Source: an uncultured bacterium (lineage in GTDB: Bacteria > Fidelibacterota > Marinisomatia > Marinisomatales > J089). Taken from it: a stretch of DNA of 64,000 bases. The DNA lies in the NCBI GenBank assembly GCA_964535735.1, contig CAZHTM010000001.1, positions 89,369 to 153,368 on the forward strand. The letters are read 5' to 3'. Of this stretch, positions 1 through 64,000 are shown in pieces. Numbering within the stretch: the stretch's first letter is position 1; each line of letters starts with the position of its first letter. The position numbers and the translations under genes are program-made. The notes below the pieces were generated by a model. That model was not told the DNA's origin. It worked only from the letters and a program-made list of their open reading frames with translations, and made no database searches.

Positions 1-317
1 AAGCGGCTTTAGGACGCACAGCATTTGATAAAGCCATGGCCTTGAATCCAAATACATACAGTTGGCTTCCGAAAGCCATGCGAACTCTGGGCCAGTATTA
101 TCGGGAAAAGAAAATGTATAAGGAATCATTGGCGGCTTATCAGGAAGTAGTGGAGTTGCGTCCCAAGGATGCCAATGCGTATCTGGGAATGGGAATTACC
201 TACTGGAAAATGAATGAACCCCAATTGGCCCGGGCGGCCTGGGATCGTAGTTTGGAATTAAATCCTGATAATAATGAAGCCCGGGGCTGGCTGATGATTA
301 CGCGTCAGGATTCTTAA
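1..317 (+). CDS. TPR repeat protein, C-terminal part (5' end outside window)
   Basis: The frame is open from base 3 with no stop. The translation shows TPR-like helical repeats (ESLAAYQEVVELRPKDANAYLGMGITYWKMNEPQLARAAWDRSLELNPDNNEA). Confidence 0.6.
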   Translation, partial: AALGRTAFDKAMALNPNTYSWLPKAMRTLGQYYREKKMYKESLAAYQEVVELRPKDANAYLGMGITYWKMNEPQLARAAWDRSLELNPDNNEARGWLMITRQDS

Positions 318-340
318 CTTTTTCTTTTATTCTTTATAAC

Positions 341-1471
341 ATGTCCAGTATACAGCGGTTCATCCTGCCGTTCTTGGTTTCTACCATCATTCTCGGAGCT
401 GTTCCCGGTGACAGCCTAGTGTGGGTCGGGGTATATAAGTTCTATAATTATGAAACAGCGGAGGCCGTCGATATTTTAACCCGCGCCCGGCAGGAATTTC
501 CGGAAAACCCCACCGTTCATTTAACCTGGGCCGCGGCACGATGGCTTCATAGTCAGGCTCACGATCCTGTGGAGACCACCTATTCCATTCTGGAGGAATC
601 CCTGGATGACATAATTCCTGTGTACGAAGCTCTTGTAGCAAGTCAGCCTGACGACCCACACTATCGCCTTTACCTCGGGTCGGCTATTGGGCTTCAGGCT
701 CGGGTGGATTTGGGGCGAAAAGAATGGTTTTCCACTCTGGTGGATGCCTACCGCGGCTTTCGCATCATCCAGGAGGTTGCAAAAGCGAATCCGGATGAGG
801 TGGATGCCCAACTTCCGATTGGTATTGTAGAAACGTATGCATCTATGAGTGGATTTTTGGTTCGGTGGTCGGCCATGCTTTTTGGATTAAAACCCAACCT
901 GGATGAAGGACTCACCAAGATTGAAACCGCCGCAAATGAGGGCAATTTTTCCTGGATCGAAGCCAGCAGTATTAAATCCTTTCTGGATTTATGGGTGTTT
1001 CAGGATTTTCCTAATGCCTTGAAGCATAGTCGACGTCTAGCGTTGGAATTCCCCTATAATTTTTACTTTAATATCATGTATGTAGAAAGTTTAAGTCGCA
1101 CTGGTGATTTGGTTGGCGCTCGTGCACGTCTGAATTATTTGGCGGACAGGTACAGGGATTTAACTCCCGTACAGCAGCATTGGTACGGTGGTTATTTAGC
1201 TTATGAAGAAGGATTATTGGCCGCGATCAATGGCGATTGGGAAACGGCGTATCAAAAATCGTCCCAAGCCATTGAAACCTATGGCGCAGAACTGGACGTT
1301 ATTTTGGCCAATGCTTGGCTCTTAAAAGGCATGTGTCTGGATATCTCTAATAAACGGAAAGACGCCCAAAACGCCTACAGAGCATGTATAGACCTGGACA
1401 ATATGACCGCCGCGGTAAAACAAGCGGAACTTTATTTGAACCAACCGTTTACCACCGATAATTGGCAATAG
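341..1471 (+). CDS. hypothetical helical-repeat (TPR-like) protein with N-terminal hydrophobic segment
   Basis: 376-aa ORF with no competing frame. N-terminal segment FILPFLVSTIILGAV; the C-terminal part is helical-repeat-like. No recognisable catalytic motif. Confidence 0.5.
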   Translation: MSSIQRFILPFLVSTIILGAVPGDSLVWVGVYKFYNYETAEAVDILTRARQEFPENPTVHLTWAAARWLHSQAHDPVETTYSILEESLDDIIPVYEALVASQPDDPHYRLYLGSAIGLQARVDLGRKEWFSTLVDAYRGFRIIQEVAKANPDEVDAQLPIGIVETYASMSGFLVRWSAMLFGLKPNLDEGLTKIETAANEGNFSWIEASSIKSFLDLWVFQDFPNALKHSRRLALEFPYNFYFNIMYVESLSRTGDLVGARARLNYLADRYRDLTPVQQHWYGGYLAYEEGLLAAINGDWETAYQKSSQAIETYGAELDVILANAWLLKGMCLDISNKRKDAQNAYRACIDLDNMTAAVKQAELYLNQPFTTDNWQ

Positions 1472-1489
1472 TGCTTATCCCAACGAATC

Positions 1490-3397
1490 ATGACTAATCA
1501 ATACTCAGCGCCTTCGACAATGGTTTACCGACGCGTCACCCGGGAAGTTAGGGTAGGATCAGTGGGAATCGGTGGCCAAAATCCAGTCCGGATTCAATCC
1601 ATGACTACAACGGACACCATGGATACCGAGGCCACGGTGGCGCAATGTATCCGCATGATTGAGGCGGGGTGTGAACTTGTACGCATAACAGCTCCCAGTC
1701 AAAACGAAGCTCGTAACCTGGCGGAGATTCGCAAGGCGCTTCGAAAAAAAGGATACGACACCCCATTAATAGCGGATATCCATTTCACCCCGAAAGCAGC
1801 TGAGATTGCCGCGGAGATTGTGGAAAAAGTTCGGATCAATCCGGGAAATTATGCGGATCGGAAAAAATTTGAGAATCCCACCTATTCCGACGCGGAGTAC
1901 GACGAGGAACTGGATCGAATCCGGGAACGATTCGCACCTCTGGTGGAACGGTGCAAAACCAATGGTGTTGCTATGCGTATTGGGACGAATCATGGCTCAC
2001 TCTCAGACCGTATCATGGGACGTTATGGTGACACGCCTTTGGGCATGGTGGAATCAGCCTTGGAATTTGTGCGGATATGCCGAGACCTGAATTACCATGA
2101 TATTATTCTTTCGATGAAGGCCAGTAATCCGCTGGTGATGGTGGAGGCCAACCGTCTTTTAGTGGAGCGGATGGACGCGGAAGGCATGGACTATCCACTG
2201 CATTTGGGCGTTACGGAAGCGGGTGAAGGAGAAGACGGCCGTATAAAATCGGCGGTGGGGATCGGCACGCTGCTTATGGAAGGAATAGGTGATACAATTC
2301 GTGTTTCGTTGACCGAAGAACCGGAAGCGGAATTGCCTGTGGCCCGTTCTCTGGTTGAACTAGCTACCCGCCCTTTTTCTAAATCCAATGTTGAACAATC
2401 TACATTTCAAATTGCGAACACAATAACAGAACCCAATTCTACAGTAGCGGTGAATTCTATAGGAGGCGAAAACCCACCTCGGGTCATTGCATCTCTGGAT
2501 AAAACGGATCCTCTACAGCCAACGGCACTGGCCGCCATTGGATACCGGTATATCGCAACTCTGGATAAATGGTCCATCAGCGATCAGGCCGCCGATATGG
2601 TATATGTGGGTTCCCATAAACCGGAGTTTCCTTTACCCACAGGATTGACCTTATTATTCTATAAAGAATCTTCGATGGATGGCGTTACCCTTTATTCTTT
2701 GAGTGAACTGTCCCAGGTAGAAGAGAACCGGCCCGTTGCTTGCCTAGTTCAGGAAGAAGAGGTGCTAAACGGAATTCCCACTGAAATCTGTGATTTAAAA
2801 AACCTTATTTGGATATTTGACTATCCAACCTCCGATCCACTGACCGCTTGGCGCCGAATGTTTGAAGCGCTTCGATCCCAAGGGAATCGTCAACCGGTGA
2901 TCTTGCGTTATACGTCACAGCAACCGGAAGATCGCTGGCTTCTGGAAGCAGCGGTTCACATCGGCGGACTTTTTCTGGACGGACTGGGGGATGGAGTATG
3001 GCTGGATGTGTTTGAACCATCCCGATCGGTAGGTGTGGCATTTGGGATCCTTCAGGCGGTCCGGGCTCGCATATCGAAAACGGAGTATATATCCTGCCCC
3101 AGTTGTGGACGTACCCTGTTTGATCTTCAGGAAACCACGGCGCGGATTCGTTCTCGCACTTCACACCTAAAAGGCGTTAAAATTGGTATTATGGGGTGTA
3201 TCGTCAATGGTCCCGGAGAAATGGCCGATGCCGACTATGGCTATGTGGGCACCGGGCCTGGAAAAATTGCCCTGTACAAAGGGCAGGAAGTGATACACCG
3301 AAATATTTCCGCCGATCAAGCGGTCGATCAATTGATTGATTTGATCCAAACCCACGGGGATTGGGTGGACCCTCCTAATCCCGTAGAGGAAAGTTGA
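1490..3397 (+). CDS. ispG: 4-hydroxy-3-methylbut-2-enyl diphosphate synthase (IspG/GcpE), long form with inserted domain
   Basis: N-terminal TIM-barrel text GGQNPVRIQSMTTTDT...GCELVRIT. C-terminal 4Fe-4S module CPSCGRT...GCIVNGPGE. A ~270-aa insert between them, as in long-form IspG. Confidence 0.9.
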   Translation: MTNQYSAPSTMVYRRVTREVRVGSVGIGGQNPVRIQSMTTTDTMDTEATVAQCIRMIEAGCELVRITAPSQNEARNLAEIRKALRKKGYDTPLIADIHFTPKAAEIAAEIVEKVRINPGNYADRKKFENPTYSDAEYDEELDRIRERFAPLVERCKTNGVAMRIGTNHGSLSDRIMGRYGDTPLGMVESALEFVRICRDLNYHDIILSMKASNPLVMVEANRLLVERMDAEGMDYPLHLGVTEAGEGEDGRIKSAVGIGTLLMEGIGDTIRVSLTEEPEAELPVARSLVELATRPFSKSNVEQSTFQIANTITEPNSTVAVNSIGGENPPRVIASLDKTDPLQPTALAAIGYRYIATLDKWSISDQAADMVYVGSHKPEFPLPTGLTLLFYKESSMDGVTLYSLSELSQVEENRPVACLVQEEEVLNGIPTEICDLKNLIWIFDYPTSDPLTAWRRMFEALRSQGNRQPVILRYTSQQPEDRWLLEAAVHIGGLFLDGLGDGVWLDVFEPSRSVGVAFGILQAVRARISKTEYISCPSCGRTLFDLQETTARIRSRTSHLKGVKIGIMGCIVNGPGEMADADYGYVGTGPGKIALYKGQEVIHRNISADQAVDQLIDLIQTHGDWVDPPNPVEES

Positions 3398-3404
3398 GGC
3401 TATC

Positions 3405-3848
3405 ATGAAGCGGTATTGGATAATTCTTTTTCTGATTCAACTGGTGGGGGCGCAACCGGAAACACCCACAATGACGCCCCTCGTCGCCTATTGGAAAACA
3501 TTGGCACCTAATGAAAAGGAAGTTTTCTTATTTTCCTATTTGACGCAGGTTTACGACACATATACAGCGCTTAAAACGGAATATGGATATAATGAGCTCA
3601 CCACTTGGTATTATGATGAGAAAGCGGAGCTGGTTTTCGCCATATTTGACCAGCTCAAAACAGCGGAATTATCCGAATTGGTAACATGGATTGATGAATT
3701 TTACTCTCATGAAACATATGCAGGTGAATCGTTTGATGAAGCTCTTCGATTCGCTTACCGCTTCCAGCAAGCGGAGGGAGAAACCATTTGGGAAAAATAT
3801 CAACATTTAAATTTCGATAAGATAGAAGTCGGAGACGATTCTGATTAA
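3405..3848 (+). CDS. hypothetical exported protein
   Basis: 147-aa ORF with signal-like N-terminus MKRYWIILFLIQLVGAQP. No recognised domain. Confidence 0.5.
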   Translation: MKRYWIILFLIQLVGAQPETPTMTPLVAYWKTLAPNEKEVFLFSYLTQVYDTYTALKTEYGYNELTTWYYDEKAELVFAIFDQLKTAELSELVTWIDEFYSHETYAGESFDEALRFAYRFQQAEGETIWEKYQHLNFDKIEVGDDSD

Positions 3849-4067
3849 ACCCAAATTTATTCAATCCTGGAGTGCTATTAAAAAAGAGCGGGGTTACCAG
3901 GGGTTAATCAAAGAAAAAGGATGGATTATTCTTGGAGCATTTATCCTGTTCTATCTAATTCGTGATACAATTTTGTATATTTTGATACCCTATCTCGTTT
4001 TGAAAGGAGTTTGGTCCGATTAATAATTTTAATTGTTCATTTTTAGTCTAATCCCAAAGGGGACGAT

Positions 4068-5609
4068 ATGTTAGCTCGTGTATTAAGTAGTGCGATCTTA
4101 GGGATCGACGCCTATATAGTAGAAGTAGAGGCCAATCTGACCCGCGCCCAATTGCCCAAGTTTATCACTGTAGGATTGCCGGAAGGCGCCGTTAGAGAAA
4201 GCAAGGAACGGGTACTTACCGCCATTAAAAATTCCGGATTTGAAATCCCCAGACAACATATCACCGTCAATCTGGCGCCAGCGGACATTCGCAAAGAGGG
4301 ATCGGCCTTCGATTTACCTATTGCCATTGGCATTTTGGCCGCCCGAGGCTACGTGAAGCACGATTATTTAAATAAACTGCTTTTTTTAGGTGAATTGGCT
4401 TTGGATGGAACCATTCGCCCGGTGAAAGGAGCCCTACCAGTGGCCATTTGCGCCCGTAAAGAGGGTATTGCCGGTTTGATTCTTCCTGATGAAAATGCGG
4501 TAGAGGCCGCCGTTGTGGGGCAGGTAAAGGTGGCCGGTGTGAAGCGCTTGAGGGAAGTGGTGGATATTTTAAACGGCCAAAGCCCCATAACGTCCGTACG
4601 GGTCAATCGGAAAAACTTGTTCAATCAAAATCAACGTTACTCGGTAGATTTTTCTGATGTGAAAGGCCAGGAGCAGGTGAAACGGGCTCTGGAAGTAGCG
4701 GCGGCGGGGAGTCATAATGTCATCATGATCGGTCCCCCGGGAAGCGGAAAAACAATGTTGGCGAAGCGCCTTCCCACCATTCTTCCTGACATGGTTCTGG
4801 ACGAAGCTCTGGAGACCACTAAAATCCATTCCGTTGCGGGAATCCTCCCTGAAGGCCAAGGGTTAATCGCAACTCGGCCGTTCCGGTCTCCGCATCACAC
4901 CATTAGCGACGCAGGGCTGATTGGTGGAGGTACGATTCCCAAACCTGGGGAAGTATCCCTGGCGCATCATGGTGTGTTGTTTTTGGATGAATTACCGGAA
5001 TTCAAGAAAAATGTATTGGAGGTTATGCGCCAGCCCCTGGAGGATGGGAAAGTAACCATCTCTCGGGCGACGGTTTCATTGACGTACCCGTCCCGATTCA
5101 TGCTGGTTGCGGCCATGAATCCTTGCCCTTGTGGTTATGCCACTGATCCGCGCAACGATTGTACCTGTACGGCTCCCATGATTCAGAAATACATGAGCCG
5201 CATTTCCGGTCCTTTGTTGGATCGAATTGACATTCATATTGAAGTACCCGCCGTTCCCTTCACCCTGCTGGCGGAAAAAGCTCCGGGAGAGCCCTCCCAT
5301 GTGATTCGGGAGCGGGTTCAGCGAACCCGCGATCGCCAGCTTATGCGTTTTAAGGATGAAGCGGGACTTTTCGCCAATTCGCAAATGGAATCCAATCATC
5401 TTCGGAAATATTGCACCTTGGATACGACTGCCGCTGATCTCTTAAAGAAGGCCATGGAACGCCTGGGACTTTCCGCCCGCGCGTATGATCGTATTTTGAA
5501 GGTATCCCGGACCATCGCGGACTTGGAGGATGCTTCTGAAATCACCTCCGAACATATTGCGGAAGCGATTCAATACCGTAGTTTGGATCGGCAATTATGG
5601 TTGGGGTGA
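4068..5609 (+). CDS. comM: YifB/ComM family Mg-chelatase-like AAA+ ATPase
   Basis: Typical N-terminus MLARV.S.AILGIDAY.VEVE. Walker A GPPGSGKTM, GVLFLDELPEF, Cys cluster NPCPCGY, and the C-terminal ARAYDRILKVSRTIADLE motif. Confidence 0.9.
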   Translation: MLARVLSSAILGIDAYIVEVEANLTRAQLPKFITVGLPEGAVRESKERVLTAIKNSGFEIPRQHITVNLAPADIRKEGSAFDLPIAIGILAARGYVKHDYLNKLLFLGELALDGTIRPVKGALPVAICARKEGIAGLILPDENAVEAAVVGQVKVAGVKRLREVVDILNGQSPITSVRVNRKNLFNQNQRYSVDFSDVKGQEQVKRALEVAAAGSHNVIMIGPPGSGKTMLAKRLPTILPDMVLDEALETTKIHSVAGILPEGQGLIATRPFRSPHHTISDAGLIGGGTIPKPGEVSLAHHGVLFLDELPEFKKNVLEVMRQPLEDGKVTISRATVSLTYPSRFMLVAAMNPCPCGYATDPRNDCTCTAPMIQKYMSRISGPLLDRIDIHIEVPAVPFTLLAEKAPGEPSHVIRERVQRTRDRQLMRFKDEAGLFANSQMESNHLRKYCTLDTTAADLLKKAMERLGLSARAYDRILKVSRTIADLEDASEITSEHIAEAIQYRSLDRQLWLG

Positions 5610-5754
5610 TGATCTGTTGATATTTCAGTTAAAAATGCGCAGATGGATTCAGTAAGCGTGTTTTTCCATCGATCATATTTCTTGACTGGCCCAAACGGAG
5701 CGTGTAAACTTGACCTCTAAATAACTCCTAACTGAAAGAAGAGAACACCGATTT

Positions 5755-6195
5755 ATGAAACGATTATTCGTAGTTTCCATTTTCTTATTACTGGTCCAAG
5801 TGGGGTATGGGAATTATGCGTTTTACAGTAAGGTGGAGATTACCTGTGAGGCATATCGCCTGCCTGTTGATCGTTCTGATATGGACTATCGGGATGGCCT
5901 GTTTACTCTGGATTTAAAAAGTCGCAGTCGGAACGATTTTGAGATGGCCATGTTAGTGGGCTTTGCCGCCGTGGGCCGGGCGCAAATTCAACAGCAGGAT
6001 ATGAAAAAATCCAAACCTGATTTCAGTCCCATGTTACCTAAAACGGTTCAGATTGCTGTAACAATTCCCATGGAACGTACCACGACGGTGGTTATCGCCA
6101 CTGCCAGTGGTGAACTGGTGGAGCGCCTGGCACGGGGAGACATAGAAACCACCGAATTCATGCAAATAATTAAAGACACTATTGAAATACATTAA
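5755..6195 (+). CDS. hypothetical exported protein
   Basis: 146-aa ORF with signal-like N-terminus MKRLFVVSIFLLLVQVGYG. No recognised domain. Confidence 0.5.
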   Translation: MKRLFVVSIFLLLVQVGYGNYAFYSKVEITCEAYRLPVDRSDMDYRDGLFTLDLKSRSRNDFEMAMLVGFAAVGRAQIQQQDMKKSKPDFSPMLPKTVQIAVTIPMERTTTVVIATASGELVERLARGDIETTEFMQIIKDTIEIH

Positions 6196-6204
6196 GGAGG
6201 AGCA

Positions 6205-6441
6205 ATGTTAGATCCAACTTCCTGGTCAGGAATTCTATTTTTATATGTCCGCGCTTTGGGTTGGTCCGTCGTCGCGGCCGTCGGCTTTGCGTTTGGCGTA
6301 GGGGTGGCGTTAAAAGTATTTGATTGGCTGTCCACGGATATCGATGAGTGGGAGGAAATCAAAAAGGGCAACATGGGTGTGGCCCTGATTTTTGTTTCCC
6401 TGATTGTAATGGTGGGTTTGTTAATCTATAAGGTTGTGTAA
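6205..6441 (+). CDS. DUF350-type small membrane protein
   Basis: 78 aa with two hydrophobic helices and a central DIDEWEEIKKGNMGVAL motif typical of DUF350. Strong SD (aaggagg) 5-10 nt upstream. Confidence 0.7.
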   Translation: MLDPTSWSGILFLYVRALGWSVVAAVGFAFGVGVALKVFDWLSTDIDEWEEIKKGNMGVALIFVSLIVMVGLLIYKVV

Positions 6442-6463
6442 TTAAAGCAGCCTAAGCATCTAA

Positions 6464-6492
6464 AGAGCCCGGTGTTTCCGGGCTCTTTTTTT
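6464..6492. terminator. intrinsic (bidirectional) terminator between convergent genes
   Basis: Perfect 9-bp stem AGAGCCCGG (6464-6472) / CCGGGCTCT (6478-6486) with a 5-nt loop, followed by a T-run (6487-6492) and preceded by AAA. Lies between the DUF350 stop and the PHP gene stop. Confidence 0.75.
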
Positions 6493-6496
6493 ATTC

Positions 6497-8068
6497 TCAT
6501 TGCACCCAGATTGGATTGGTGTAGGCCTGTCGTCCGGCCTCGGTTTCTACCCAGGCCCGATAATACCCGTTCCCCACATGTGAAGTTGGTGAAAATTCAA
6601 TCGTTTCCTCATAACCAGAGAGGGAACGAGAAAGCAAAATCGTTTCGGCGTTGCCAATTTCACCGTAGTAGAGACGGACCCGTTTAAGCGTGCCCCAGTG
6701 TGAGGAAGATTCAAGATTTAATACAATACGTTTTGCTAGTGAGGTGATGGAATCGCCTATTTGTGCCGATGTATTTTCGCTTTCTAGTTTTAGTTCAATC
6801 GCCGGACCGTCTGTAATGATCGCGCGACCATTTTTTAGTTGGGTTATAACAGATTCAAGAGATAATTCCCCCAATTTCAGAATACCGGTGCGACACTGCC
6901 CCAGAATTTGATTCCGGTGTACCTTGGTGGACCACATGGGAAGCGAAATCTGATGGTAAGCGTTAAAATTACCGTGGGCGTCATTTCCGGCGTAGATGAA
7001 GCGTTTTTCACCGGCCAATAATCCTCGAATCCAGTAGTTCAATCCCTCTTTGAAGGTTTTATCAAAACGGCCATTCAGGATCTGAAAACCGTGGATCGCG
7101 CCGAGACACTTCCGATCAGGATCCTCCCAGATTCCCCGGTTTAACAAAATGCATTCCAGCCGGGATGGTCTGACCCGGGGATGGGCGGCGATAACCAGAT
7201 GTCCATTAGTTATTTTGGAGGCAATTTCTTCAATGGAATGTTCACTGCGGGTACGAAAGGGGTTTTCAGCGCCATCTCCGCTTCCGGGAATAAATGAACT
7301 GAAATCATATACTAGGGTATGGACGTTCTGATCCCGGTGATTTCGCGAGGTAACTTCTTCCGCTGGAATCAGAATCGGCCCCCCGGCGTGATTCAACTCA
7401 GCGATTTCTTCACGCGATTGGTACCAGCGCTGGAGATTTGGATCGGTTTCGGTCCAGGAACCAGGCCGGTCATCCAGATCGTAGGAATGATCCGTGATTG
7501 CCAGGAAGTCCAGTCCCAAAGCGCGGCAGGCCTTTTTTGTTGCTGGGAGAGAGGCCCCGAATTCCACGAAATCCTCAGTATAATGGGAATGATAATGGAG
7601 GTCTCCCCACCAATAAGATGATGAACCAGGCAAAGGATCGGGATCAGTAAAAATGTCAAGATCGAAGGGAGGAGAGGTGGGCACATTGTGGTTGTGTATT
7701 ACTTTCCTCCCGAAAGGCCCCTTGATATGGATGGCGACCGATAGTCGTAGGGCGGTTCCTGTAGCAGGCTGCGGGATGGTAAATGTCGTATCAAACCAGG
7801 GGGTATTCAGATCTCGATAAATTTCAAAGTCATGATTTATAACGGTAGGTCCACCATGAATAGTGATGGCCACTTTCTCAAGATGAATGGGAAAACGGTG
7901 AGCGTCTTTTATTAATAGGGTAACTGGGATATCTTCACCGGGGCCGACTCGAAAGGGCGCATCGGCATACACTTCAGGTTCACGGCGGAAATAGCGGCTG
8001 AAAGGAAGAAACCAGAACCGATGATGGAGTTCCAAATACCCTAAAATTGGAAAAAAAATCGGATCCAA
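6497..8068 (-). CDS. PHP-domain (CehA/McbA-like) metal-dependent hydrolase
   Basis: WWGDLHYHSHYTEDF...LDFLAITDHSYD and later AAHP...GNDAHG His/Asp motifs are typical of the PHP fold. An N-terminal ~150-aa region is unassigned. Confidence 0.65.
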   Translation of the reverse strand: MDPIFFPILGYLELHHRFWFLPFSRYFRREPEVYADAPFRVGPGEDIPVTLLIKDAHRFPIHLEKVAITIHGGPTVINHDFEIYRDLNTPWFDTTFTIPQPATGTALRLSVAIHIKGPFGRKVIHNHNVPTSPPFDLDIFTDPDPLPGSSSYWWGDLHYHSHYTEDFVEFGASLPATKKACRALGLDFLAITDHSYDLDDRPGSWTETDPNLQRWYQSREEIAELNHAGGPILIPAEEVTSRNHRDQNVHTLVYDFSSFIPGSGDGAENPFRTRSEHSIEEIASKITNGHLVIAAHPRVRPSRLECILLNRGIWEDPDRKCLGAIHGFQILNGRFDKTFKEGLNYWIRGLLAGEKRFIYAGNDAHGNFNAYHQISLPMWSTKVHRNQILGQCRTGILKLGELSLESVITQLKNGRAIITDGPAIELKLESENTSAQIGDSITSLAKRIVLNLESSSHWGTLKRVRLYYGEIGNAETILLSRSLSGYEETIEFSPTSHVGNGYYRAWVETEAGRQAYTNPIWVQ

Positions 8069-8069
8069 A

Positions 8070-8534
8070 CTAAATTACCAGGTTGGCAATTTTCTGGAGC
8101 CATTGAGCGTCCAGATTATTAAAGGCATTTAACTGTGGAGAATCCACATCCAAAACCGCGACCAGTTTACCAGAATGAAAGACCGGCAGCACAATTTCGC
8201 TTTGGGTCTCGGAATCACAGGCAATGTAACCTGGAAATTGGGTGACATCCGGGACAATTAAGGGAGTGCCTGATTCAGCCACCGCACCGCAAACGCCCCT
8301 ACCAAAATCGATGGATCCGCAGGCCAGGACCAGTCCCTGATATGGCCCGATGATCAATCGCCCAGGTTGGACCACGCGATAAAATCCCACAAAAACCCAT
8401 TCCGGAAAAGCACGATATAAGACCGACGCCACCGAGGCCATTTTTCCAATGGTATCCAATTCATAATGACCGGGAGCAAAGAGGGCGTTTAGATCTTGAA
8501 GCGCTTGAGAATATCGTTGTTCTTTGGAAGGCAT
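8070..8534 (-). CDS. msrC: GAF-domain protein, free methionine-(R)-sulfoxide reductase-like (YebR/MsrC type)
   Basis: 154 aa. WVGFYR...GPYQG..AC..I.FGRGVCG...VPDV..FPGHIACD..S.SEIV.P motif series, as in single-GAF fRMsr proteins. Confidence 0.7.
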   Translation of the reverse strand: MPSKEQRYSQALQDLNALFAPGHYELDTIGKMASVASVLYRAFPEWVFVGFYRVVQPGRLIIGPYQGLVLACGSIDFGRGVCGAVAESGTPLIVPDVTQFPGYIACDSETQSEIVLPVFHSGKLVAVLDVDSPQLNAFNNLDAQWLQKIANLVI

Positions 8535-8537
8535 AGT

Positions 8538-10019
8538 TCAGATCAGAAGGTAGAGCGTCATCAGAGCGCCGCTAAATGTGTTCAAAAGGTTAACCATATC
8601 GTTATCCATCCATTTCCAGCCCCGGACGTGAATAGTGGGATATCCATCCAGGGTACGTTTTTCAGTGAGGGTGCCCGTTTTTTCACAGCGATACATTGAT
8701 TGGAGTGTACCACCCAAAATGGAGTCCAGAAGACTTCCTAAAAAACCAGCAACAACTATTACCATGCACAGTTGCCATGAAAGATCATAATACCAACCGA
8801 GGGAAGCTATGACGGTGGCTCCGAGGAAAGCACCTGTAAATCCGAGCATCGTAACGCCTCCCGACATCCCCCGTTCCAATTCACGTCCAGTGAGTATGTG
8901 TCGTGGTTTATGGGAACTAAAAAAACCAATTTCTGTAGCCCAAGTATCCGCCGTGGCCGCGGCGATCGCTCCTAAAAATACCGGATAGTTCCAGGACCAG
9001 GACGGGTAATAAAAATGAATTATTGAAATGACGGTGGCCAATCCGCCATTTGCCAGAACTTGGGTAAAATCCCGTTGTGAACCTTTCTGAGTAAAATGAT
9101 TTTTATGTTGGCCAATACGGGAAAGCAGTGAGCTGAGGATGAAAAAGAGAACAAAGGGTGCGGTCCATTGCCATCCCCCGGAGCCGAAAACGATGATGCC
9201 CATTAAAAAGGCGACTACGCCACCGCTTACACTCAGGGAGCCCAGCCGGATTGACAATCCCAGCAGGAGGGCGGACGCTATCCACCAAATCAGCCACACG
9301 TCCAGGTGATGCAGGACCTGGTTCACGATAAACAGGTCCGTCATGAGTGCCGCTAATAGGGGAACGGAAAGATTATCAGACCCTCGATTGCTAATCCCTT
9401 CTCCAAGCATGACCGTTGCGGCCATCAATAGGGAAAAGATGAATTTGCTTCCTAGGGTTAATAACGCTGAGGTGGCAAAAAGGACAGACGCTAGTAGCGT
9501 GATTACAAAAGCGGTAATAAATACCGCCATGGATCCTTCCAAGGATTTGGTATCCCGCCACAATTGGTAACGATGAGGGGCAGGAATTCTTTGACCGATT
9601 ATAGAACCGGCCGTATCGGCAAACGTCATCATCAATAATCCTACCATGAGGGAAAGTGGACGGGACCATTCAAAATAAACCAGGATTAAGTAGCTTAAGG
9701 GAAAGAAGACGGTGCCGTAACTGATTCGCCCGGTTCCATGCAATCCGGTGAAGACAGATTGTCGCAGAGCCACTAGATTCAATATGATGAAAATCCCGGC
9801 CAGAACCATAGGAGCAGTCGAATTCCGGAAATATAGCGGTGAAATCGAGACTGCAATCCCAACGGCAACATGAACCAATTTCCGAGTAGATTCCGGGGAC
9901 CAGTGGAATCGGTTTCGCGCGAATTCGCTGAGTCCGATAAGTCCACCAATGAGGACCAGAACAACGAAAAAGGTCGCCCAGTCACTTGAAAAGGGTTGAT
10001 AATGATAGAACTGCATCAT
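8538..10019 (-). CDS. fusion: CTP-dependent polyprenol/phytol kinase-like domain (VTE5/DolK family) + DUF92/TMEM19 (VTE6-like) integral membrane domain
   Basis: The N-terminal half has FADTAGSIIGQR...KSLEGSMAVF (SEC59/VTE5-type signature). The C-terminal half has ATADTWATEIG and GMSGGVTMLG (DUF92 signature). Polytopic throughout. Confidence 0.65.
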   Translation of the reverse strand: MMQFYHYQPFSSDWATFFVVLVLIGGLIGLSEFARNRFHWSPESTRKLVHVAVGIAVSISPLYFRNSTAPMVLAGIFIILNLVALRQSVFTGLHGTGRISYGTVFFPLSYLILVYFEWSRPLSLMVGLLMMTFADTAGSIIGQRIPAPHRYQLWRDTKSLEGSMAVFITAFVITLLASVLFATSALLTLGSKFIFSLLMAATVMLGEGISNRGSDNLSVPLLAALMTDLFIVNQVLHHLDVWLIWWIASALLLGLSIRLGSLSVSGGVVAFLMGIIVFGSGGWQWTAPFVLFFILSSLLSRIGQHKNHFTQKGSQRDFTQVLANGGLATVISIIHFYYPSWSWNYPVFLGAIAAATADTWATEIGFFSSHKPRHILTGRELERGMSGGVTMLGFTGAFLGATVIASLGWYYDLSWQLCMVIVVAGFLGSLLDSILGGTLQSMYRCEKTGTLTEKRTLDGYPTIHVRGWKWMDNDMVNLLNTFSGALMTLYLLI

Positions 10020-10088
10020 TTGAAAGCTAATGGGTTTTGGGTATTTTGATGAAGCAATTCTTACACACTTGATTTAGAGGAGTCCAAC

Positions 10089-10865
10089 GTGAAAATCAAA
10101 TGGAGAATCGGTAACACCCCGATAGTCTGGATCATCTATGTATTCTGTTTTATAACGGCTCAGGTTCCCGTTTGGAACCGGCTACCCCTGGACCGATTAA
10201 CGGAGGCCAAGGGAGTTTCAGAAGCCGGTCAACTCCTAATCCAACAGCCCCTTGGGTGGACCGAGATTACATATCCCTCCACCAATTATGATACCCTTTG
10301 GATTGTCGTGCATGGATATGGTTCCCGAGGGTATGAGTGGGTAGACGCTATCAAAGATTTCTGCATCACGGGAAAAGGCGTATTCTTTTATCGTTACGAT
10401 TGGTCCCGATGCCCGGAGGATATTGTGGATTCATTGAGTCATGAATTTCCGGAACTGATTCACCACATCACTCCCCAACCGGAACATGTGATTGTGTTTG
10501 GCCACAGTTACGGTGCTTTGATTGTGGCCATGTTGAATGCCTGTATTGATCTTCATATACCCATGGAATTCCATGCCATTGCCGGTCCATTGGCGGGCAT
10601 GAAGGGATTCCAGGATCGCTGTACCTGGGACCAATCCTGGATTGCAGAAACCAGTCAGAATGGGACCGGTATGCGTCTCCATCAATGGCGGACAGTAAAG
10701 TCTCAGGATGGTGCCTTTCGAGATGCAGAAAGAGATCCTCAGGATGTGAATATCCCCGGTAGTACTGTTATCCAATTACCCAAAGTGATGGATGGTCACC
10801 GGCTTGGGCATAACTGGTCCGTATTGTGGGTAGTTGAAACCTATTTGGGATTGCGATCTCAATAA
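10089..10865 (+). CDS. alpha/beta-fold hydrolase (lipase/esterase-like), exported or membrane-anchored
   Basis: GTG start with hydrophobic N-terminus. Nucleophile elbow GHSYGA (GxSxG) preceded by VVHGYGSRG. Confidence 0.65.
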   Translation: MKIKWRIGNTPIVWIIYVFCFITAQVPVWNRLPLDRLTEAKGVSEAGQLLIQQPLGWTEITYPSTNYDTLWIVVHGYGSRGYEWVDAIKDFCITGKGVFFYRYDWSRCPEDIVDSLSHEFPELIHHITPQPEHVIVFGHSYGALIVAMLNACIDLHIPMEFHAIAGPLAGMKGFQDRCTWDQSWIAETSQNGTGMRLHQWRTVKSQDGAFRDAERDPQDVNIPGSTVIQLPKVMDGHRLGHNWSVLWVVETYLGLRSQ

Positions 10866-10996
10866 ATAAATTGACGCACGTTGTAAGGCGTCAATCGCGA
10901 TTAGGGCATTCTACCTGTTGCAAAGACGCCAAAGGCCATAATCGGCTTAAATGGGTGATATAGAATTATTTATAAGTATCATGTTGGAACTATAAT

Positions 10997-11155
10997 ATGG
11001 CAAAGTACAAATTCCTGCTCATTGGATTTTGCATGACGGTGGCGCAGCTCCAGGCTGGCGTCTAGTATTTGTCCACCACCGGTAACGACACTACCAATAA
11101 TGGTCTAACCGAGACAGGCGCATTTGCCACAGTAAACCGAGCCATCAACTCGTAG
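10997..11155 (+). pseudogene. remnant of an exported beta-helix (DUF1565-like) protein gene: signal peptide + N-terminal motif, in-frame TAG, then truncated
   Basis: ATG 10997 gives MAKYKFLLIGFCMTVAQLQAGV, then TAG (11063) and, in the same frame, YLSTTGNDTTNNGLTETGAFATVNRAINS, then TAG (11153). The Y.S..G.D.N.G....PF.T...A motif is typical of parallel beta-helix protein N-termini. The REP array begins right after. Confidence 0.35.
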
Positions 11156-11198
11156 AAGAAATCGGGAGGATGTGTTGTAAAGATTTAATCCACGATTC

Positions 11199-11597
11199 CG
11201 CAAGGTCTCCTGACCTTGCGAGGACACTAAAAACAGAAGATAAAATTCGTTATATTATTCCGGGTGGGGGTAGTGTTTTTGTTTTTCTGTATGGGTTGCA
11301 GGCTCAGGAGATCCTGCATGATCGAGTCTGTATAGTTTAGATGTATCTAGAGGATTTAATCTGTAAAGCCGGATAAGATCATGATTCGCCAAGGCTTTCT
11401 GATCTTGCGGTAGGATCTGACATTACAATCTAGTTATGGTTCTGAGAGTTGGGTCTGTGTCATCGTTTCCCATTCAGTGTGGGTTGTTGATCGCAAGATG
11501 TATAGAACCAAAGAAATCGGGAGAGGGTATAATCAACGATCCCGCAAGGTCTCATGACCTTGCGGGGATACTACTGGGTCGGGAGATTCTGTGTGAA
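11199..11597 (+). repeat. REP array, left of RAYT (hairpins A1, B1, A2, A3, degenerate B)
   Basis: A1 11199-11220 CGCAAGGTC-tcct-GACCTTGCG. B1 11298-11317 GCAGGCTC-agga-GATCCTGC. A2 11387-11410 (degenerate). A3 11541-11566 CCCGCAAGGTC-tcat-GACCTTGCGGG. Degenerate B around 11578-11597. Confidence 0.85.
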
Positions 11598-11679
11598 AGG
11601 TTTAAGCGATTTAGGTGATACATAAAGGTTTTGCCTGTTGAATAATGGAAATTCAACATGAAGATTCTGACCTGGATAA

Positions 11680-12255
11680 CTATAAACGAAATTCATCGGG
11701 AAAGAAATATTTGTCAGCTTCTTGATATGCGGAAGAGAATGGATAACCGTTAACCTCTTTTGCCAGTTCGCCGCGAACCTGGTTAAGTTCTATGTAATTC
11801 AACTTCTGTTCGAGAATTTCTTCAGATTCAATAATCAACGGTTTATCATCGGATCGCCAGAGGGAAAAGGTATGGTTTTTATCTCGGGGGAAAAACGTAA
11901 GTTTTTTCAAAATGACGCGATGATTAACAAGGACGGGCAAGTTTTTAAAATATGGATGAACATTCACCTGTTGAGATAAAAGAATCCTGTGAACATGTCG
12001 ACCGATGTATTTTTTGAAATCCCTTTGGAAATCCGAGAGTGAATAAGATCCTTCTGGTAACCAAATTATGTAATGTAAATGATTTGGCATGATTACATAA
12101 GAATAATACTTTATGTTTTTCGTTTTGCGATAGTACTCCCAGGTATTATAGATGAGGTTTAGAATCTTTTCATAACAAAAAACAGGGAGCCAAAAACGAA
12201 CGGTATTAGTGAGAAAATAGATGTGACCTGCGTCTTTAATCCAATAACGTTTCAT
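11680..12255 (-). CDS. REP-associated tyrosine transposase (RAYT; IS200/IS605-like Y1 HUH transposase)
   Basis: 191 aa. HUH motif in YVIMPNHLHYIIW. Catalytic Tyr region KLNYIELNQVRGELA (equivalent to YI..NPV). No partner TnpB, and REP hairpins lie on both flanks. Confidence 0.85.
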   Translation of the reverse strand: MKRYWIKDAGHIYFLTNTVRFWLPVFCYEKILNLIYNTWEYYRKTKNIKYYSYVIMPNHLHYIIWLPEGSYSLSDFQRDFKKYIGRHVHRILLSQQVNVHPYFKNLPVLVNHRVILKKLTFFPRDKNHTFSLWRSDDKPLIIESEEILEQKLNYIELNQVRGELAKEVNGYPFSSAYQEADKYFFPDEFRL

Positions 12256-12341
12256 AAATTAGTCTGAAAAAACGAAAATTTTCGGAAGAAAAATGATTCT
12301 TATATTTAAAATTACGAAAGCAAAAGCTAATAAATCATGAT

Positions 12342-12758
12342 CCCGCAAGATCCCCTAACCTTACCTTGCGGAGGGATGAGATCAATTCAACAGGGTAATA
12401 ATATTTCGAAGAATGGGGTTAGTATCTCAATATCCCGATCAAAAAGAGGCTATGTGGTCACAGGATCGGGAGATCCTGTGAAATAGGGGTAATGTATAGT
12501 CAACGATCCAGCAATGTTACATAACTTTACTGAGAGATGTAATATGGTTGCAGGATTAGGAGATCCTGAGTGACCTAGATGGTATAGTTTGTGTGGTTCT
12601 TAAGGATTTAGTCTGTAAAATCGGATAAGATCATGATTCAGCAAGGTCTCATGACCTTGCTGGGACACCGAAACAGAGGATGAAATTCGTCTATTATTCC
12701 GGGTGTAGGCCTAGTGTCTTAGTTTTCCGTTCTGGGTCGCAGGATCAGGAGATCCTGC
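12342..12758 (+). repeat. REP array, right of RAYT (A4, B2, A5, B3, A6, B4)
   Basis: A4 12342-12374 (degenerate). B2 12459-12480 CACAGGATC-ggga-GATCCTGTG. A5 12509-12532 (diverged). B3 12550-12569. A6 12639-12662 CAGCAAGGTC-tcat-GACCTTGCTG. B4 12739-12758 GCAGGATC-agga-GATCCTGC. Confidence 0.85.
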
Positions 12759-12795
12759 ATGATCAGGTTGAGTGATCAAGGTGATTTGTAGAGGT

Positions 12796-13464
12796 CTATA
12801 CTGTCGAATAATTCGCGTCGATCCAGGTTCGGAGTTCCTTTGGGGTTTCCATAATCAGATCAGCTCCAGCGGCCTCTAATTCTTGGCGATTCCGAAAGCC
12901 CCACCCAGCACCAATAGCAAAGACTCCTGCTGCTCGTGCGGTCTGCATATCCGTATCCGTATCTCCGACGTAGAGAATACGGTTCAGATCAATATTCCAG
13001 GTCTTAGCAATCTCATGAATACCGGCAGGATCCGGTTTAAGGGGACGATTATTGCTGGCACCAAGGAAAGGATTAATAGGCCATTGAGAGAGATAGAGGG
13101 TCCGATTTAAATCGGCGTATTCCTGGTATTTATTTGTGAGAACCGCTAACCTAAAACCAGTTTCCGTAACGTGATCCAATAACTCAGGTATTCCTGAATA
13201 TATGTGAGTATGGTCCATCCAATGATTTCCATAATCATCTCGAAATTCCTGACCAATTGTAATGAGTAAAGGATCGGCCGGATTCAAACCCGTTGCCTGG
13301 TGCAATAAATTGGCAACGCCTTTACCAATAAATTGGCGGTAACTCTCAATGGAATGAGGGGGTAGGTGATGCCGTTCCAAAACCCGGTTCAAAGAGTAGG
13401 CAATATCCTCCAGGGTATCCAGGAGAGTTCCATCTAGGTCGAAGATAATTCCGGAAGAATTCAT
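12796..13464 (-). CDS. HAD-superfamily hydrolase (phosphoglycolate phosphatase-like)
   Basis: Motif I IIFDLDGTLLDT, motif II LTNK, motif IV YVGDTDTDM. Overlaps the upstream GMC gene by 4 nt (ATGA). Confidence 0.8.
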   Translation of the reverse strand: MNSSGIIFDLDGTLLDTLEDIAYSLNRVLERHHLPPHSIESYRQFIGKGVANLLHQATGLNPADPLLITIGQEFRDDYGNHWMDHTHIYSGIPELLDHVTETGFRLAVLTNKYQEYADLNRTLYLSQWPINPFLGASNNRPLKPDPAGIHEIAKTWNIDLNRILYVGDTDTDMQTARAAGVFAIGAGWGFRNRQELEAAGADLIMETPKELRTWIDANYSTV

Positions 13465-15038
13465 GGTTGGTTTGCGGGTGGAATTTGATCGACCAAATAC
13501 TCAGCAACAGCGGTGATTGTGAGACTGGGATTCACGCTCAGATTCACAGGAATAATGGACCCATCCATGACGTAGAGATTGTCATAGCCATGGATTTTTC
13601 CGTTGAAATCAATCACTCCGTTTTCGGGTGTATCGCCCATACAACACCCACCCAGAATATGGGCGGTAGAGGAGGTGTTAAACATTACTTCCGGGAGTAC
13701 GCTTTTAGGCGCGCCATCGATTTTCTCAGCCATTTTCTTGGCATATCGATTGGCCACGGGAATATAACTGGGAATCTTTCGATCTGTGTTCCAATTGGAA
13801 TTCAGACTGGGCATACCCAGTCGCCACCAGCGGGGTTTATATTCAAACTTAAGGTAATTATCAATTTTTTGCATCACCAAGAGAATGGTGGCTCTTTGAG
13901 CCCATCCGAACGGCCATAGAATTTTTAGGAATTCCAGAGGATGTCTCAGGATTGTGAACAGGAAAAGTATTGGTCGTGGAATCATGGGATGTCCGCCCAC
14001 CAACGGCGTAGTGAGCAACGACATTAGGTCCTGCTTCTTTCCATACCGAACAGTTTCGATGTGGGTGTCTGCATCCGGATACACACCGGACGTGATGGTG
14101 ATTCCTTTGGAAAAATCTTCACGGTCATGGCGGGCAACTACCCCCACCAGGGCCTCGCTATTTGTCCGAACTCGATTCCCCAGTTGATCTGAAAGATGGG
14201 GAAGAGAACCGGATTGCTTGCATTGATACAATAATTTAACGGTTCCCATAACACCGCCGGCGAAAATCACGCCTTTCACCAAAAAGGTGCGTCGCGGGTG
14301 ACGCCAGCCTGAGACCCGTGACACGGAAACCAGGTAACCACCTTCGGAGCGGGGGCGAACGTCCGTTACCTGATGATTGGAAATGACTCTGGCGCCTCCC
14401 TGCTCAGCTAAATAGAGATAGTTTTTGTCCAATGTATTCTTGGCATTTTCCCTGCAGCCTACCATACAGCCCCCACATTCCGTGCATCCGGATCGATCAG
14501 GACCTCGGCCGTTGAAAAAAGGATCGGGTGTTACTTCCTTTGGTTTTCCAAAATACACACCCACATCATTGATATGAAATGTATCTCCGGCGCCCTCTTC
14601 CTGAGCAATCTCCCGAAGGATTTCGTCCGCAACGGTCAAATTGCGGGCGGGGGTGGCGCCCAACATCGCTTTGGCACGGGAATAATACGGTTCGATACGC
14701 TGTATCCAATCCGAATGACCCCAGGCGTGGTCGGAAAGAACCGAATCGGGAGGAATTAACAAATTGTTAGCGTAAACCAAACTTCCGCCTCCAACGCCTG
14801 ATCCATGAAGGATAAAAGTGTCTTTCATTAAAGTCATGACTTGAAAACCATAACAAGCCAAGGGTGGGAACCATAGATATTTGAATATATTCCAATTGGT
14901 TTTGGGGAATTCCCGAGCATAAAAACGACGTCCCCGTTCTACCACCATGACCCGGTAACCTTTTTCGGTTAACCGCAAGGCCGCCACGGATCCTCCGAAA
15001 CCGGAGCCGATGATGAGGTAATCTGCCGAATAAATCAC
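13461..15038 (-). CDS. GMC-family FAD oxidoreductase (cholesterol-oxidase-like)
   Basis: N-terminal FAD fold DYLIIGSGFGGSVAALRLTEKGYRVMVVERG. Internal CGGCMVGC...NAKNTLDKNYL. C-terminal GMC motif HILGGCCMG...NLYVMDGS. Confidence 0.8.
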   Translation of the reverse strand: MIYSADYLIIGSGFGGSVAALRLTEKGYRVMVVERGRRFYAREFPKTNWNIFKYLWFPPLACYGFQVMTLMKDTFILHGSGVGGGSLVYANNLLIPPDSVLSDHAWGHSDWIQRIEPYYSRAKAMLGATPARNLTVADEILREIAQEEGAGDTFHINDVGVYFGKPKEVTPDPFFNGRGPDRSGCTECGGCMVGCRENAKNTLDKNYLYLAEQGGARVISNHQVTDVRPRSEGGYLVSVSRVSGWRHPRRTFLVKGVIFAGGVMGTVKLLYQCKQSGSLPHLSDQLGNRVRTNSEALVGVVARHDREDFSKGITITSGVYPDADTHIETVRYGKKQDLMSLLTTPLVGGHPMIPRPILFLFTILRHPLEFLKILWPFGWAQRATILLVMQKIDNYLKFEYKPRWWRLGMPSLNSNWNTDRKIPSYIPVANRYAKKMAEKIDGAPKSVLPEVMFNTSSTAHILGGCCMGDTPENGVIDFNGKIHGYDNLYVMDGSIIPVNLSVNPSLTITAVAEYLVDQIPPANQP

Positions 15039-15084
15039 TCTTAAATCTAAGACTGCGATGGAATTGAGGTTAGAAAGAATTTGT

Positions 15085-15113
15085 GTCGAACGCTAATAAT
15101 TAGTAGTTTCGAC
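15085..15113. promoter_or_regulatory. imperfect palindrome in divergent promoter; candidate TetR operator
   Basis: GTCGAAcgCTAATAATTAGtagtTTCGAC. The outer arms GTCGAA/TTCGAC enclose the inner palindrome CTAATAATTAG, 30 bp upstream of the TetR ATG. Confidence 0.35.
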
Positions 15114-15144
15114 CACCCGGTTGAAATTAGAACGAACGGTTGAT

Positions 15145-15753
15145 ATGACTCTAACTGATAGAAAACTCCGCGAAAAACAGCACCGTATCCAAACTATTTT
15201 GGAAGCGGCCAAGCGCTTGTTTGCCCAAAAAGGGTATCAAGAAACAAGTATGAATGATATTGCCGAGGAAGCAGAACTGGGCAAAGCTACCTTGTATTAC
15301 TATTTTAAATCAAAAGATGATATTTATAGGGAAATTTATTTATCCTACTCACGGACCTATTATGAGTCCATTACTCAGGAAATCCAAAATACATCGACCT
15401 TGGAATCGTTGATTGATGCGATTTTGGTGGGACATGGGAAACAAGGGCAGATGGATCGGGATTTTTTAAGTCTATTGTATCCCATCGGTCGGAACGCACC
15501 GGTTTTTATCTTTAGTGAGCCGGAGGTATTGGCGGTAACCGAAGCCCTAAGAGAACCCATTCGCTTACACATTGAAACGGTGTTTCAACAGGCTGGAATC
15601 CGGACTTCATCGGATATATTTCAAAAAGTGATGTGGAGTTTTATGACCGGTATTGCAGTGAAAATGATCCGCGGCCATGAATGGAAGGACTTGGAACCGG
15701 AAATCCGATTTTTCAAAACCAGTATCATAAACCAATTATTAAAGGAAGTCTGA
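15145..15753 (+). CDS. TetR/AcrR family transcriptional regulator
   Basis: N-terminal HTH ...AKRLFAQKGYQETSMNDIAEEAELGKATLYYYFKSK. ATG 15145 is preferred over the TTG at 15121 given by the ORF track. Confidence 0.85.
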   Translation: MTLTDRKLREKQHRIQTILEAAKRLFAQKGYQETSMNDIAEEAELGKATLYYYFKSKDDIYREIYLSYSRTYYESITQEIQNTSTLESLIDAILVGHGKQGQMDRDFLSLLYPIGRNAPVFIFSEPEVLAVTEALREPIRLHIETVFQQAGIRTSSDIFQKVMWSFMTGIAVKMIRGHEWKDLEPEIRFFKTSIINQLLKEV

Positions 15754-15754
15754 T

Positions 15755-18127
15755 ATGACTTTGACCCGATTTGTTTTAAAACGTCCCGTATTAATCGTGG
15801 GAATTGTTGGTCTGGTTACAGTGCTGTTTTTGCTTCAGATGAAGCATCTCACAATGGATCCGGATATCACCAGCGCCTTACCGAAAAAAATCCCGGCCAA
15901 ACGACTTTATGATCGCATGACGGAGATCTTTCCCACCAAGGAATTTATTTTTCTTGGCATTCAAGGAACGGACATTTTTTCCCCGCAACATTTGCAAGAT
16001 GTTTGGACGTTAACCCAATCGCTGGAACAAGAACCGGAAATTTACAAGGTGATGTCGCCGATGAATGTGAGCATTATTCGGGGAACCGAAGAGGGAATGA
16101 TTGTGGAAGACATTCTGGACGCGCCACCGAAATCAGCTCAGGATATCCAGCGATTTAAAAGTCGACTATTCAACAGTGATTTGGCGTTAGGCAATCTCAT
16201 TTCTCGGGATTCCACAATGTTTGGTATGATGCTGCTGTTAAAGAACACTACGGATGTGGATGACTTTGTTGAGCACTTTATACCCAAGGTGAAAGACTGG
16301 GATAATCAGATGGATCTGAACTTAATCCTGGCAGGAAAACCGGTCGTGAGTCATTATGTTGGTTTAGGAATGCAGCGGGATATGTCCACCTTTTTTATGG
16401 GTGGATTAGGCGTGATCTTTGTGTTATTGCTCATTATTTTCAAAAATCTTAGAGGAATTCTTTTACCCTTGAGTGTGGTTATCCTTTCGGTTATTTGGAC
16501 CATGGGAACCATGGCAATTTTGGGCGTGCCCATGTCGCACTCCACAGAAATCCTGCCCATATTAATTATGGCCATCGCGGTCGCGGATAGTATTCATATC
16601 GTGACCCATTATTATGGCAATGCCCGGAAAATTAAGGATAAGATTGAGCTCACCCGGGCGACCATGGCGGATATGATTTCTCCAGTGATCATGACGTCTT
16701 TGACGACCATGGCGGGATTCTTAGCCTTGGGTACAACCGGCGTCGAATCAATCATGACGCTGGGAATCTTTACATCAGTGGGCGTATTGTATGCCCTCCT
16801 GATCAGTCTCACATTCGTTCCAGCCTGGCTTCGTCTTTTGCCTATTCCGAAACGACTCCAGGCACAGAAAGATGCATCTACAACAGCGCGATTGATGATA
16901 AACTGGGGAAGGGTGTTAAACCAGAATAAACGAGTATTAATTCCGTTTATGATCGTGGTTCTGCTACTGAGTACCTGGGGCTTCAGTCGTCTGAAACATT
17001 CGTTCAGTTCTATCGGGAATTTCCCAGAAGATCACCCAGTCCGAATTGCTCATCAATTAATCAACGACCATTTTGCCGGCACCAATGCTTTTCAGGTCAT
17101 GGTGGAGGGGAAAGAACCGGGCCAAATCAAAGACCCACGGATTTTACGGGATATGGACGGTTTAAAATCGCTTGCCTTACGTCAACCCCATGTAGGATCG
17201 GTTCAATCCCTGGCGGACTTTATCAAACGTATTAACAAAGTACTCCATGAGGATGAGGAGGCATATAATGTCATTCCTAACGATCAGGAAGTGGTGAGCT
17301 ATACGGATTATATTGAGCAGGACGGGGGATGGACAGAGGTGATGGTTCAGGACACCATTCCAGGAAAAGAACTGGTTGCCCAATATCTCACGTTGTATGA
17401 AATGTCGGGGAAACCGGATGACATGGCCAATTTGGTGGACTATAAATACCAGCATGCCAAACTTACTATCCTCATGGATTCTGATGATCAAGCCACGCTA
17501 CGAACCATTGACCGGGTTTTGGATGGTTATATCGACACCCATTTCTCCGATGCGGATGTGGCCGTGACTGGGATGGCGAAGTTGATTTTGGTAGTGGATA
17601 ATTTGATTGTTTCCGGTCAGATCACCAGCATTCTTGTATCCCTATTCCTGGTCTGGTTATTGACCTCATTTATGTTTAAGTCGCCCATAGTGGGATTATT
17701 CAATGCGGTGCCTCTGTTCTTTTCCATTTTGTTAAACTTTATGATTATGGGACTTTCAGGGATTAGGGTTAACCTTGAAACGATGGTTACATCCAGTATT
17801 GCTATTGGAGTTGGAGTCGATTATGCCATTCATTTTATTTATCGATATCGGTTGAAACTGGAGCAGTCCGGTTCCTATGAACAGGCCGTGGTTGATACGA
17901 TGGAAGATTCGGGACTGGCTATTGCGTTTAACAGTTTTGTGGTGGCTGCTGGGTTTGCCGTCATTGCATTATCCCAATTTGTGGCCATCATGGAGATGGG
18001 TGTCCTCATCACCTTAACGATGGCGACTTCGGCCTTTGGTGCGTTGACGGTTTTACCGTTGGTTTTCGTGAATTACCAACCAAAAGCGCTGAAATTGAAA
18101 TCTTCCCAATCAAAGGAAACCAAGTAA
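15755..18127 (+). CDS. MMPL/RND-superfamily exporter (COG1033-type, two 6-TM halves)
   Basis: 790 aa with duplicated TM bundles, each preceded by a large periplasmic loop. Conserved AVADSIH and GVGVDYAIHF motifs. Starts 2 nt after the TetR stop. Confidence 0.85.
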   Translation: MTLTRFVLKRPVLIVGIVGLVTVLFLLQMKHLTMDPDITSALPKKIPAKRLYDRMTEIFPTKEFIFLGIQGTDIFSPQHLQDVWTLTQSLEQEPEIYKVMSPMNVSIIRGTEEGMIVEDILDAPPKSAQDIQRFKSRLFNSDLALGNLISRDSTMFGMMLLLKNTTDVDDFVEHFIPKVKDWDNQMDLNLILAGKPVVSHYVGLGMQRDMSTFFMGGLGVIFVLLLIIFKNLRGILLPLSVVILSVIWTMGTMAILGVPMSHSTEILPILIMAIAVADSIHIVTHYYGNARKIKDKIELTRATMADMISPVIMTSLTTMAGFLALGTTGVESIMTLGIFTSVGVLYALLISLTFVPAWLRLLPIPKRLQAQKDASTTARLMINWGRVLNQNKRVLIPFMIVVLLLSTWGFSRLKHSFSSIGNFPEDHPVRIAHQLINDHFAGTNAFQVMVEGKEPGQIKDPRILRDMDGLKSLALRQPHVGSVQSLADFIKRINKVLHEDEEAYNVIPNDQEVVSYTDYIEQDGGWTEVMVQDTIPGKELVAQYLTLYEMSGKPDDMANLVDYKYQHAKLTILMDSDDQATLRTIDRVLDGYIDTHFSDADVAVTGMAKLILVVDNLIVSGQITSILVSLFLVWLLTSFMFKSPIVGLFNAVPLFFSILLNFMIMGLSGIRVNLETMVTSSIAIGVGVDYAIHFIYRYRLKLEQSGSYEQAVVDTMEDSGLAIAFNSFVVAAGFAVIALSQFVAIMEMGVLITLTMATSAFGALTVLPLVFVNYQPKALKLKSSQSKETK

Positions 18128-18897
18128 TGCGATTCTTCACTGTGATTCTGGCTTTGTCCGGACTAATGATGGCTCAGGATTTAACGGGCTACGACATTAT
18201 GTATCGGGCGCTCAATAAAAAATCCTGGCAGGATATGAAAGCCGACCTTACCCTGACCATGGTGAATGCCCGTGGCGAGGAACGGGTGCGGCAGATCGCT
18301 TTTTATTCCTCGGATAACGCTCAGGGATTAAACCGGATGCTGATGCGATTTATGGCTCCTGCTGATGTGCGCGGGACAGGATTTCTCACCCTGGAAACCT
18401 CCTCCGGCGATGATGAGCGATATCTCTACCTTCCGGCGTTACGCCGGGTCAAAAAAATTGCCGCCAGTGGGAGCGGCGGAAACTTTATGTCCAGTGATTT
18501 TACGTATTATGATATCGGTAAACCAAAATTGGAGGATTGGACGTACACCCTGTTAGGAGAGGAAAAGGTTCAAGGCAAAACGTGCTATAAAATTGAGTGT
18601 CTTCCCATTGATAAACAGGTTTTGAATGATACCGGATATGGAAAAATTATTCGCTGGGTAGAAAAAGAACGTTTAAATACTGTTCAAAGCATCTATTATG
18701 ATAAAAGTCTCGAAGAGTGGAAGCATCTGACGGTCAATCAAACGTTGGAAATTAAAGACATCGATTTTGCTACAGATATGGTGATGGAGGATATTCAAAT
18801 CCAACATCGCAGTCAAATGGTGTTCTCTAACGTGGACGTTGACACCAATATTCCCGACACTTTTTTCAGTATCCGGTATTTGCAACGGGGTCGTTAG
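18127..18897 (+). CDS. outer-membrane lipoprotein-sorting (LolA-like) periplasmic protein
   Basis: Signal peptide plus text typical of the LolA-like partner of COG1033 exporters (YLYLPALRRVKKIAASG...FMSSDFTYYD). TAATG overlap with the exporter gene. Confidence 0.7.
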   Translation: MRFFTVILALSGLMMAQDLTGYDIMYRALNKKSWQDMKADLTLTMVNARGEERVRQIAFYSSDNAQGLNRMLMRFMAPADVRGTGFLTLETSSGDDERYLYLPALRRVKKIAASGSGGNFMSSDFTYYDIGKPKLEDWTYTLLGEEKVQGKTCYKIECLPIDKQVLNDTGYGKIIRWVEKERLNTVQSIYYDKSLEEWKHLTVNQTLEIKDIDFATDMVMEDIQIQHRSQMVFSNVDVDTNIPDTFFSIRYLQRGR

Positions 18898-20138
18898 TGA
18901 AATGGTGGCGTAAAACCGTTGGGCTCATTGTCCTGACCGTCATGGTGTCTGGTCAGTCCTCTTTTGGGGGATACATGAAGGGCTTGGGTTACTATAATCC
19001 TCATTCCGCGTCCTTTGCACGGTTAGGTACCCGATTCCAGGCCCGATGGAGCAATGATAATGGTCGTTCAGGATATTTTGCCGCCTTGAATTTCGAATCT
19101 GATTTTGCTACGATTGCGCAGGATTCTGCAAACCGGAGCCTGTCGACGCCTGATATGCACATAACGCCCGTGGAATTTTATATGGATTATCATTTCTCAT
19201 CGGCTGATTTACGAGTGGGGCAGCAATTCATTTTTTGGGGCGCCACTGATTGGGTGAATCCCACCGATGTTATCAATCCCTGGGATTTTGAGAATCTTTC
19301 CAGTGAAACGGAAGACTATCGAATTCCGGTCCTGGCCGGTTCTCTGATGATGTATTTGGGAAATTATACAATTCAGGCTGTCCTGGTGCCGGCGTTTACC
19401 GCCACAGTAATTCCCATACCACAAGGGACGCATTTGTACCGACCTCCGGTGGACAAAGATCATCTTCAGGGAGGAATCCGGATTCAGAGTTTCGTGGGTG
19501 CCACCGATGTATCGTTCGCCTATTTTTCTGGATTTAATCATTTACCGACATTCCGGTTTACGGGGATGGATTTTTCAACCGGTACGCCGTTCCCAACCTT
19601 TAAGGCCACTTATTCTCGTCAACAGATGGTGGGCGTGGACTTTGTGCGCACGGTAAATCAATTTGCCCTGAAAGGAGAATCCGCATGGCTCATTACACCC
19701 GATAAAAATGGGACCGATATTTTTGAGGACAACGCTTCGGTTGAAACCGTGTTGGGGATGGATTACATCGCGTCGGAAAATTTCAGCCTTAATTTCCAAT
19801 ATATTAACCATACCCTTCTAAAATATTCGCAATCGGAAGAACAAGACCGAATCGATCAAGCCGGTATGACCGGACATTTGATCCCTCCTGAGAAAATGAC
19901 TCATTCCTTCAGTGGCAGACTGGCCTGGGATCCATTTCCCTACATTACCAGTCAGGTAATCGGTGTGTATCATTTGAAAGACCGGGATTCCTTCCTGCTG
20001 GGTTTCTTATCATGGCAACCGCGGGACGCCGTCTCGGTGACGGTTGGGACGGTAATTTTTTCGGGATCGGAATCATCGGAATACGGCCGTCTTGATAATG
20101 AAGATTTGATATTTCTGGAAATTAAACAGTCCTTTTAA
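18897..20138 (+). CDS. probable outer-membrane beta-barrel protein (DUF1302-like partner)
   Basis: GTG start overlapping the upstream stop. Signal peptide, alternating beta-strand pattern, C-terminal ...LEIKQSF (terminal aromatic residue). Confidence 0.5.
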   Translation: MKWWRKTVGLIVLTVMVSGQSSFGGYMKGLGYYNPHSASFARLGTRFQARWSNDNGRSGYFAALNFESDFATIAQDSANRSLSTPDMHITPVEFYMDYHFSSADLRVGQQFIFWGATDWVNPTDVINPWDFENLSSETEDYRIPVLAGSLMMYLGNYTIQAVLVPAFTATVIPIPQGTHLYRPPVDKDHLQGGIRIQSFVGATDVSFAYFSGFNHLPTFRFTGMDFSTGTPFPTFKATYSRQQMVGVDFVRTVNQFALKGESAWLITPDKNGTDIFEDNASVETVLGMDYIASENFSLNFQYINHTLLKYSQSEEQDRIDQAGMTGHLIPPEKMTHSFSGRLAWDPFPYITSQVIGVYHLKDRDSFLLGFLSWQPRDAVSVTVGTVIFSGSESSEYGRLDNEDLIFLEIKQSF

Positions 20139-20218
20139 GTCCATGAAAAGGGCGTTAATTTTCCTGTGGAGTGGGGCAGATAAGTCCCACCTATTTTCTT
20201 TACAAAGGTTGTGAATAC

Positions 20219-21088
20219 ATGAAGGTAGTGCATCGAATTTTAATCATTATTATGGCTCTAGTTGTCGCCGGAGCGATCGTTTGGTCACTGGATAATGCCG
20301 GGAGTTATTATCTGGCTTCAAGTTTGGAACGGCCTCACATGGAGGCGCATAAACTATGGAAACCGGGTGGGCTCTATGGTCACGGGTTAGGCATTATCGG
20401 ATCTTTGATGATCATGCTATTACTCACATACTCAGCACGAAAGCGAATTCGTCGATTTCGGCGCTGGGGTAGGCTGCCAAACTGGTTAAACTATCACATC
20501 TTTTTAGGTATTTCAGGACCATTACTGATTACCCTTCACACATCCTTCAAATTTGGCGGTTTGGTTTCTATTTCTTATTGGTCGATGATGGCGGTGATGC
20601 TGAGCGGGTTTATCGGGCGATATATTTACGTGAAAATTCCCCGGAAAATAAACGGTGAGGAAATGACCCGAAAAGAATTTGAAGCTCATAATGAAGAATT
20701 AAAGGCTCAGTTGGTACAACAATTTCAATTGTCCGCGAATCAGTTAGCCTTGGTTGAGAAAATCGGTGGGGTGGATAAAATAAAGGAACGTGGTCTCCTG
20801 GGAATATTCACTTTTTTCATTATGGATTTATTTAATTGGATTACTCTTAGACGAATTAGCCATCTTGTTTTTAAATCCGCTTCTGTTCCGAAAAAACAGC
20901 GAAAAGAATTTCATCGTTTATTAAGTCAGCGGGTCAAGAGTTCTCGACGGATTGCCTTTCTCCAGGCCGCACAAAAATTATTCCACTATTGGCATGTTAT
21001 TCATAAACCCTTTGCCTATACAATGATTGTGATCATGATTATTCACGTGGCAATGGCCATTACGCTTGGGTATACGTGGATTTTTTAA
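20219..21088 (+). CDS. integral membrane protein, predicted di-haem b (ferric-reductase/NOX-like transmembrane electron carrier)
   Basis: Two TM helices each carry an H-x13-H pair: YHIFLGISGPLLITLH (His codons 20495 and 20537) and IHKPFAYTMIVIMIIH (21002 and 21044). ATG 20219 is preferred over 20171. Confidence 0.5.
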   Translation: MKVVHRILIIIMALVVAGAIVWSLDNAGSYYLASSLERPHMEAHKLWKPGGLYGHGLGIIGSLMIMLLLTYSARKRIRRFRRWGRLPNWLNYHIFLGISGPLLITLHTSFKFGGLVSISYWSMMAVMLSGFIGRYIYVKIPRKINGEEMTRKEFEAHNEELKAQLVQQFQLSANQLALVEKIGGVDKIKERGLLGIFTFFIMDLFNWITLRRISHLVFKSASVPKKQRKEFHRLLSQRVKSSRRIAFLQAAQKLFHYWHVIHKPFAYTMIVIMIIHVAMAITLGYTWIF

Positions 21089-21089
21089 C

Positions 21090-22403
21090 ATGACCATGGA
21101 CAGTATCATCACCTACGGCATCGGTCTGATTATTATTTTGATATTTTTAGTTCCCTACATAATAAGCATGCGAAAAAATGAAAGACGCACGAGGGAACGG
21201 TTGGCGGAGAGTCAATCCAAAGGACAGGCAAAGCCGCTTCTGCAGCATCCCATTATCAATCAATCGGTGTGTATCGGCTGTGGGATTTGCGTCACCAGTT
21301 GCCCGGAAGGGGACGTCCTGGGTTTGATTAATGGAAAAGCCACCATTATTCATGGGAGTCATTGTGTCGGTCATGGACTTTGTGCGGAGAATTGTCCCAT
21401 CGGGGCGATCGAGGTTGGATTGGGCGACATTAGCGAACGTGAAGATATTCCCCGTCTTACAGATCAATTCGAAACCAACATTCCTGGAATTTATATCGTA
21501 GGTGAATTAAGTGGCATGGCATTGATCCGCAATGCCATAACCCACGGAGTGACAGCCATGAATGCCATCGCTGAATCGCTAAACGGGGCACCGGGTTTGG
21601 ATACATCCGTAGCGATTATTGGCGCCGGACCTTCCGGTCTGTCCGCTGCTTTAAAAGCCAAAGAATTGGGCATTGATTTTCAAATTCTAGATCAAGATAA
21701 ACCTGGAGGGACGATCCTACAATATCCCCGGAAAAAACTGACCTTGGTCCAGCGAGTGACCATACCCCTCTATGGTGATTTAACCCGCGGGGAATATACA
21801 AAGGAAGAATTGCTGGATATTTGGGAGTCGATGATTGAAAAGAATGCCATTGATTTGAAGACGGGACACAAACTGCTGGGTGTGGAACGAAATGATACCG
21901 GTTTTAAGATAAAAACATCCAAAGGGGAGTTGACCGCGGAGAAAGTGATCTTAGCCCTGGGACGGCGGGGTACACCGCGGAAATTGAATGTCCCTGGTGA
22001 AGATTTGGGCAAAGTGATGTATAAACTCATGGATGCGGAAACCTATAAGAACAATCACATTCTTGTAGTGGGAGGCGGCGATAGCGCCATCGAGGCAGCA
22101 ATTGGATTGGCCAGCCAAGCCGGGAACACGGTAACCATCTCGTATCGAAAAGAGCATTTCTTTCGTCTCAAAGCGCGAAATGAAAAAAATATTGAGCTCT
22201 TCATGAATGAGAAGAAATTGGATGTTATCTTCTCCTCGAATGTGAAGGAGATTACTCCGGATTCAGTCAGTGTAGCCATCGGCGAAGAGGTCAAAACGAT
22301 ACCCAATGATTACGTCTTTATTTTTGCAGGTGGTGAATTACCCTTCCCCTTATTGGATTCCATCGGGATTGATTTTGGCAAAAAAATCCGTGCGAAAGTG
22401 TGA
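21090..22403 (+). CDS. membrane-anchored 2x[4Fe-4S] ferredoxin-domain NAD(P)/FAD-dependent oxidoreductase
   Basis: N-terminal TM helix followed by RKNERRTRER. CIGCGICVTSCP and CVGHGLCAENCP. Rossmann motifs IIGAGPSGLSAA and VVGGGDSAIEAA. Starts 1 nt after the upstream stop. Confidence 0.75.
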   Translation: MTMDSIITYGIGLIIILIFLVPYIISMRKNERRTRERLAESQSKGQAKPLLQHPIINQSVCIGCGICVTSCPEGDVLGLINGKATIIHGSHCVGHGLCAENCPIGAIEVGLGDISEREDIPRLTDQFETNIPGIYIVGELSGMALIRNAITHGVTAMNAIAESLNGAPGLDTSVAIIGAGPSGLSAALKAKELGIDFQILDQDKPGGTILQYPRKKLTLVQRVTIPLYGDLTRGEYTKEELLDIWESMIEKNAIDLKTGHKLLGVERNDTGFKIKTSKGELTAEKVILALGRRGTPRKLNVPGEDLGKVMYKLMDAETYKNNHILVVGGGDSAIEAAIGLASQAGNTVTISYRKEHFFRLKARNEKNIELFMNEKKLDVIFSSNVKEITPDSVSVAIGEEVKTIPNDYVFIFAGGELPFPLLDSIGIDFGKKIRAKV

Positions 22404-22404
22404 G

Positions 22405-23817
22405 ATGATGAAAAAAACTCTGTTTTTCTGTCTCTGTTTATTCGTTCCCTGGCAAGTCTTTGGCCAGTTTAGTCCCGGTAAATTATCCCGGTATCATGCG
22501 GAGTTGGAGGGTACATCCAATTGTATTCAATGCCATGATATAGGGAAGAAGGAAGTCTCGGATGGTTGTCAAAAATGCCATACTCCTTTATTAAAACGGA
22601 TTAAGGAAAAGACAGGATATCATGCGGATAAGGCCGATGGATGTAAAGATTGCCATTCCGACCATAACGGAAGAGAATTTGAATTGGTGTATTGGCCTAA
22701 GAACATTAAAAACTTTAATCACAACGAAACCGGATACACACTTTCAGGGAAACACCGGGATGCGAAATGTCGTGATTGTCACCAGCCAAAATATATTCAG
22801 GATAAGGAATTAATAAAATGGGCGGGTGAACATCCTCAGTTTAATATCATGGATCGAACATTTTTAGGATTGGGGACGGAATGTCTGACCTGCCATGAGG
22901 ATGTGCACAGGGATGAAGTATCCGATGACTGCACAAAATGCCATAATACATTTGATTGGAAAAAAGCCGCCGACGAATTTGATCATAACCAGGCGCGTTT
23001 TCTGTTGACCGGTGCTCACGAAAAAGTGAAGTGTGGGAAATGCCATAAAATCCCTGACAATACAAAAAAAGTATGGCAATTAACAGGGATGGCCTTTGAT
23101 CAGTGCGGGCGGTGTCATGACGATGTACATAAGGGCAGTTTTGGATCAACCTGCGAACGGTGCCACACAACAGTGGATTGGAAAAAGAACCAGAAACGGT
23201 TCGATCACAACAGTACCAAGTATCCTCTAGTGGGAAAACATGTCAACGTAGCATGTCAGGATTGTCACACACCTCAATTGCAAGGAACCTTACCCAAATT
23301 TGATTTGTGTAGTCGCTGCCATGCTGACGAACATGATGGCCAGTTCCTGACACGAGCGGAAGGTGGTGAATGTTCTCAATGCCATACAGTGTATGCCTTT
23401 AAGCCCACGACCTTTACAATGTCCATGCATCAAGCCATTCGCTTTACATTGGAGGGCGCGCATCGTGCTGTACCCTGTATCGCCTGCCACAAACCGTACA
23501 TGAAAAAGGACGGAAATACAACAGTGAGATTTACGTGGACGAATCTCCAGTGCACTACCTGTCATAAAGATGAACACAGGAATCAATTTCAGGCGCATTT
23601 TAATAATTCCTGTGATAAATGTCATACAGTCATAACATTTTCACAGATTAACTTTGATCATCAGGCAACCACTTTTCCCTTGGATGGGAAACATCAAAAC
23701 GTCCCTTGCGAAAAATGTCACTTCAAAGAAACCGATTCAGTAGGAGAGTATATTCGATATTATCCAGTAGCCCATCGCTGTGTGGATTGTCACTCCATCA
23801 CCGATCAAATACAGTAA
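22405..23817 (+). CDS. multihaem c-type cytochrome, 17 CxxCH, built from c7-like trihaem units
   Basis: Signal peptide MMKKTLFFCLCLFVPWQVFG. 17 CxxCH counted in the translation. Repeated unit CxxCH-D-H...CxxCH...W...F-H....L-G-H....CxxCH. The ATG immediately follows the upstream TGA. Confidence 0.9.
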   Translation: MMKKTLFFCLCLFVPWQVFGQFSPGKLSRYHAELEGTSNCIQCHDIGKKEVSDGCQKCHTPLLKRIKEKTGYHADKADGCKDCHSDHNGREFELVYWPKNIKNFNHNETGYTLSGKHRDAKCRDCHQPKYIQDKELIKWAGEHPQFNIMDRTFLGLGTECLTCHEDVHRDEVSDDCTKCHNTFDWKKAADEFDHNQARFLLTGAHEKVKCGKCHKIPDNTKKVWQLTGMAFDQCGRCHDDVHKGSFGSTCERCHTTVDWKKNQKRFDHNSTKYPLVGKHVNVACQDCHTPQLQGTLPKFDLCSRCHADEHDGQFLTRAEGGECSQCHTVYAFKPTTFTMSMHQAIRFTLEGAHRAVPCIACHKPYMKKDGNTTVRFTWTNLQCTTCHKDEHRNQFQAHFNNSCDKCHTVITFSQINFDHQATTFPLDGKHQNVPCEKCHFKETDSVGEYIRYYPVAHRCVDCHSITDQIQ

Positions 23818-23833
23818 GGGATCAAAACCGACC

Positions 23834-26374
23834 GTGAACCGATATTTCATCCGGATTCTCGGAGTTCTCTCCCTGGGGATAATATTGTCTGTTGCGCTTG
23901 GACAACAATCCGCCATCGAAGTGAGTGGGTATGATTGTGGTGATTGTCATGGGGCTACCGGTTGGGATATCCTTGAATTCTCAGGTTTTTCCCACCAAAG
24001 CACAGGATTTCTATTAGAAGGCGCTCACGCGGCCCAACCATGTTATGCCTGCCATACGGGAAATACTTTGAGTGAGAAGCATCAATTTCAAGACGTGAAT
24101 ACAGTCTGTTCTTCCTGCCATCTGGATATCCACCAATCCACGTTGGGAGAGGATTGTACTTTTTGTCATGAATTCACCAGTTGGCAAGTAACCCAGAAGA
24201 CCTTTAACCACGAAACCACCCGGTTTCCTTTACAAGGCGCCCATCGGGGAATCGCCTGTGATCAATGCCATACGGAACATCCCATGACGCGCTTTGATTT
24301 TGTGGACACGGATTGTTTTGCCTGTCATCAAACAGATTATAATCGGGCGTTGAATCCTTCACATGTTTTGGCTCGTTTTAACCGGGATTGTCGGATCTGC
24401 CACACCGATCATCGGGCTGGGTGGCGGCCTTCCTTGTTTGATCATGCCGATACCGATTTTCTACTGACCGGAGTGCACATTGTTACGGAATGCGCTGAAT
24501 GTCATATAAATGGCCAATTTGAAGACACTCCTGAGTCCTGTCAGGCGGCCAATTGCCACTTCAACGATTTCCAAACCACCGATTCACCCAACCACATGAT
24601 CTATGGATATCCGGAGCAATATTGTGAAGAATGTCATGTAACCTTAGGATGGACGCCTTCTATTTACACGCATACCATTGATTATGCGTGCAGTTCTTGT
24701 CATATCCCCGATTTTCAGAATGCGCTTAATCCGATCCATAACGTTGAAAATGGATTTAGCACCAATTGTGAAGGATGTCATGTCGACGTAGAATCGTGGG
24801 CCGGGGCAACCTTCGATCATAGCAACGTTGAAATAGGTTCATGCGCCTCCTGCCATTTATCGAATTATAACGCCACCACCAGCCCTAACCATTCTGCTGC
24901 TGGATTTTCTACAAATTGTACATTATGTCATCAATCTACGTCCGATTGGCAACAGGTTCTTTTCGACCATGATCCTGCAATCACTATTCCGTGTTCGGAC
25001 TGCCATATGTCGGATTATAACGAGACCGCATCCAATCCTTCCATACCAAATCATGTGGATTCCGGTTTTTCCACCGATTGTACTCAGTGTCACACATCCA
25101 CATCTGATTGGGCTCAAATAAACTTCGACCATACGTCGGTGAGCATACCCTGCGCGGACTGTCATATGCCCGATTACAATAATTTACCTAACGCTACCTA
25201 TCCTAATGCGCCGAATCACGCTGAACTGGGTTTAACCACCGATTGTACGATCTGCCACAATTCCACGTCCGATTGGACCGACGTTACCTTCAGTCATACT
25301 TCGGTGGACAACCTTCCTTGCGCCGACTGTCATTTGAATCAGTATAATAATACCACTGATCCTGATCATGGCGCTTCCGGGTTTACCACCGACTGTACCC
25401 AGTGCCATACGTCAACATCGGATTGGACACAAGTGAACTTTGATCATAATCTGGTGACCGTTCCTTGCGCCGATTGCCACATGCCGGACTACAATAACAC
25501 CGCCAATTCGTCCAATCCCGATGTTCCCAATCATGTGGATTCAGGATTTACTACTGATTGCACACAATGCCATGTGTCCACATCGGACTGGTCGCAGGTT
25601 GATTTTAACCATGCCACGGTGACCGCGCCTTGCGCCGACTGTCACATGCCCGATTACAATAATTTACCGAACGCTACCTATCCCGACGCCCCGAATCATG
25701 CTGATTTAGGACTATCCACCGATTGTACGATCTGCCACAATTCCACGACTGACTGGACGGATGTTACTTTCACCCATACTTCAGTATCCGATATCCCTTG
25801 TGCTGATTGTCATTTAAATCAATATAACAACACAACCGACCCTAATCATTCCGCTTCCGGATTTTCCACGGATTGTACGCTTTGTCATAATTCCACATCC
25901 GACTGGTTAGATGTCACGTTTGATCATAGCAATATTTCACAACCCTGTGCTGATTGCCATTTGGAAGATTATAATTCAGCTATAAATCCGAATCACATTT
26001 CTCAGCAATACCCCACGACCTGTGAAGATTGTCACACAACTACTTCCTGGACTCCGGCCGACTTCGATCATGACACCCAGTATTTTCCCATATATTCTGG
26101 TAAGCATGATAATGAATGGTCCACATGCACAGCAGAATGCCATATCAACCCTTCTGAGTATTCCGTATTCTCCTGTGGATTAAATGGCGTATGCCATGAA
26201 CATGATCGGGCTAGCATGGACGATAAGCACCAGGGTGAGGTTAGTGGATATGTGTACGAAAGCAATGCCTGTTACAATTGTCACCCTGATGGGACAGAAG
26301 AAGGAGGGGATGGCGATGAAGGGGGTGATATCATCCGTGACTGGCGGGACCATATCAAGCGAATTCGGAAATAG
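23834..26374 (+). CDS. giant multihaem c-type cytochrome, 28 canonical CxxCH plus CX4CH and CX3CH variants; paired-CXXCH module array
   Basis: A GTG 23834 start gives signal-like VNRYFIRILGVLSLGIILSVALGQQ (the ORF-track ATG 23780 would overlap the upstream gene). Motifs were counted directly in the translation. Confidence 0.9.
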   Translation: MNRYFIRILGVLSLGIILSVALGQQSAIEVSGYDCGDCHGATGWDILEFSGFSHQSTGFLLEGAHAAQPCYACHTGNTLSEKHQFQDVNTVCSSCHLDIHQSTLGEDCTFCHEFTSWQVTQKTFNHETTRFPLQGAHRGIACDQCHTEHPMTRFDFVDTDCFACHQTDYNRALNPSHVLARFNRDCRICHTDHRAGWRPSLFDHADTDFLLTGVHIVTECAECHINGQFEDTPESCQAANCHFNDFQTTDSPNHMIYGYPEQYCEECHVTLGWTPSIYTHTIDYACSSCHIPDFQNALNPIHNVENGFSTNCEGCHVDVESWAGATFDHSNVEIGSCASCHLSNYNATTSPNHSAAGFSTNCTLCHQSTSDWQQVLFDHDPAITIPCSDCHMSDYNETASNPSIPNHVDSGFSTDCTQCHTSTSDWAQINFDHTSVSIPCADCHMPDYNNLPNATYPNAPNHAELGLTTDCTICHNSTSDWTDVTFSHTSVDNLPCADCHLNQYNNTTDPDHGASGFTTDCTQCHTSTSDWTQVNFDHNLVTVPCADCHMPDYNNTANSSNPDVPNHVDSGFTTDCTQCHVSTSDWSQVDFNHATVTAPCADCHMPDYNNLPNATYPDAPNHADLGLSTDCTICHNSTTDWTDVTFTHTSVSDIPCADCHLNQYNNTTDPNHSASGFSTDCTLCHNSTSDWLDVTFDHSNISQPCADCHLEDYNSAINPNHISQQYPTTCEDCHTTTSWTPADFDHDTQYFPIYSGKHDNEWSTCTAECHINPSEYSVFSCGLNGVCHEHDRASMDDKHQGEVSGYVYESNACYNCHPDGTEEGGDGDEGGDIIRDWRDHIKRIRK
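25151..25945 (+). repeat. in-frame tandem duplication inside the 28-haem gene (480-bp / 160-aa six-haem period)
   Basis: Modules A (25151-25318), B (25319-25465) and C (25466-25630), then A' (25631-25798) and B' (25799-25945). tgcgc.gactgtca.atgcccgattacaataattta recurs exactly 480 bp apart. Confidence 0.85.
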
Positions 26375-26377
26375 AGT

Positions 26378-27196
26378 ATGTCGTATTCAGCGATTATTCT
26401 CATGGTTGTATTGGCTGGAAGTCCTCAATTGGAATTGACCGATATACCTTGTTCTAAATGTCACACTCCCGATGCCTGGATTCCTCTAAATACCAATCGG
26501 ACATTTAATCATTCCAGGGATACACTATTTCCCCTTGAAGGTCGCCATCGTGATGCCGATTGTCTTCAATGCCATCCTGGTGAAACAACGGTAGAAATTC
26601 ATGCATTTGCCAAAGCCCGGCCCGAGTGTACAACCTGCCACATGGATATCCACATGAATCAACTCGGATCGGAATGTGATCGATGCCACACAACAGAAAC
26701 TTGGGACATGAGCCGGTGGACGAATAATCATAGTCATACAATTTTTACATTGGATGGGATGCACGCGTCCCTGGAATGCCGGGACTGTCATGGCATCAAT
26801 TTTGACCGTCTGGCAGGTCAACTAACGACAGATTGTTATATGTGCCATCAGCAAAGTTTTGTGGCTGCGATCAATGCTATCGATCTCGATCATCCTGAAA
26901 ATCAAAATTGCCGCTTATGTCACAATAGTCGTGCCTGGGTTCCTATTGATATGTCGCAGCACGATTCCCTATTTCCCATTTATTCAGGAGCACATAGAGG
27001 AAAGTGGACCACCTGTAAAGCTGAATGCCATATTGATCCGACCAATTACCAATTATTTTCTTGCGGCCTGAACGGTGTATGTCATGAACATGACAAGGAT
27101 AAAATGGACCAAAAGCACCTGGGGGAAGTAAGTAATTATAGTTACAATAGCTCCAGATGTTATGATTGTCATAGCAGCGGTGGAGGAGGCGATTAA
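26378..27196 (+). CDS. octahaem c-type cytochrome (8 CxxCH + CX3CH), periplasmic
   Basis: Signal-like N-terminus. 8 CxxCH counted. The C-terminal ~75 aa are paralogous to the C-terminus of the 28-haem protein. Starts 4 nt after the upstream stop. Confidence 0.9.
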   Translation: MSYSAIILMVVLAGSPQLELTDIPCSKCHTPDAWIPLNTNRTFNHSRDTLFPLEGRHRDADCLQCHPGETTVEIHAFAKARPECTTCHMDIHMNQLGSECDRCHTTETWDMSRWTNNHSHTIFTLDGMHASLECRDCHGINFDRLAGQLTTDCYMCHQQSFVAAINAIDLDHPENQNCRLCHNSRAWVPIDMSQHDSLFPIYSGAHRGKWTTCKAECHIDPTNYQLFSCGLNGVCHEHDKDKMDQKHLGEVSNYSYNSSRCYDCHSSGGGGD

Positions 27197-28738
27197 ATGA
27201 AATTTTTCAGTTTATGTGTAAGTCTACTAATCCTAAGCTCATTGGGTTGGTCTCAGGAACGGGTGGTAATCGACGTGAATGGCAAAATCACCTACTTAAC
27301 TACCGATCAAGTGTATTGCGATGTGGGCACTGAAGTGGGTGTGGAAGAAGGGGATACCCTTCATGTTACTCGGGGAGTCGACGAAATCGGATTGGTAGTG
27401 GTTACGTATATATCCCGAAAGTCCAGTGTTTGCGAGCCCTTGGTTCCTGCTGAGACTTTTCGATTGGGAGACCGGGTCCATCTGAAGAAAGTCAAACTGG
27501 TGACTATAGAAGAGACAACGGTAACACCGGCTCAAGTAAAGGAGGTCTCTCCCGTCAGTAAAAGACTGGGCCTAGCTCATACAGGCAATTTTTCGTTCCG
27601 CTATACCTATGGACAGTTTGCAGATAGTCTGTATAGTCAACGGAGTATCGCCTCTATCCAATACGGAATACACATATCCAATCCCATTGAAACCCAATTT
27701 TGGTTGTATGGGCGTTCCAATATACAGAACCGGGATTTCACACTTTACCAGGCACGGTGGGTTTTGGGGAAAGAGGACAGCCGCTTTAACGGTCAGCTCG
27801 GCAGAGTTTATTCTGCTTCTTTGTCCGGGATTGGAGCTACCGATGGTTTGTTGGTGAATTCGGCGTTATCGGAACGCCTATCAGCTGGTTTTTTAGTGGG
27901 GATGGAACCGGAACCCACCACACTTAAGTTTAATTCCAATGTCAAAAAAGGGGGTATTTTTACCCGGTTTGAGACGAAAGGGGAAAAACGATCTTTTGAG
28001 GGAAGTCTGGCTTTGGTGGGCCAATATGCCAGTGGGAAGGCTGATCGAGAATTCATATACGACCGTCTGCGATATCGAAATGGGCGACGACTGTATTTTA
28101 CCATGAACCAGACTATTGACTTATATCGAAATGGTCCTGTCGGCGGCCGGAAAGGGATTGAACTGGTGTCCAATCAACTATCACTTCGGGTGCGGGTCAC
28201 ATCATTTTTAAGTGTCTATACCCGACTCTCCAACCGGAAACAAATCCTTTACCAGGTTTCAAGTTCTTCGCTCCCGGATTCGCTGTTTGTAGATGAAACT
28301 CGGTCAGGCTGGTACAACGCCATTCGGTGGACGACAAAAGGGGACCGGTCGTTTCTCCTGGGAGCCAATTACCGGTATCAATCAGTAGGTGGTAGTAACT
28401 CAATCTATGCGTTTTTCACCTATCGCGGACCCTATTCCCGCGGGCGATGGAATTTTGATTATACCGGCAGCTACATTCACAATTTGCTGATTACTGGTAC
28501 ACGCAATCAATTCGGCTTCTCCCGGACTATAGGGAAGACGGGAACGTTCTTTACCGAATACGAGCTCTATGTGTATGGATATGGCAATATCATGACAGAT
28601 TATGTTCAACATAATATTACGTCCACCTATTCATGGAGATTGCAGTCCCGGATGGTAATAACCGCATCATTGGATGCGACGATTGATAAGGATTATTATT
28701 TCTATTATTTGTATTTCGGATTTAATTACCGGTTTTAG
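27197..28738 (+). CDS. outer-membrane beta-barrel protein with N-terminal soluble domain (porin-like partner of the cytochromes)
   Basis: The ATG abuts the upstream TAA. Signal peptide MKFFSLCVSLLILSSLGWSQ. Long amphipathic beta-strand pattern rich in Y/G/R/N/S. C-terminus YLYFGFNYRF (OMP-type terminal Phe). Confidence 0.6.
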   Translation: MKFFSLCVSLLILSSLGWSQERVVIDVNGKITYLTTDQVYCDVGTEVGVEEGDTLHVTRGVDEIGLVVVTYISRKSSVCEPLVPAETFRLGDRVHLKKVKLVTIEETTVTPAQVKEVSPVSKRLGLAHTGNFSFRYTYGQFADSLYSQRSIASIQYGIHISNPIETQFWLYGRSNIQNRDFTLYQARWVLGKEDSRFNGQLGRVYSASLSGIGATDGLLVNSALSERLSAGFLVGMEPEPTTLKFNSNVKKGGIFTRFETKGEKRSFEGSLALVGQYASGKADREFIYDRLRYRNGRRLYFTMNQTIDLYRNGPVGGRKGIELVSNQLSLRVRVTSFLSVYTRLSNRKQILYQVSSSSLPDSLFVDETRSGWYNAIRWTTKGDRSFLLGANYRYQSVGGSNSIYAFFTYRGPYSRGRWNFDYTGSYIHNLLITGTRNQFGFSRTIGKTGTFFTEYELYVYGYGNIMTDYVQHNITSTYSWRLQSRMVITASLDATIDKDYYFYYLYFGFNYRF

Positions 28739-29037
28739 CCTTTCGGTTCAATATTGTAATTCCATTTTTTAAATAGGCGAGACCTTGTTCAATAAAACAT
28801 GAAAAGGTTTGCTGGTATATAGGTTGATTTGTTTGGGTGATAATTCATACCGAAAGTGATCAGAGGATCCGGGACCGAGAAATGGTTAGTAGTATCAAAA
28901 ACGTTTTGAATAGGGTGTATTATTTTTAGATATTCTAAATATATGGGCGTTGGACAGGCTTGAGAACTCCAGGTTTTTAGGCAATAAATATTGACTAGGG
29001 CCAATTATTAAGTCTAACTTCCAAGGCTATTTTCGAA

Positions 29038-29475
29038 GTGGAGAAGATGAAAACAGAGTCAATAAAAAAATCAGAAATTCAACGTAACTGGTGGGTTGCC
29101 GATGCCGAGGGACAAACACTTGGACGGTTTGCCAGTAAAATTGCTACCGTTCTTCGGGGTAAGCATAAACCGAATTATACACCTCATATGGATATGGGGG
29201 ATTTTGTAGTTGTGGTCAACGCAGAAAAAATCCGGGTGAGCGGGAATAAAGAAACAGAAAAGACGTATTTCCGTCATACTGGATATCCAGGTGGAACCAA
29301 AGAATCCAACCTGAGTCATATGCGTCGAACGTTTCCTGAACGTATTGTGGAACAGGCCGTGAAAGGTATGTTGCCCCACAATCGGTTAGGACGGAAGTTA
29401 TACACCCATTTAAAAGTTTATGCCGGAAGTGGACATCCCCACGTGGCACAAAACCCCAAACCCATGGAAATTTAG
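29038..29475 (+). CDS. rplM: 50S ribosomal protein L13
   Basis: [41 protein letters not shown]. The start is either GTG 29038 or ATG 29047. Confidence 0.95.
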
Positions 29476-29478
29476 TCA

Positions 29479-29871
29479 ATGTCAAAAGCAGTTTATCAAG
29501 GCACCGGCCGACGGAAGAGTTCCGTTGCTCGAGTGTATTTGATCCCTGGCAAAGGGACGATAACCGTCAATGGCCGTCCCTATGAAGAATATTTATCACG
29601 TAAATCCCTGGCCATTCTGACGCGGAAACCGCTGGAAATATTGGATGCTGTGGAAGAATATGATATTAAAGCCAATGTATATGGTGGCGGATTAAGCGGT
29701 CAGGCCGGAGCGATTCAACTGGGGATTTCCCGGGCCCTGCTTCAGGTCAATGAAGATTATCGCCGAACGTTAAGGCAACATGGCTTATTAACCCGGGATT
29801 CCCGTCGGGTGGAGCGCAAGAAATATGGTCAACCCGGCGCCCGTAAACGGTTCCAATTCTCAAAACGGTAA
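29479..29871 (+). CDS. rpsI: 30S ribosomal protein S9
   Basis: GTGRRKSSVARVYL..G.G.I.VNG...GGG.SGQAGAI..GISRAL...RD.R.VERKKYG...ARK..QFSKR. Confidence 0.95.
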   Translation: MSKAVYQGTGRRKSSVARVYLIPGKGTITVNGRPYEEYLSRKSLAILTRKPLEILDAVEEYDIKANVYGGGLSGQAGAIQLGISRALLQVNEDYRRTLRQHGLLTRDSRRVERKKYGQPGARKRFQFSKR

Positions 29872-29873
29872 TA

Positions 29874-30809
29874 TTGTCTATGGCAACACAGGTACAATTC
29901 GAAGATTTATTGAGTACAGGCGCCCATTTTGGCCACGTAACCAGTAAATGGCATCCAAACTTTAAACCCTATATCCTCATGGAAAAAAATGGGGTTTATA
30001 TTATCAATCTGGAAGAAACCATCGCCGCAATCGAAAAGGCTCAAGCGTTTATTCGTGAGGTGGTATCCAAAAACGGCGAAATCCTATTTATTGGAACTAA
30101 AAAACAGGCCCGTGACATTGTCCAGCAGGAAGCGGACCGCTGTCGCATGTTTTACGTGGTGGAGCGTTGGTTTGGTGGCACCTTGACAAACTTTGTCACG
30201 ATTAAAAAATCCATCAAGCGCCTCCAGATGCTGGAAAAAGAAGGCTCCAGTATTTATGAAAATCTTACGAAAAAAGAAATCCAGCAATTAAACCGGGAAC
30301 GGATTCGTCTCTCCGATCAGCATCGGGGTATCAAAGATATGCGGCGGTTACCAGATGCTCTGGTCGTTGTAGACGCGAACTACGAAACTACGGCAGTCAA
30401 AGAGGCCAAACGGTTAGAAATTCCCGTCATTGCTTTGGTGGACACCAATACGGACCCGACTCCCATTGATTATCCCATTCCAGCCAATGATGATTCTCTG
30501 CGCACAATCCAGATTATTATCTCCGCCTTAGCTGATGCGGTTCTGGATGCCCGGAATGCGAGTAAGGAGAAGAATTCAGGATCGGAAGCCAAAGAAAAGG
30601 CAGCCAAACCGGTAGAAGAAGCCATCCCAGCTAAAGAGGTGACGGAAGTGCCGGTAGAGGTGTCTAAAAAGGCTGAAGATGTCCAGACTGAGGCGGTTGC
30701 TGGTGCTCCCATTGAAGCGGAAGCGCCCGCAAACACTGAATCTTCTGATGAATCGACCCAATCTGAAGAAAAATCAACATCAGAAAAAAAGACCGATACA
30801 GATCAATGA
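29874..30809 (+). CDS. rpsB: 30S ribosomal protein S2 with long acidic C-terminal extension
   Basis: LLSTGAHFGHVTSKWHPNFKPYI...FIGTKKQA...RWFGGTLTNF. About 85 extra low-complexity E/K/S/T-rich residues at the C-terminus. The start is TTG 29874 or ATG 29880. Confidence 0.95.
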   Translation: MSMATQVQFEDLLSTGAHFGHVTSKWHPNFKPYILMEKNGVYIINLEETIAAIEKAQAFIREVVSKNGEILFIGTKKQARDIVQQEADRCRMFYVVERWFGGTLTNFVTIKKSIKRLQMLEKEGSSIYENLTKKEIQQLNRERIRLSDQHRGIKDMRRLPDALVVVDANYETTAVKEAKRLEIPVIALVDTNTDPTPIDYPIPANDDSLRTIQIIISALADAVLDARNASKEKNSGSEAKEKAAKPVEEAIPAKEVTEVPVEVSKKAEDVQTEAVAGAPIEAEAPANTESSDESTQSEEKSTSEKKTDTDQ

Positions 30810-31411
30810 ATATAACAGCCCAATTAGTAAAACAATTACGCGAGCGCACTGGCGCTGGAATGATGGATTGTAAAAAAGCCCTGGTGGAAACTCAGGGTGA
30901 TTTGGATAAGGCCGTGGATGCTCTTCGTAAAGCCGGTGTGGCTAAAGCGGAGAAAAAAGGCGTTCGGGCTGCCAACGAAGGTTTGATTTATTCTTACATC
31001 CACCATGGTGGCCGTCTGGGAGTGCTTCTGGATATCTCCTGCGAGACGGACTTCGTCGCAAAAACAGAAGGTTTTCGTGACCTGGCCCATAATTTGGCTA
31101 TGCAAATCGCTGCCACCAATCCCCTGGCTATTCGTCGGGAAGATTTGGATCCTGCAATAGTGGCCCATGAAAAAGAGATCTATGTGGATCAGGCGCGGAA
31201 TTCCGGTAAACCGGAAAATATCGTGGAAAAAATGGTGGAAGGTCGTCTGAATAAATATTATCAGGAAGTCTGTCTAATGGAACAGGCCTTCATCAAAGAT
31301 CCGGATAAGAAAGTCAAAGATCTGGTTACGGAGGCCATTGCCACCTTGGGTGAAAACATTACCGTGAATCGATTCACCCGCTACGCTGTCGGCGAGGAAA
31401 TCTCCTCTTAA
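30806..31411 (+). CDS. tsf: elongation factor Ts (short ~200-aa form)
   Basis: MNITAQLVKQLRERTGAGMMDCKKAL.ETQGDLDKAVD.LRKAG. ATGA overlap with rpsB. Confidence 0.95.
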   Translation: MNITAQLVKQLRERTGAGMMDCKKALVETQGDLDKAVDALRKAGVAKAEKKGVRAANEGLIYSYIHHGGRLGVLLDISCETDFVAKTEGFRDLAHNLAMQIAATNPLAIRREDLDPAIVAHEKEIYVDQARNSGKPENIVEKMVEGRLNKYYQEVCLMEQAFIKDPDKKVKDLVTEAIATLGENITVNRFTRYAVGEEISS

Positions 31412-32140
<729 letters not shown>

Positions 32141-32145
32141 AATTC

Positions 32146-32703
32146 ATGATTAAAGACGTACTAAATGATTGCCAGAGCCGAATGGATTCGGCCATAAAGC
32201 ATACCCAGGGAGAATTAGTCAAAGTTCGTACCGGACGGGCAAATCCGGAATTTGTTGAAAGCGTTCAGGTTGAATATTATGGAACCAAGATGCCATTAAA
32301 CCAGGTATCCACTATTACCGTCCCTGAAGCTCGTTTGATTTCTGTCCAACCCTTTGAAAAAAATATGATCCCCGTAATTGAAAAGGCGATCATGGAGAGT
32401 AATCTTGGGCTGACTCCCAGTAATAATGGGACCACTGTGTTAATTCCCATTCCACGATTATCAGAAGAACGGCGCAAGGATTTGATTCGTGTCGTCCATC
32501 ATCTGGTGGAAGAAGGGCGAGTAGCTGTTCGAAATGTGCGCAGGGATACGATTCAACAGTTAAAATCCCTGATGAAAGAAGAACATATCTCAGAAGACGA
32601 CATCAAGCGCGCAGAAGGCGATGTCCAGGACTATACGGACGAACATATTAATCGATTAAATGATATCCAATCTTCCAAGGAAAAAGAAATTTTAGAGTTT
32701 TAG
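32146..32703 (+). CDS. frr: ribosome recycling factor
   Basis: 185 aa. LVKVRTGRANP...V.VEYYG...PL.Q...I.VPE.R...I.P.....I..IEKAI..S.LGL.P.NNG....I.IP.L.EERRK. Confidence 0.95.
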   Translation: MIKDVLNDCQSRMDSAIKHTQGELVKVRTGRANPEFVESVQVEYYGTKMPLNQVSTITVPEARLISVQPFEKNMIPVIEKAIMESNLGLTPSNNGTTVLIPIPRLSEERRKDLIRVVHHLVEEGRVAVRNVRRDTIQQLKSLMKEEHISEDDIKRAEGDVQDYTDEHINRLNDIQSSKEKEILEF

Positions 32704-32731
32704 TCGGATTGCTACGGTTAAATATGATACC

Positions 32732-32762
32732 AAAAACGCCCCGAGAATATCAGGGCGTTTTT
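32732..32762. terminator. bidirectional intrinsic terminator between convergent frr and nrdJ
   Basis: AAAAACGCCC-cgagaatatca-GGGCGTTTTT. 7-bp GC core (32735-32741 / 32753-32759), flanked by an A-run and a T-run. Confidence 0.65.
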
Positions 32763-32784
32763 GATTCGGGGTTAACAAACAGGA

Positions 32785-35205
32785 TTATTCACATTTTGAC
32801 CAGCCACAATGCCGGCAAATGAGACAACCTCCTTCATTGACCACATTACTACAGTGGAGGGGATTCCCTTCAGAACATACTGCATCATTATTGGCGGAGA
32901 ACTGAAGATCCGCTTTCATCGGTTCTTCTGCAAAGGTAATTTGAGCTTTACGTGGCCGCTCGGGGCGCTCCTGACCTTGCCGGGTTTCCCTCAAATAATC
33001 ATCCAAGGCTTTGCCAATGGCATCAGGTGTGGACAAGATCAGACGACCTTCTTCCCAACTAGGGTTAGGACCACTAATGCCTTTCAGTTGTTTTACGATT
33101 TCGCGGGGATGAATCCGTGAACGGAGAGCCAGCGAAATAAGGCGACTAATGGCTTCGGATTGGGCGGCGGCATTTCCGCCGGCCTTGCCGATGGTTGTGA
33201 AAACTTCACACAATCCGTCGTCATCTTCATTGATTGTGATATATAACGTTCCATCACCAGTTCGTATCCGACGGGTAACACCACGTGTTACGGTTGGACG
33301 CTTCCGAGGACTAAGATTCGCGCTCTCAACCGGTTTTGTAGCGGTTACCGCTGTATCTTCGGTTTTTTTCTCTTCTTTTTTAGTAATCAGAATACCTTCA
33401 CGGGAACCTTCACGATACACGGTGATGCCTTTTAAGCCGGATTTATAAGCTGTCATGTAAATATCGGCTACTACGCTTTCACTTACATCTTCCGGAAGAT
33501 TCACGGTCGAGGAAATAGAACTGTCAATATACTTTTGGACAACTCCTTGCATTTTGACCCGGAAGTAGGGATCAATCATGTGGGCCGTAACCACATAATC
33601 CGGTAGATTGGCATCATCGCCAAAAAGTTTTTGAATTATGGGATGGAAAACTTTGTATTCCTTGAAAGATTTCCCGTATCCGTCATTTTCTTTTACGCGC
33701 CGCATATAACTAGTGGCGAAAATGGGTTCGATGCCGGAAGTAACCCGAGCTACAATAGCGCCACTTCCCGTTGGAGCAACCGTGGTTAGTGTTGCATTCC
33801 GGATGCCATTATTTTGGATTTCATCCCGGAGTGTTTTGGGAAGATTTTTTACGAATTTGCTTCGATTATAACCCTTCCAATCAAAATTCGGGAAAGGACC
33901 TTTTTCTTGAGCCAGTTGAACGCTGGTTTCATAAACCGTATCCCGAAATAATTGCATTACTTGATCAACGGTTTGAAGGGCGTCTTCCGTATCATATCGA
34001 ATCCCCATTTTAACCAGCATATCACCCAATCCCAGAATTCCCAGGCCAACCCGGCGGTCATTTTTGGCATTATCCTTTTGACTGGGCAAGGCATGACGAT
34101 CCATATTATAATCCACAACATTGTCTAAGAAACGGGTAGCAATTCGGGCAGTCTCTTTGAATTCATCAATCATAAAATTGCCGTTATCATCCACAAACCG
34201 TTCCAGATTGATTGCACCTAGATTGCAACATCCCCCGTCAGGCAAAGGTTGTTCCGCACAGGGATTCGTTGAGACCAGAGGGCTTACGTATTCGGCGTTG
34301 TGATACTCTTTCATGGTATCCCAGAAGATAAGACCCGGTTCGGCACTACTATGGGCATGATGGATAATGGTGTTCCATAATTCACGTGCTTTTACGGTTT
34401 TATATACTTTACCGCCCCAGGTAAGTTCAAAATCAGAATCCGACTCCACCGCTTCCATGAATTTATGTGTGAGCAATACGGAAATATTGCTGTATTTCAC
34501 CATGTTTTCGTCGCCGGTTTTGATTTTGATAAATTTTTCCACGTCCGGGTGATCAATACGAATAGTTTGCATATTGGCGCCACGGCGACCATGCTGGGCA
34601 ATGGTATTTGTATTTTCGCTAAAAAGGTTCATGAATCCAGTCGGACCGCAAGATTCTCCTCCAGTGCCGTTTATTTTACTTCCGGAAGGACGAAGGACGG
34701 ATAAATCGTGGCCACAACCGCCGCCGTACTTATAGGTGAGAGCTTCATTTACAATGGCTTCATAAATCGACTGGATTGAATCATCTTTGACACCCACAAC
34801 ATAGCAATTGTTGAGTGTTGTTGTAATGTCTTCACGCCCGGCGCCGTGCATAATTCGACCACCGGGAACAAATCTGAAATCTTCAAGAATTGAGAAAAAA
34901 CGTTTTTCCCACGTATTTCGGAGTGTCTTGGTACGCTCAACGGAAGCAATGGCTTTTGCCATACGTTTCCATAAATGCCAGGGGTGGGTTTCACCGGGAG
35001 CCAGATATTTATTTCTTAAAACATCGGCGCCGAGGTGATCATCCTGATAGTAGTTGTCAATTTGATAGTGGGTGGGTACTTCTTCCGAAAAGGAAATGCG
35101 ATCCTGATCTTTTTTAATATCCAATAAGGTTTCTTTGACACGTGGGTCAAACTCCCTACCCCCAGGACGATTTTCTAAAAAATTTAATTCTATTGCTTCT
35201 GCCAT
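32785..35205 (-). CDS. nrdJ: adenosylcobalamin-dependent (class II) ribonucleotide reductase
   Basis: 806 aa. Active-site text STNPCAEQPLPDGGCCNLGAINL. Monomeric class II length. C-terminal redox Cys cluster CLICRHCGWSKCE. Confidence 0.85.
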   Translation of the reverse strand: MAEAIELNFLENRPGGREFDPRVKETLLDIKKDQDRISFSEEVPTHYQIDNYYQDDHLGADVLRNKYLAPGETHPWHLWKRMAKAIASVERTKTLRNTWEKRFFSILEDFRFVPGGRIMHGAGREDITTTLNNCYVVGVKDDSIQSIYEAIVNEALTYKYGGGCGHDLSVLRPSGSKINGTGGESCGPTGFMNLFSENTNTIAQHGRRGANMQTIRIDHPDVEKFIKIKTGDENMVKYSNISVLLTHKFMEAVESDSDFELTWGGKVYKTVKARELWNTIIHHAHSSAEPGLIFWDTMKEYHNAEYVSPLVSTNPCAEQPLPDGGCCNLGAINLERFVDDNGNFMIDEFKETARIATRFLDNVVDYNMDRHALPSQKDNAKNDRRVGLGILGLGDMLVKMGIRYDTEDALQTVDQVMQLFRDTVYETSVQLAQEKGPFPNFDWKGYNRSKFVKNLPKTLRDEIQNNGIRNATLTTVAPTGSGAIVARVTSGIEPIFATSYMRRVKENDGYGKSFKEYKVFHPIIQKLFGDDANLPDYVVTAHMIDPYFRVKMQGVVQKYIDSSISSTVNLPEDVSESVVADIYMTAYKSGLKGITVYREGSREGILITKKEEKKTEDTAVTATKPVESANLSPRKRPTVTRGVTRRIRTGDGTLYITINEDDDGLCEVFTTIGKAGGNAAAQSEAISRLISLALRSRIHPREIVKQLKGISGPNPSWEEGRLILSTPDAIGKALDDYLRETRQGQERPERPRKAQITFAEEPMKADLQFSANNDAVCSEGNPLHCSNVVNEGGCLICRHCGWSKCE

Positions 35206-35378
35206 TAACGTCTTCCTTTGGTCGTGGTTTTAAGCTAATTGTTTAAGACGTCGTTGGCGAATGAAATCGCGAAAACTCGATGGGTTGGCAATAGAAATCT
35301 ATCTAGGTTGCATGCAGGAACCAAATAAAATTTACAAATGACATGTTTCTCGTCGAGAACTATGTAGATATTAACAAC

Positions 35379-35408
35379 TTATCCACAAGTTTTCCACAGG
35401 TATCGACA
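35379..35408 (+). promoter_or_regulatory. three phased DnaA-box-like 9-mers upstream of nrdJ
   Basis: TTATCCACA (35379-35387, perfect consensus), TTTTCCACA (35390-35398, 1 mismatch) and GTATCGACA (35400-35408, 2 mismatches). Spacing is 11 and 10 bp, and the site lies about 175-200 bp upstream of the nrdJ ATG. Confidence 0.45.
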
Positions 35409-35494
35409 GGTATTGAAAAAATGTATCAAACCATAACTTTATGGATATCCGGATTTAACCGTGGGCGCATCACGTAAACTATATTTTAAATGGG

Positions 35495-36103
35495 TTAATT
35501 GGCAGTAATACCGATAGAATCACACATAGCTTTGTAATGGGAGTAAAACGCTCCCAAAGGAAATCCGACGACATTGTAAAAACAACCGGATATACGACCC
35601 ACATGAAGCGCAAACCAATCTTGAATCCCGTAGCTACCGGCTTTATCAAACGGTTTAAATTGATCTACATAGTACTCAATCTCTATCTGGGAAAGCGGAT
35701 TAAAGGTGACATCGGTTAATTCATGGAACGTTACCGAATAACGACGAGCTTCCCATATTAGAGCAACGCCGGTGCATACCTGGTGTGTTTTTCCGGAAAG
35801 GTTTGACAACATGCCAATAGCTTCGGAACGAGTCGACGGCTTTCCAAGAATGGTATCTCCAAGTATTACAATAGTATCGGCTCCAACGACAAGAGCGTCA
35901 GGGAATTTGGCGGAAATAGACCGAGCTTTCAGTTCCGCGAAATGACGTGTCAAATCGGTAGGTGATAAATCAATGGAAAAATCCTCGTGGATATTGGCCG
36001 GATGAACTGAAAATTGAAACCCCACCTGGTTGAGAAGCTGTCGGCGCCGGGGAGACCCGGAAGCGAGGATCATGGGGACAGGAGGATAGGGTTGTTTATT
36101 CAT
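35495..36103 (-). CDS. maf: Maf-like nucleoside triphosphate pyrophosphatase
   Basis: ILASGSPRRRQLL...ADT.V......ILGKP....A...L..LSG..H.V.TGV...DKAG.YGIQ. Confidence 0.9.
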   Translation of the reverse strand: MNKQPYPPVPMILASGSPRRRQLLNQVGFQFSVHPANIHEDFSIDLSPTDLTRHFAELKARSISAKFPDALVVGADTIVILGDTILGKPSTRSEAIGMLSNLSGKTHQVCTGVALIWEARRYSVTFHELTDVTFNPLSQIEIEYYVDQFKPFDKAGSYGIQDWFALHVGRISGCFYNVVGFPLGAFYSHYKAMCDSIGITAN

Positions 36104-39100
36104 ATTTAGCCAATCGTTCGATCCGGTGTACCGATCCTGATGAATTTCGTGCTTTTATACGATATAGATAAACGCCATTGGCCAGGGATTGACCATACGC
36201 ATCGCGTCCGGCCCACGACAAAGCATTGAACCCGGCCTCCATAAGCTGTGGTCCCAGCGATGCTATTTTACGTCCCTTTAACGTGAAAATATCAATTGTG
36301 ACTTCCGCTTGTTCGCTCAATTCAAAAGTAAAATCCGTGCGTAATTGAAATGGGTTAGGGTAATTATATACATTCATCAATTTCAGCCCGGAAAAAGCAC
36401 TCTTGAAGATTTTCAATTCCGATTGAGATCGATTATTTGCGTTATCCCAGGCCTCTACATGAAGGATGCCACCGTCTTGAATTTCCTGATTCAGAATTGT
36501 AAGGGTCCCTGTGGTAATGGAATTCATGTCGTAAATAAAACGATCGGTAACATCCTGGAGGTCACCACCGTCTTCATATGAAACCTGGATGGAATGTCCA
36601 ATCTCTCCCGTCACATTAACCCCAAGAGGATCAGAGAGGCGGACGACTAGGTTTTCCTCTCCAAACAGATGGTCGCCATTGCCCAATCGACGGCCAGATT
36701 CGGTTTCAAAATAAATTTGAGGACCGGTATGGTCAGTGGTTGGATCGCCCCCAGTGAAGAACAAGCCCCCGATGCTCCCCATGGCGTCTTGAAAAGGGGT
36801 TTCATCGCCGGAAATGTACACCGATAAATAACCAGGATTGTTGGAATACGAAATATCTAAGGGGATTCTTACCAAACCGGAAAAATTCGATCCAGTAAAT
36901 CCGATTTGACCTCGGAATAAGGTAGGTCCCGGAAGGGTAAAGGAAAGGGATTGTTCGGTATTAAGAAAGGAATATGTACGGGTAATGTATCGATCCGCAT
37001 CTCGGAGGTTGACGATTCCAGTTCCGGTTCCCGCCAGGAGATTTTGGGTTCCAAAAAACTCTGCCTGTTCCAAGGCCTTTAAAGTATCTTGAGACAACGT
37101 AAGGGCTGAAAGGGTGTCAGCGGCCAAAGGGAGCTTGAGAGCTGGATCTCCAAATAAATGGAAGAGTTCACCGTCGGCATTGCCAGTCTTCACCGACTGT
37201 AATATATCTCCCAGAGGGTGATGCGACACTTGGCGATTAGGAAAAATAGATCGAAATATCTGTTCGGTGTAATATTGATTACTGGTTACAGTAATTAGTC
37301 GACTTGTGGTGATGATCGCCGCTGCTCCATCCATAGGTTTCCGTATTAAATCTTCTGAAAAGGCTTCATTTTGGACATAATCAAAATGTCCCCATGAACA
37401 GGTTCCGGCAATCCACAGGGGGAGCTTCATTCCGGTTTGGATAGCATTCACATCCCCGCGGTCTTGGAACAATAATCGTTCCTGAGCCCATTGATGTTCA
37501 CTACCATGTCCAATATAATTGATAATCGCAGTTCCCTCTCGGATTTGATCCAGTAGCGCTTGAGTCGCATCCGGTTTAATGACGCCATATGACGAAGCAT
37601 CGCTTACTTCGGGGTATTCAATCATATATAGTTTTTTGGTAATAACCGATGGATCCACTAATGCCGATAAAATTTCACTATTGATGGTATGACTTTTTCC
37701 GGTTGATATCTGCGATATTAGATGTTCTGGACGTTTAGTGTCATCCGCGACCAATGTAATTTGCTGACGCCACAATCCAGAAATGGGATGATTTTCTAAT
37801 TCCAGAACTTTTTCAATGTAATTGGTAACATCCTCTACAGTATGCGCCGGGTAACGGCCTAGAGGTACTTCTGGGATATCCCCGTAGACAGTTGCTAAAC
37901 GATCATCTGTTGCACGGCTGCTGGTGAGACCAATTTCGATTGTAGGTACCAAAGTACGTGACTCTCCGGTGATATTTCGATAGTCAAAATCGGCATCACC
38001 CAGCAGAAAAATCATGGGGCGCAAAGGAGGAAGATTGGTCCAGTTTTCTCTAGCCCATTGAATAAAAAAGCGGATTGCCATCGGATCTTTGCAGCCAGCG
38101 GTGAACTCGTCGTACAGGGTCTCGATAGGGACATACATGGATTGATCGCGAAAATCGACGAGGGGTTGAGCAGCGTTCTGGAATTCTTTAGGACCGATAA
38201 TTATATGCTCTGCATAGCGTTGTGTTGTTCGGAATTCCTGGAAGGACTTGGGACCAACCCAGGTCAATTCTGTAGGGAGGGGTATATATTCGGGATTGAA
38301 TACTATCAAGCGGTGAAGGCTATCACCAGGTACGTCGTCAATGACGGACCACCCGGTTGATTCAGGCTGAATTGTTAGAGATACGGAGTGATCCGGATTT
38401 GTGATATCCCAAACCTGTTGGGGCTCAACCCCGGAAAAGACGTACCGATATTTTGCCCCATTCTCAGGACTGTAAAAGTCAAAAGATTGTCCATTAAATT
38501 CCAATGATCGAAAATAGTGTAAAGTAAACGCATCATAGTACGGTTCGGAGTTAGGATCATTAGATACATTAGTAAGTTTTAGTGTGTTGTTACCCGATAT
38601 CAAATTGGCGAAGTTTAGGGAAAAGGTCATGGTTTTTTTACCGAATCCTGCCCAAAATAAATTTCCAGATAACGTGTTACCGTTTATCGCGACCGCAATT
38701 GAATGATTCGCAAAAATTGAATTGCCAGAACTGCTTCCTCCATACATCTGAACAGTAAGGCTGGTTGCCAACAAGGGATCATTAATGGGATTTTGAAGTG
38801 TAAAGGGTATATTTTGGCTTCCGCCGGGTGAAATGGCATTTTGAACCCATAATAGTCCCGACTCATAAGGGTTTAAAAGGTCAAATTCCGAATGGAGATA
38901 CGCGGAAACTGAATTCACGGTTTCGGCTCCCAGATCTGAAGTCGATATTTCCGTTATGCGTAGTCCGGTTCGTTGGTCATCATTGGGAATCAATAACCAA
39001 TATACATTCTCCGTAAAATATACATTCTGCCGATAGACTACTTGGGTTCCATTGATCTCAAATCCTTGAGCCCCACGTCCATACCAAAGTAATTTATCGT

Positions 39101-39875
39101 CCGCATCCAGTTGACCGTTATTTTCTCCGATAACCATCATGGGCACTTCCACTAGGTTCTCCGGTAAAGCCTGATTTGGAGACTGGTCATAGGGGCGACC
39201 GCCTTGAGGCCCGGTAAACACTGAAAAGGACCGGGGATTCTGCGTTACGTCGAAGGGTGATAAGTCCATTATTTGTTGACCCGTGAGACGCACCGGACCA
39301 TCTTCAGTGACAAGGATTTTGATCCAATTACCCGTGGGTAACTCCGTGGTAGATCGACGAGATACAATCGGTGGTTGCCTCCACTGACGTGCCACAGTCC
39401 AATTGATAATATTCTGACTCAACGGCGAATCCAGCGGTAAGGATCGGGCGGACGGCGGCTGTTGCGCAGGAAATCGAATGGTGACGGTCATAAAGGCATA
39501 GGCTTGGTCTTGCCCGACGCCGGGTCCCACTTCCAGCGTGGCCGTAAATATCCCCTGGTAGCGTTGTTTTTGAATCCAACGAATCCCCGTGAACAGGGAA
39601 TCTTCTACGTGAAATGGAAGCTGGCGCGGATCTGATCCAACCAGTTCAATACTGGGATACTCATCGGATGGTAATCCGACTAAAATGGGGATAGGACGCA
39701 CATCATCCGGAGACTGAAGTGGATTGATTATCCTGATGATTAATTCTTTTTGAGTGGAAGATTGAACGTCCACCAGTACAGCAGACCAGAGTGTGCTGCT
39801 GGTTACTGTTAACCAAAGAAAGATGACCGTTATTAGTCGGAACATAAGCTGAAATATACGGTTGAAGTTTGACAT
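36096..39875 (-). CDS. peptidase C25 (gingipain) family protein with T9SS-type C-terminal domain; PorU-like sortase candidate
   Basis: 1259 aa with signal peptide. Catalytic His/Cys context NYIGHGSEHQW ... LWIAGTCSWGHFD. EFTAGCKDPMAIRFF motif. C-terminal ~90 aa NVYNYPNPF...GVYLYRIKA are typical of T9SS/FlgD-Ig-like CTDs. Confidence 0.7.
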   Translation of the reverse strand: MSNFNRIFQLMFRLITVIFLWLTVTSSTLWSAVLVDVQSSTQKELIIRIINPLQSPDDVRPIPILVGLPSDEYPSIELVGSDPRQLPFHVEDSLFTGIRWIQKQRYQGIFTATLEVGPGVGQDQAYAFMTVTIRFPAQQPPSARSLPLDSPLSQNIINWTVARQWRQPPIVSRRSTTELPTGNWIKILVTEDGPVRLTGQQIMDLSPFDVTQNPRSFSVFTGPQGGRPYDQSPNQALPENLVEVPMMVIGENNGQLDADDKLLWYGRGAQGFEINGTQVVYRQNVYFTENVYWLLIPNDDQRTGLRITEISTSDLGAETVNSVSAYLHSEFDLLNPYESGLLWVQNAISPGGSQNIPFTLQNPINDPLLATSLTVQMYGGSSSGNSIFANHSIAVAINGNTLSGNLFWAGFGKKTMTFSLNFANLISGNNTLKLTNVSNDPNSEPYYDAFTLHYFRSLEFNGQSFDFYSPENGAKYRYVFSGVEPQQVWDITNPDHSVSLTIQPESTGWSVIDDVPGDSLHRLIVFNPEYIPLPTELTWVGPKSFQEFRTTQRYAEHIIIGPKEFQNAAQPLVDFRDQSMYVPIETLYDEFTAGCKDPMAIRFFIQWARENWTNLPPLRPMIFLLGDADFDYRNITGESRTLVPTIEIGLTSSRATDDRLATVYGDIPEVPLGRYPAHTVEDVTNYIEKVLELENHPISGLWRQQITLVADDTKRPEHLISQISTGKSHTINSEILSALVDPSVITKKLYMIEYPEVSDASSYGVIKPDATQALLDQIREGTAIINYIGHGSEHQWAQERLLFQDRGDVNAIQTGMKLPLWIAGTCSWGHFDYVQNEAFSEDLIRKPMDGAAAIITTSRLITVTSNQYYTEQIFRSIFPNRQVSHHPLGDILQSVKTGNADGELFHLFGDPALKLPLAADTLSALTLSQDTLKALEQAEFFGTQNLLAGTGTGIVNLRDADRYITRTYSFLNTEQSLSFTLPGPTLFRGQIGFTGSNFSGLVRIPLDISYSNNPGYLSVYISGDETPFQDAMGSIGGLFFTGGDPTTDHTGPQIYFETESGRRLGNGDHLFGEENLVVRLSDPLGVNVTGEIGHSIQVSYEDGGDLQDVTDRFIYDMNSITTGTLTILNQEIQDGGILHVEAWDNANNRSQSELKIFKSAFSGLKLMNVYNYPNPFQLRTDFTFELSEQAEVTIDIFTLKGRKIASLGPQLMEAGFNALSWAGRDAYGQSLANGVYLYRIKARNSSGSVHRIERLAKYE

Positions 39876-39980
39876 GATTCTGGTATGGAGATGTGGATAG
39901 CTGTAAATTTATTTCTTGATTTTCCTACGAATCGATTCATTTTCGGTTCCAGTATTTAACCGTAGCTATGGAGTAGCCCC

Positions 39981-42242
39981 ATGTTTGATTTTGATATGAT
40001 TCAGCGACATTATTCCCGCCTGGATGAAAAAGTAAATGCTGCCCGAAAACTGGTTGGGCGACCGTTAACCTTGGCAGAAAAAATTCTCTATTCTCACCTA
40101 GATGAACTTCCCAATACACCACCTAAACGCTTAGATACGTATGTGTATTTGCGTCCGGATCGGGTGGCCATGCAGGATGCAACAGCTCAAATGGCCCTGC
40201 TTCAATTCATGTCCGCTGGAAAACCACGAGTTGCCGTTCCCAGCACGGTCCATTGTGATCATTTAATTCGGGCGGAAAAGGGTGCTAATGAAGATCTGAA
40301 TACTGCTCAGGTGACCAATAAAGAAGTGTATGATTTTCTGGAATCTGTGAGTCAAAAATATGGGATTGGATTCTGGAAACCCGGTGCCGGGATTATTCAC
40401 CAAATCATTTTAGAGAATTACGCTTTTCCTGGAGGATTAATGATCGGTACCGATTCCCATACCCCTAACGGAGGCGGTTTGGGTATGCTGGCCATTGGCG
40501 TAGGTGGCGCCGATGCGGTTGATGTTATGGCGGGAATGCCCTGGGAACTGCGTTGGCCCGGATTGATTGGGGTAAAATTAACTGGTAAACTGTCCGGATG
40601 GACGGCTCCTAAAGACGTTATTTTGAAATTAGCCGGCATTTTGACCGTGAAAGGTGGAACGGGAAAGATTGTAGAATATTTTGGTGAAGGAACCCAGTCC
40701 ATAAGTTGTACAGGGAAAGCAACCATTACCAATATGGGCGCTGAAATTGGTGCCACCACCTCGGTTTTCCCCTTCGATGATCGAATGGCGGCCTATCTGG
40801 ACGCCACGGAACGTGCCGAGTTGACTCAGGCAGCCCGTCAGCATCAAAACAACTTAATGGCAGACCCTGAGGTGTTGGAACACCCGGAATCCTATTATGA
40901 TGAAGTTATTGAAATCAATTTGTCCGAACTGGAACCCCACTTGGTCGGTCCGTTCACACCTGACCTTGCCCATCCCATTTCCCGGATGAAAGAGGATGTG
41001 GAAAAGGAGGGGTATGAGGATACGGTAAGTGCGGCGTTGATCGGAAGTTGCACCAATTCATCCTACGAGGATATTGAAAAAGCCGCCCATGTGGCGCGAC
41101 AGGCTGCTGCTAAGGGGTTGAAAGCCAAGGCAGATTACATGATTACCCCGGGATCTGAACAAATTCACACTACCATTGCCCGGGACGGTCAACTTGAAGC
41201 CCTGGAATATCTGGGAGGGAAAGTTTTAGCCAACGCGTGTGGGCCGTGTATTGGGCAGTGGAAACGGCACGGCATGCCCGAAGGACAGAAGAATTCAATT
41301 GTTACATCTTTTAATCGAAATTTTGCCCGACGGAATGATGGAAATACGGGGACCTATGCCTTTATCGGTAGTCCGGAACTGGTTACCGCTCTGGCGATTG
41401 CGGGACGGCTCAGCTTTAATCCTTTAACGGATACATTGATTAACGATAAAGGTGAAGCGGTCAAATTAGACCCGCCAGAAGGGGATGAATTGCCTCGGAA
41501 TGGTTTCGAAAAAGGTCGTGATGGGTACATTTCTCCCGTAGAGGATGGCTCAGCCGTGGAAGTGAAGGTTGATTCCCAGAGTGAACGACTGCAACTACTC
41601 ACCCCGTTCAGTCCCTGGGATGGTAATGATATTGAAGATTTACCGGTATTATTAAAAGCCAAAGGAAAATGTACCACCGATCATATTTCGCCGGCCGGAC
41701 CCTGGTTGAAGTATCGGGGGCATCTGGACAATATTTCCAATAATATGTTTATCGGTGCGACCAACGCGTTCACTGGCGAGATCGGCAAAGGAACGAATGT
41801 GTTGACGGGTGAAACCGGTCAGGATTTTTCCGCCATTGCCCGGGATTATAAATCCAAGGGTGTTTCCTGGTGCGTTATTGGAGATGAAAACTACGGGGAA
41901 GGTTCCAGCCGGGAACATGCCGCCATGGAGCCGCGTCATTTGGGATGTAAAGTGGTATTGACCCGGAGTTTTGCCCGCATTCATGAAACCAATCTGAAGA
42001 AACAAGGCGTTCTACCCCTGACCTTTGTAGACCCGAAGGATTATGATCGGATTCAGGAGCAGGATCGTCTGTCTGTGCATGGACTTCAGGATTTGGCGCC
42101 GGGTCGAAATCTCATGGTTGTAATTACACATGCTGATGGAACTCAGGAATCCTTCGAAGTGGCGCACAGCATGTCAGAAATGCAAATTGAATGGTTCAAA
42201 TACGGATCGGCGTTGAATCGCATCGCTGCCGAAAATGGTTGA
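39981..42242 (+). CDS. acn: aconitate hydratase (753-aa mitochondrial/Bacteroidota-type)
   Basis: [14 protein letters not shown]...VHCDHLI...[12 protein letters not shown]...SCTNSSYED...[10 protein letters not shown]...SFNRNF..RNDG. Confidence 0.9.
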
Positions 42243-43200
42243 CCCTTACCAGGTCCTTATTACCGATCCCATTTCAGAAGATGGCATCCGGCTTTTGACA
42301 AATGCAGGGATTCAGGTTCATCTTCATGTAGATAAAACTGGTCCCGAATTTGAAGCTGCCCGTGAACGATCTCATGGATGGATCATTCGCAGCGGTACGC
42401 GAATCACCAAAGATGAGTTAGCCAAAGCGCCCCGATTGAAAGTCATCGGCCGGGCCGGTGTGGGGGTGGACAATGTGGATCTTGAAGAAGCTTCTCATCG
42501 GGGCATCGTCGTAATGAATACGCCGGATGTGAATACCATTTCAGCTGCTGAACATACCCTGGCACTATTGCTGTCCTTATCCCGACATATTCCGCAAGCC
42601 TTCGCCTCGCTCTCTAAAGGACGCTGGAATCGGAGTCGATGGATCGGAACCGAACTTATGGGTAAAACGTTAGGCGTCATTGGTTTGGGGAAAATTGGTA
42701 GAGAAGTTGCAAAGCGGGCTGCCGCATTTGGAATGCAAATCCTGGGTTATGATCCCTACGTCCGAAATGAGGACCTGGATGAAGAGGTGATTCACCGGGT
42801 TAAATTGGATAACATTCTTCGTGATTCGGATTATATTACCCTTCATGTACCATTGAACGATGAAACCCGAGGACTTATCGGAGCACATGAACTGAATGTG
42901 ATGAAACCCACTTGCCGACTCATTAACGTGGCGCGGGGAGGCATCGTGGATGAAGTCGCCCTAGCGGAGGCCTTGAAAGCTGGGACTATCGCCGGTTCGG
43001 CAATTGATGTGTTCAGTCAAGAACCACTTGATAGACATCATCCATTATTGGGTATTGACCGTTGTGTTGTCACCCCTCATCTGGGAGCGTCTACACAAGA
43101 AGCAAAGCAACGGGTATCCAAAGAAATATGTACACAGGTTAGGGACGCACTTTTGGAAAGAAAGATGAGAAATGTGGTGAATCGTTCCCATCAAACGTGA
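42235..43200 (+). CDS. D-isomer-specific 2-hydroxyacid dehydrogenase (short 3-phosphoglycerate dehydrogenase-like, no ACT domain)
   Basis: [29 protein letters not shown] fold [16 protein letters not shown], catalytic [10 protein letters not shown]...TPHLGAST. 8-nt overlap with acn. Confidence 0.75.
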
Positions 43201-43375
43201 TGAGATTGCCTCAAAAACGTCAAATTACTGAACGATTATCGGTGCAAGACGGGGCTAATAAAAGAAAAAAAATGGTTGAACGATGTAGGGTGATCAAATT
43301 AGACTGCTTCTAGAATCAAAGCCAATCGTCGGGATCATTATCTTATTTGAAAGAACTAAACGTTAGAGGTAGCCC

Positions 43376-43777
43376 ATGTCAAAACTTTGGGAAGATCTGA
43401 AAAAAAATATGAAAGAATGGAGCAATGTTGCCGTTGAGAAGGCTGAGGAAGTCAGTAAAATGGCCGTTGCTAAAACTGAAGAATTAACCAAAATCAGTAA
43501 AATAAAAATTGAGGTCCATCAGCTCCAGAAGGATTTGGATTCGTCTTATAGTCAATTGGGACACTGGATTGAATCCCAGTATGAGTCCAATAAAAAACTG
43601 ACGTTGTTTAAAGACAACCAATTTCAGAGTTTAATGGAGGCTATTCAAGAGAAGAAATCCGCGATAGCTGTAAAGGAAACTGAAATTCAAAAAATCAGGG
43701 AAGAAGCGGGGAATATAGAAGAATCGCTTGAGGAAGAACCAGCTCCAGAAAAAGAAACTGGAGACGAGGAAAAGTAG
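43376..43777 (+). CDS. hypothetical coiled-coil protein with acidic tail
   Basis: 133-aa ORF, heptad-like and K/E-rich. No enzymatic motif. Confidence 0.45.
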   Translation: MSKLWEDLKKNMKEWSNVAVEKAEEVSKMAVAKTEELTKISKIKIEVHQLQKDLDSSYSQLGHWIESQYESNKKLTLFKDNQFQSLMEAIQEKKSAIAVKETEIQKIREEAGNIEESLEEEPAPEKETGDEEK

Positions 43778-43849
43778 AAAGTGACGTACGAATTTCAGTT
43801 GTAAATCCAATGGTAATCGATTAATATTACTCCTAATTTTGTAGGAATC

Positions 43850-44779
43850 ATGAGGGCCCCAAACCACCAATACACGTACATCTTTCAGGCGGAGTCTGAC
43901 CAAAAAGTACGGCAGTACCATTTTACTTTGGGAAAAGTATTTGGTGCATTATCGGTGGGATTCGTTTTATTGGGAGCAGCGCTTTTTTTCAGTGCTGATT
44001 TTCTAACGGATGTCATTTATAAAACCCGTCTGGTGGATATTGAGTATAAGTACCGTTCTTTATCAAACACCTTAACAGAATTGCAATCTCAATTAAGTGT
44101 TTTGGATTCTCAGATCGGCGACATCGAAGAACGGGATAAAGCGGTACGTATGTATGCGGACTTGCCGGGAATTGACCAGGATATACGCAATTTGGGTATT
44201 GGGGGCGTCAAATTGGAACAGCCTTCGGGATTGGACGGCCCGGCGCCGGATCTGGAAGCAAAAATTTCAGAATTAGAACTCAACGTAAATCAGTTAAGTC
44301 GTAAGGTAAAACTGGAATTGGCCAGTTATCGTACCATCTACGATAAGGTAAAAACGAATACAGAGTTAATTAAACAAATTCCCAGTATTCGTCCTGTTTA
44401 TGGAGGATATTTGAATTCTCCATTCGGTTACCGAATTGATCCATTTGATGGTGAACGACGGTTCCATTATGGGCAGGATTTTTCCGTACCCAATGGAACA
44501 CCGGTATATGCAACGGCTGATGGCGTTGTTCAACAGGCACGGTATCGAGGTGGATTCGGGAAGACCGTGAAGTTGAATAACGGAAACGGTTACTCCACAA
44601 TTTATGCTCATCTTTCTAAAATTACCGTCAAATACGGTCAAAAAGTAAAACGTGGTGAGATTATCGGTTATTCCGGTAATACGGGACGATCCACTGGTCC
44701 CCATGTCCATTACGAAGTCCATTATTACGGCACCCCTCAAAATCCCCTGGATTATTTTTTCAGCGGCTATCTTAAATAA
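43850..44779 (+). CDS. M23 family (LytM-type) metallopeptidase with N-terminal TM and coiled coil
   Basis: HYGQDF....GTPVYATADGVV...YAHLSKI.V..GQ.VKRGE.IGYSGNTGRSTGPHVHYEV. Confidence 0.85.
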   Translation: MRAPNHQYTYIFQAESDQKVRQYHFTLGKVFGALSVGFVLLGAALFFSADFLTDVIYKTRLVDIEYKYRSLSNTLTELQSQLSVLDSQIGDIEERDKAVRMYADLPGIDQDIRNLGIGGVKLEQPSGLDGPAPDLEAKISELELNVNQLSRKVKLELASYRTIYDKVKTNTELIKQIPSIRPVYGGYLNSPFGYRIDPFDGERRFHYGQDFSVPNGTPVYATADGVVQQARYRGGFGKTVKLNNGNGYSTIYAHLSKITVKYGQKVKRGEIIGYSGNTGRSTGPHVHYEVHYYGTPQNPLDYFFSGYLK

Positions 44780-44796
44780 CGCCGCTCTCTAATATC

Positions 44797-46098
44797 ATGC
44801 ATAAATCATTCTTCATAGAAACCTATGGATGTCAGATGAATGTCGCCGATTCGGAACTGGTGACGGGATTATTAAAATCTCAGGGATATGTTCCGGCGGA
44901 TACTATGGAATCGGCAGACGCAATCTTTGTCAATACCTGTGCTATTCGTGAACACGCGGAAGAAAAAGTACATTCCCGGTTGGGCATTTTTCAAAAAATC
45001 AAACGCGATCGTCCGGAAGTTTTGATCGGCGTATTGGGATGCATGGCCCAAAACCTGAAAAATGATTTGTTAGAAAATAAACCGTATGTGGATATCATTT
45101 TAGGGCCCGATTCCTATCGAAAATTGCCAGAGATTTTAGCGCGTCAGGAAGAGACAAAGCACATCGTGGATACAAAACTATCCCGGTTTGAAGTCTACGA
45201 TGATTTATTTCCCAGCCGACAAGAGGGCATTAATGCCTGGATTTCAATTATGCGCGGCTGCGACAAATTCTGTACATTTTGTATCGTGCCTTTTACTCGG
45301 GGAAGAGAACGTTCTCGTCAGCTAGACAGTATTGTTGCGGAGGCTAAACGGGCAGTGGATGAAGGATTTGTAGAAGTGACGCTCTTGGGCCAAAATGTGA
45401 ATTCGTACCGAATAGGAGATAAAACATTCCCTGACCTACTGGAAGCGGTTGCTCAAATTCCCGGCTTACGTCGTGTTCGGTACACGTCCCCCCATCCTCA
45501 GGATATTACCACGGATTTGATTCAGGTTATGGGGCGTTATGATACTATCTGTAAATCTATTCATTTTCCACTACAATCCGGATCGAATCGAATTTTAAAA
45601 CGGATGAACCGGTCATATACCCGTGAACATTTCCTCAAAATTGCAGAACAACTTCGTACGGAATTACCCGGGATTGGGATTTCAACCGATATTATTGTGG
45701 GATTTCCTGGAGAAACGGAAACGGATTTTGAGGACACGTTAAAGGTTATGGAAACGGTCAAATTTGATTCGGCATTTACCTTTAAATATTCGCCCCGTCC
45801 CTACACCAAAGCAGCAGAATACGATGATCAGGTCCCTGAGGAGGTGAAGTCGGAACGTCTTGAGCGATTAATCACCCTTCAAAAACAACATACGTTGGAG
45901 CAAAATCAAAAATTAGTGGGATCGGTCGAAACTGTATTAGTGGAAAAAGAGAGTAAAAAATCCCCGAAACAATGGGCCGGTCGAACCGATTCCAACAAAT
46001 GGGTCATTTTTGATAAAGGGGATGCTCAGGTGCGTGATCTTGTGGATGTGGAAATTACCGCTGCTACTGGAGTCACCCTTCATGGGCGGTTATATTAA
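44797..46098 (+). CDS. miaB: tRNA-2-methylthio-N6-dimethylallyladenosine synthase
   Basis: UPF0004 N-terminus FIETYGCQMNVADSE, radical-SAM motif GCDKFCTFCIVP, C-terminal TRAM domain. Confidence 0.9.
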   Translation: MHKSFFIETYGCQMNVADSELVTGLLKSQGYVPADTMESADAIFVNTCAIREHAEEKVHSRLGIFQKIKRDRPEVLIGVLGCMAQNLKNDLLENKPYVDIILGPDSYRKLPEILARQEETKHIVDTKLSRFEVYDDLFPSRQEGINAWISIMRGCDKFCTFCIVPFTRGRERSRQLDSIVAEAKRAVDEGFVEVTLLGQNVNSYRIGDKTFPDLLEAVAQIPGLRRVRYTSPHPQDITTDLIQVMGRYDTICKSIHFPLQSGSNRILKRMNRSYTREHFLKIAEQLRTELPGIGISTDIIVGFPGETETDFEDTLKVMETVKFDSAFTFKYSPRPYTKAAEYDDQVPEEVKSERLERLITLQKQHTLEQNQKLVGSVETVLVEKESKKSPKQWAGRTDSNKWVIFDKGDAQVRDLVDVEITAATGVTLHGRLY

Positions 46099-46110
46099 CT
46101 CGAGGTATGT

Positions 46111-46425
46111 ATGCGATTAGTTAAAATCTTCGCTCTATTGGCAATATTTGTTTTGTTATTGGTATTCTTTCTGAAAAATAATCAAATGGTGGCCATTGAC
46201 TTGGTCTTTCGAAAATACGACCAATTATCCGTATCATTTGTTATGCTGGGGGCTATGACACTGGGTGTTATTATTGGCTATGGTGTTGCCCTTGTAACCA
46301 TCTGGACCCTGAGAGCAGAGAACCGGGCAATGCGGAAAAAGATTAAACAACTTTCCGATGAATTGAATGACTTACGTAATGTCGCCATTGCCGATGATTT
46401 AACCGAATCCACTAAAGGGGAATAA
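46111..46425 (+). CDS. LapA-like (DUF1049) inner-membrane protein
   Basis: 104 aa with two TM helices, then a basic/coiled tail (RAENRAMRKKIKQLSDELNDLRN), as in LapA/YciS. Confidence 0.65.
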   Translation: MRLVKIFALLAIFVLLLVFFLKNNQMVAIDLVFRKYDQLSVSFVMLGAMTLGVIIGYGVALVTIWTLRAENRAMRKKIKQLSDELNDLRNVAIADDLTESTKGE

Positions 46426-46428
46426 CGG

Positions 46429-47478
46429 TTGGAAATCTTCCTGTTCTTTATTGTATTGGCTGCCGTGGTAGCCGGTGCGGTATTCTGGTTTGCCCGCCGA
46501 TCAGAGAAAAATCGCTACCGTCCATCATTGTATACAGACGCCCTTACGGCCATCATCAGGGGGGATAGGGCGACAGCTCTGCGGAACTTACGGGAAACAG
46601 TAAAAAAGAATTCAGAGCACATTGATGCATACCTGCATCTTGGCAACCTGTATCGGGAAGAGAATCCCCAACAGGCGATTAAAATCCATCAGTCGCTTAC
46701 CGTAAGGCCGAATTTATCCAAGCCAGTCCAGATTCTTATCCACCAGGAGCTGGCCCGGGATTATCTGGCAATAGAGGACTTGTCCCGAGCGCAGCGGGAA
46801 GCGGAAGCGGTCTTGCGTCTGGAAAAGCGGAACCTTTGGGCCACCAAATTTTTAGTAGATTTATTTGTTAAAATGCGAAACTGGGGTGAAGCGGTCAAAT
46901 TCACCAAATTGTATCAACGAATCACCAATCAATCCAATCCCAGAACCATCGCTGAATATGAATGTCTGGAAGGACGCGATTTATTAAAAAAGGATCGCTT
47001 GGAGGACGCGCGATCCGCTTTCATCCGGGCTTTAAAAACGGATAAATCTTATGTACTGCCTCATTATTATATTGGCTTGACATATGAACGAGGTGACAAC
47101 CTGGTCAAAGCTGTGGAAAGTTGGGAGAAATTTGCGTCGGGTGATCTGGTGTCGGGAGTCTGTGTATATCCTCAGATTGAATCGGCATTATTTGATTTGG
47201 GACGGTTTAGCGAAATTGAGCGGTTTTATCGTCATATATTAGAGCAGGACCCGGGGAATTTGGAAGCTCTGGTCAATTTGGCAAATGTCTTGGATGAAAA
47301 AGGAAATCGTAAGGAAGCCTTGCAATTGGTCGACGAAGCTCTCAGTCGAAATGCTGGCGATGTGCATGCCCGGCTATTGAAGATGAAGTTGACCGTTCAA
47401 AATGGATCTCCTTCGGAATTGGCCCGGGAATTGGATAAAATTATAGAGGATTTACCTAAACAACAGCTACCGTTATGA
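46429..47478 (+). CDS. LapB/YciM-like membrane-anchored TPR protein (no C-terminal rubredoxin motif)
   Basis: TTG start 4 nt after the lapA-like stop. N-terminal TM MEIFLFFIVLAAVVAGAVFWF followed by TPR repeats. No CxxC pairs at the C-terminus. Confidence 0.55.
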   Translation: MEIFLFFIVLAAVVAGAVFWFARRSEKNRYRPSLYTDALTAIIRGDRATALRNLRETVKKNSEHIDAYLHLGNLYREENPQQAIKIHQSLTVRPNLSKPVQILIHQELARDYLAIEDLSRAQREAEAVLRLEKRNLWATKFLVDLFVKMRNWGEAVKFTKLYQRITNQSNPRTIAEYECLEGRDLLKKDRLEDARSAFIRALKTDKSYVLPHYYIGLTYERGDNLVKAVESWEKFASGDLVSGVCVYPQIESALFDLGRFSEIERFYRHILEQDPGNLEALVNLANVLDEKGNRKEALQLVDEALSRNAGDVHARLLKMKLTVQNGSPSELARELDKIIEDLPKQQLPL

Positions 47479-48323
47479 AATCGCTGGTCCGTTGCTTCCT
47501 GTTATCGGTTTTTATTATACAGACGATTCCAGCACAAAACATTGATATGTATTTATCCCTTTTGGAAGAAGGGAAAGTGGACCAGGCCTTGAATGATTTA
47601 CCTCTGCTGGAAGTGCGTTATCCCAAGGATCCTGGAGTATTGTATCTCAAAGCAGTGTTGGCTCCGGATGGTGAAGTAGCGTTGAAATTATATAAAGCGC
47701 TTATTAAAACCTTTCCGACATCAGAGTATGCGGATGATGCCATGCTCCGAATTGGTGAATATTTATATTCCCGGGGTTTGTACAGTCAAGCCAGTGTTCA
47801 ATTTCGATCAATCCCCTTGAAATACCCAAAGTCGGAGACGATTCAGCAGGCCGTAGATTTAATGGTGAAAAGTTATTTTGCTACCGGAGAGGTGGATAGT
47901 GCCAGAGCGTATGTACGATTATTTAAGAAAACCTATCCCGGTCTGGATGTGAGTTCCTTGGGGCTTTCCAATCTTGAAACAGCTCCTGATATTGCCCTGG
48001 TGAAAGTGGATCCGAAAGAAGCCAAGAAACGTATTCAGAAAGTAACCAAACAAGAATCCACACCCGCTATGCAGGATCGACCGTGGGTCGTACAGGTAGG
48101 CGCTTTTAGTCAGTGGAAGAATGCATCGAGTCTTAAGACGACACTTCAAAATAAAGGATATCAGGTTGAAGTCAATCAGGTTTTGAGTCAGGGAAGACGA
48201 TTGCATATTGTCCGCGTAGTGCGATATGCTACGAAAGCTGAAGCTGAGCAAATCGGGAAAAAATTGCAAAAGACATTAGGATTGGATTACCGTATTCTTA
48301 AAAGACCGGAATCTCCGTCCTAA
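47475..48323 (+). CDS. TPR + SPOR domain protein (peptidoglycan-binding)
   Basis: Signal peptide and YbgF-like TPR text. C-terminal SPOR motif WVVQVGAFSQWKNASSLKTTLQNKGY...VRVVRYATKAEAEQIGKKL. Confidence 0.75.
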   Translation: MKSLVRCFLLSVFIIQTIPAQNIDMYLSLLEEGKVDQALNDLPLLEVRYPKDPGVLYLKAVLAPDGEVALKLYKALIKTFPTSEYADDAMLRIGEYLYSRGLYSQASVQFRSIPLKYPKSETIQQAVDLMVKSYFATGEVDSARAYVRLFKKTYPGLDVSSLGLSNLETAPDIALVKVDPKEAKKRIQKVTKQESTPAMQDRPWVVQVGAFSQWKNASSLKTTLQNKGYQVEVNQVLSQGRRLHIVRVVRYATKAEAEQIGKKLQKTLGLDYRILKRPESPS

Positions 48324-48329
48324 ACCATT

Positions 48330-48422
48330 GGGAATGAGTGTGAGGCTGGTGCCCGCCGCGGTCTTCAAAACCGTTGTCCCCAGCAATCCTGGGGAGCTGG
48401 GTTCGATTCCCAGGCGTTCCCG
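48330..48422 (+). tRNA. selC: tRNA-Sec (anticodon UCA)
   Basis: Hand fold, element by element. Acceptor stem 48330-48337 / 48414-48421 (7 bp plus a basal A-G). D stem of 6 bp with one bulged A, and a UGGU loop (48340-48356). Anticodon stem GCGGU/ACCGU with loop CUUCAAA (TCA at 48365-48367). Variable arm of 7 bp, UCCCCAG/CUGGGGA. T arm CUGGG-UUCGAUU-CCCAG. Discriminator G. CCA is not encoded. Confidence 0.7.
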
Positions 48423-48615
48423 CAGATCGTGTAAATTGCACGGAATTTATTATTTCATGTATGGATAGGAACGTTATCAGGTGATTCCCAGCCTGTCCTT
48501 CAAAGCCTCGAAAGGCGTAGAAGGAGCGTTCCCGCAAAAACAATCGTCCCTGGTGTGTTGCCTAAATATGTTTTTGTAAAGGACTTCACGCGAAGGCATA
48601 TCGCGTGATGATCGT

Positions 48616-49251
48616 TTAATCAATTAATCTGTTTTTAACAGCGTATAATATTAATTCGGCATTATTTCTCAACTTTAATTTGGAGAGAATATGCGCCCGA
48701 TAAGTGCTAATGGTTTTCACGCTTAGTGATAATTGCCGGGCGATATCGGACACCGTTTTTCCTGCGCCGATTAAACGTAATACTTGAAATTCCCGATCGG
48801 ACAGAGACTGATAAGAAGAATCATTTCCTACATTTTGAACTTCTTCCGCCAGTAATCCCGCTACGGAAGGACTGATATAATTCTGTCCAGATGCAATTCG
48901 ACTTAGAGCCTCAATGAGATTTTCCTGCGCGCTATCTTTGGATAAATAGCCTGAGGCTCCAGCACGAATTACACGTACCGCAAATTGATCTTCTTCATAC
49001 ATGCTTAAAACCAATATAGGAAGGTCCCGGTTTATCGTTTTGATGACCTTGATTAAATCCAGTCCACTTCGCCCGGGAAGATTTATATCCAGGATGATCA
49101 AATCCCACGATTGAACTGTCAACAACGATAAGGCTTCTTCCGCAGATTTAGCTTCTCCGAATTGAACCTGGCCTATTTGATCTTCAATAATATGTCGTAG
49201 ACCCTGTCGGAATAAAGCGTGATCATCTACGATAAGAATTTGTTTTAACAT
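48616..49251 (-). CDS. NarL/FixJ (LuxR-HTH) family response regulator
   Basis: REC domain (ILIVDDH...ILDINLPGRSGLD...) plus C-terminal LuxR HTH LSDREFQVLRLIGAGKTVSDIARQLSLSVKTISTYR. Confidence 0.9.
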   Translation of the reverse strand: MLKQILIVDDHALFRQGLRHIIEDQIGQVQFGEAKSAEEALSLLTVQSWDLIILDINLPGRSGLDLIKVIKTINRDLPILVLSMYEEDQFAVRVIRAGASGYLSKDSAQENLIEALSRIASGQNYISPSVAGLLAEEVQNVGNDSSYQSLSDREFQVLRLIGAGKTVSDIARQLSLSVKTISTYRAHILSKLKLRNNAELILYAVKNRLID

Positions 49252-49259
49252 GGTTAAGG

Positions 49260-50678
49260 TTATGCAGAACCATTGGTTGGAATGATCACCGAAATCGTTG
49301 TTCCTTTTTCTGGTGATCCGGAAATGAGCAGTCTCCCACCAGCGATTTTAGCGCGTTCATTCATGCCTAAAATTCCCAATGAATAGGATTTCTCCAATTG
49401 GGCTTCTTCAAATCCAATCCCGTTATCGTTAACAGAGAGGATGACGCCCGACTTATTTCGCGTAAGTTTTACTTTTATTTTCGTCGCATTGGCATGTCGG
49501 GAAATGTTAGTCAGTGTTTCCTGAAAAATGCGAAATAGCGATGTTTCCACATCTTTAGGAAGGCCAGTGCTTCCAGATTGAATTTGTGCATCACAATGAA
49601 TATGTGTGTGTCGGGAAAATTCTTCAAGTTGCCATTCAAGAGCGGCGCCTAAACCCAAATGATCCAATACCGCAGGTCGCAATTCCGTGATAATTCGCTT
49701 GATGGACGATATGGAATTATTTATTAATTCTACAGTGTGAGTCAGTGGTTCCACCACATTCGATACATTTGCTTCAGAGGCTTGTTTGATGATCGTCATG
49801 AGGTCAATTTTCACAACCGTCAATATGTGTCCCAATTCATCATGCAAGTCTCGTGCAATGCGCGTTCGTTCTTCTTCGCGTATAATTTGCAATTTTGCTG
49901 CCAAAGCTCGTAGCTGGTTGCTGGTGTTATCAATTTTTTCCTGCGTTAGCTTCTGGCTGGTCATATCCCGCACGATTAACAACGCATTTTGAGCTCCGGA
50001 ATCGATAATACGGATTTCCCAATATTTGTTTTTCCCTTTAACGGGAAGCCAAAATTGATAGGTGTCGGGTCGATGATTGATTAATACTGAATTGATTTTG
50101 GTTAGCAATTTTTCGGCAATATCCTTTGGTAACAATTCTGAAATACTTTTCCCGATAAACGGTTCGAATTGATGATCTTCACTGTCGGAATGACCGAAAA
50201 ATTTCAAGATGACGCCGTTGGGTTCAATTTGGATAATAATATCCGGAAGGGAATTGAGAATGGTGGAAACCCGTGCTTCGCTCTTTTGAAGCTTTAATGC
50301 CATTTTATGCTTATAAAGCGCCATTTCAATCGCAATCCTTAATTCGGTATCACCAAAAGGTTTCAGGATATACCCATAAGGTTCGGTGATCTTGGCGCGG
50401 GTAATGGTTTCGTTGTCCGTTGAGGCTGTGAGATAAACTACAGGAAGGGAATAACGTTGTTGAATCTTTTGGGCCGTATCTATACCATCCATCTTGCCTT
50501 CCAACTGAATATCAATCAACACTAGATCCGGTTGGGTTTTCGCAATCGCGGTTAAAGCTATCTGACCTTCTGAAGCTGAACCAGCGACCATCATATTTAA
50601 CGAGTTTAACCGGTATTCCAGGTTCTTGACGGTACTAGGGTCATCCTCGACGATGAATATTTTTAAGGCCTGCTTCAT
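49260..50678 (-). CDS. cytoplasmic hybrid sensor kinase: REC-PAS-HisKA_3-HATPase
   Basis: N-terminal REC (IFIVEDD...LIDIQLEG.MDGI). H-box ARDLHDELGHIL (HisKA_3 type). N/G boxes NISRHANA...DNGIGF...GILGMNERA. No TM segments. Confidence 0.85.
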   Translation of the reverse strand: MKQALKIFIVEDDPSTVKNLEYRLNSLNMMVAGSASEGQIALTAIAKTQPDLVLIDIQLEGKMDGIDTAQKIQQRYSLPVVYLTASTDNETITRAKITEPYGYILKPFGDTELRIAIEMALYKHKMALKLQKSEARVSTILNSLPDIIIQIEPNGVILKFFGHSDSEDHQFEPFIGKSISELLPKDIAEKLLTKINSVLINHRPDTYQFWLPVKGKNKYWEIRIIDSGAQNALLIVRDMTSQKLTQEKIDNTSNQLRALAAKLQIIREEERTRIARDLHDELGHILTVVKIDLMTIIKQASEANVSNVVEPLTHTVELINNSISSIKRIITELRPAVLDHLGLGAALEWQLEEFSRHTHIHCDAQIQSGSTGLPKDVETSLFRIFQETLTNISRHANATKIKVKLTRNKSGVILSVNDNGIGFEEAQLEKSYSLGILGMNERAKIAGGRLLISGSPEKGTTISVIIPTNGSA

Positions 50679-51083
50679 CAGGATGGTATGGAGTATCTGT
50701 AAATCTATCTGAGAGTACGTTGTAAAAATGTAGGCAGATTTTTAAATATAAACCAAGGAATTCGCCAAATATTAAAACCAATTTCTTTCGGGAATCAAGT
50801 TTTTTGAAATACTATGCATGTATGTGGAAAATGAAATTTATTTATTCTTTAATTGTTATGCGGCGGATATGGAAGAGGTGTGATAACCGTTGCGGAAAGT
50901 TCGAAATCCGAAGCATCCAAATACAAGAAACACATATCCAGAAGTCTTAGCGGGTATAGGACAAACACTGATAGTCATCCGAGCTAAAAACGGAAATGGT
51001 TTTTAGAACGGCGCTTATTTATCATGATAAACAATCACGTGTAGTTTTGACTGAAAATTCATGGAATAACATTAATAATACCG

Positions 51084-54000
51084 ATGAAACCGATCCGGAT
51101 ACTGATTGCAGACGATTCTGAACTTATTCATGACCGACTGAAAAACAGTCTGTCTGAAATTGAAAGTGTCAGTTCCATTGACCAAGCGTACACGACAACT
51201 GAAACATTGGAGAAAATTCATGAAACGCCTCCGGATGTAGTCATACTTGACATTTCAATGCCATCCACGTCGGGGCTTGAAGTGCTCAATGAAATCAAGC
51301 GGGATTATCCCGAAATCAAAGTCATTATTTTTACTAATTATCCAATAGATCAATTCAAAAAAACAGCTAACCAATACGATGCAGATTATTTTTTTGATAA
51401 AGATGAAGGCTTTATCAAAATACCCGAATTATTAAAAAGGTTCACTATGGAAAACGAATTTATCAATCATTTAATCGAGTATGTGTCTGAATCCATTGTC
51501 ATTACCAATCCTTCAGATTTACAGGCAATGGGTACTATTTTGGATAAAATTGAAGAAATAACCAACTGGGCCAAAGACAATTCCGAACCGCTTCTGGAAG
51601 AAGCCAGTGTCAAGATGAGTCAGTTGGTAAAGGACATCATTTTAGAAGACGTTTCCGATATTGAAGCAACCATGGAAATCATCGGGGAAACGTTATCTGC
51701 GTTTCAACAGGTTGTTCGGGATAACAAAAGCCCGCAAGACGTGAAATTTCCAGAGGGGTTAGGTCTAGCTACTGGAAAATCCCCTGTTGAATCTGAATCA
51801 GGACAGATCGTAACCGAAGGACTATACCATCCACACGGATTACCAGATCACATCGATCCGGAAGTATTTGCTGATTTCCTGGCAAACCAGGATTCTGTGC
51901 TAGATGACATTGAAGGCTGCATCCTTGCGCTGGAACAACCGGATGGCGAAGAAAAAATAGATGATCTTAAACGAATTCTCCACACCTTAAAAGGAGAGGC
52001 GGGATTAATCGGGTTGCTCGATGTTGAGAAACTCTGTCACCAAACAGAAGATTTTATCGATGCAAGCAACGGGGGAAAGTTGGTTGATCCGTTGTTGGCC
52101 GTAAAAGATTGGCTGCGAAGCGCGTTTGATCGATATCTGTGTAAAACCGACACCCTTTCTCCAGTTCAAACGGTACTGGATATCTTAACAACCTCTGAAA
52201 TACCAGCGACTGAATCGGAACCGGTAAACCCCGAGACTGATGCCGTGTCCAACGAGCCTGAATCCGCCTCAATCGAAGAAGAATCAAGATCAATCCCGGA
52301 CTCCAGTGCCGAATCAAAGCCGGAAACGCAACCCGGCTCGGAGCCATTCACTGGTGATGTGGATCTGGTCACGGATTTTATTTCAGAAGCCAATGAACAT
52401 CTTGAAGAAGCTGACTCCTTGTTGCTGTCTTTAGAGAATGACCCAAGTGAGAGTTCTGCCCTGGATGGTATTTTCCGGGCGTTTCATACCCTCAAAGGAG
52501 TAGCCGGTTTCCTGGATTTGAAAGAAATCGGTGAACTGGCTCATGAAGCGGAAAATTTACTGGATCAGGCCCGCAAAGGTGCGTTGAGTCTAACGGGTCC
52601 GGCCATGGATATCACGTTTGAATCCGTGGATACTTTAAAACGGATGATTCACGCACTGGAGACGGCCGTATCTGCAGGATTTGCTCCTGGACCAGAACCG
52701 GGATTAGACAATTTAATCAAACGGTTGAGCGCTATCCGTGAGGGTCAGGAGCCCCCAGCGGTAGAGAATAAACCCGCTCCGGAGGCTGAAAAACCGGCAG
52801 AGAAAAAAGAAAAACAGACCACGAAACCATCAAAATTGCCGGAACAATCTTTATCTAAAAATCCGTCAACCAGTGGTAAACGGAAAAAGGTTGTTAAAAT
52901 AAAAGAGACCCTAAAAGTGGATGCCCAGCGGTTGGATTTATTGATCGATACTATTGGCGAGTTAGTCATCGCAGAATCGATGATCAGTCAATCCAAAGAG
53001 TTGAAATCCAACGCATCCCCGGAGTTGATCAAGCATATTAACCAATTGGATAAAATTACTCGTGAACTTCAGAATTTAGGCACGTCCTTACGCATGGTCA
53101 CGGTTCGCCAGACATTCCAAAAAATGGCCCGACTTGTACGGGATTTGTCTAAAAAATCCGGAAAACAAGTGGATTTTGTCATGACCGGAGAAGACACGGA
53201 AGTGGATAAAACGGTCGTGGATAAAATTGGAGATCCGTTGGTTCATATGATTCGGAATGCGGTAGACCATGGAATCGAGGACAATGAACAGGATCGTTTG
53301 GCTGCCGGTAAACCTGCGAAAGGCAGAATTGAATTACGGGCTTTTCATAAGGGCGGAAATATTTATATCGAAGTGGAAGATGACGGACAGGGATTGAACA
53401 CAGACGTCATATTAGCGAAGGCCAAAGAACGTGGATTAGTTAAAGAAGGCGAAGTCTTATCTGAACGGGAAATCTGGAACCTGGTTTTGGAACCTGGTTT
53501 CTCAACGGCCAAAAAGGTTACTGAAATTTCCGGTCGGGGTGTCGGAATGGATGTCGTTAAACGGAATATCGAAGAATTACGTGGTAAGGTTGAAATCAGC
53601 TCAATCCCGGGAAAAGGAAGCGTCTTTACCATAAGATTGCCGTTAACATTAGCCATTATTGAAGGAATGGTTGTTCGCGTGGGAACGGATAAATATATCA
53701 TTCCCACCTTGTCCGTGAATGAGTCTTTGAGACCCGAACCCGAAGCCGTGTCTACCGTCATGGGGCAAGGTGAAATCCTTTCGTTCCATGATGAATTGGT
53801 GCCCATCATTCGACTGGATGGACTTTTTGGGATTAATGGGGCTGAACAGGACCCCTCAAAAGCGATTCTAGTGGTATTCGAGGCTGAGGGGCAGAAAGCA
53901 GCACTGATGGTGGACGAATTGCTGGGTCAACAACAAGTCGTGATTAAATCACTTGGTGAGACCATGCAAGACATACCAGGATTGTCAGGATGCACCATCA

Positions 54001-54095
54001 TGGCTGATGGACATGTGGGTATTATACTGGACGTCAGCGGACTGGTTAAATCTGCCTCCGGCAATTTTTCAACCGGATATAACCAGGCAGTATAA
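51084..54095 (+). CDS. cheA: chemotaxis histidine kinase CheA with N-terminal receiver and two Hpt (P1) domains
   Basis: REC (ILIADDS...ILDISMPSTSGLE), Hpt1 LKRILHTLKGEAG, Hpt2 IFRAFHTLKGVAGF, dimerisation plus HATPase (HMIRNAVDHGIE...DDGQGL...GRGVGMDVV), and a C-terminal CheW-like domain. Confidence 0.9.
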   Translation: MKPIRILIADDSELIHDRLKNSLSEIESVSSIDQAYTTTETLEKIHETPPDVVILDISMPSTSGLEVLNEIKRDYPEIKVIIFTNYPIDQFKKTANQYDADYFFDKDEGFIKIPELLKRFTMENEFINHLIEYVSESIVITNPSDLQAMGTILDKIEEITNWAKDNSEPLLEEASVKMSQLVKDIILEDVSDIEATMEIIGETLSAFQQVVRDNKSPQDVKFPEGLGLATGKSPVESESGQIVTEGLYHPHGLPDHIDPEVFADFLANQDSVLDDIEGCILALEQPDGEEKIDDLKRILHTLKGEAGLIGLLDVEKLCHQTEDFIDASNGGKLVDPLLAVKDWLRSAFDRYLCKTDTLSPVQTVLDILTTSEIPATESEPVNPETDAVSNEPESASIEEESRSIPDSSAESKPETQPGSEPFTGDVDLVTDFISEANEHLEEADSLLLSLENDPSESSALDGIFRAFHTLKGVAGFLDLKEIGELAHEAENLLDQARKGALSLTGPAMDITFESVDTLKRMIHALETAVSAGFAPGPEPGLDNLIKRLSAIREGQEPPAVENKPAPEAEKPAEKKEKQTTKPSKLPEQSLSKNPSTSGKRKKVVKIKETLKVDAQRLDLLIDTIGELVIAESMISQSKELKSNASPELIKHINQLDKITRELQNLGTSLRMVTVRQTFQKMARLVRDLSKKSGKQVDFVMTGEDTEVDKTVVDKIGDPLVHMIRNAVDHGIEDNEQDRLAAGKPAKGRIELRAFHKGGNIYIEVEDDGQGLNTDVILAKAKERGLVKEGEVLSEREIWNLVLEPGFSTAKKVTEISGRGVGMDVVKRNIEELRGKVEISSIPGKGSVFTIRLPLTLAIIEGMVVRVGTDKYIIPTLSVNESLRPEPEAVSTVMGQGEILSFHDELVPIIRLDGLFGINGAEQDPSKAILVVFEAEGQKAALMVDELLGQQQVVIKSLGETMQDIPGLSGCTIMADGHVGIILDVSGLVKSASGNFSTGYNQAV

Positions 54096-54163
54096 AGAGA
54101 AACATTCGGTCATGAATTTGTACGAGCCATAAATATTTCAAACATTACTGAAAGAGGGGAATT

Positions 54164-54706
54164 ATGAATAATCAAGCCATTGAATCCGCCGCCGTCGGCG
54201 AGGCTACAGTTGATACGCTAAAAGCATCCCAGAAAGAAGGTAAATATTTAACCTTTACTTTGGGAACTGAAGAGTATGGACTGGAGATTCTGAAGGTCCG
54301 TGAAATCATTGGAATTATGAATATCACATCCGTACCCCGGACACCTGACTATGTACAGGGGGTGATCAATTTGCGAGGCAAAGTGATTCCCGTGATCTGT
54401 TTGCGGGTAAAATTTGGCTTAGAAAGAGCTGAATTCACCGACCAGACATGTATCATTGTTGTGGATATCGAGCAAAACGGCCGGTCGCTTCAAATGGGGA
54501 TCTTGGTGGACAGTGTATCTGAAGTTCTGGATATTTCAGAGAATGAGATAGAAGACCCGCCCACAATGGGAAGTCTGGATACCGGTTTTATTCTGGGAAT
54601 GGCAAAATGTAAAGATGGGGTCAAAATTCTTTTAAATATTGATGAAGTCCTAAGGACAGATGAAATCCGGGAAATGTCGGGAATAGCGCTATCTAACGCG
54701 TCCTAA
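54164..54706 (+). CDS. cheW: chemotaxis coupling protein CheW
   Basis: YLTFTLGTEEYGLEILKVREI......VP..P.YV.GVINLRG.VIPV..LR..FG. Confidence 0.9.
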   Translation: MNNQAIESAAVGEATVDTLKASQKEGKYLTFTLGTEEYGLEILKVREIIGIMNITSVPRTPDYVQGVINLRGKVIPVICLRVKFGLERAEFTDQTCIIVVDIEQNGRSLQMGILVDSVSEVLDISENEIEDPPTMGSLDTGFILGMAKCKDGVKILLNIDEVLRTDEIREMSGIALSNAS

Positions 54707-54934
54707 AGTTTTTTCATGCCAACTAAAGGGGGAAACATGAATCTGACCATCTTTGAATTATCGGAAATCCTATTTTCCGACGATATCCACAAATATTTTC
54801 CACGAAACGATAAAGCACCGCAATTCCGGACCGATACCAAGATTCATCCCGAAAGAATGCGGAGTTTTGCGTCACGAAACCCTCATATTGCATCAATAAT
54901 TCCAAATCACAATTCGTAAGAAAGGAAGGAGAAA

Positions 54935-56929
54935 ATGAACCGATATAAAAAAGCATTAGAGGTCTGCCAGAGTGAGAAGGAGAATCTGTTGAATCAGATT
55001 AAAGCAATGTCTTCTGAAATTTCAGCGGTTGTAGAGGCTGTCAAATCCGGTGAAACCGAATCTCGAGCCCGCGCGGATAAGTTTGATGGAGAATTCGCGG
55101 AAATACTCCAAAATATCAATCAACTGGTGGATGTAATGTCGGCGCCGGTTAAAGAAATAGACCAGGTTGTGGAAGAAATCAACCATCATGTGGAAACGGC
55201 GGGATGGAGCGCTTCCCGGTCTTATTCCAGCGTAAAAAACCTGGTTCTGAAGACCATTACCCCATCAGTGGGGAAATCAGGAAACAACGGACTTTCTCAG
55301 ACCATTAGCCGATTGAAAGAAAGTCTGAACACGATTATTACGATCTCGAACAGGAACGCCCGTTCTGTAGACCTAATGGTAAAAGCCATTTCAACGCCTA
55401 TGTTCATTACGGACAAGGATTTGGTGGTTCAGCAAGTGAGCGACGCTACGCTAAAAGCCCTGGGATATACTCGGGAAGAAGTAGTAGGAAAAATGACCTG
55501 TGGAGATATGTGCAACACCGCAGTTTGTGGCACGTCAAAATGTACGATCCTGAATTGCATGAACACTCATCAACCCATATTGGCTGAAGTCGATGCCACC
55601 ACTCGGGATGGACAAAAGATTCCCATCGCCGCAGCGTGCAGCGCCATTCTGGATGACGATGGTGAAGCGATTGGTGGAATGGAAGTGATTTTCGATAAAA
55701 CTCCCGAGAAAGAGGCCTTGAAAGAAGTGGGTCGTCTTGTGGACGGCATTCTTGGCGGAGATTTATCCTCTCAGTGTGACGTTGCCAAATTCGACGGTGA
55801 CTGGAAAAAACTGATGGGAAGCATCAATGATCTGGTCACAGCGTTTGTGAACCCCATCAATGAAGTCAATAGAGTATTGGAAAGAACGGCCAATAAGGAT
55901 TTAACGGCTCGTGTTATTGGCGATTACAAAGGACAATTTGAGGAATTTAAAACCAATGTTAACACGGCCATCGAGAATCTGGACCAGGCCTTAAGCCAGG
56001 TTGACAGCGCCGCCGCACAAGTGGCGTCAGCTAGCACTCAGATTGCCAGCGGCAGTCAATCTCTGGCGGAAGGAACCAATCAGCAGGCCAGTTCACTGGA
56101 GCAAATTTCCAGCAGTCTGGAAGAAATGTCTTCCATGACGGAACAAAACGCTCAGAACGCCAATCAGGCCACAAAATTATCGGCCATGTCTAAAGAACGT
56201 GCCGGTGACGGAAATGCGGCGATGGATCGGATGTCTCAGGCAATTGAAAAAATCAAGATGTCTTCCGATGAAACGGCGAAGATTGTAAAAACGATCGACG
56301 AGATCGCATTCCAGACCAATCTATTAGCTCTGAATGCGGCCGTGGAAGCAGCCCGCGCAGGTGATGCCGGGAAAGGGTTTGCCGTCGTAGCTGAAGAAGT
56401 TCGCAATCTGGCTCAACGCTCCGCGGAAGCCGCGAAAAATACTGCCGAAATGATCAATGAATCGGTGGATAATGCCAACAACGGCGTGGCTATTTCCAAG
56501 GAAGTGGCCAAATTGTTGAAAGAGATTGTTGATGCCGCTACTGATGTAAATAATCTTGTTTCGGAGATCGATGCCGCATCCAAAGAACAGGCATTGGGAA
56601 TCGAACAGATTAACACCGCCGTAGCTGAATTGAATAAAGTGACTCAGCAAAATGCTGCGAATTCAGAAGAATCGGCCAGCGCTTCAGAAGAATTGAATAG
56701 TCAGGCAGAGGAACTGAATGCGTTGGTTGGGGATTTCATTCTTAATCATCAATCCACAAAACCAGAAAGCCCTATCGTATCCCGGACCATTCGTAAGAAA
56801 CCCCGAACGGAATCCAAACCACTGTTGAACGGGCACGGTGCAGGGAAAAATAGGACACATTCCAGAGCCTCAGAGATGACCCCTGAAGAGGTAATCCCTC
56901 TGGAAGAAGATGACATGCTGGATTTCTAA
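54935..56929 (+). CDS. soluble methyl-accepting chemotaxis protein with Cys-rich PAS domain and HAMP
   Basis: No TM segment. PAS region with [20 protein letters not shown]. Signalling hairpin [42 protein letters not shown]. Confidence 0.9.
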
Positions 56930-56968
56930 TTCGAATCTGGGTTATTTTTGAAACCTTGAATTCGGCAT

Positions 56969-57046
56969 GAACTTCCGTCCGGTGTTTTCTCTATTGAAGC
57001 AGTGACCATTGTTTCTCGGAGAAAACACCGGATATTCCGGAAGTTC
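56969..57046. other. long imperfect hairpin between mcp and cheR
   Basis: Outer stem GAACTTCCG (56969-56977) / CGGAAGTTC (57038-57046). Inner stem TCCGGTGTTTTCTC (56978-56991) / GAGAAAACACCGGA (57019-57032). 27-nt loop and 5-nt asymmetric bulge. Confidence 0.6.
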
Positions 57047-57158
57047 GATCAATACGAGATACCGCTTTTTTTAAACCATCTATATCAACGGGGGACATGT
57101 TGTTTTACAGAGGTCTTTATCATTCCGAACCGCGCGTATATTTTGAAAGTCGTATAAG

Positions 57159-57968
57159 ATGAAACTAGATCCATATACGTTCAAGGCGATTCAAAAAATA
57201 GTTTATACCCGTAGTGGCATTGTCCTGAATGATAAAAAAGAAGCTCTGGTTTCTGGTCGGATAGCCAAACGACTCCGCGCCTTAAACCTCCCAAATTATC
57301 GAAGCTACCTGGATTATCTGACGGCCGATAAAACTGGCGAGGAACTCACGCAGATGCTGGACGCCATTTCTACCAATGTGACCAGCTTTTTCAGAGAAAA
57401 TGACCATTATATTTTTCTGCAAAATATATTTAGAAAGTGGGTCGATCAGGGTCAAAAACGTTTTCGGTTCTGGTCAGCGGCTTGTTCATCTGGGGAAGAA
57501 CCATATTCCATGGCCATGACAATGGTTTCTGTACTGGAATCAACGTATGTGGATTTAAAAATATTGGCCACGGATATATCCACACGGGTGCTTCTGAAGA
57601 GTCAAAAAGGGATTTATCCCGAAAAATCTGTTCGGACCGTGAATCCTAAATATAAGAACCGATTTTTTCGAAAAGTGTACTTGGATTCCGAAGAATATTA
57701 TTCTATTGATGATTCCATCAAAAAGTTGATCACATTTAGGCAGATCAATTTATCCCAACCACCGTTTCCCATGAAGGGTCCCCTGGACACTGTCTTCTGT
57801 TGCAATGTCATGATATATTTTGATAACATAATCCGGAAAAAATTAATTGATGAAATATACAGGTTGTTAAAACCAGGCGGTTACTTGATTCTGGGGCATG
57901 CGGAAAGTTTAGCCGGGATCGAAAATAATTTCACGCTAGTACAACCATCTATTTATATAAAAAAGTGA
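57159..57968 (+). CDS. cheR: chemotaxis protein methyltransferase CheR
   Basis: TSFFRE..H...L, SAM motif FRFWSAACSSGEEPYSMAM, ILATDIS, VFCCNVMIYFD. Confidence 0.9.
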   Translation: MKLDPYTFKAIQKIVYTRSGIVLNDKKEALVSGRIAKRLRALNLPNYRSYLDYLTADKTGEELTQMLDAISTNVTSFFRENDHYIFLQNIFRKWVDQGQKRFRFWSAACSSGEEPYSMAMTMVSVLESTYVDLKILATDISTRVLLKSQKGIYPEKSVRTVNPKYKNRFFRKVYLDSEEYYSIDDSIKKLITFRQINLSQPPFPMKGPLDTVFCCNVMIYFDNIIRKKLIDEIYRLLKPGGYLILGHAESLAGIENNFTLVQPSIYIKK

Positions 57969-58040
57969 TCCTTATCCATCGAGAAATTTTCAGACCAAAA
58001 GATGAAAAATACATAGTACTCGGAGTAAGGAACGACAGAG

Positions 58041-58532
58041 TTGGAGAAGAAAAATATGGTTCTGACCGTTGGAATATCCGATATGAAAGTTTCCCAGGAC
58101 CCAGAAGATGTATTGATTACATATTCGCTGGGATCATGCGTCGGACTCACATTATATGATCCCGTGGCAAAGGTCGGCGGATTGGTACATTGTATGTTGC
58201 CGTTGTCCCGAATTGACCCTGAAAAAGCCAAAGCGAATCCATATATGTTTACAGATACTGGCACGCAAAACCTGATCCAATCCATGTTTGATTTGGGAGC
58301 CAGACGGGAACATCTCATTGCGAAAGTAGCCGGAGCCTCCAATTTATTGGACACGAAACGAATGTTCCGTATCGGAGAGCGGAATTACACCGTGCTGAGA
58401 AAGGTGTTATGGAAAAATAATATTCTGATTGCCTCTGAGGATGTTGGGGGCGCAAAATCCAGGACATTATCTCTATATATGAAAGACGGCCGGTCTACAA
58501 TCCGAACCAAAGGGAAGGAAGTGGAATTATGA
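58041..58532 (+). CDS. cheD: chemoreceptor glutamine deamidase CheD
   Basis: ITYSLGSCVGLTLYDPVAKVGGLVHCMLP...GERNY......L....I.I...DVGG...R (catalytic Cys/His context). The start is TTG 58041 or ATG 58056. Confidence 0.85.
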   Translation: MEKKNMVLTVGISDMKVSQDPEDVLITYSLGSCVGLTLYDPVAKVGGLVHCMLPLSRIDPEKAKANPYMFTDTGTQNLIQSMFDLGARREHLIAKVAGASNLLDTKRMFRIGERNYTVLRKVLWKNNILIASEDVGGAKSRTLSLYMKDGRSTIRTKGKEVEL

Positions 58533-59380
58533 GTCAGAGAGAGAAGATTATCGCTAAGTTGGATCAAATTCCTGCCATGCCGGTGATTGTGACCAAACTT
58601 ACTCAAATGCTGTCGGACCCGAATGTCAGTTTCAGAGAAATTGCCGAAGTCGTTAAATATGATCCTGGAATTACCTCAAATGTTCTCCGACTGGCAAATT
58701 CAGCTTATTTTGGTTTCGCCAGTACCGTGGATTCAGTCCAGCAAGGGATTGTGCGTTTAGGAACCCGGCGGATGTATGAACTGGTTTTAGCCGCTGCCGT
58801 AGGTCCCATGGCTCAGCAGGCGGTGAAAGGATATGATCTTCCTCCGGGATCATTGTGGAAACACTCTATCACGGTGGCCATTGGCACGGAACAAATAGCG
58901 GAAATTTTAAAGATTAAATTACCGGATTTCGCTTTTACAGCCGGGTTATTACATGATATCGGCAAAATTATTCTAGGAACGTTTGTAGAAGTGGATGTTG
59001 CCCCGATTATCAACCTGGTGAACAATCACGGCCTGGCGTTTAATGAAGCAGAAAGGAAAATATTGGGAATAAACCATTCGGAAATAGGTGCTTTACTATT
59101 TAAAAAGTGGAATATTCCCCAACCGATTATCGACGTGATCCGGTGGCACCATAACCCCGTGAATCTTGACGGTGATCAGACCATTGTAAATCTGGTTCAT
59201 ATTGCGGACATTATTGCCATAATGAGCGGGATTGGGTCCGGGCAGGACGGACTTTCTTATCGTTCTTCAGAATCTGTGTTTAACACGTTAAAATTAAATC
59301 CATCTCAACTGGAAGCCTGCGCTTGTCAGACCATGACCAAGGTTGAAGAGTTGGAAAATATTTTTTCCTTTCCTAAATAG
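58529..59380 (+). CDS. HDOD domain signalling protein
   Basis: KLDQIPAMPVIVTKL..ML.DPN.S..EIAEV...DPG.TSNVLRLANSAYFG...GLLHDIGK... Overlaps the cheD stop (ATGA). Confidence 0.8.
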   Translation: MSQREKIIAKLDQIPAMPVIVTKLTQMLSDPNVSFREIAEVVKYDPGITSNVLRLANSAYFGFASTVDSVQQGIVRLGTRRMYELVLAAAVGPMAQQAVKGYDLPPGSLWKHSITVAIGTEQIAEILKIKLPDFAFTAGLLHDIGKIILGTFVEVDVAPIINLVNNHGLAFNEAERKILGINHSEIGALLFKKWNIPQPIIDVIRWHHNPVNLDGDQTIVNLVHIADIIAIMSGIGSGQDGLSYRSSESVFNTLKLNPSQLEACACQTMTKVEELENIFSFPK

Positions 59381-59389
59381 GAGTGACCC

Positions 59390-59773
59390 ATGGCCTTCAA
59401 TATTCTAATTGTAGATGATTCCGCGACGGTTCGCGCGGTGATCGAGAAAACGCTTCAAATCGCCGGCGTCGATGTCGGTCAATTGTTTAAAGCCGCAAAT
59501 GGAAAAGAAGCTCTTGAAATTATCGGAGAAAACTGGATTGATCTTGTTTTCGCGGATATTAATATGCCCGTGATGAATGGGATCGAAATGCTGGAAAAAC
59601 TTTCCGTCGACGGCGTATTGAAAACCATTCCTGTGATTGTCGTATCCACGGAGGGCAGTGCCACCAGAATTGAGCAGTTGAAAACTAAGGGAGTACGCGG
59701 TTTCATCCGGAAACCCTTTACTCCGGAAATTGTACGTGCAATGGTTGATGATATTATGGGAGTCCGAAAATGA
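59390..59773 (+). CDS. cheY: chemotaxis response regulator CheY
   Basis: Single REC domain: ILIVDDSATVR...VFADINMPVMNGIE...VVSTEG...FIRKPF. Confidence 0.9.
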   Translation: MAFNILIVDDSATVRAVIEKTLQIAGVDVGQLFKAANGKEALEIIGENWIDLVFADINMPVMNGIEMLEKLSVDGVLKTIPVIVVSTEGSATRIEQLKTKGVRGFIRKPFTPEIVRAMVDDIMGVRK

Positions 59774-60231
59774 ATCAGGAACAAGTTGAAATTATCCAGG
59801 ATGTCTTCGCGGAAGTCATGGAAAAAATTGCTTTTATGTTTGCCGAACCGGCGGAAAAAGACGCCGTGTCATCAGAGGATTCGGAATATATCCAGGCTAT
59901 GATGAGTTTTACCGGCGATCTTTCTGGCTCCATATCAATTGCGGTGCCAGTGGAAATGTGTCCCGAAATCGCGTCCAACATTTTGGGTATATCTCCCGAA
60001 GAAGAACAAGGAATGGAACTGGCAACGGATGCCCTAAAAGAAGTTCTGAACATCAGTTGCGGACAAATATTAACCGCGATTGGTAGTGAAAAAATGGACT
60101 TCAGTCTCACGGTTCCTGAAACCAGAACGATGGACGCCCGTGAATGGGATCGTTCTTTGAATCAAGATAATATTCTCGCATTCAGTGTGGATGATTTTCC
60201 CGTCCTCCTAGGATTGACGATCAATTCATAA
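59770..60231 (+). CDS. cheX: CheX-type CheY-P phosphatase (CheC/CheX/FliY family)
   Basis: 153 aa with a single D-x3-E-x2-N signature (DALKEVLNISCGQ). ATGA overlap with cheY. Confidence 0.6.
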   Translation: MNQEQVEIIQDVFAEVMEKIAFMFAEPAEKDAVSSEDSEYIQAMMSFTGDLSGSISIAVPVEMCPEIASNILGISPEEEQGMELATDALKEVLNISCGQILTAIGSEKMDFSLTVPETRTMDAREWDRSLNQDNILAFSVDDFPVLLGLTINS

Positions 60232-60281
60232 AAAACAATAGCATCGTTTTTTACTGTAAACCGATTGATTAACGGAAATAA

Positions 60282-61307
<1,026 letters not shown>

Positions 61308-61558
61308 GAACTGGGATGTCAGGGCTTGCGAGCAAACTGGGTTTCGAGGGCATAATACAAAGTTCATTATCCCTTGGATCACGCAACGTTTAACGAGTCA
61401 GCGGTGTAACTATTGGGACCAGAAAAACAGCGTTCTTTCAATGATTCTTTTTTTTAAATTACTGTTGAATAACCTCAGTTCCTTAAAACGAAACCTAGTT
61501 ATCGAACGAATCGGGACAAATTCATGTATGGGGTGATCATTGTTCAGGAGGGAACAAG

Positions 61559-61930
61559 ATGAGTGAAAAAAAAGTGTTAATTGCAGAAGATTCTCCCACT
61601 ATGCGGAGAATTATTCATAATTCCTTGCGAACCATTGGTTTTTCAGATGTCACTGAAGCGGAAAATGGATTGGACGCGTGGCAGAAACTTCAGGCAGATC
61701 CTGTGGATTTGGTGATCACGGATTGGAATATGCCGGAGATGAATGGAGCACAGTTGGTGGGGAAACTGCGCAGCAGTGAGCAATATAAAACCACTCCTAT
61801 TATTATGATTACGACCCGCGGAATGAAAGAGGATGTTTTTACGGCCATTAAATTGGGTGTAAATGGATATATTGTTAAACCATTTACACCGGATGCTTTA
61901 AAACAACGAATACAGGAAGTATTGTCTTAA
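61559..61930 (+). CDS. cheY: chemotaxis response regulator CheY (second copy)
   Basis: VLIAEDSPTMRRI...ITDWNMPEMNG...MITTRG...GVNGYIVKPF. Strong SD (caggaggg) upstream. Confidence 0.9.
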   Translation: MSEKKVLIAEDSPTMRRIIHNSLRTIGFSDVTEAENGLDAWQKLQADPVDLVITDWNMPEMNGAQLVGKLRSSEQYKTTPIIMITTRGMKEDVFTAIKLGVNGYIVKPFTPDALKQRIQEVLS

Positions 61931-61960
61931 GTATTCCACCTCTCCTGTAAAGGATACTTT

Positions 61961-62590
61961 ATGGAAAAAATCGAGAAGATTGATAAAATCCTGGAAAAAG
62001 TCCAGGAAATTCAAGGCTTTTTTAAAGTGGGTGATGAACTGATTCCTTTTTTAACTGAATTGTTTCTGTTTCTTAAGGAGACCATACCTTTAATGGCTAA
62101 AGTGGATCAATCCATTCAGGAAGGTTCCCGTAAACTTCCTACCGCTGCGGAAAAAATTCAGACGGCTTCACAAACCGCAGAGTCTGCCACCCATCAAATC
62201 CTCGATAAACTGGATATAATAACTCAAAACTTAACGCAATTGGAAAAACGTGCCGACGAAGAAGACCGACCCTTAATTCAGAAAATTCAGGAGGATGTTC
62301 AGGAATCTATTTATGTATTGCAATTCCAGGACATCACCAGTCAACAACTGGAACACGCAAACCGGATACTGAACGCCATCCAAGAAAAATTTGATCGTTT
62401 ATTTACTTCCATCTCCAAGATGAAATTAGAAACGACCATTGCCGGTCAAATTCTGGGAGAAAAACAAATAGCAGAGGTACAAGAGGCTTTGAAAAAAGAA
62501 TCCCAAGAATTCGAAAGTAAAACTGAGGATATTATTCGTAAAGGCTCCATCTCCCAAGAGGATATAGATAAATTATTTCCTGCGAAGTAG
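61961..62590 (+). CDS. cheZ: CheZ-like CheY-P phosphatase
   Basis: All-helical 209-aa protein with LQFQDITSQQLEH, matching the CheZ active-site motif FQD(L/I)T(G/S)Q (D-x3-Q). Confidence 0.55.
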   Translation: MEKIEKIDKILEKVQEIQGFFKVGDELIPFLTELFLFLKETIPLMAKVDQSIQEGSRKLPTAAEKIQTASQTAESATHQILDKLDIITQNLTQLEKRADEEDRPLIQKIQEDVQESIYVLQFQDITSQQLEHANRILNAIQEKFDRLFTSISKMKLETTIAGQILGEKQIAEVQEALKKESQEFESKTEDIIRKGSISQEDIDKLFPAK

Positions 62591-62844
62591 TAAAATCATC
62601 GGTACGTTGGACTCAAGGGCGCAGATTCCATAAAATATTTCTGCGTGTGCTTCCCCTTATAATACGCCATACATTATCTACGGAAAATTCCGGTTAAGAT
62701 GACAGGGGTTTTATTAACCCATAAAAGCTACTATCCTTAAGAGGTTGGGGACGATATTCTGTAAAAAACAAATTTATTAGAAATGAAGTAGTCCCAAATA
62801 AGGTTTGTTAAGTAAAATTTCTTCTTCTGAATCTTAACAATTAG

Positions 62845-64000
62845 ATGAATAAACCACCGGAACCCTCAAAAAAGATGGAAACGTTTGTAGCTAGACAACC
62901 GATATTTGATCGACAAAAAAATATATATGCTTATGAATTATTATATCGTGGAGGTCGTGAAAATAAGTTCAAGGAATCCGATGCCGATGCGGCAACTTCC
63001 AAAGTTATTGTAGACAGCTTTCTGATGTTAGGGGTGGATTCCCTCACGGGCGGAAACCCTGCCTTCATAAATATGACCTACAATTTATTGCTGGAAGAGT
63101 ACGTGAGTCTCCTTCCCAAAGAAAATGTTTATGTAGAAATCCTTGAGAATGTAGAACCTGACGAACATGTCATTCATGTTTGTAAAAAACTAAAATCAAA
63201 GGGATATACTATTGTCCTGGATGATTTTGAATATGAAGAAAAATATATCCCACTAATTGACTTGGCGGATATTATTAAAATAGATTTTCGATTAAGTCCG
63301 GAAGAAGAGCAACGGGCTATCATTCAACGCTTTCCTGGTCGGTCGATCCAGTTTTTAGCTGAAAAAGTAGAAACCATGGAAGAATTTCAACGAGCAGCGG
63401 CGATGGGATATTCACTCTTCCAAGGGTATTTTTTCGGTCGTCCCCACATCGTAACAGGACAGGGAATACCCCCGCAATTGACTCATTATATTCGGTTGCT
63501 GAATGAGATTAATAAACCGGAACCGAATTTTAAAGATATTGAAACCATCATTAAAAAAGACCTTTCTCTGTCTTATAAATTATTACGATATATCAATTCG
63601 GCCTTTTTTGGATTACGAACGAAAGTGAACTCCATTCTTCATGCGTTAACATTGTTAGGGGTCATGGAAATTCGAAAATGGGCCTCCTTGGTATTCATTG
63701 CGAATATGAGTAAAAATGTACCAGAAGAATTGGTTGTGCAGTCAGTTATTCGTGCCCGGTTTGCCGAATCTCTGGCAAATCCAATCGGACAACCAAAACG
63801 CAAAGATGACTTATTCCTCATGGGGTTATTTTCTTTGATTGATGCCATTATCAACCAGCCCAAAAGTGATGTTCTGGAAAAACTTCCCATTTCTGACGAT
63901 GTGAAAAAAGCAATATTGGAAGAAGAAGGAACCCTGGGAACCGTTCTTAATTGTGTCATTGCCTATGAACGAGGTGAATGGGATCAGGTCAGTAAACTTT
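62845..64000 (+). CDS. EAL + HDOD domain protein (3' end outside window)
   Basis: Open frame from ATG 62845 (alternative 62875) to the window end; not in the ORF track because it has no stop. FVARQPIFDR...YAYELLYR, YVEILENV, IVLDDFE, FLAEKVET..EF, FQGYFFGRP, then HDOD text LSYKLLRYINSAFFG. Confidence 0.8.
   Translation, partial: MNKPPEPSKKMETFVARQPIFDRQKNIYAYELLYRGGRENKFKESDADAATSKVIVDSFLMLGVDSLTGGNPAFINMTYNLLLEEYVSLLPKENVYVEILENVEPDEHVIHVCKKLKSKGYTIVLDDFEYEEKYIPLIDLADIIKIDFRLSPEEEQRAIIQRFPGRSIQFLAEKVETMEEFQRAAAMGYSLFQGYFFGRPHIVTGQGIPPQLTHYIRLLNEINKPEPNFKDIETIIKKDLSLSYKLLRYINSAFFGLRTKVNSILHALTLLGVMEIRKWASLVFIANMSKNVPEELVVQSVIRARFAESLANPIGQPKRKDDLFLMGLFSLIDAIINQPKSDVLEKLPISDDVKKAILEEEGTLGTVLNCVIAYERGEWDQVSKL

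Follow-up and report, generated by a model that had tools for sequence, protein, structure and literature searches.

Modular cytochromes that act as electron wires are known from Geobacter, and they are the natural reference for any protein in which many haems follow one another in short, regularly spaced units. In the published structure of the GSU1996 domains, haem IV is ligated by His-Met. The axial layout of PpcA comprises an F-x-H-x2-H element ahead of haem I, with the third distal ligand placed before the middle CxxCH.

Beyond such soluble wires, porin-cytochrome systems provide a precedent for conduits (PMC4245776, PMC7399161), and atypical CX3-5CH motifs have been reported in the outer-membrane cytochromes of the Pcc type (PMC4245776). 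Regarding membrane carriers, the binding of haem b has been shown experimentally for DUF4405 proteins (PMC11334425).

The locus described here lies in a window of 64,000 nucleotides from an uncultured member of the Fidelibacterota (Marinimicrobia), where three adjoining plus-strand genes, named A, B and C, encode multihaem cytochromes (Table 1). These proteins are modular c-type cytochromes that arose as small haem modules were duplicated, inserted and lost; at their core is a tri-haem unit of ~75 residues whose haems are apparently all bis-His ligated. We infer, in addition, that the cluster around them may act as an electron conduit across the whole envelope. Taken as a whole, this reading is considered the best explanation, with a probability of about 0.65.

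Table 1. Features of the cytochrome locus, numbered from the first nucleotide of the window
Feature	Position	Strand	Remarks
Predicted di-haem b membrane protein	20219-21088	+	H109/H123, H278/H292; longest ORF starts at 20171
Membrane-anchored 2x[4Fe-4S] ferredoxin + FAD/NAD(P)-binding oxidoreductase fusion	21066-22403	+	Pyr_redox_3, YpdA/TrxR-like
Gene A	22405-23817	+	Cytochrome c, 470 aa, 17 CxxCH, signal peptide
Four tandem tri-haem units of A, c7 register	22702-23640	+	Residues 100-187, 188-261, 262-335, 336-412
Truncated last unit of A	23641-23814	+	Haems 16-17
Gene B (ORF)	23780-26374	+	864 aa, 28 CxxCH; 23780 is the longest-ORF start
Single full tri-haem unit of B, c7 register	23978-24190	+	Residues 67-137, haems 2-4
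Nine tandem di-haem repeats of B	24689-26035	+	Haems 10-27
C-terminal tri-haem domain of B	26048-26284	+	FPIYSGKH..W..CTAECH..FSCGLNGVCHEH..CYNCH
Gene C	26378-27196	+	272 aa, 8 CxxCH
Single full tri-haem unit of C, c7 register	26495-26710	+	Residues 40-111, haems 2-4
C-terminal tri-haem domain of C	26936-27172	+	60% identity to that of B; 54% without Cys/His
Putative outer-membrane beta-barrel	27197-28738	+	513 aa; start abuts the stop of gene C

The tri-haem unit in proteins A, B and C

The CxxCH counts listed in Table 1 agree with those of a preliminary description of this DNA, and they are lower bounds on the number of haems. B additionally carries CQAANCH (CX4CH), CTAECH (CX3CH) and CGLNGVCH (CX5CH), and C carries CKAECH (CX3CH) and CGLNGVCH (CX5CH). 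The CTAECH/CKAECH and CGLNGVCH motifs line up with ordinary CxxCH sites in relatives from other phyla, the placement of CQAANCH being given solely by its within-protein parallel to the CFACH unit of B. With these additional motifs counted, the actual haem number is probably ~31 in B and ~10 in C. As for the start of gene B, the GTG at 23834 (MNRYFIR...), located 17 nt past the stop codon of gene A, is the likely one.

The preliminary description claimed a tri-haem motif that recurs four times in A and also in B and C, and this recurrence was confirmed: in the register used there, full copies occupy haems 5-7, 8-10, 11-13 and 14-16 of A and haems 3-5 of both B (residues 110-164, nt 24107-24271) and C. 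The motif as it was written recurs overall but is one residue short at two places, as its first part reads CxxCH-x-D-x-H, not CxxCH-(D/E)-x-H, and its second part CxxCH-x4-[W/F], not x3-W, with F replacing W in two copies of A. The F-(D/N)-H element has two exceptions, S-M-H in one A copy and N-N-H in the C copy. A two-haem part of the same unit, CxxCH..W..F[DNS]H..LxGxH..CxxCH, is also present at haems 3-4 of A, haems 1-2 and 7-8 of B and haems 1-2 of C.

Pfam and PDB alignments begin the domain at F-D-H...G-x-H-CxxCH, the unit first proposed being shifted in register relative to c7. In the c7 register it reads F-D-H-x4-[FY]-x-L-x-G-x-H-x4-CxxCH, x18-38, CxxCH-x-D-x-H, x7-12, CxxCH-x4-[WF], with a length of 71-88 residues (~75) and gaps of 18-38 residues between the first and second haem motifs and of 11-16 between the second and third. 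When the six units of the window were aligned and the Cys/His columns ignored, the sum-of-pairs score was 701, against -475 ± 50 for 2000 within-row shuffles (z = 23), and D, [W/F], [F/Y], L and G were conserved in all six. In a wider alignment, of 59 units drawn from many species, 12 Cys/His columns are invariant, corresponding to three CxxCH and three free histidines (H7, H18 and H55), and L, G and D are near-invariant; the third haem, together with its x-D-x-H, is present without exception (59/59 units). Both alignments bear out a homologous tri-haem module shared by A, B and C.

Protein A is a polymer of this unit, in which an NrfH/c3-like N-terminal stretch with haems 1-3 is followed by the four tandem units and by a truncated, two-haem one. 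It holds 17 conserved histidines outside the haem motifs for its 17 haems, and a conserved methionine is absent. A relative of A is encoded in more than 560 species genomes. Among 70 distinct proteins of the family, 67 have 17 (25 proteins), 20 (37) or 23 (5) CxxCH motifs, and the insertions seen in relatives are whole blocks of three haems, which supports the unit as the evolutionary unit of A, the size of the family moving by whole units.

B and C are paralogues, sharing an N-terminal stretch of seven haems, containing one unit plus a variant of it, and a distinct C-terminal tri-haem domain. Residues 6-182 of C align nearly gap-free with residues 34-208 of B, identity over the C-terminal 86 residues is 60%, and C is collinear with B once the central 545 residues of the latter are taken out. 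These ~545 extra residues contain the nine di-haem repeats, CxxCH-x2-[DN][YF]N..NPxH..T[DN]CxxCH-xSTSDW..F[DSNT]H, which are a derivative that retains the CxxCH-x4-W...FDH part of the unit and lacks its third haem. They include a super-repeat of 160 residues (458-617 and 618-777) with an identity of 60% for amino acids and 62% for nucleotides; Tandem Repeats Finder returned nothing for positions 22300-27300, the repeats of B being ~62% identical at the DNA level. Searched against the PDB, the di-haem repeat profile had no match under E = 0.03 and no solved relative. Relatives of B were found across ~70 species with 15-54 haems, and they often contain a second tri-haem variant, CxxCH-xxDY..PxH..CxxCH..W..FDH..FPLTG.H..CxxCH.

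The statement that all three proteins share one building block therefore holds in that each has the unit, but is overstated, as just 3 of the ~31 haems of B lie in the full motif. B consists mostly of di-haem repeats, and B and C have a separate C-terminal domain. What emerges is a distinct tri-haem module, apparently all bis-His, that is combined in various ways with two further ones in a family so far annotated just as 'cytochrome c3 family' or 'hypothetical'. That the three proteins form elongated haem chains, as proposed before, is plausible.

Relation of the unit to c7 domains and paired haem elements

As anticipated by the preliminary description, profile searches place A, B and C in the class III / c7 / c3 group and not with NrfA/HAO. 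The NrfA/HAO fold was rejected, as PF02335 (cutoff 24.1 bits) reached 15.9 bits in B and was absent in A and C.

Within that group, the preliminary description had turned to the polymerised c7 domains of GSU1996, and part of this comparison stands. The Cytochrome_C7 family PF14522 (cutoff 24.8 bits) is passed by all three proteins (A 82.1, B 97.3 and C 35.0 bits), and the solved structure closest to the unit profile is that of GSU1996 (PDB 3ov0; 55.6 bits, E = 4.8e-14), with four in-register stretches, one for each of its c7 domains. The c7 protein 3h4n (E = 0.015) and GSU1996 domain C (1rwj) also give near end-to-end, in-register matches to the unit, at E ~0.01. However, most of this signal comes from Cys/His spacing. 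With the other residues scrambled, A, B and C still score 64.1, 73.6 and 22.6 bits with PF14522, A and B thereby remaining above the cutoff, which is 65-78% of the real values and a sign of low specificity, although the real sequences remain 12-24 bits over these controls; scrambling the non-Cys/His columns of the unit profile leaves 3ov0 in first place with 50.5 bits (E = 1.6e-12). Cys/His spacing and composition explain ~65-90% of the c7/GSU1996 similarity. In addition, the nanowire profile TIGR04257 of NCBIfam (nanowire_3heme; cutoff 40 bits), a scan suggested by the preliminary description, gave 17.3 bits for A and no match for B and C.

The predicted axial ligands also differ. As in c7, two histidines stand before haem I, but in the unit they form F-D-H-x10-H, 10 residues apart and not 2 as in PpcA, and the third free histidine follows the middle motif (CxxCH-x-D-x-H) rather than preceding it. 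All haems here are apparently bis-His ligated, without a conserved Met, unlike the His-Met haem IV of GSU1996. A haem-free AlphaFold2 model of A (pLDDT 79, pTM 0.44) did not retrieve c7 or 3ov0 when searched with Foldseek against the PDB, the best match being STC (1m1r) at E = 0.9, and a model of this kind, lacking the haems of a haem-dense protein, makes a poor query; the model of C (pLDDT 59) was too poor for a fold search.

It is therefore doubtful, though worth keeping in view, that the unit is a genuine c7 domain, which would make A, and parts of B and C, nanowires of polymerised c7 like GSU1996, with the same ancestry and fold as the Geobacter family. There is a resemblance in architecture, as GSU1996 and the TIGR04257 proteins are likewise tandem polymers: their units are 70-88 residues long, carry three CxxCH with the same motif spacing and presumably make up a linear haem wire. 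A shows this head-to-tail build, with four full units and one truncated, and a single canonical unit is present in B and in C. With PpcA-like c7 proteins the unit shares three haems in ~70 residues, the ligand pattern being different and A, B and C being modular proteins of 4 to 12 times the size. The CxxCH motifs of the unit are spaced as in c7-type domains, and its membership of the c7 or GSU1996 families is not demonstrable.

A different origin would take the two-haem element of PF09699 (Paired_CXXCH_1) as the basic block, around which single haems were gained or lost, the tri-haem unit being derived and having no special relation to c7. PF09699 corresponds to the half CxxCH-x4-W..F-D-H..L-x-G-x-H..CxxCH of the unit and passes its cutoff of 20.6 bits in A, with 23.3 bits at residues 209-241 and 15.1 in a scrambled control; it is also precomputed in many relatives. 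The element stands alone at haems 1-2 of B and of C, the di-haem repeats of B retain the CxxCH-x4-W..FDH half, and the second tri-haem variant is common among B relatives. Against this, PF09699 spans just two of the three haems of the unit and is not found at threshold in B or C, family A changes in steps of three haems and not two, and none of the 59 aligned units lacks the third haem or its x-D-x-H. A derivation from the paired element thus appears unlikely as well, and the tri-haem unit is preferred as the core module.

The conserved gene cluster as a candidate electron conduit

Genes A, B and C are preceded by a predicted di-haem b membrane protein and an iron-sulfur (FeS) flavoprotein and followed by a putative barrel, an order that was found in more than 30 species of Fidelibacterota by a genome-contig profile search with the alignment of A orthologues; the same search with C alone as the query gave no relatives. 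Clusters with a rearranged gene order, in which C is often missing as a separate gene, were seen in Calditrichota, KSB1, Zixibacteria, Ignavibacteria, Bacteroidota, Acidobacteriota, Verrucomicrobiota and Gemmatimonadota.

In the membrane protein two H-x13-H pairs are conserved, and there is a weak similarity to DUF4405 (17.6 bits, the Pfam cutoff being 26.7). In being a multi-span protein with four conserved histidines it resembles the DUF4405/MsrQ/PepSY-like carriers of haem b (PMC11334425) and, by logic, the NOX-type ferric reductase domains. As in those systems there is a flavoprotein partner, but here it is a separate polypeptide containing FeS clusters, and haem b is a prediction.

The 513-aa protein encoded after C has a signal peptide and no alpha-helical transmembrane segment. 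Its C-terminus carries a conserved Y-x-Y-x-G-[LF]-x-Y-R-[FLI], ending with F, L or I in 54/56 orthologues, and it has 17 beta-amphipathic 9-mers, against 11.3 ± 2.9 in shuffles (~2 sd). Searches of Pfam, NCBIfam and the PDB, with the single sequence and with a 27-sequence profile, gave no match and no detectable homology to MtrB/OmbB. The gene adjoins cytochrome genes in dozens of species from several phyla, usually directly after C, or after B in loci that have no C.

From these neighbours, the path of electrons may be pictured as follows. The FeS flavoprotein, facing the cytoplasm, would be reduced by NAD(P)H or a comparable donor, and the di-haem b protein would carry the electrons across the inner membrane; A, with its 17 haems, could then span the periplasm, C (~10 haems) might sit within the 513-aa barrel in the manner of MtrA or OmaB, and B, with 15-54 haems across species, may be the distal wire. 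No lipobox was seen in any of the three cytochromes, and the position given to B is therefore a guess.

The closest described counterparts of such a conduit are the Pcc (OmbB-OmaB-OmcB) and MtrCAB systems, in which a cytochrome gene of ~8-10 haems likewise stands beside one for a barrel-featured protein with a signal peptide, plus a larger cytochrome. The atypical CX3-5CH motifs of B and C are a further likeness to Pcc (PMC4245776). In contrast, the present cluster has an additional 17-haem protein, a barrel without detectable homology to known families, and an inner-membrane partner predicted to be di-haem b plus FeS flavoprotein instead of a quinol oxidase of the CymA, ImcH or CbcL type. The DmsE/MtrA decahaem family TIGR03508 (cutoff 192 bits) is the best NCBIfam match of B, although below the cutoff at 75.4 bits, with 31.2 bits for A and no match for C; the likeness to MtrA/DmsE is functional and not one of membership.

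In its most specific form, proposed here quite tentatively, the cluster could be an undescribed and possibly quinone-independent conduit, composed of an NAD(P)H/ferredoxin-oxidising flavoprotein, a NOX-like di-haem b protein, A, C inside a new type of barrel, and an extracellular B whose reach is tuned by its repeats, and it would be widespread in the FCB superphylum and Acidobacteriota.

Alternatively, the system could be confined to the periplasm, as an electron store (capacitor) or a reductase chain for soluble substrates, with the 513-aa protein being an unrelated outer-membrane or soluble protein. The lack of homology between this protein and known electron-conduit porins and of lipoprotein signals in the three cytochromes would agree with that, as would the published metabolic reconstructions of Marinimicrobia that were searched, which make no mention of extracellular electron transfer. 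This is nevertheless improbable: the barrel and cytochrome genes stay together in dozens of species across several phyla, the barrel start abuts the stop of C, a cytochrome of ~8-10 haems with a barrel and a large cytochrome fits the Pcc/Mtr logic (PMC4245776), and a B protein that varies so much in length would fit more easily outside the periplasm, whose width is fixed.

This strictly conserved cluster is a hint that Fidelibacterota (Marinimicrobia, SAR406), like many other FCB and Acidobacteriota lineages, may transfer electrons across the envelope or to the outside of the cell. Literature searches for it in Marinimicrobia/Fidelibacterota returned nothing relevant, and no Marinimicrobia paper searched describes the cluster. 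If the conduit reading is true, the abundant marine Marinimicrobia would gain an unrecognised capacity for extracellular electron transfer, which, if confirmed, would matter for how iron, manganese and humic matter are cycled where waters and sediments are poor in oxygen.

Cys/His spacing and multihaem annotation

Convergence or chance, by which any haem-dense protein would give CxxCH and His at similar spacings, is hardly credible as the source of the motif and was rejected: Cys/His spacing alone does suffice to trigger the Pfam and PDB matches, but the z-score comes from the non-Cys/His columns, the residues listed above are conserved in the six and the 59 units, and relatives insert whole units. 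The same behaviour calls for caution in the annotation of multihaem proteins, as matches to Cytochrome_C7 of Pfam and to GSU1996 in the PDB are obtainable from Cys/His spacing alone.

As a minor observation on the limits of the cluster, the upstream MMPL, LolA-like and DUF1302 genes were considered as members and left out, because their adjacency is restricted to the closest relatives (L006 and L007) and one Ignavibacteria locus (L067).

Recurrence and register of the tri-haem unit

The adjacent multihaem cytochrome genes A, B and C are co-directional and occupy 22405-27196, with the counts of 17, 28 and 8 CxxCH of the preliminary description being reproduced gene by gene; when all ORFs of the window were scanned, no further one carried more than a single CxxCH. 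Through a haem-by-haem layout of each protein and a relaxed pattern scan, the tri-haem unit was found in four copies in A (haems 5-7, 8-10, 11-13 and 14-16) and as a single copy in B and in C (haems 3-5 in both), as had been described. The motif first written for it captures a real unit but is one residue short at two places, as CxxCH-(D/E)-x-H is actually CxxCH-x-D-x-H and x3-W is CxxCH-x4-[W/F]; the F-(D/N)-H position also deviates in two copies, reading SMH in A and NNH in C. When the Cys/His columns are left out, the alignment of the six units has a sum-of-pairs score of 701 against -475 ± 50 for within-row shuffles (z = 23), and all 6/6 units keep the conserved D, W/F, F/Y, L and G; chance or convergence as the source of the recurrence is excluded.

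In an alignment of 59 units, taken from A and its relatives as well as from B and C, exactly 12 columns are invariant, corresponding to the three CxxCH and three free His, while L, G and D are near-invariant. All haems are predicted to be bis-His, since in the 55 A-family proteins the 17 haems are matched by 17 conserved His outside the motifs, and no Met is conserved. Regarding the register, the best stretch for PF14522 (Cytochrome_C7) in A covers residues 118-181, and the PDB alignments likewise begin the domain at F-D-H...G-x-H-x4-CxxCH, so that the natural unit, as judged from these alignments, is haem c of the previous copy followed by a and b, in the labels used previously.

Features of the three cytochromes and of the genes around them (positions in the window unless residues or haems are stated)
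Feature	Position	Strand	Description
Membrane protein	20219-21088	+	five or six hydrophobic segments; conserved H-x13-H pairs H109/H123 and H278/H292 in them
Flavoprotein	21066-22403	+	N-terminal anchor, 2x[4Fe-4S] domain, Pyr_redox_3 YpdA/TrxR-like FAD/NAD(P) domain
A	22405-23817	+	470 aa; 17 CxxCH
A N-terminal part	haems 1-3	+	NrfH/c3-like
A four full units, c7 register	residues 100-187, 188-261, 262-335, 336-412	+
A last unit	C-terminal, two haems	+	truncated
B	23780-26374 (longest ORF)	+	864 aa; 28 CxxCH
B layout			lone haem, canonical unit (haems 2-4), two variant units, nine di-haem repeats, C-terminal domain
CQAANCH (CX4CH)	B 24539-24559	+	stands where a variant unit has a CxxCH, by parallel with the neighbouring B unit only
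B di-haem repeats	residues 304-752	+	nine tandem copies, CxxCH-x2-[DN][YF]N..NPxH..T[DN]CxxCH-xSTSDW..F[DSNT]H
CTAECH (CX3CH)	B 26126-26143	+
CGLNGVCH (CX5CH)	B 26174-26197	+
C	26378-27196	+	272 aa; 8 CxxCH
C layout			lone haem, canonical unit, variant unit, C-terminal domain common with B
CKAECH (CX3CH)	C 27014-27031	+
CGLNGVCH (CX5CH)	C 27062-27085	+
513-aa protein	27197-28738	+	signal peptide, no alpha-helical TM segment, 14% aromatic residues

Directly after the N-terminal hydrophobic segment of A, an invariant Q-F-S-P-G-x-L-x3-H is present (22465-22500, residues 21-31), and residues 31-86 give an NrfH-like match to TIGR03153 of 30.7 bits, below its cutoff. What looks like a signal peptide in A could also be a membrane anchor that stays uncleaved, as it does in NrfH and CymA.

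Relationship to c7 and GSU1996

The reading of the unit as c7-like holds in part. On the one hand, all three proteins pass the PF14522 cutoff of 24.8 bits (A 82.1, B 97.3 and C 35.0 bits), and GSU1996, the polymerised-c7 nanowire cytochrome of Geobacter (PDB 3ov0), is the first match of the unit profile in the PDB, with E = 4.8e-14 and its four domains each in register; 3h4n (c7) and 1rwj (domain C of GSU1996) are aligned end to end at E ~0.01. An NrfA/HAO-type assignment, which would speak against the c7-like reading, was checked with Pfam PF02335, whose cutoff is not reached by A, B or C. On the other hand, TIGR04257, the NCBIfam model of the nanowire tri-haem domain, is not passed, as A scores only 17.3 bits against a cutoff of 40 bits and B and C have no match to it.

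Two controls were applied to these scores, permuting the non-Cys/His columns of the unit profile inside each inter-haem segment before comparison with 3ov0, and shuffling all non-Cys/His residues of A, B and C between fixed Cys/His before scoring against PF14522. The permuted profile still ranks 3ov0 first, at 50.5 bits compared to 55.6 bits for the real one, and the shuffled sequences retain 64.1 of 82.1 bits (A), 73.6 of 97.3 bits (B) and 22.6 of 35.0 bits (C). Haem-motif spacing and composition thus account for 65-90% of the c7 signal.

The ligand layout is also different. In c7, two upstream His stand 2 residues apart and the third distal His lies ahead of the middle CxxCH, whereas the unit has its upstream pair 10 residues apart and its third free His behind the middle CxxCH; moreover, GSU1996 contains a His-Met haem, which has no counterpart in the unit. 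The AF2 model of A is locally reasonable (pLDDT 79, pTM 0.44), and a Foldseek search of the PDB with it returned nothing significant, while the model of C is too poor to use. The unit is spaced, and would function, like a c7-type domain, but its membership of the c7 or GSU1996 families is not demonstrated, and two defining features are absent. Modular wire cytochromes are already known; what is new here is a tri-haem unit with a different ligand layout that fails the nanowire family model and is combined with two further modules. This finding is solid but modest, and the surrounding cluster is the more interesting lead.

Further modules of B and C and variation among relatives

The proposal that all three cytochromes share one building block is overstated, as the unit is present in A, B and C, but the centre of B consists of di-haem repeats and B and C own a further C-terminal domain. 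The di-haem repeats retain the CxxCH-x4-W..FDH part of the unit and lack its third haem, and within their array there is a 160-residue super-repeat with 60% amino acid and 62% nucleotide identity; their profile finds no solved relative in the PDB (best E = 0.03). The variant units of B have CxxCH-xx-D-[YF]...NP-x-H as their first part. The probable start codon of B is GTG 23834 (MNRYFIR...); it lies 17 nt past the stop of A, and AAGGGA stands 12 nt ahead of it. The bin 24001-26000, coinciding with the Thr/Ser/Asp/Asn-rich di-haem repeat region, has a GC skew of -0.155 and is the sole strongly negative 2-kb bin in the window, the others being mostly positive (-0.012 to +0.14).

C and B are paralogues with a collinear layout: residues 6-182 of C align almost gap-free to residues 34-208 of B, and the last 86 residues of the two are 60% identical; B is thus essentially C with ~545 inserted residues. 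Their C-terminal domain follows the pattern FPIYSGxH..W..C-x3-CH..FSC-x5-CHEH..MD.KH..Y.Y.S..CYxCH, whose CX3CH and CX5CH sites correspond to ordinary CxxCH sites in relatives belonging to other phyla. Fidelibacterota-type orthologues (17 of C and 10 of B) have the (3,5) combination, compared to (2,2) in 14 other B orthologues. Since these sites align with CxxCH in relatives and CQAANCH stands in the place of one, B likely has 31 haems in total and C likely 10; covalent haem binding by CX5CH is a question that has also been posed elsewhere (PMC4245776). The domain (26936-27172 in C) matches 458 representative clusters, and in C it is covered by no Pfam match. It is tandemly repeated in other proteins (P0185-P0187), of which one with 907 aa shows 12 matched stretches and one with 1885 aa shows 25, and P0187 has a C-like N-terminus followed by an array of 7 matched stretches.

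Relatives of A number 3584 in the protein database, and a contig profile search found them encoded in at least 561 species-level genomes, the closest (75-81% identity) belonging to Fidelibacterota/Marinimicrobia/FCB-group MAGs. Those of 540-650 aa differ by whole inserted 3-haem blocks, and among 70 distinct proteins from 85 loci, 25 have 17 CxxCH, 37 have 20, five have 23 and only three have another count. Across the same loci (L001-L085), the B family ranges continuously from 15 to 54 CxxCH (472 to ~1300 aa), including 30 in the closest relative (L006) compared to 28 in the window, and C is steady at 8-9. An origin by shuffling of a common module is therefore right in spirit, with the correction that at least three module types are involved.

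Gene cluster and proposed electron path

In >30 Fidelibacterota species, the genes keep the order of membrane protein, FeS flavoprotein, A, B, C and 513-aa protein, and a rearranged cluster that frequently lacks a separate C gene is present in Calditrichota, KSB1, Zixibacteria, Latescibacterota, Ignavibacteria, Bacteroidota, Acidobacteriota, Verrucomicrobiota and Gemmatimonadota. No description of it was found in the searchable Marinimicrobia literature.

The membrane protein has two H-x13-H pairs in hydrophobic segments, a layout classically associated with two transmembrane b haems, and is predicted to act as a transmembrane di-haem b electron carrier. It also has a weak, sub-threshold match to DUF4405, for whose members haem b binding has been shown (PMC11334425). 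In the loci compared, its gene is always next to that of the flavoprotein, which is in turn tied to the cytochromes through overlapping or abutting genes. The flavoprotein scores 161 bits as YpdA/TrxR-like, below the equivalog cutoff, and carries RKNERRTRER directly after its anchor, so that the positive-inside rule places the rest of it in the cytoplasm; it may be a quinone-independent electron entry point. In the 513-aa protein, an N-terminal domain of ~100 residues, in which two Cys are conserved, is followed by a barrel-like remainder, and the C-terminal YxYxG[LF]xYR[FLI] is conserved too. With no homologue in Pfam, NCBIfam or PDB and 28/28 relatives annotated as hypothetical, it is a candidate for an unannotated electron-conduit porin family.

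From gene content and conservation, we infer that the cluster could form a trans-envelope electron conduit, for which the Pcc and Mtr porin-cytochrome clusters are a precedent (PMC4245776, PMC7399161). Electrons would enter at the flavoprotein and be taken over by the di-haem b membrane protein, A would then bridge the periplasm, C would sit in the putative 513-aa barrel and B would act as the distal wire.

Directly upstream of the cluster (15755-20138) there are genes for an MMPL/RND transporter, a LolA-like protein and a DUF1302 protein, a triad that precedes it in the closest relatives, as a whole in L007 and in part in L006; MMPL and LolA-like genes lie 3' of the cluster in one Ignavibacteria locus (L067), and in most species they are not adjacent. 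Downstream of the cluster, rplM-rpsI-rpsB-tsf-pyrH are found. TPR and GcpE (IspG) genes lie upstream both in the window (341-3397) and in a 41%-identical Marinimicrobia relative (L001), which suggests long-range synteny on an ordinary chromosome.

Follow-up and report, generated by a model that had tools for sequence, protein, structure and literature searches.

The window analysed in this study is a 64,000-nucleotide stretch of one contig from an uncultured Fidelibacterota bacterium, and all positions are counted from its first letter. At 23834..26374 on the forward strand it carries the gene of an 846-aa multihaem cytochrome c, designated here as MHC28, as delimited by the start of the gene callers. 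In the open reading frame list the same frame begins with a GTG at 23780 (23780..26374, 864 aa) and overlaps the upstream gene. The protein was found to contain 28 CxxCH motifs together with one CxxxCH (CTAECH) and one CxxxxCH (CQAANCH), and the ratio of about 30 residues per haem (28 CxxCH in 846 aa) is that of a multihaem cytochrome c. Its N-terminus is hydrophobic and may serve as a signal or an anchor. The Pfam models Cytochrome_C7, Cytochrom_c3_2 and Cytochrom_CIII all scored above their cut-offs, Cytochrome_C7 matching the N-terminal part with 97 bits. The C-terminal tail domain (26096..26371, forward strand) is conserved (FPIYSGKH...CTAECH...CGLNGVCHEH...CYNCHP) and is also present in the adjoining 8-haem cytochrome and in many giant cytochromes. 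A PDB sequence search with the whole of MHC28 gave no meaningful match, and the best that a profile of 17 modules reached there was an unrelated peptide at E = 0.008. From a four-sequence alignment, AlphaFold2 gave an unusable model of the protein (mean pLDDT 28, pTM 0.16).

MHC28 lies in a gene cluster conserved in Fidelibacterota (Marinimicrobia). Besides its three cytochromes, the cluster encodes a membrane protein, an Fe-S flavoprotein and a beta-barrel, all on the forward strand. The inner-membrane protein (20171..21088) has 305 aa, or 289 from an internal Met, and was assigned by hydropathy and motifs. It shows two WX3HX13H motifs (W105-H109-H123 and W274-H278-H292) and SGFIG145, and has approximately five helices, with a simple hydropathy scan giving four to five hydrophobic segments; the two WX3HX13H motifs and SGxxG are kept in 10 of 11 related loci. 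The next gene (21066..22403) encodes a membrane-anchored protein with 2x[4Fe-4S] ferredoxin and FAD/NAD(P) pyridine-nucleotide-disulphide oxidoreductase domains, and is followed by the upstream multihaem cytochrome of 470 aa with 17 CxxCH (22405..23817), whose haem number hardly changes between related loci. Downstream of MHC28, an 8-haem cytochrome of 272/264 aa (26378..27196) matches the head and tail of MHC28 and is devoid of the module array. Signal-like N-termini were seen in the cluster cytochromes. The last gene (27197..28738) encodes a predicted outer-membrane protein of 513 aa with a signal peptide, a small N-terminal beta domain and a C-terminal YRF, for which AlphaFold modelled a 22-strand beta-barrel (pLDDT 83). 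All Foldseek matches of this model were outer-membrane barrels, the best being ushers and general porins with TM below 0.5. The barrel had no match in Pfam or NCBIfam, and none of the cluster proteins scored above the NCBIfam cut-offs.

The C-terminal two-thirds of MHC28 was found to be an array of dihaem modules of about 50 aa, each having two CxxCH motifs, two more invariant histidines, a proline and a tryptophan. The module alignments give the consensus CxxCH-x(11-17)-H-x(8)-CxxCH-x5-W-x(6)-H, and the order in the array is M1-[C'-A-B]-[C-A'-B']-M8. The first module, M1 (24842..24991, forward strand), is B-like and has 50 aa, as has the last one, M8 (25946..26095, forward strand). Copy 1 (24992..25465, forward strand, 474 nt) is made up of C' (24992-25150, 53 aa), A (25151-25318, 56 aa) and B (25319-25465, 49 aa), and copy 2 (25466..25945, forward strand, 480 nt) of C (25466-25630, 55 aa), A' (25631-25798, 56 aa) and B' (25799-25945, 49 aa). 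Both copies hold six CxxCH motifs, and they abut at 25465/25466 as an in-frame tandem duplication. A preliminary description of this DNA had reported an in-frame 480-bp tandem duplication contributing six haem sites to a 28-haem gene. This was confirmed by our offset scan and motif count, and the module order, boundaries and sizes, the quoted peptides and the A and A' starts at 25151 and 25631 were all reproduced exactly.

The region 24300-26200 was compared with itself at every offset. The top offset was 480 nt, with 78.7% identity over 300 nt from 25148, so that the 480-nt diagonal expected in a self dot-plot is indeed the dominant one; the runner-up offsets of 165 nt (65%) and 315 nt (62%) represent the module period, and out-of-frame offsets remained at or below 36%. 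Starting at about 25010-25040 and ending at about 25460-25490, the diagonal covers about 450 nt and sets one full unit against the next. For C', A and B alike, the best protein match within the gene is the partner at +480. Taken as a whole, copy 1 and copy 2 are identical at 77% of protein, 73% of DNA and 48% of third codon positions, the individual values being 86% protein and 82% DNA for A/A', 73% and 69% for B/B', and 72% and 68% for C'/C. The earlier statement that A/A' and B/B' remain highly similar therefore holds for A/A' and was overstated for B/B', as B is also 69% identical in DNA to C and to C'. Since the B/B' DNA is no closer than B/C or B/C', the pairing of these modules rests on protein identity, equal length, the CADCHLNQYNNTTDP motif common to B and B', and colinearity. 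The divergence of the copies is too great for Tandem Repeats Finder, which reported no repeat in 23000-27500. These comparisons uphold the first description in that the cytochrome was lengthened when a unit of three modules, with six CxxCH in about 160 aa, was duplicated in tandem.

When the C-terminal 142 aa were used as query for homologues, all matches were short or partial proteins and none was a full-length orthologue. The best 120 full-length matches of MHC28 were rejected as orthologues, since most of them, at about 30% identity, belong to another family of triheme-repeat proteins; only four carry the tail motif. Orthologues were obtained by a genome contig scan and from the neighbours of the barrel protein. 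The A-B-C-A'-B' backbone is also present in two of them, 72% and about 59% identical, and BLAST showed colinearity with one orthologue (L001) from 25148 onward. The other proteins of the colinear orthologue are about 76% identical, and the orthologous arrays are identical at 84% of protein and 75% of DNA, which compares with 76% for the barrel protein of the MAG concerned. The order C-A'-B'-M8 at the end of the array recurs in L041/L004 and L040. In the L001 orthologue two different modules (X-Y) stand in place of C', which leaves room for more than one ancestral form of copy 1. The B module of MHC28 is 90% identical to the orthologue B and B' is 82% identical to the orthologue B', whereas B and B' within MHC28 are 73% identical. 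In a module tree, which is noisy at module lengths of 49-56 aa, a B clade from three lineages was placed apart from a B' clade.

Silent-site divergence between the copies was found to be high, with pS of 0.81 for B/B' and 0.93 for C'/C (saturated) and a range across pairs of 0.58-0.93; third-position identity of about 40% for B/B' and C'/C is equal to the background. The dN values lie between 0.07 and 0.21, and dN/dS is about 0.07 for A/A', where dS is measurable. The dN/dS comparison proposed earlier for A/A' and B/B' meets saturated silent sites in B/B' and C'/C. Absolute dating by dS was rejected because the synonymous sites are saturated. As judged from these sequence comparisons, the 480-bp duplication is old: it predates the divergence from two or more further Fidelibacterota/FCB lineages, with purifying selection acting on both copies ever since.

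We consider it highly likely that MHC28 carries an old in-frame tandem duplication of three modules, followed by later conversion between A and A', and that the process is continuing in relatives. A block C-A-B, about 480 bp long and encoding 160 aa with six haem sites, would have undergone an in-frame tandem duplication to give M1-[C'-A-B]-[C-A'-B']-M8, for which unequal recombination between adjoining modules is the simplest mechanism. Purifying selection would then have kept both copies, short gene-conversion tracts may later have re-homogenised parts of A and A' in the MHC28 lineage, and the same module copying probably goes on in relatives, where the cluster family has 20-44 haems.

The later conversion is suggested by two putative patches in A on the forward strand, patch 1 at 25151..25204 (partner in A' 25631-25684) and patch 2 at 25235..25267 (partner in A' 25715-25747). 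Third-position identity in patch 1 is 14/18 versus 6-8/18 in the orthologue comparisons, and in patch 2, which has a 32-nt exact match inside, it is 11/11. Taken together the patches reach 25/29 third positions, compared to about 12/29 in all orthologue comparisons and 11/29 in the orthologue's own A/A' pair. Further, the sites that join the two MHC28 copies against the two orthologue copies cluster mainly inside the patches, while almost all sites joining each copy with its own orthologue lie outside them. The extra A/A' similarity thus looks like the product of later short gene-conversion tracts, although the signal is modest, and such tracts may be the reason why A and A' look young. Codon or motif constraint could also contribute to the similarity of the patches. 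That the whole A/A' excess comes from a stronger structural or codon constraint on this module type, which would bear on the conversion step only, is in our view unlikely. A-type modules are well conserved between species (A' versus orthologue A', 88% protein), and the longest identical A/A' run, 32 nt, speaks for conversion at no better than P = 0.019 in the run-length test; but the excess sits at synonymous third positions, is confined to the two patches, and is absent from the orthologue A/A' and the cross-species pairs.

The single three-module event was also weighed against several single-module duplications and/or inter-module conversion as the source of the 480-nt register. The equal DNA identity of B/B' and B/C (69%), the C-type-like second half of B, the resemblance of the second half of B' to A or the M1 type, the 69% identity of M1 and B', and the single-module duplications seen in the L041 lineage (C three times, A' twice) are in favour of such a piecemeal origin. 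However, three consecutive modules are reciprocal best matches in one register, the diagonal is unbroken across the module boundaries for about 450 nt, and the length classes 53/55, 56/56 and 49/49 recur in order, which makes the piecemeal origin improbable. Far less probable still is a recent origin of the units by unequal recombination with differences mainly at silent sites, as the duplication had been termed in the preliminary description. A/A' would agree with it, considering its protein and DNA identity, its 32-nt exact match and its dN/dS; but the saturated silent sites of B/B' and C'/C, with 27-28% protein divergence, the colinear arrangement in the orthologues at 72% and about 59% identity, the DNA identity of 73% between the copies, and the closer match of orthologous than paralogous B modules all speak against it. 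That a short-read assembler created or mis-sized the repeat, with a different true copy number, is hardly credible for MHC28 even though artefacts occur in the family, since its module copies are only 68-82% identical with no shared word above 32 nt, four JGI/NCBI contigs hold the same modules and orthologues hold the same backbone.

The copy number in MHC28 is reliable. A second contig is 99.945% identical and gapless, and the four contigs of the population (at least 90% identity; JGI and NCBI assemblies) have an identical module set, three of them with the 846-aa copy and one frameshifted. It had been suggested that copy number may vary between strains; strain-level variation in module number was not found in the 90% identity cluster of four contigs. 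The longest exact word common to copies 1 and 2 is 32 nt, so assembly collapse is unlikely at MHC28, and the earlier warning that collapse may hide copies applies instead to its relatives L004 and L040. The L004 orthologue scaffold has a 100-N gap inside three C modules which are 86-89% identical, and this gap is false, with 55 nt duplicated on both sides; the contig L040 ends inside module C. Younger repeats in relatives break short-read scaffolds, and hence care is needed with haem counts taken from MAGs of the MHC28 family.

The gene content was compared with that of known haem wires and conduits. In Geobacter, c7-type polymer cytochromes such as the dodecahaem GSU1996 form a wire from tandem small multihaem domains. 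MHC28 is similar to the c7 polymers, Cytochrome_C7 and nanowire_3heme in its tandem small multihaem domains and in the Cytochrome_C7 match of its N-terminal part; it differs in that the repeat holds two haem sites in 49-56 aa, follows a consensus of its own and has no significant match among solved structures. TIGR04257, the c7-type triheme nanowire repeat, did not match MHC28 and matched the upstream cytochrome weakly (17 bits, cut-off 40). The MtrA/DmsE decahaem family was rejected, with 74.9 bits against the TIGR03508 cut-off of 192.2. In comparison to MtrCAB and OmaB-OmbB-OmcB (Pcc), the cluster differs in this score below the cut-off, in a barrel matching neither Pfam nor NCBIfam, and in its much larger haem numbers.

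In PCC3 and PCC4 clusters the conserved inner-membrane protein, about 300 aa long, spans the membrane with five TM helices and bears two WX3HX13H and SGXXG; of the cytochromes, one is extracellular and another periplasmic (He et al. 2017, PMC5566968). An outer-membrane beta-barrel and multihaem cytochromes of very large size, whose internal repeats bear haem sites, are also encoded in PCC3 clusters (PMC5566968). The present cluster has an inner-membrane protein of similar size with both motifs and a predicted outer-membrane beta-barrel gene, and is like PCC3 in its giant cytochromes, with few residues per haem and haem-bearing repeats, and in a composition rich in Thr/Ser (PMC5566968). On the other hand, it was found here in Fidelibacterota/FCB MAGs rather than in Proteobacteria, has three cytochromes (17, 28 and 8 haems) where PCC3 has two, and carries in addition an Fe-S/FAD oxidoreductase, reminiscent of PCC4 subgroup II. 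Pfam and NCBIfam hold no model for the PCC3 porin, cytochromes or inner-membrane protein. By motifs and gene content, the cluster resembles PCC3-type porin-cytochrome conduits. In Burkholderiales OmbB-like porin clusters, the haem number of the 'type 2' cytochrome varies among close genomes (Arbour et al. 2020, PMC7399161), and the authors read these cytochromes as molecular wires (PMC7399161). Here too the haem motif number of the larger cytochrome varies beside a conserved porin, but phylum and cytochrome family are different, and the duplication history in Burkholderiales is not resolved to module level. In 'grafting and pruning', haems are gained by the addition of whole haem-binding peptide modules (Soares, Paquete, Louro; bioRxiv 10.1101/2025.05.29.656830), whereas in MHC28 the modules come from the gene's own neighbours by tandem duplication, with patches of concerted evolution as well.

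We infer that MHC28 would act as the haem wire, variable in length, within an electron conduit of the porin-cytochrome type. Its other parts and partners would make up the following set: the b-haem-like inner-membrane protein, the Fe-S flavoprotein, the 17-, 28- and 8-haem cytochromes and the 22-strand outer-membrane barrel, and the six added haems would make the wire about 5-6 nm longer if it is linear. Our literature search on Marinimicrobia/Fidelibacterota/SAR406 cytochromes found no paper describing the cluster or an electron-transfer equivalent there, and a candidate extracellular-electron-transfer cluster is now recorded for Fidelibacterota/Marinimicrobia. We put forward only tentatively, as a possible but doubtful extension, that these five or six genes encode an outer-membrane electron conduit not described before, belonging to Fidelibacterota (Marinimicrobia/SAR406 relatives), and that its middle cytochrome is the sole length-adjustable part, tuned by module duplication and partly homogenised by conversion. 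If true, this would point to selection on wire length, for example for reaching past a cell-surface layer.

The duplication in MHC28 is an ordinary step in the growth of bacterial haem wires by copying of two-haem modules. It offers a clean and datable case of haem gain in a giant multihaem cytochrome: whole dihaem modules are duplicated in frame, and purifying selection and patchy conversion then act on the copies. Close orthologues were found to have 28, 30 and 34 CxxCH, with one extra module in one lineage and three in another, so the proposed check of module number among orthologues did reveal differences between species. Across the cluster family the middle cytochrome varies from 20 to 44 haems and its neighbours have 17 (sometimes 20, once 14) and 8; just one of the three cytochromes differs greatly in length. 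Matches to the module profile were found in 1329 representative proteins; among the 150 best that were listed, each protein had 3-42 matched stretches.

The cytochrome MHC28 is encoded on the + strand by an ORF of 864 aa (23780..26374). With the mechanically assigned start, GTG 23780, the ORF extends 38 nt into the upstream cytochrome gene; the independent gene calls of JGI and NCBI begin at GTG 23834, which gives an 846-aa protein (P0001, P0199, P0201) with a typical signal peptide. The protein was found to contain 28 CxxCH motifs, one CxxxCH (CTAECH) and one CxxxxCH (CQAANCH). From residue 355 on, the haem motifs alternate with spacings of 24-31 residues, and the consecutive dihaem modules M1, C', A, B, C, A', B' and M8 were defined on this basis. 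In the module alignments every module has, besides its two CxxCH, another two invariant histidines, as bis-His ligation of two haems would require. The array is composed of 14% Thr, 11% Asp, 11% Ser and 10% Asn, together ~46%. All 17 N-x-S/T sequons of MHC28 lie inside the array (24842-25945, residues 355-722) and none elsewhere; this confinement could be compositional, or a hint of glycosylation on a surface-exposed segment.

Self-comparison of 24300-26200, with every offset scanned, identified 480 as the best offset, with 78.7% identity over 300 nt from 25148. The single-module offsets of 165 and 315 reached 65% and 62%, respectively, and all the out-of-frame offsets remained at or below 36%. 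Along the 480 diagonal the identity climbs at ~25010-25040 and drops off at ~25460-25490, so one entire 480-nt unit matches the next: C'-A-B (24992-25465, + strand) and C-A'-B' (25466-25945, + strand), each with six CxxCH, C' having a 2-residue deletion in comparison to C. The in-frame 480-bp duplication with six haem sites proposed in the preliminary description is confirmed by this maximum, and the module sizes and coordinates reported there agree with the haem-motif spacing, so that the anatomy was right. The dating was wrong. The duplication had been called recent, but the two units are only 73% identical in DNA (77% in protein), with a third-position identity of 48%. Protein and DNA identities are 86% and 82% for A/A', 73% and 69% for B/B', and 72% and 68% for C'/C. 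By the Nei-Gojobori method, pS is at or past saturation for B/B' (0.81) and C'/C (0.93), and is 0.58 for A/A' (dS ~1.1); dN of the copy pairs is 0.07-0.21 and dN/dS, where measurable, ~0.07. Saturated synonymous sites and the low dN/dS reveal that the two copies are old and held by purifying selection.

The duplication is also present in orthologues. The nearest non-identical homologue is P0002 (NOZ75512.1, from an FCB group bacterium MAG), which has 887 aa, 72% identity and 30 CxxCH. Its locus, L001, is colinear with the window on both flanks of the array and again from position 25148; a difference in length occurs only inside 24932-25147. Its module order is M1-X-Y-A-B-C-A'-B'-M8. Modules of the same name are 90% (B/B), 82% (B'/B') and 82% (C/C) identical between the window and P0002, whereas B and B' within the window share only 73%; orthologous modules are thus closer than paralogous ones. 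A second lineage, consisting of L041 (an ENA contig; 1006 aa, 34 CxxCH) and L004, has the order M1-C'-A-B-C-C-C-A'-A'-B'-M8, and a third, L040 (a Neomarinimicrobiota MAG), starts within C and continues with A'-B'-M8 and the conserved C-terminal tail. In a neighbour-joining tree of 27 modules, noisy due to their shortness, B of all the three lineages forms one clade, B' another and C a third. Shared module order and these clades indicate that the three-module duplication predates the split between lineages that have no more than 61-76% identity in their other cluster proteins.

The excess similarity of A and A' is limited to two patches, at 25151-25204 (51 of 54 nt identical) and 25235-25267 (including a 32-nt exact match); beyond them A/A' is as diverged as B/B' and C'/C. 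Within the patches 25 of 29 third positions are identical in the window's pair, and 11-13 of 29 in the orthologue's own A/A' pair and in both cross-species pairs (binomial test, ~2e-4). The 32-nt run has P = 0.019 in a permutation keeping the mismatch numbers per codon position. Further, of the sites that unite the window's A and A' to the exclusion of the orthologue's pair, 5 of 7 fall in the patches, and 6 of 7 orthology-supporting sites are located between or after them. The patches may be read as short gene-conversion tracts laid down after speciation, constraint in place of conversion being the weaker explanation of this pattern.

Copy number in the window's population is fixed and reliable, since the 7267-nt JGI contig L002 matches 20592-27858 at 99.945% identity without a gap, the same modules recur across contigs, and the longest exact word common to the two units is 32 nt, which is too short for their collapse in normal assemblies. 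The 846-aa copies in the 90% identity cluster come from contigs of 7 kb and 46 kb (JGI) and 238 kb (NCBI). In a 5.7-kb JGI contig of the same population (P0198, P0200) the gene is frameshifted within C' (428 + 402 aa) and has a few amino-acid differences, which makes it a pseudogene variant or else the product of a sequencing error; the module number is unchanged. Strain-level variation, as had been suggested, is hence not borne out in this population as far as four assemblies show, and variation between species holds (30 CxxCH in P0002 and 34 in L041 against 28 in MHC28). The concern that the repeat had been collapsed in assembly does not apply to the window, but is justified in relatives. 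The contig end of L040 falls within C, and in L004 a scaffold gap of 100 N (8512-8611) lies inside three tandem C-type modules, which are 86-89% identical to one another. The gap is flanked by an identical 55 nt on each side, the very segment by which the two flanks overlap in gap-free L041; the gap is therefore a false join at the repeat, splitting the gene into two frames in that MAG.

Multihaem wires built from repeats, haem-number differences between close orthologues next to a conserved porin (PMC7399161) and modular haem gain in multihaem cytochromes (bioRxiv 10.1101/2025.05.29.656830) have already been described. Haem numbers were listed for 17 loci, which a genome scan and look-ups of neighbouring genes had supplied. 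The upstream cytochrome is a 17-haem protein, with 20 haems in some loci and 14 in one; the downstream one always has 8, and the middle one 20, 23, 28, 30, 31, 32, 34, 40 or 44. In more distant orthologues the number of dihaem modules falls to 1-3. A profile built from the nine modules of the window matched 1329 representative proteins at E <=0.001 (636 at <=1e-10), with 3 to 42 matched stretches per protein among the best 150 of the 1329. This spread and the profile matches indicate that module amplification is the normal mode of evolution in the superfamily. In the P0072/L008 lineage (L008 4084-6789), which has a more distant orthologue from the same type of cluster, a different unit of ~175 aa, with six CxxCH and one CxxxxCH, is tandem-duplicated, independently of the event in MHC28. 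Haem counts of the giant cytochromes P0003-P0120 (distant homologues, ~30% identity) cluster at 40, 43, 46, 49, 52, 55, 58 and 61, and these steps of three suggest growth by triheme units. P0207 (1987 aa) has three copies of the tail domain, two of them internal, and looks like three complete superfamily cytochromes fused head to tail.

MHC28 belongs to a conserved cluster of six parts (20171-28738). These are a 305-aa hypothetical membrane protein (20171-21088), a membrane-anchored oxidoreductase with 2x[4Fe-4S] and FAD/NAD(P), three cytochromes with 17, 28 and 8 CxxCH, and a 513-aa protein. The membrane protein has hydrophobic helices, two WX3HX13H motifs and SGFIG, and matches no Pfam or NCBIfam model; of 11 related loci, 10 have a protein of this type upstream. 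The 513-aa protein matched no family. Its AlphaFold model (pLDDT 83) has a small beta domain and a 22-strand barrel, ends in YRF, and has outer-membrane ushers and porins as structural neighbours (TM <0.5). In the NCBIfam search MHC28 fell below the curated thresholds of MtrA/DmsE and every other named family, and sequence comparison with the whole protein and the module profile found no relative among solved structures. The 8-haem cytochrome (26378-27196) is 32% identical to the MHC28 head (residues 15-272 of the 846-aa form) and ~60% identical over its last 85 residues to the tail (~741-826), and is devoid of the array; MHC28 thus looks like an expanded paralogue of this neighbour.

The WX3HX13H/SGXXG-type pattern was reported by He et al. 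(PMC5566968) to be the hallmark of the inner-membrane component of PCC3 and PCC4, and the window protein carries this signature. PCC3 cytochromes are described as extremely haem-rich proteins with few residues for each haem, abundant small residues (Thr, Ser) and internal repeats with one haem site in each (PMC5566968), a description which fits MHC28, with 14% Thr and 11% Ser in its array. This likeness leads us to propose a porin-cytochrome type of electron conduit in which MHC28 would be a haem wire. MtrA holds 10 haems over ~100 Å (as cited in PMC5566968); at this ratio the six added haems would lengthen the array, if linear, by ~5-6 nm. Directly upstream of the cluster (15121-20138) are genes for a TetR regulator, an MMPL/RND-type transporter, a LolA-like protein and a DUF1302 protein, the last three being syntenic in L041. 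The sole RNA gene detected in the window is a tRNA-Sec at 48330-48423 (Rfam tRNA-Sec, 62.7 bits; ARAGORN anticodon TCA).

What the first reader, a model, noticed from the sequence alone, without database searches (positions are those of the whole stretch)
26084..27196. Conserved ~75-aa C-terminal module shared by the 28-haem and 8-haem proteins, with CX3CH, a C-x5-CHEH element and a terminal CYxCH
**Seen in sequence**
- In the 28-haem protein (26084-26296): FPIYSGKHDNEWSTCTAECHINPSEYSVFSCGLNGVCHEHDRASMDDKHQGEVSGYVYESNACYNCHPDG.
- In the 8-haem protein (26972-27196): FPIYSGAHRGKWTTCKAECHIDPTNYQLFSCGLNGVCHEHDKDKMDQKHLGEVSNYSYNSSRCYDCHSSG.
- These two stretches are much more alike than the rest of the two proteins.
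- The shared module contains a CX3CH motif (CTAECH / CKAECH), an SCGLNGVCHEH element and a final CxxCH.
- Both are followed by Gly/Asp-rich tails.

**Inference**
- This may be a shared docking or termination module, for example the part that inserts into or contacts the adjacent barrel. It may carry unusual haem or metal ligation.
- I have a recollection of similar ...CHEH...MD.KH..V.GY.Y.S..CY.CHP.G termini in other multihaem proteins, but I cannot verify that here.
Basis: partly seen in the sequence, partly recalled or inferred. Interest (0 to 1): 0.5.

Follow-up and report, generated by a model that had tools for sequence, protein, structure and literature searches.

The report
Repeated three-haem cytochrome domain, stretched motifs
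The shared stretch is one copy of a widespread but uncatalogued three-haem cytochrome domain that ends each ten-haem building block of long electron-carrying proteins. In this lineage two of its three haem-attachment motifs are lengthened (CX3CH and CX5CH), and a gene for an outer-membrane barrel follows the cytochrome genes almost everywhere.

Summary
The two C-terminal stretches (26048-26296 and 26936-27181) are 59% identical, against about 23-32% for the rest of the two proteins.

The module is a ~78-83 aa three-haem c-type cytochrome domain with no Pfam, NCBIfam or PDB family. It is widespread:
- more than 581 genome hits;
- 1183 representative proteins;
- found in Marinimicrobia, Ignavibacteria, Bacteroidota, Calditrichota and Gemmatimonadota.

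Most relatives carry three canonical CxxCH motifs. The window's CX3CH and "C-x5-CHEH" are lengthened versions of sites 1 and 2, fixed in Marinimicrobia in both paralogues. Cysteine bookkeeping then gives 31 and 10 haems, not 28 and 8.

The module is not a C-terminal-only element. I found 84 internal and 75 terminal copies with the same profile score and the same consensus. One protein holds about 25 matched stretches along its whole length.

The barrel link is real. A homologue of the predicted 22-strand barrel (27197-28738) lies directly downstream in all 75 related loci whose contig continues past the cytochrome gene. In 57 of 70 loci, window included, the cytochrome next to the barrel ends with the module.

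Best reading: haems 8-10 at one end of a decahaem wire unit in an FCB-superphylum porin-cytochrome cluster. Dedicated barrel docking is unproven.

The parts
26048..26296 (+). Module copy 1: C-terminal three-haem domain of the 864-aa (31-haem) cytochrome, aa 757-839
   Evidence: Translation. Profile match to the module alignment. Relatives found at E down to 3e-32.
26126..26143 (+). Site 1 of copy 1: CTAECH, a CX3CH haem-attachment motif
   Evidence: Aligns with canonical C-x-x-CH in 13 of 16 aligned relatives. The CX3CH form is found in Marinimicrobia loci.
26174..26203 (+). Site 2 of copy 1: CGLNGVCH (CX5CH) followed by E-H
   Evidence: Aligns with canonical C-x-x-CHEH of relatives. CGLNG[VI]CH is conserved in both paralogues across the Marinimicrobia loci, with one CX9CH exception in L001.
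26270..26284 (+). Site 3 of copy 1: CYNCH, a canonical CxxCH
26297..26374 (+). Tail of the long cytochrome: acidic Gly/Asp/Glu stretch, then the basic-hydrophobic end IIRDWRDHIKRIRK, then the stop codon
   Evidence: Similar basic-hydrophobic tails of about 12-20 aa follow the terminal module in many Bacteroidota and Ignavibacteria proteins.
26936..27181 (+). Module copy 2: C-terminal three-haem domain (haems 8-10) of the 272-aa decahaem cytochrome
   Evidence: Among 12 orthologues the module is 51% identical at non-Cys/His positions, against 30% for haems 1-7.
27014..27031 (+). Site 1 of copy 2: CKAECH (CX3CH)
27062..27091 (+). Site 2 of copy 2: CGLNGVCH (CX5CH) followed by E-H
27158..27172 (+). 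Site 3 of copy 2: CYDCH
27173..27196 (+). Tail SSGGGGD plus TAA. The Gly codons (ggtggaggaggc) contain a GGAGG Shine-Dalgarno-like sequence, and the stop abuts the ATG of the barrel gene (TAAATG)
   Evidence: All 17 short cytochromes of this type end in Asp + TAA, often overlapping or abutting the barrel start.
24422..24640 (+). Degenerate internal copy of the module inside the 864-aa protein (haems 8-10 of its N-terminal decahaem unit). Its site 2 is CX4CH, CQAANCH at 24539-24559
   Evidence: Weak profile match of 10.7 bits. BLASTP aligns it with the module of the 272-aa protein. Haem spacing is identical to the 272-aa protein. Unit HMM match.
23780..26374 (+). Gene for the 864-aa cytochrome with 31 predicted haem sites: 28 CX2CH, 1 CX3CH, 1 CX4CH and 1 CX5CH. 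The start codon is uncertain
26378..27196 (+). Gene for the 272-aa decahaem cytochrome: 8 CX2CH, 1 CX3CH and 1 CX5CH
27197..28738 (+). Gene for the 513-aa outer-membrane protein: signal peptide, small N-terminal beta domain (aa 22-101), linker, and a predicted 22-strand beta-barrel (aa 126-512)
   Evidence: AlphaFold2, pLDDT 83.6. Foldseek matches to usher and porin barrels. No Pfam or NCBIfam family. Conserved directly downstream of the cytochromes.
22306..23817 (+). Gene for a 17-CxxCH cytochrome without the module, upstream in the same cluster
20171..22403 (+). Two conserved upstream genes: a membrane protein with His-rich helices that is weakly DUF4405-like (20171-21088), and a membrane-anchored 2x[4Fe-4S] plus FAD/NAD(P) oxidoreductase (21066-22403)
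   Evidence: Pfam. Present in 63 and 69 of the 79 related loci. The order p305 > p445 > cytochromes > barrel holds in 57 of the 80 sources, window included. Six nearly invariant His.

Best explanation
The shared stretch is a self-contained three-haem c-type cytochrome domain of about 78-83 residues.

**Predicted haem binding**
- Its three Cys-Xn-Cys-His sites each attach one haem covalently and supply the proximal His.
- Three further conserved His residues supply the distal ligands: SGKH, the second His of CHEH, and MDxxH. All three haems would then be bis-His.

**Place in the protein family**
- The domain forms haems 8-10 at the C-terminal end of a decahaem building block of about 225-250 aa.
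- The 272-aa protein is one such block.
- The 864-aa protein is built from three parts: one block with a decayed module, nine tandem two-haem repeats, and a terminal module.
- In other FCB-superphylum bacteria the same pieces are fused head to tail into proteins with 31-73 CxxCH sites.

**Lengthened motifs in Marinimicrobia**
- Site 1 has gained one residue (CX3CH).
- Site 2 has gained three (CX5CH, CGLNG[VI]CH).
- Both changes have been kept by purifying selection in both paralogues since an old duplication.

**Inferred function**
- The module is the haem triad at the C-terminal end of each wire segment.
- It would pass electrons either to the next segment or, in the copy that ends the last cytochrome gene, into or through the predicted 22-strand outer-membrane barrel. 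That barrel gene is tightly (translationally) coupled to it.
- The whole cluster is a porin-cytochrome-type conduit across the cell envelope. Its parts are a His-rich membrane protein, a membrane-anchored FeS flavoprotein, the cytochromes and the barrel.

**Shown:** domain boundaries, conservation, repeat architecture, synteny and the barrel fold prediction.

**Inferred:** haem occupancy of the CX3CH and CX5CH sites, the ligand assignment, the direction of electron flow, and any contact with the barrel.
For: **The unusual motifs sit at canonical haem sites.** Relatives carry three canonical CxxCH motifs exactly where the window has CX3CH, CX5CH and CxxCH.

**Bookkeeping fits.** All Cys and five His are invariant, and a sixth His (CHEH) is present in 14 of 16 sequences. 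Every Cys in both proteins lies in a CXnCH site: 62 = 31x2 and 20 = 10x2.

**Site 2 is a recurrent expansion point.** Spacings seen there are CX2 (most), CX3, CX4, CX5 and one CX9. This includes the CX4CH in the internal decayed copy of the 864-aa protein.

**There is a weak class III cytochrome signal.**
- PF02085 scores E = 1.4e-3 and 1.6e-2.
- hhalign places sites 1-3 on haems I, II (CX4CH) and III of Desulfovibrio c3.

**The module is a repeat unit.**
- Copies number 1-5 per protein at a period of about 223 aa.
- Each repeat holds nine haems, as three ~75-aa three-haem subdomains, the third being the module.
- Unit-HMM hits tile the long proteins.
- One representative protein has 25 matched stretches along its 1885 aa.

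**Internal and terminal copies are equally conserved**.

**The module is under stronger constraint than haems 1-7.** Non-Cys/His identity is 51% against 30%. The similarity is not due to gene conversion.

**Synteny with the barrel and upstream genes is strong.**
- The barrel is directly downstream in 75 of 75 testable loci.
- The module ends the barrel-adjacent cytochrome in 57 of 70 loci.
- The stop-start junction is TAAATG, or the genes overlap, in short-cytochrome/barrel pairs.
- The upstream genes are conserved, and the order p305 > p445 > cytochromes > barrel holds in 57 of 80 sources.

**The barrel fold is predicted with confidence**.
Against: - No experiment shows that a CX5CH motif binds haem. 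Shi et al. 2014 (PMC4245776) state that binding by CX>4CH motifs remains to be determined, and a text search for CX5CH found no paper.
- AlphaFold2 gave no usable model of the module (pLDDT 48). The haem arrangement and ligand assignment therefore rest on sequence alone.
- No solved structure is detectably related by sequence.
- The class III similarity is below Pfam's threshold.
- The related loci are the 79 best of more than 581 hits, chosen through the FPIYSG[KE]H pattern. The synteny frequencies apply to that sample only.
- The direction of electron flow and the substrate are unknown.
Confidence: 0.72

Rival explanations
1. Dedicated barrel-docking or termination module. The C-terminal module is the part of the cytochrome that inserts into or binds the adjacent barrel, and that contact is why it is so conserved.
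For: - A barrel homologue lies directly downstream in all 75 testable loci.
- In 57 of 70 loci the cytochrome adjacent to the barrel ends with a strong module.
- The short cytochrome gene and the barrel gene abut or overlap, and all 17 short cytochromes end in a conserved Asp.
- Non-canonical spacing is enriched in terminal copies. In the loci about 22 of 75 terminal copies are non-canonical and none of 84 internal ones.
- The module is more conserved than haems 1-7.
Against: - More than half of the copies (84 of 159) are internal and cannot all dock a barrel. Internal and terminal copies have the same score and consensus.
- Proteins made almost entirely of this repeat exist.
- In 13 of 70 loci the barrel-adjacent cytochrome ends differently.
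- The 864-aa protein also ends with the module although it is not the gene next to the barrel.
- Internal CX3CH and CX4CH variants exist in the wider set of representatives.
- One contig has the module with no barrel after it.
Confidence: 0.25
2. The lengthened sites (CX5CH above all) no longer bind haem in Marinimicrobia. They would instead form a disulfide-closed loop or a Cys/His metal site, leaving the terminal module with one or two haems and a new function.
For: - No documented CX5CH haem site was found in the literature searched. Shi et al. 2014 note that CX>4CH binding is unproven.
- The loop sequence GLNG[VI] is conserved across the Marinimicrobia loci, which would also fit a specific new ligand or interaction site.
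- The closest relative, L001, has a nine-residue loop containing an extra His (CGLEDGHGFSCH).
- No dedicated haem lyase gene lies in the window.
Against: - Both Cys, the proximal His and the following E-H are all retained.
- The site is homologous to canonical CxxCH sites in about 140 other copies.
- Intermediate CX3CH and CX4CH forms at the same site are of kinds known, from my own knowledge, to bind haem, for example the CX4CH sites of Desulfovibrio cytochrome c3.
- Losing the middle haem would break a tightly packed three-haem chain.
Confidence: 0.2
3. The similarity is an artefact. It would be either generic resemblance between Cys/His-rich multihaem sequences or a recent duplication or gene conversion between neighbouring genes, with no functional meaning.
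For: Both proteins are full of CxxCH repeats, which inflates local similarity.
Against: - The module profile scores 113-130 bits on the two terminal copies but 11 bits or less on every other repeat of the same two proteins.
- Non-Cys/His positions such as FPIYSG, W24, F41, Y68 and G82 are invariant across phyla.
- Third codon positions are 42% identical, and paralogues group by type across genomes.
Confidence: 0.02

Closest known systems
Polymeric c7-type multihaem cytochromes of Geobacter (for example GSU1996; NCBIfam TIGR04257 'nanowire_3heme'; Pfam PF14522)
   Same: - Long periplasmic proteins built from tandem ~70-80 aa three-haem domains with bis-His haems.
- The N-terminal parts of both window proteins match PF14522 above threshold.
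- The module itself recurs as a tandem unit.
   Different: - The module region does not reach PF14522 (E = 3.3) or TIGR04257.
- Its motif spacing is site 1 to site 2 about 16 aa, and site 2 to site 3 about 28-32 aa.
- Its signature (FPIYSGKH ... FSC..CHEH ... MD..H ... GYVY.S..CY.CHP.G) is its own.
- It marks the end of a larger 9-10-haem super-repeat.
Class III tetrahaem cytochrome c3 of Desulfovibrio (Pfam PF02085)
   Same: - Dense bis-His haems.
- The second site of c3 is naturally CX4CH, and hhalign puts the module's expandable site 2 on it.
- PF02085 is the only Pfam family with any signal on the module.
   Different: - The scores (19.3 and 16.0 bits) are below the gathering score of 22.9.
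- The module has three sites, not four.
- The distal-His pattern differs: CHEH follows site 2, whereas c3 has CHH after site 1.
- The c3 sequence used was recalled from memory.
MtrCAB of Shewanella (outer decahaem MtrC, periplasmic decahaem MtrA, 26-strand barrel MtrB)
   Same: - The gene order is large cytochrome, small decahaem, barrel.
- The small cytochrome has ten haems, enough to span a membrane.
- The barrel gene immediately follows the decahaem gene.
   Different: - The 272-aa protein has no match to the DmsE/MtrA family, and the 864-aa protein scores 75 bits against a cut-off of 192.
- The barrel has no match to any Pfam or NCBIfam family and is predicted to have 22 strands plus an N-terminal domain.
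- The large cytochrome has 31 haems and no lipoprotein cysteine.
Porin-cytochrome (Pcc) gene clusters of Geobacter and of Ignavibacterium album, IALB_1837-1840 (Shi et al. 2014, PMC4245776)
   Same: - A barrel of about 20 strands is encoded next to multihaem cytochromes.
- Pcc clusters have been reported in Ignavibacteria, a group in which this module is common.
- Atypical CX3-15CH motifs were noted in Pcc outer cytochromes.
   Different: - I could not test homology to OmbB/OmaB or to IALB_1838/1839, because no reference sequences were available.
- The gene order differs, with the barrel last.
- Shi et al. report no atypical motifs in Pcc periplasmic cytochromes.
- The conserved FeS-flavoprotein and His-rich membrane protein partners are not part of the described Pcc clusters.
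Atypical haem c attachment motifs: CX3CH and CX4CH, and the CX15CH of MccA, which needs a dedicated lyase (own knowledge)
   Same: Two cysteines followed by His with more than two intervening residues, at a position homologous to a canonical site.
   Different: - Spacings of five and nine residues are not documented in the literature I could search.
- No dedicated lyase gene lies nearby.
- Here one homologous site shows a natural series: CX2, CX3, CX4, CX5 and CX9.

Membership tests
c-type multihaem cytochrome domain (general) | Cys-Xn-Cys-His attachment motifs with enough conserved His for axial ligation, in an exported protein | tested here: met
   - Three CXnCH sites plus three further conserved His per module.
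- Every Cys lies in such a site.
- Both proteins have N-terminal hydrophobic signal-like segments.
c-type multihaem cytochrome domain (general) | Covalent haem actually attached at each site, including CX3CH and CX5CH | not testable with these tools
   Needs haem-peptide mass spectrometry or spectroscopy.
Pfam PF02085 Cytochrom_CIII (class III c3) | Score above the gathering threshold (22.9 bits) on the module | tested here: not met
   16.0 and 19.3 bits, E = 0.016 and 0.0014. hhalign probability against a recalled c3 sequence is 30%.
Pfam PF14522 Cytochrome_C7 / NCBIfam TIGR04257 nanowire_3heme | Profile match over the module | tested here: not met
   - PF14522 scores 8 bits, E = 3.3, on the module. 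It matches only the N-terminal parts of the proteins.
- TIGR04257 hits only the 503-aa protein, and weakly.
DmsE/MtrA decahaem family (TIGR03508) | Score above the curated cut-off of 192 bits | tested here: not met
   The 272-aa protein has no hit at E <= 0.01. The 864-aa protein scores 75.4 bits on its repeat region.
MtrB/PioB outer-membrane barrel family | Match of the 513-aa protein to a curated barrel model | tested here: not met
   No Pfam or NCBIfam family at E <= 0.01. The top 50 Foldseek matches are ushers and general porins, and no MtrB entry is among them.
Porin-cytochrome conduit (functional class) | An outer-membrane beta-barrel gene adjacent to, and co-conserved with, multihaem cytochrome genes | tested here: met
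   A 22-strand barrel is predicted. It lies directly downstream in 75 of 75 testable loci.
Porin-cytochrome conduit (functional class) | A cytochrome physically threaded through or bound to the barrel, and electron transfer across the outer membrane | not testable with these tools
No experimental data exist.
Pcc (OmbB/OmaB/OmcB) family | Sequence homology to OmbB and OmaB | not tested
Shi et al. 2014 report a distant Pcc cluster in I. album.
Atypical haem motif served by a dedicated lyase (MccA type) | A dedicated haem lyase gene next to the cytochrome gene | tested here: not met
   - Pfam found no Ccm or Ccs family among the window proteins scanned.
- The WG..W.WD motif was found only in ORFs of Flavobacteriaceae and Saprospiraceae loci, not in the window or in Marinimicrobia loci.

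The most novel reading that the evidence does not exclude
The FCB-superphylum cluster is a distinct, undescribed class of envelope-spanning electron conduit. Its parts are a His-rich (haem b-like) membrane protein, a cytoplasm-facing FeS/FAD NAD(P)-type oxidoreductase, decahaem-unit cytochromes and a 22-strand barrel.

- Electrons would come from a cytoplasmic pyridine-nucleotide or ferredoxin-type donor rather than from the quinol pool.
- The terminal three-haem module would be the part lodged in the barrel or exposed beyond it.
- In Marinimicrobia its CX5CH (and CX9CH) loop would be a true new haem-attachment spacing, tuning that exit haem.
Probability: 0.15. Interest if true: 0.75.

Novelty: new variant of a known kind. 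Interest (0 to 1): 0.45.

Why it matters
**A common domain goes unrecognised**
- About 1200 representative proteins, and hundreds of genomes across Marinimicrobia, Ignavibacteria, Bacteroidota, Calditrichota and Gemmatimonadota, carry a sharply conserved three-haem domain.
- No domain library recognises it, so these proteins are labelled "hypothetical" or "cytochrome c3 family".

**Haem counts are underestimated**
- Counting only CxxCH understates the haem content: 28 instead of 31, and 8 instead of 10.
- It also hides the decahaem unit that explains how these giant cytochromes are built.

**A natural series for maturation studies**
- One homologous attachment site occurs with 2, 3, 4, 5 and 9 residues between the cysteines.
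- This is a ready-made natural series for asking how far cytochrome c maturation systems tolerate longer spacing.

**Ecological reach**
- The cytochromes are invariably linked to a barrel gene, and usually to an FeS flavoprotein and a His-rich membrane protein.
- This points to a widespread extracellular electron-transfer apparatus, little described in the literature I could search. It occurs in abundant marine and sediment bacteria such as Marinimicrobia (SAR406), which are not usually counted among electroactive organisms.

Tried and rejected
**Led nowhere**
- AlphaFold2 of the module from a 16-sequence alignment gave pLDDT 48 and was unusable, so no fold search was run on it.
- Sequence and profile searches of the PDB gave nothing significant. 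The best cytochrome hits were OmcZ 7lq5 (E = 0.46) and a GSU1996 fragment, 3ouq (E = 2.6).
- Pfam and NCBIfam have no family for the module or for the barrel.
- Literature searches found little:
  - CX5CH and spelling variants gave 0 and 2 papers.
  - Searches on Marinimicrobia, Ignavibacteria, Bacteroidota and Melioribacter found no description of this module or cluster.
- Cluster look-ups and protein searches returned only "hypothetical protein" or "cytochrome c3 family protein".

**Considered and rejected**
- Recent gene conversion between the two copies.
- Generic CxxCH similarity.
- A terminal-specific sequence signature: none was found.
- The upstream DUF1302 barrel (18897-20138) as part of the system. 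It belongs to a TetR/MMPL/LolA-like/DUF1302 operon and recurs in only 2 related loci.
- A haem lyase gene beside the cluster: none in the window.

- Prediction of the module-barrel complex.
- Comparison with OmbB or with IALB_1838/1839.

Full report
**1.

Translating the stated coordinates returns the quoted peptides. The region carries four co-directional genes with almost no spacing:
- a 503-aa cytochrome (22306-23817);
- an 864-aa cytochrome (23780-26374);
- a 272-aa cytochrome (26378-27196);
- a 513-aa protein (27197-28738).

BLASTP of the 864-aa and 272-aa proteins aligns their C-termini. The 83-aa module is 59% identical between the two. The rest of that alignment is about 23% identical, and the N-terminal alignment is 32% identical. 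With its conserved lead-in, the module spans 26048-26296 and 26936-27181.

**2. The odd motifs are lengthened canonical haem sites**

The first copy alone retrieves relatives at E = 3e-32 to 4e-19 from 5.8 billion proteins. In the alignments most relatives read:

FPIYSGKH-x-GEW-xx-C-xx-CH ... FSC-xx-CHEH ... MD-xx-H ... GYVY-x-S-xx-CY-x-CHP-x-G

That is three ordinary CxxCH motifs. The window's CTAECH/CKAECH sits on the first with one extra residue. CGLNGVCH sits on the second with three extra residues.

The invariant columns are F13, P14, I15, S17, G18, H20, W24, C27, C31, H32, F41, C43, C49, H50, H61, Y68, C75, C78, H79 and G82. The second His of CHEH is present in 14 of 16 sequences. This gives six His for three bis-His haems.

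Cysteine bookkeeping agrees:
- The 864-aa protein has 62 Cys = 28 CX2CH + CX3CH + CX4CH (CQAANCH, 24539-24559) + CX5CH.
- The 272-aa protein has 20 Cys = 8 + 1 + 1.

The proteins therefore have 31 and 10 predicted haems.

**3. No curated family covers the module**
- On the module, Pfam gives only sub-threshold Cytochrom_CIII hits of 16-19 bits.
- NCBIfam has nothing on the module.
- PDB sequence and profile searches give nothing significant.
The probability is only 30%. Haem II of c3 is naturally CX4CH.
- AlphaFold2 of the module failed (pLDDT 48).
- Source annotations are "hypothetical protein" or "cytochrome c3 family protein".

**4. The module is widespread and repeated, not a C-terminal speciality**

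An exhaustive profile search of 1.84 billion representatives found 1183 proteins at E <= 1e-3 and 173 at E <= 1e-30. Many have numerous matched stretches. P0015, at 1885 aa, has 25.

A scan of one genome per species found more than 581 confirmed hits. The best 79 loci come from these groups:
- Marinimicrobia, the closest, which share the longer match;
- Ignavibacteria and Melioribacteraceae;
- Bacteroidales, Prolixibacteraceae, Flavobacteriaceae and Saprospiraceae;
- Calditrichota and Zixibacteria;
- one locus each from Omnitrophica and Vicinamibacteria.

Gemmatimonadota appear among the protein hits.

In these loci I counted 159 strong copies in 93 ORFs, at 1-5 copies per protein and a period of about 223 aa. 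Of these, 75 lie within 40 aa of the C-terminus and 84 are internal. Mean profile scores are 124.2 and 123.6, and the two consensus sequences are practically identical.

In Bacteroidales proteins each 223-aa repeat holds nine CxxCH motifs, arranged as three ~75-aa three-haem subdomains. The third subdomain is the module.

**5. The decahaem unit**

The ten haem sites of the 272-aa protein have nearly the same spacing as the first ten sites of the 864-aa protein. BLASTP and a unit HMM align the two. The CX4CH of the 864-aa protein falls on site 2 of a decayed internal module (24422-24640).

The 864-aa protein then continues with nine tandem two-haem repeats and ends in the intact module. The long proteins of other phyla are mosaics of the same pieces.

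Among 12 orthologous short decahaems, non-Cys/His identity is 30% for haems 1-7 and 51% for the module. The module is therefore under stronger constraint.

**6. The lengthened spacing is lineage-specific and old**

Counts in the loci:
- Internal copies: all canonical. 83 of 84 match the strict pattern, and the remaining one has canonical sites but an FPINSG lead-in.
- Terminal copies: 51 canonical.
- Terminal copies with CX3CH at site 2: 7, from Calditrichota plus the "CTT[AS]CHPQ" forms.
- Marinimicrobia with CX5CH at site 2 only: 2.
- Marinimicrobia with CX3CH plus CX5CH: 11. One more, from L007, was missed by the pattern.
- The short protein of L001, the closest relative, has CX9CH (CGLEDGHGFSCH).

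In the wider representative set, site 2 also shows CX4CH, including in internal copies. It also shows another CX5CH (CTSADGCH), and one protein has CX9CH at site 1.

The two window copies are 63% identical in DNA and 42% at third codon positions. Modules from long and short proteins group by type across genomes. The duplication is therefore old, and the conserved CGLNG[VI]CH loop is kept by selection.

I found no paper documenting a CX5CH haem site. Shi et al. 2014 state that binding by CX>4CH motifs is undetermined (PMC4245776).

**7. The barrel and the cluster**

AlphaFold2, using 27 homologues, predicts the following for the 513-aa protein at pLDDT 83.6:
- a signal peptide;
- a small beta domain (aa 22-101);
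- a disordered linker;
- 22 beta strands (aa 126-512).

Foldseek matches usher and porin barrels. The protein has no Pfam or NCBIfam family. All named relatives are hypothetical proteins of Marinimicrobia or the FCB group.

Synteny results:
- A family HMM finds a homologue directly downstream of the cytochromes in 75 of 79 loci. The four without one are cut contigs.
- A Gemmatimonadales contig shows module, then barrel (E = 7e-23), then FeS flavoprotein.
- One Gemmatimonadetes contig is an exception, with sulfatase genes after the module.
- In 57 of 70 loci the cytochrome next to the barrel ends with the module.
- Homologues of the 305-aa membrane protein occur in 63 of the 79 loci, and of the 445-aa FeS/FAD protein in 69.
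- The order 305 > 445 > cytochromes > barrel holds in 57 of the 80 sources, window included.

**8. Tails and junctions**

All 17 short decahaem genes end in Asp followed by TAA. The barrel start abuts or overlaps this end: TAAATG in the window, and GATGATTAA read as ATG-ATT-AAA in several others.

In the window the Gly codons of SSGGGGD spell GGAGG eight bases before the barrel ATG. Part of the "Gly/Asp-rich tail" may therefore be shaped by translation signals for the next gene.

The long proteins instead carry tails of about 12-25 aa with a basic-hydrophobic end.

**9. Interpretation**

Shown:
- a discrete, strongly conserved three-site cytochrome domain;
- its role as the last third of a repeating unit;
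- the homology of the odd motifs to canonical sites;
- a tight and near-universal genomic link to a predicted barrel and to two redox partners.

Inferred:
- All three sites bind haem.
- The module is the end-of-segment haem triad, handing electrons to the next segment or to the barrel complex.
- The cluster is a porin-cytochrome-type conduit.

It cannot explain the equally conserved internal copies.

**10. Comparison with known systems**

The system works like MtrCAB and Pcc conduits, and the proteins are built like Geobacter's polymeric c7 cytochromes. Every sequence-family test I could run failed:
- PF02085, PF14522 and TIGR04257 on the module;
- TIGR03508 on the cytochromes;
- every barrel family on the 513-aa protein.

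Homology to OmbB/OmaB and to the I. album Pcc proteins was not tested.

I therefore rate this a new variant of a known kind. It is an uncatalogued three-haem domain family with a natural CX2 to CX9 spacing series, inside a conserved FCB-superphylum porin-cytochrome cluster that I did not find described in the literature available to me.

Noticed in passing
window 20171-22403 (+): Two genes upstream of the cytochromes are conserved alongside them in most related loci.
- The 305-aa membrane protein has six nearly invariant His in hydrophobic helices: H75, H113, H127, H279, H282 and H296, numbered along the stop-to-stop ORF that begins at 20159. It is weakly DUF4405-like (E = 0.006, below threshold). 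DUF4405 proteins were shown to bind haem b (PMC11334425).
- The 445-aa protein has an N-terminal membrane anchor, a 2x[4Fe-4S] ferredoxin domain and a Pyr_redox_3 FAD/NAD(P) domain.

Together they look like a route from a cytoplasmic reductant across the inner membrane to the cytochromes, without an obvious quinol oxidase.
   Followed up: partly
window 26372-26380 and 27173-27199: The 864-aa, 272-aa and 513-aa genes are all in the same reading frame.
- A single stop codon plus one sense codon separates the first two.
- A single stop codon (TAAATG) separates the last two.
- GGAGG lies inside the Gly codons of the 272-aa tail.

In other Marinimicrobia the long and short cytochrome genes overlap in different frames, so the split into separate genes is real.
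   Followed up: partly
L001 10319-11155 (short cytochrome of the closest relative): Site 2 of its module reads CGLEDGHGFSCH. That is nine residues between the cysteines, with an extra His in the loop, where the window has CGLNGVCH. Representative P0070 has a similar nine-residue expansion at site 1, CGGGSANGAGCH.
   Followed up: no
Terminal modules of L011, L053, L068 and proteins P0012, P0053, P0298: A recurrent terminal variant, C-T-T-[AS]-C-H-P-Q, has CX3CH at site 2 and lacks the second His of CHEH. One haem of these terminal modules would therefore lose its usual distal ligand.
   Followed up: no
P0015 (1885 aa, from the representative library): The module profile matches 25 stretches spread over this 1885-aa protein. 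The copies I looked at follow one another directly. This shows the module is an autonomous domain that can be polymerised. Its source organism is unknown.
   Followed up: no
window 15121-20138 (+): A TetR regulator, an MMPL/RND-type transporter, a LolA-like protein and a DUF1302 outer-membrane protein form a separate operon just upstream. The DUF1302 protein is a second barrel candidate near the cytochromes, but it recurs in only two related loci.
   Followed up: partly
Ignavibacteria loci L014, L018, L022, L023, L038, L041, L056, L062, L070 and others: Here the cytochrome next to the barrel does not end with the module. It ends in a different motif, for example CH-STSHWGDGP...IKRD, some 440-580 aa after the last strong module. 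This may be an alternative terminal domain.
   Followed up: no
L046, L060, L067, L076 (Flavobacteriaceae and Saprospiraceae loci): ORFs of about 1040 aa carrying a WG..W.WD motif lie within the fetched flanks of the cytochrome cluster. The motif is typical of haem-handling CcsA/CcmF proteins. No such ORF is present in the window or in the Marinimicrobia loci. I did not work out their exact position relative to the cluster.
   Followed up: no
window 36096-39875 (-): A 1259-aa Peptidase_C25 (gingipain-like) protein with a C-terminal FlgD_ig-type domain. This fits an FCB-group organism.
   Followed up: no
window 29038-32703 (+): Directly after the barrel gene comes a housekeeping run that reads as rplM, rpsI, rpsB, tsf, pyrH and probably frr. 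I identified these from the translations and my own knowledge, without a family search.
   Followed up: no
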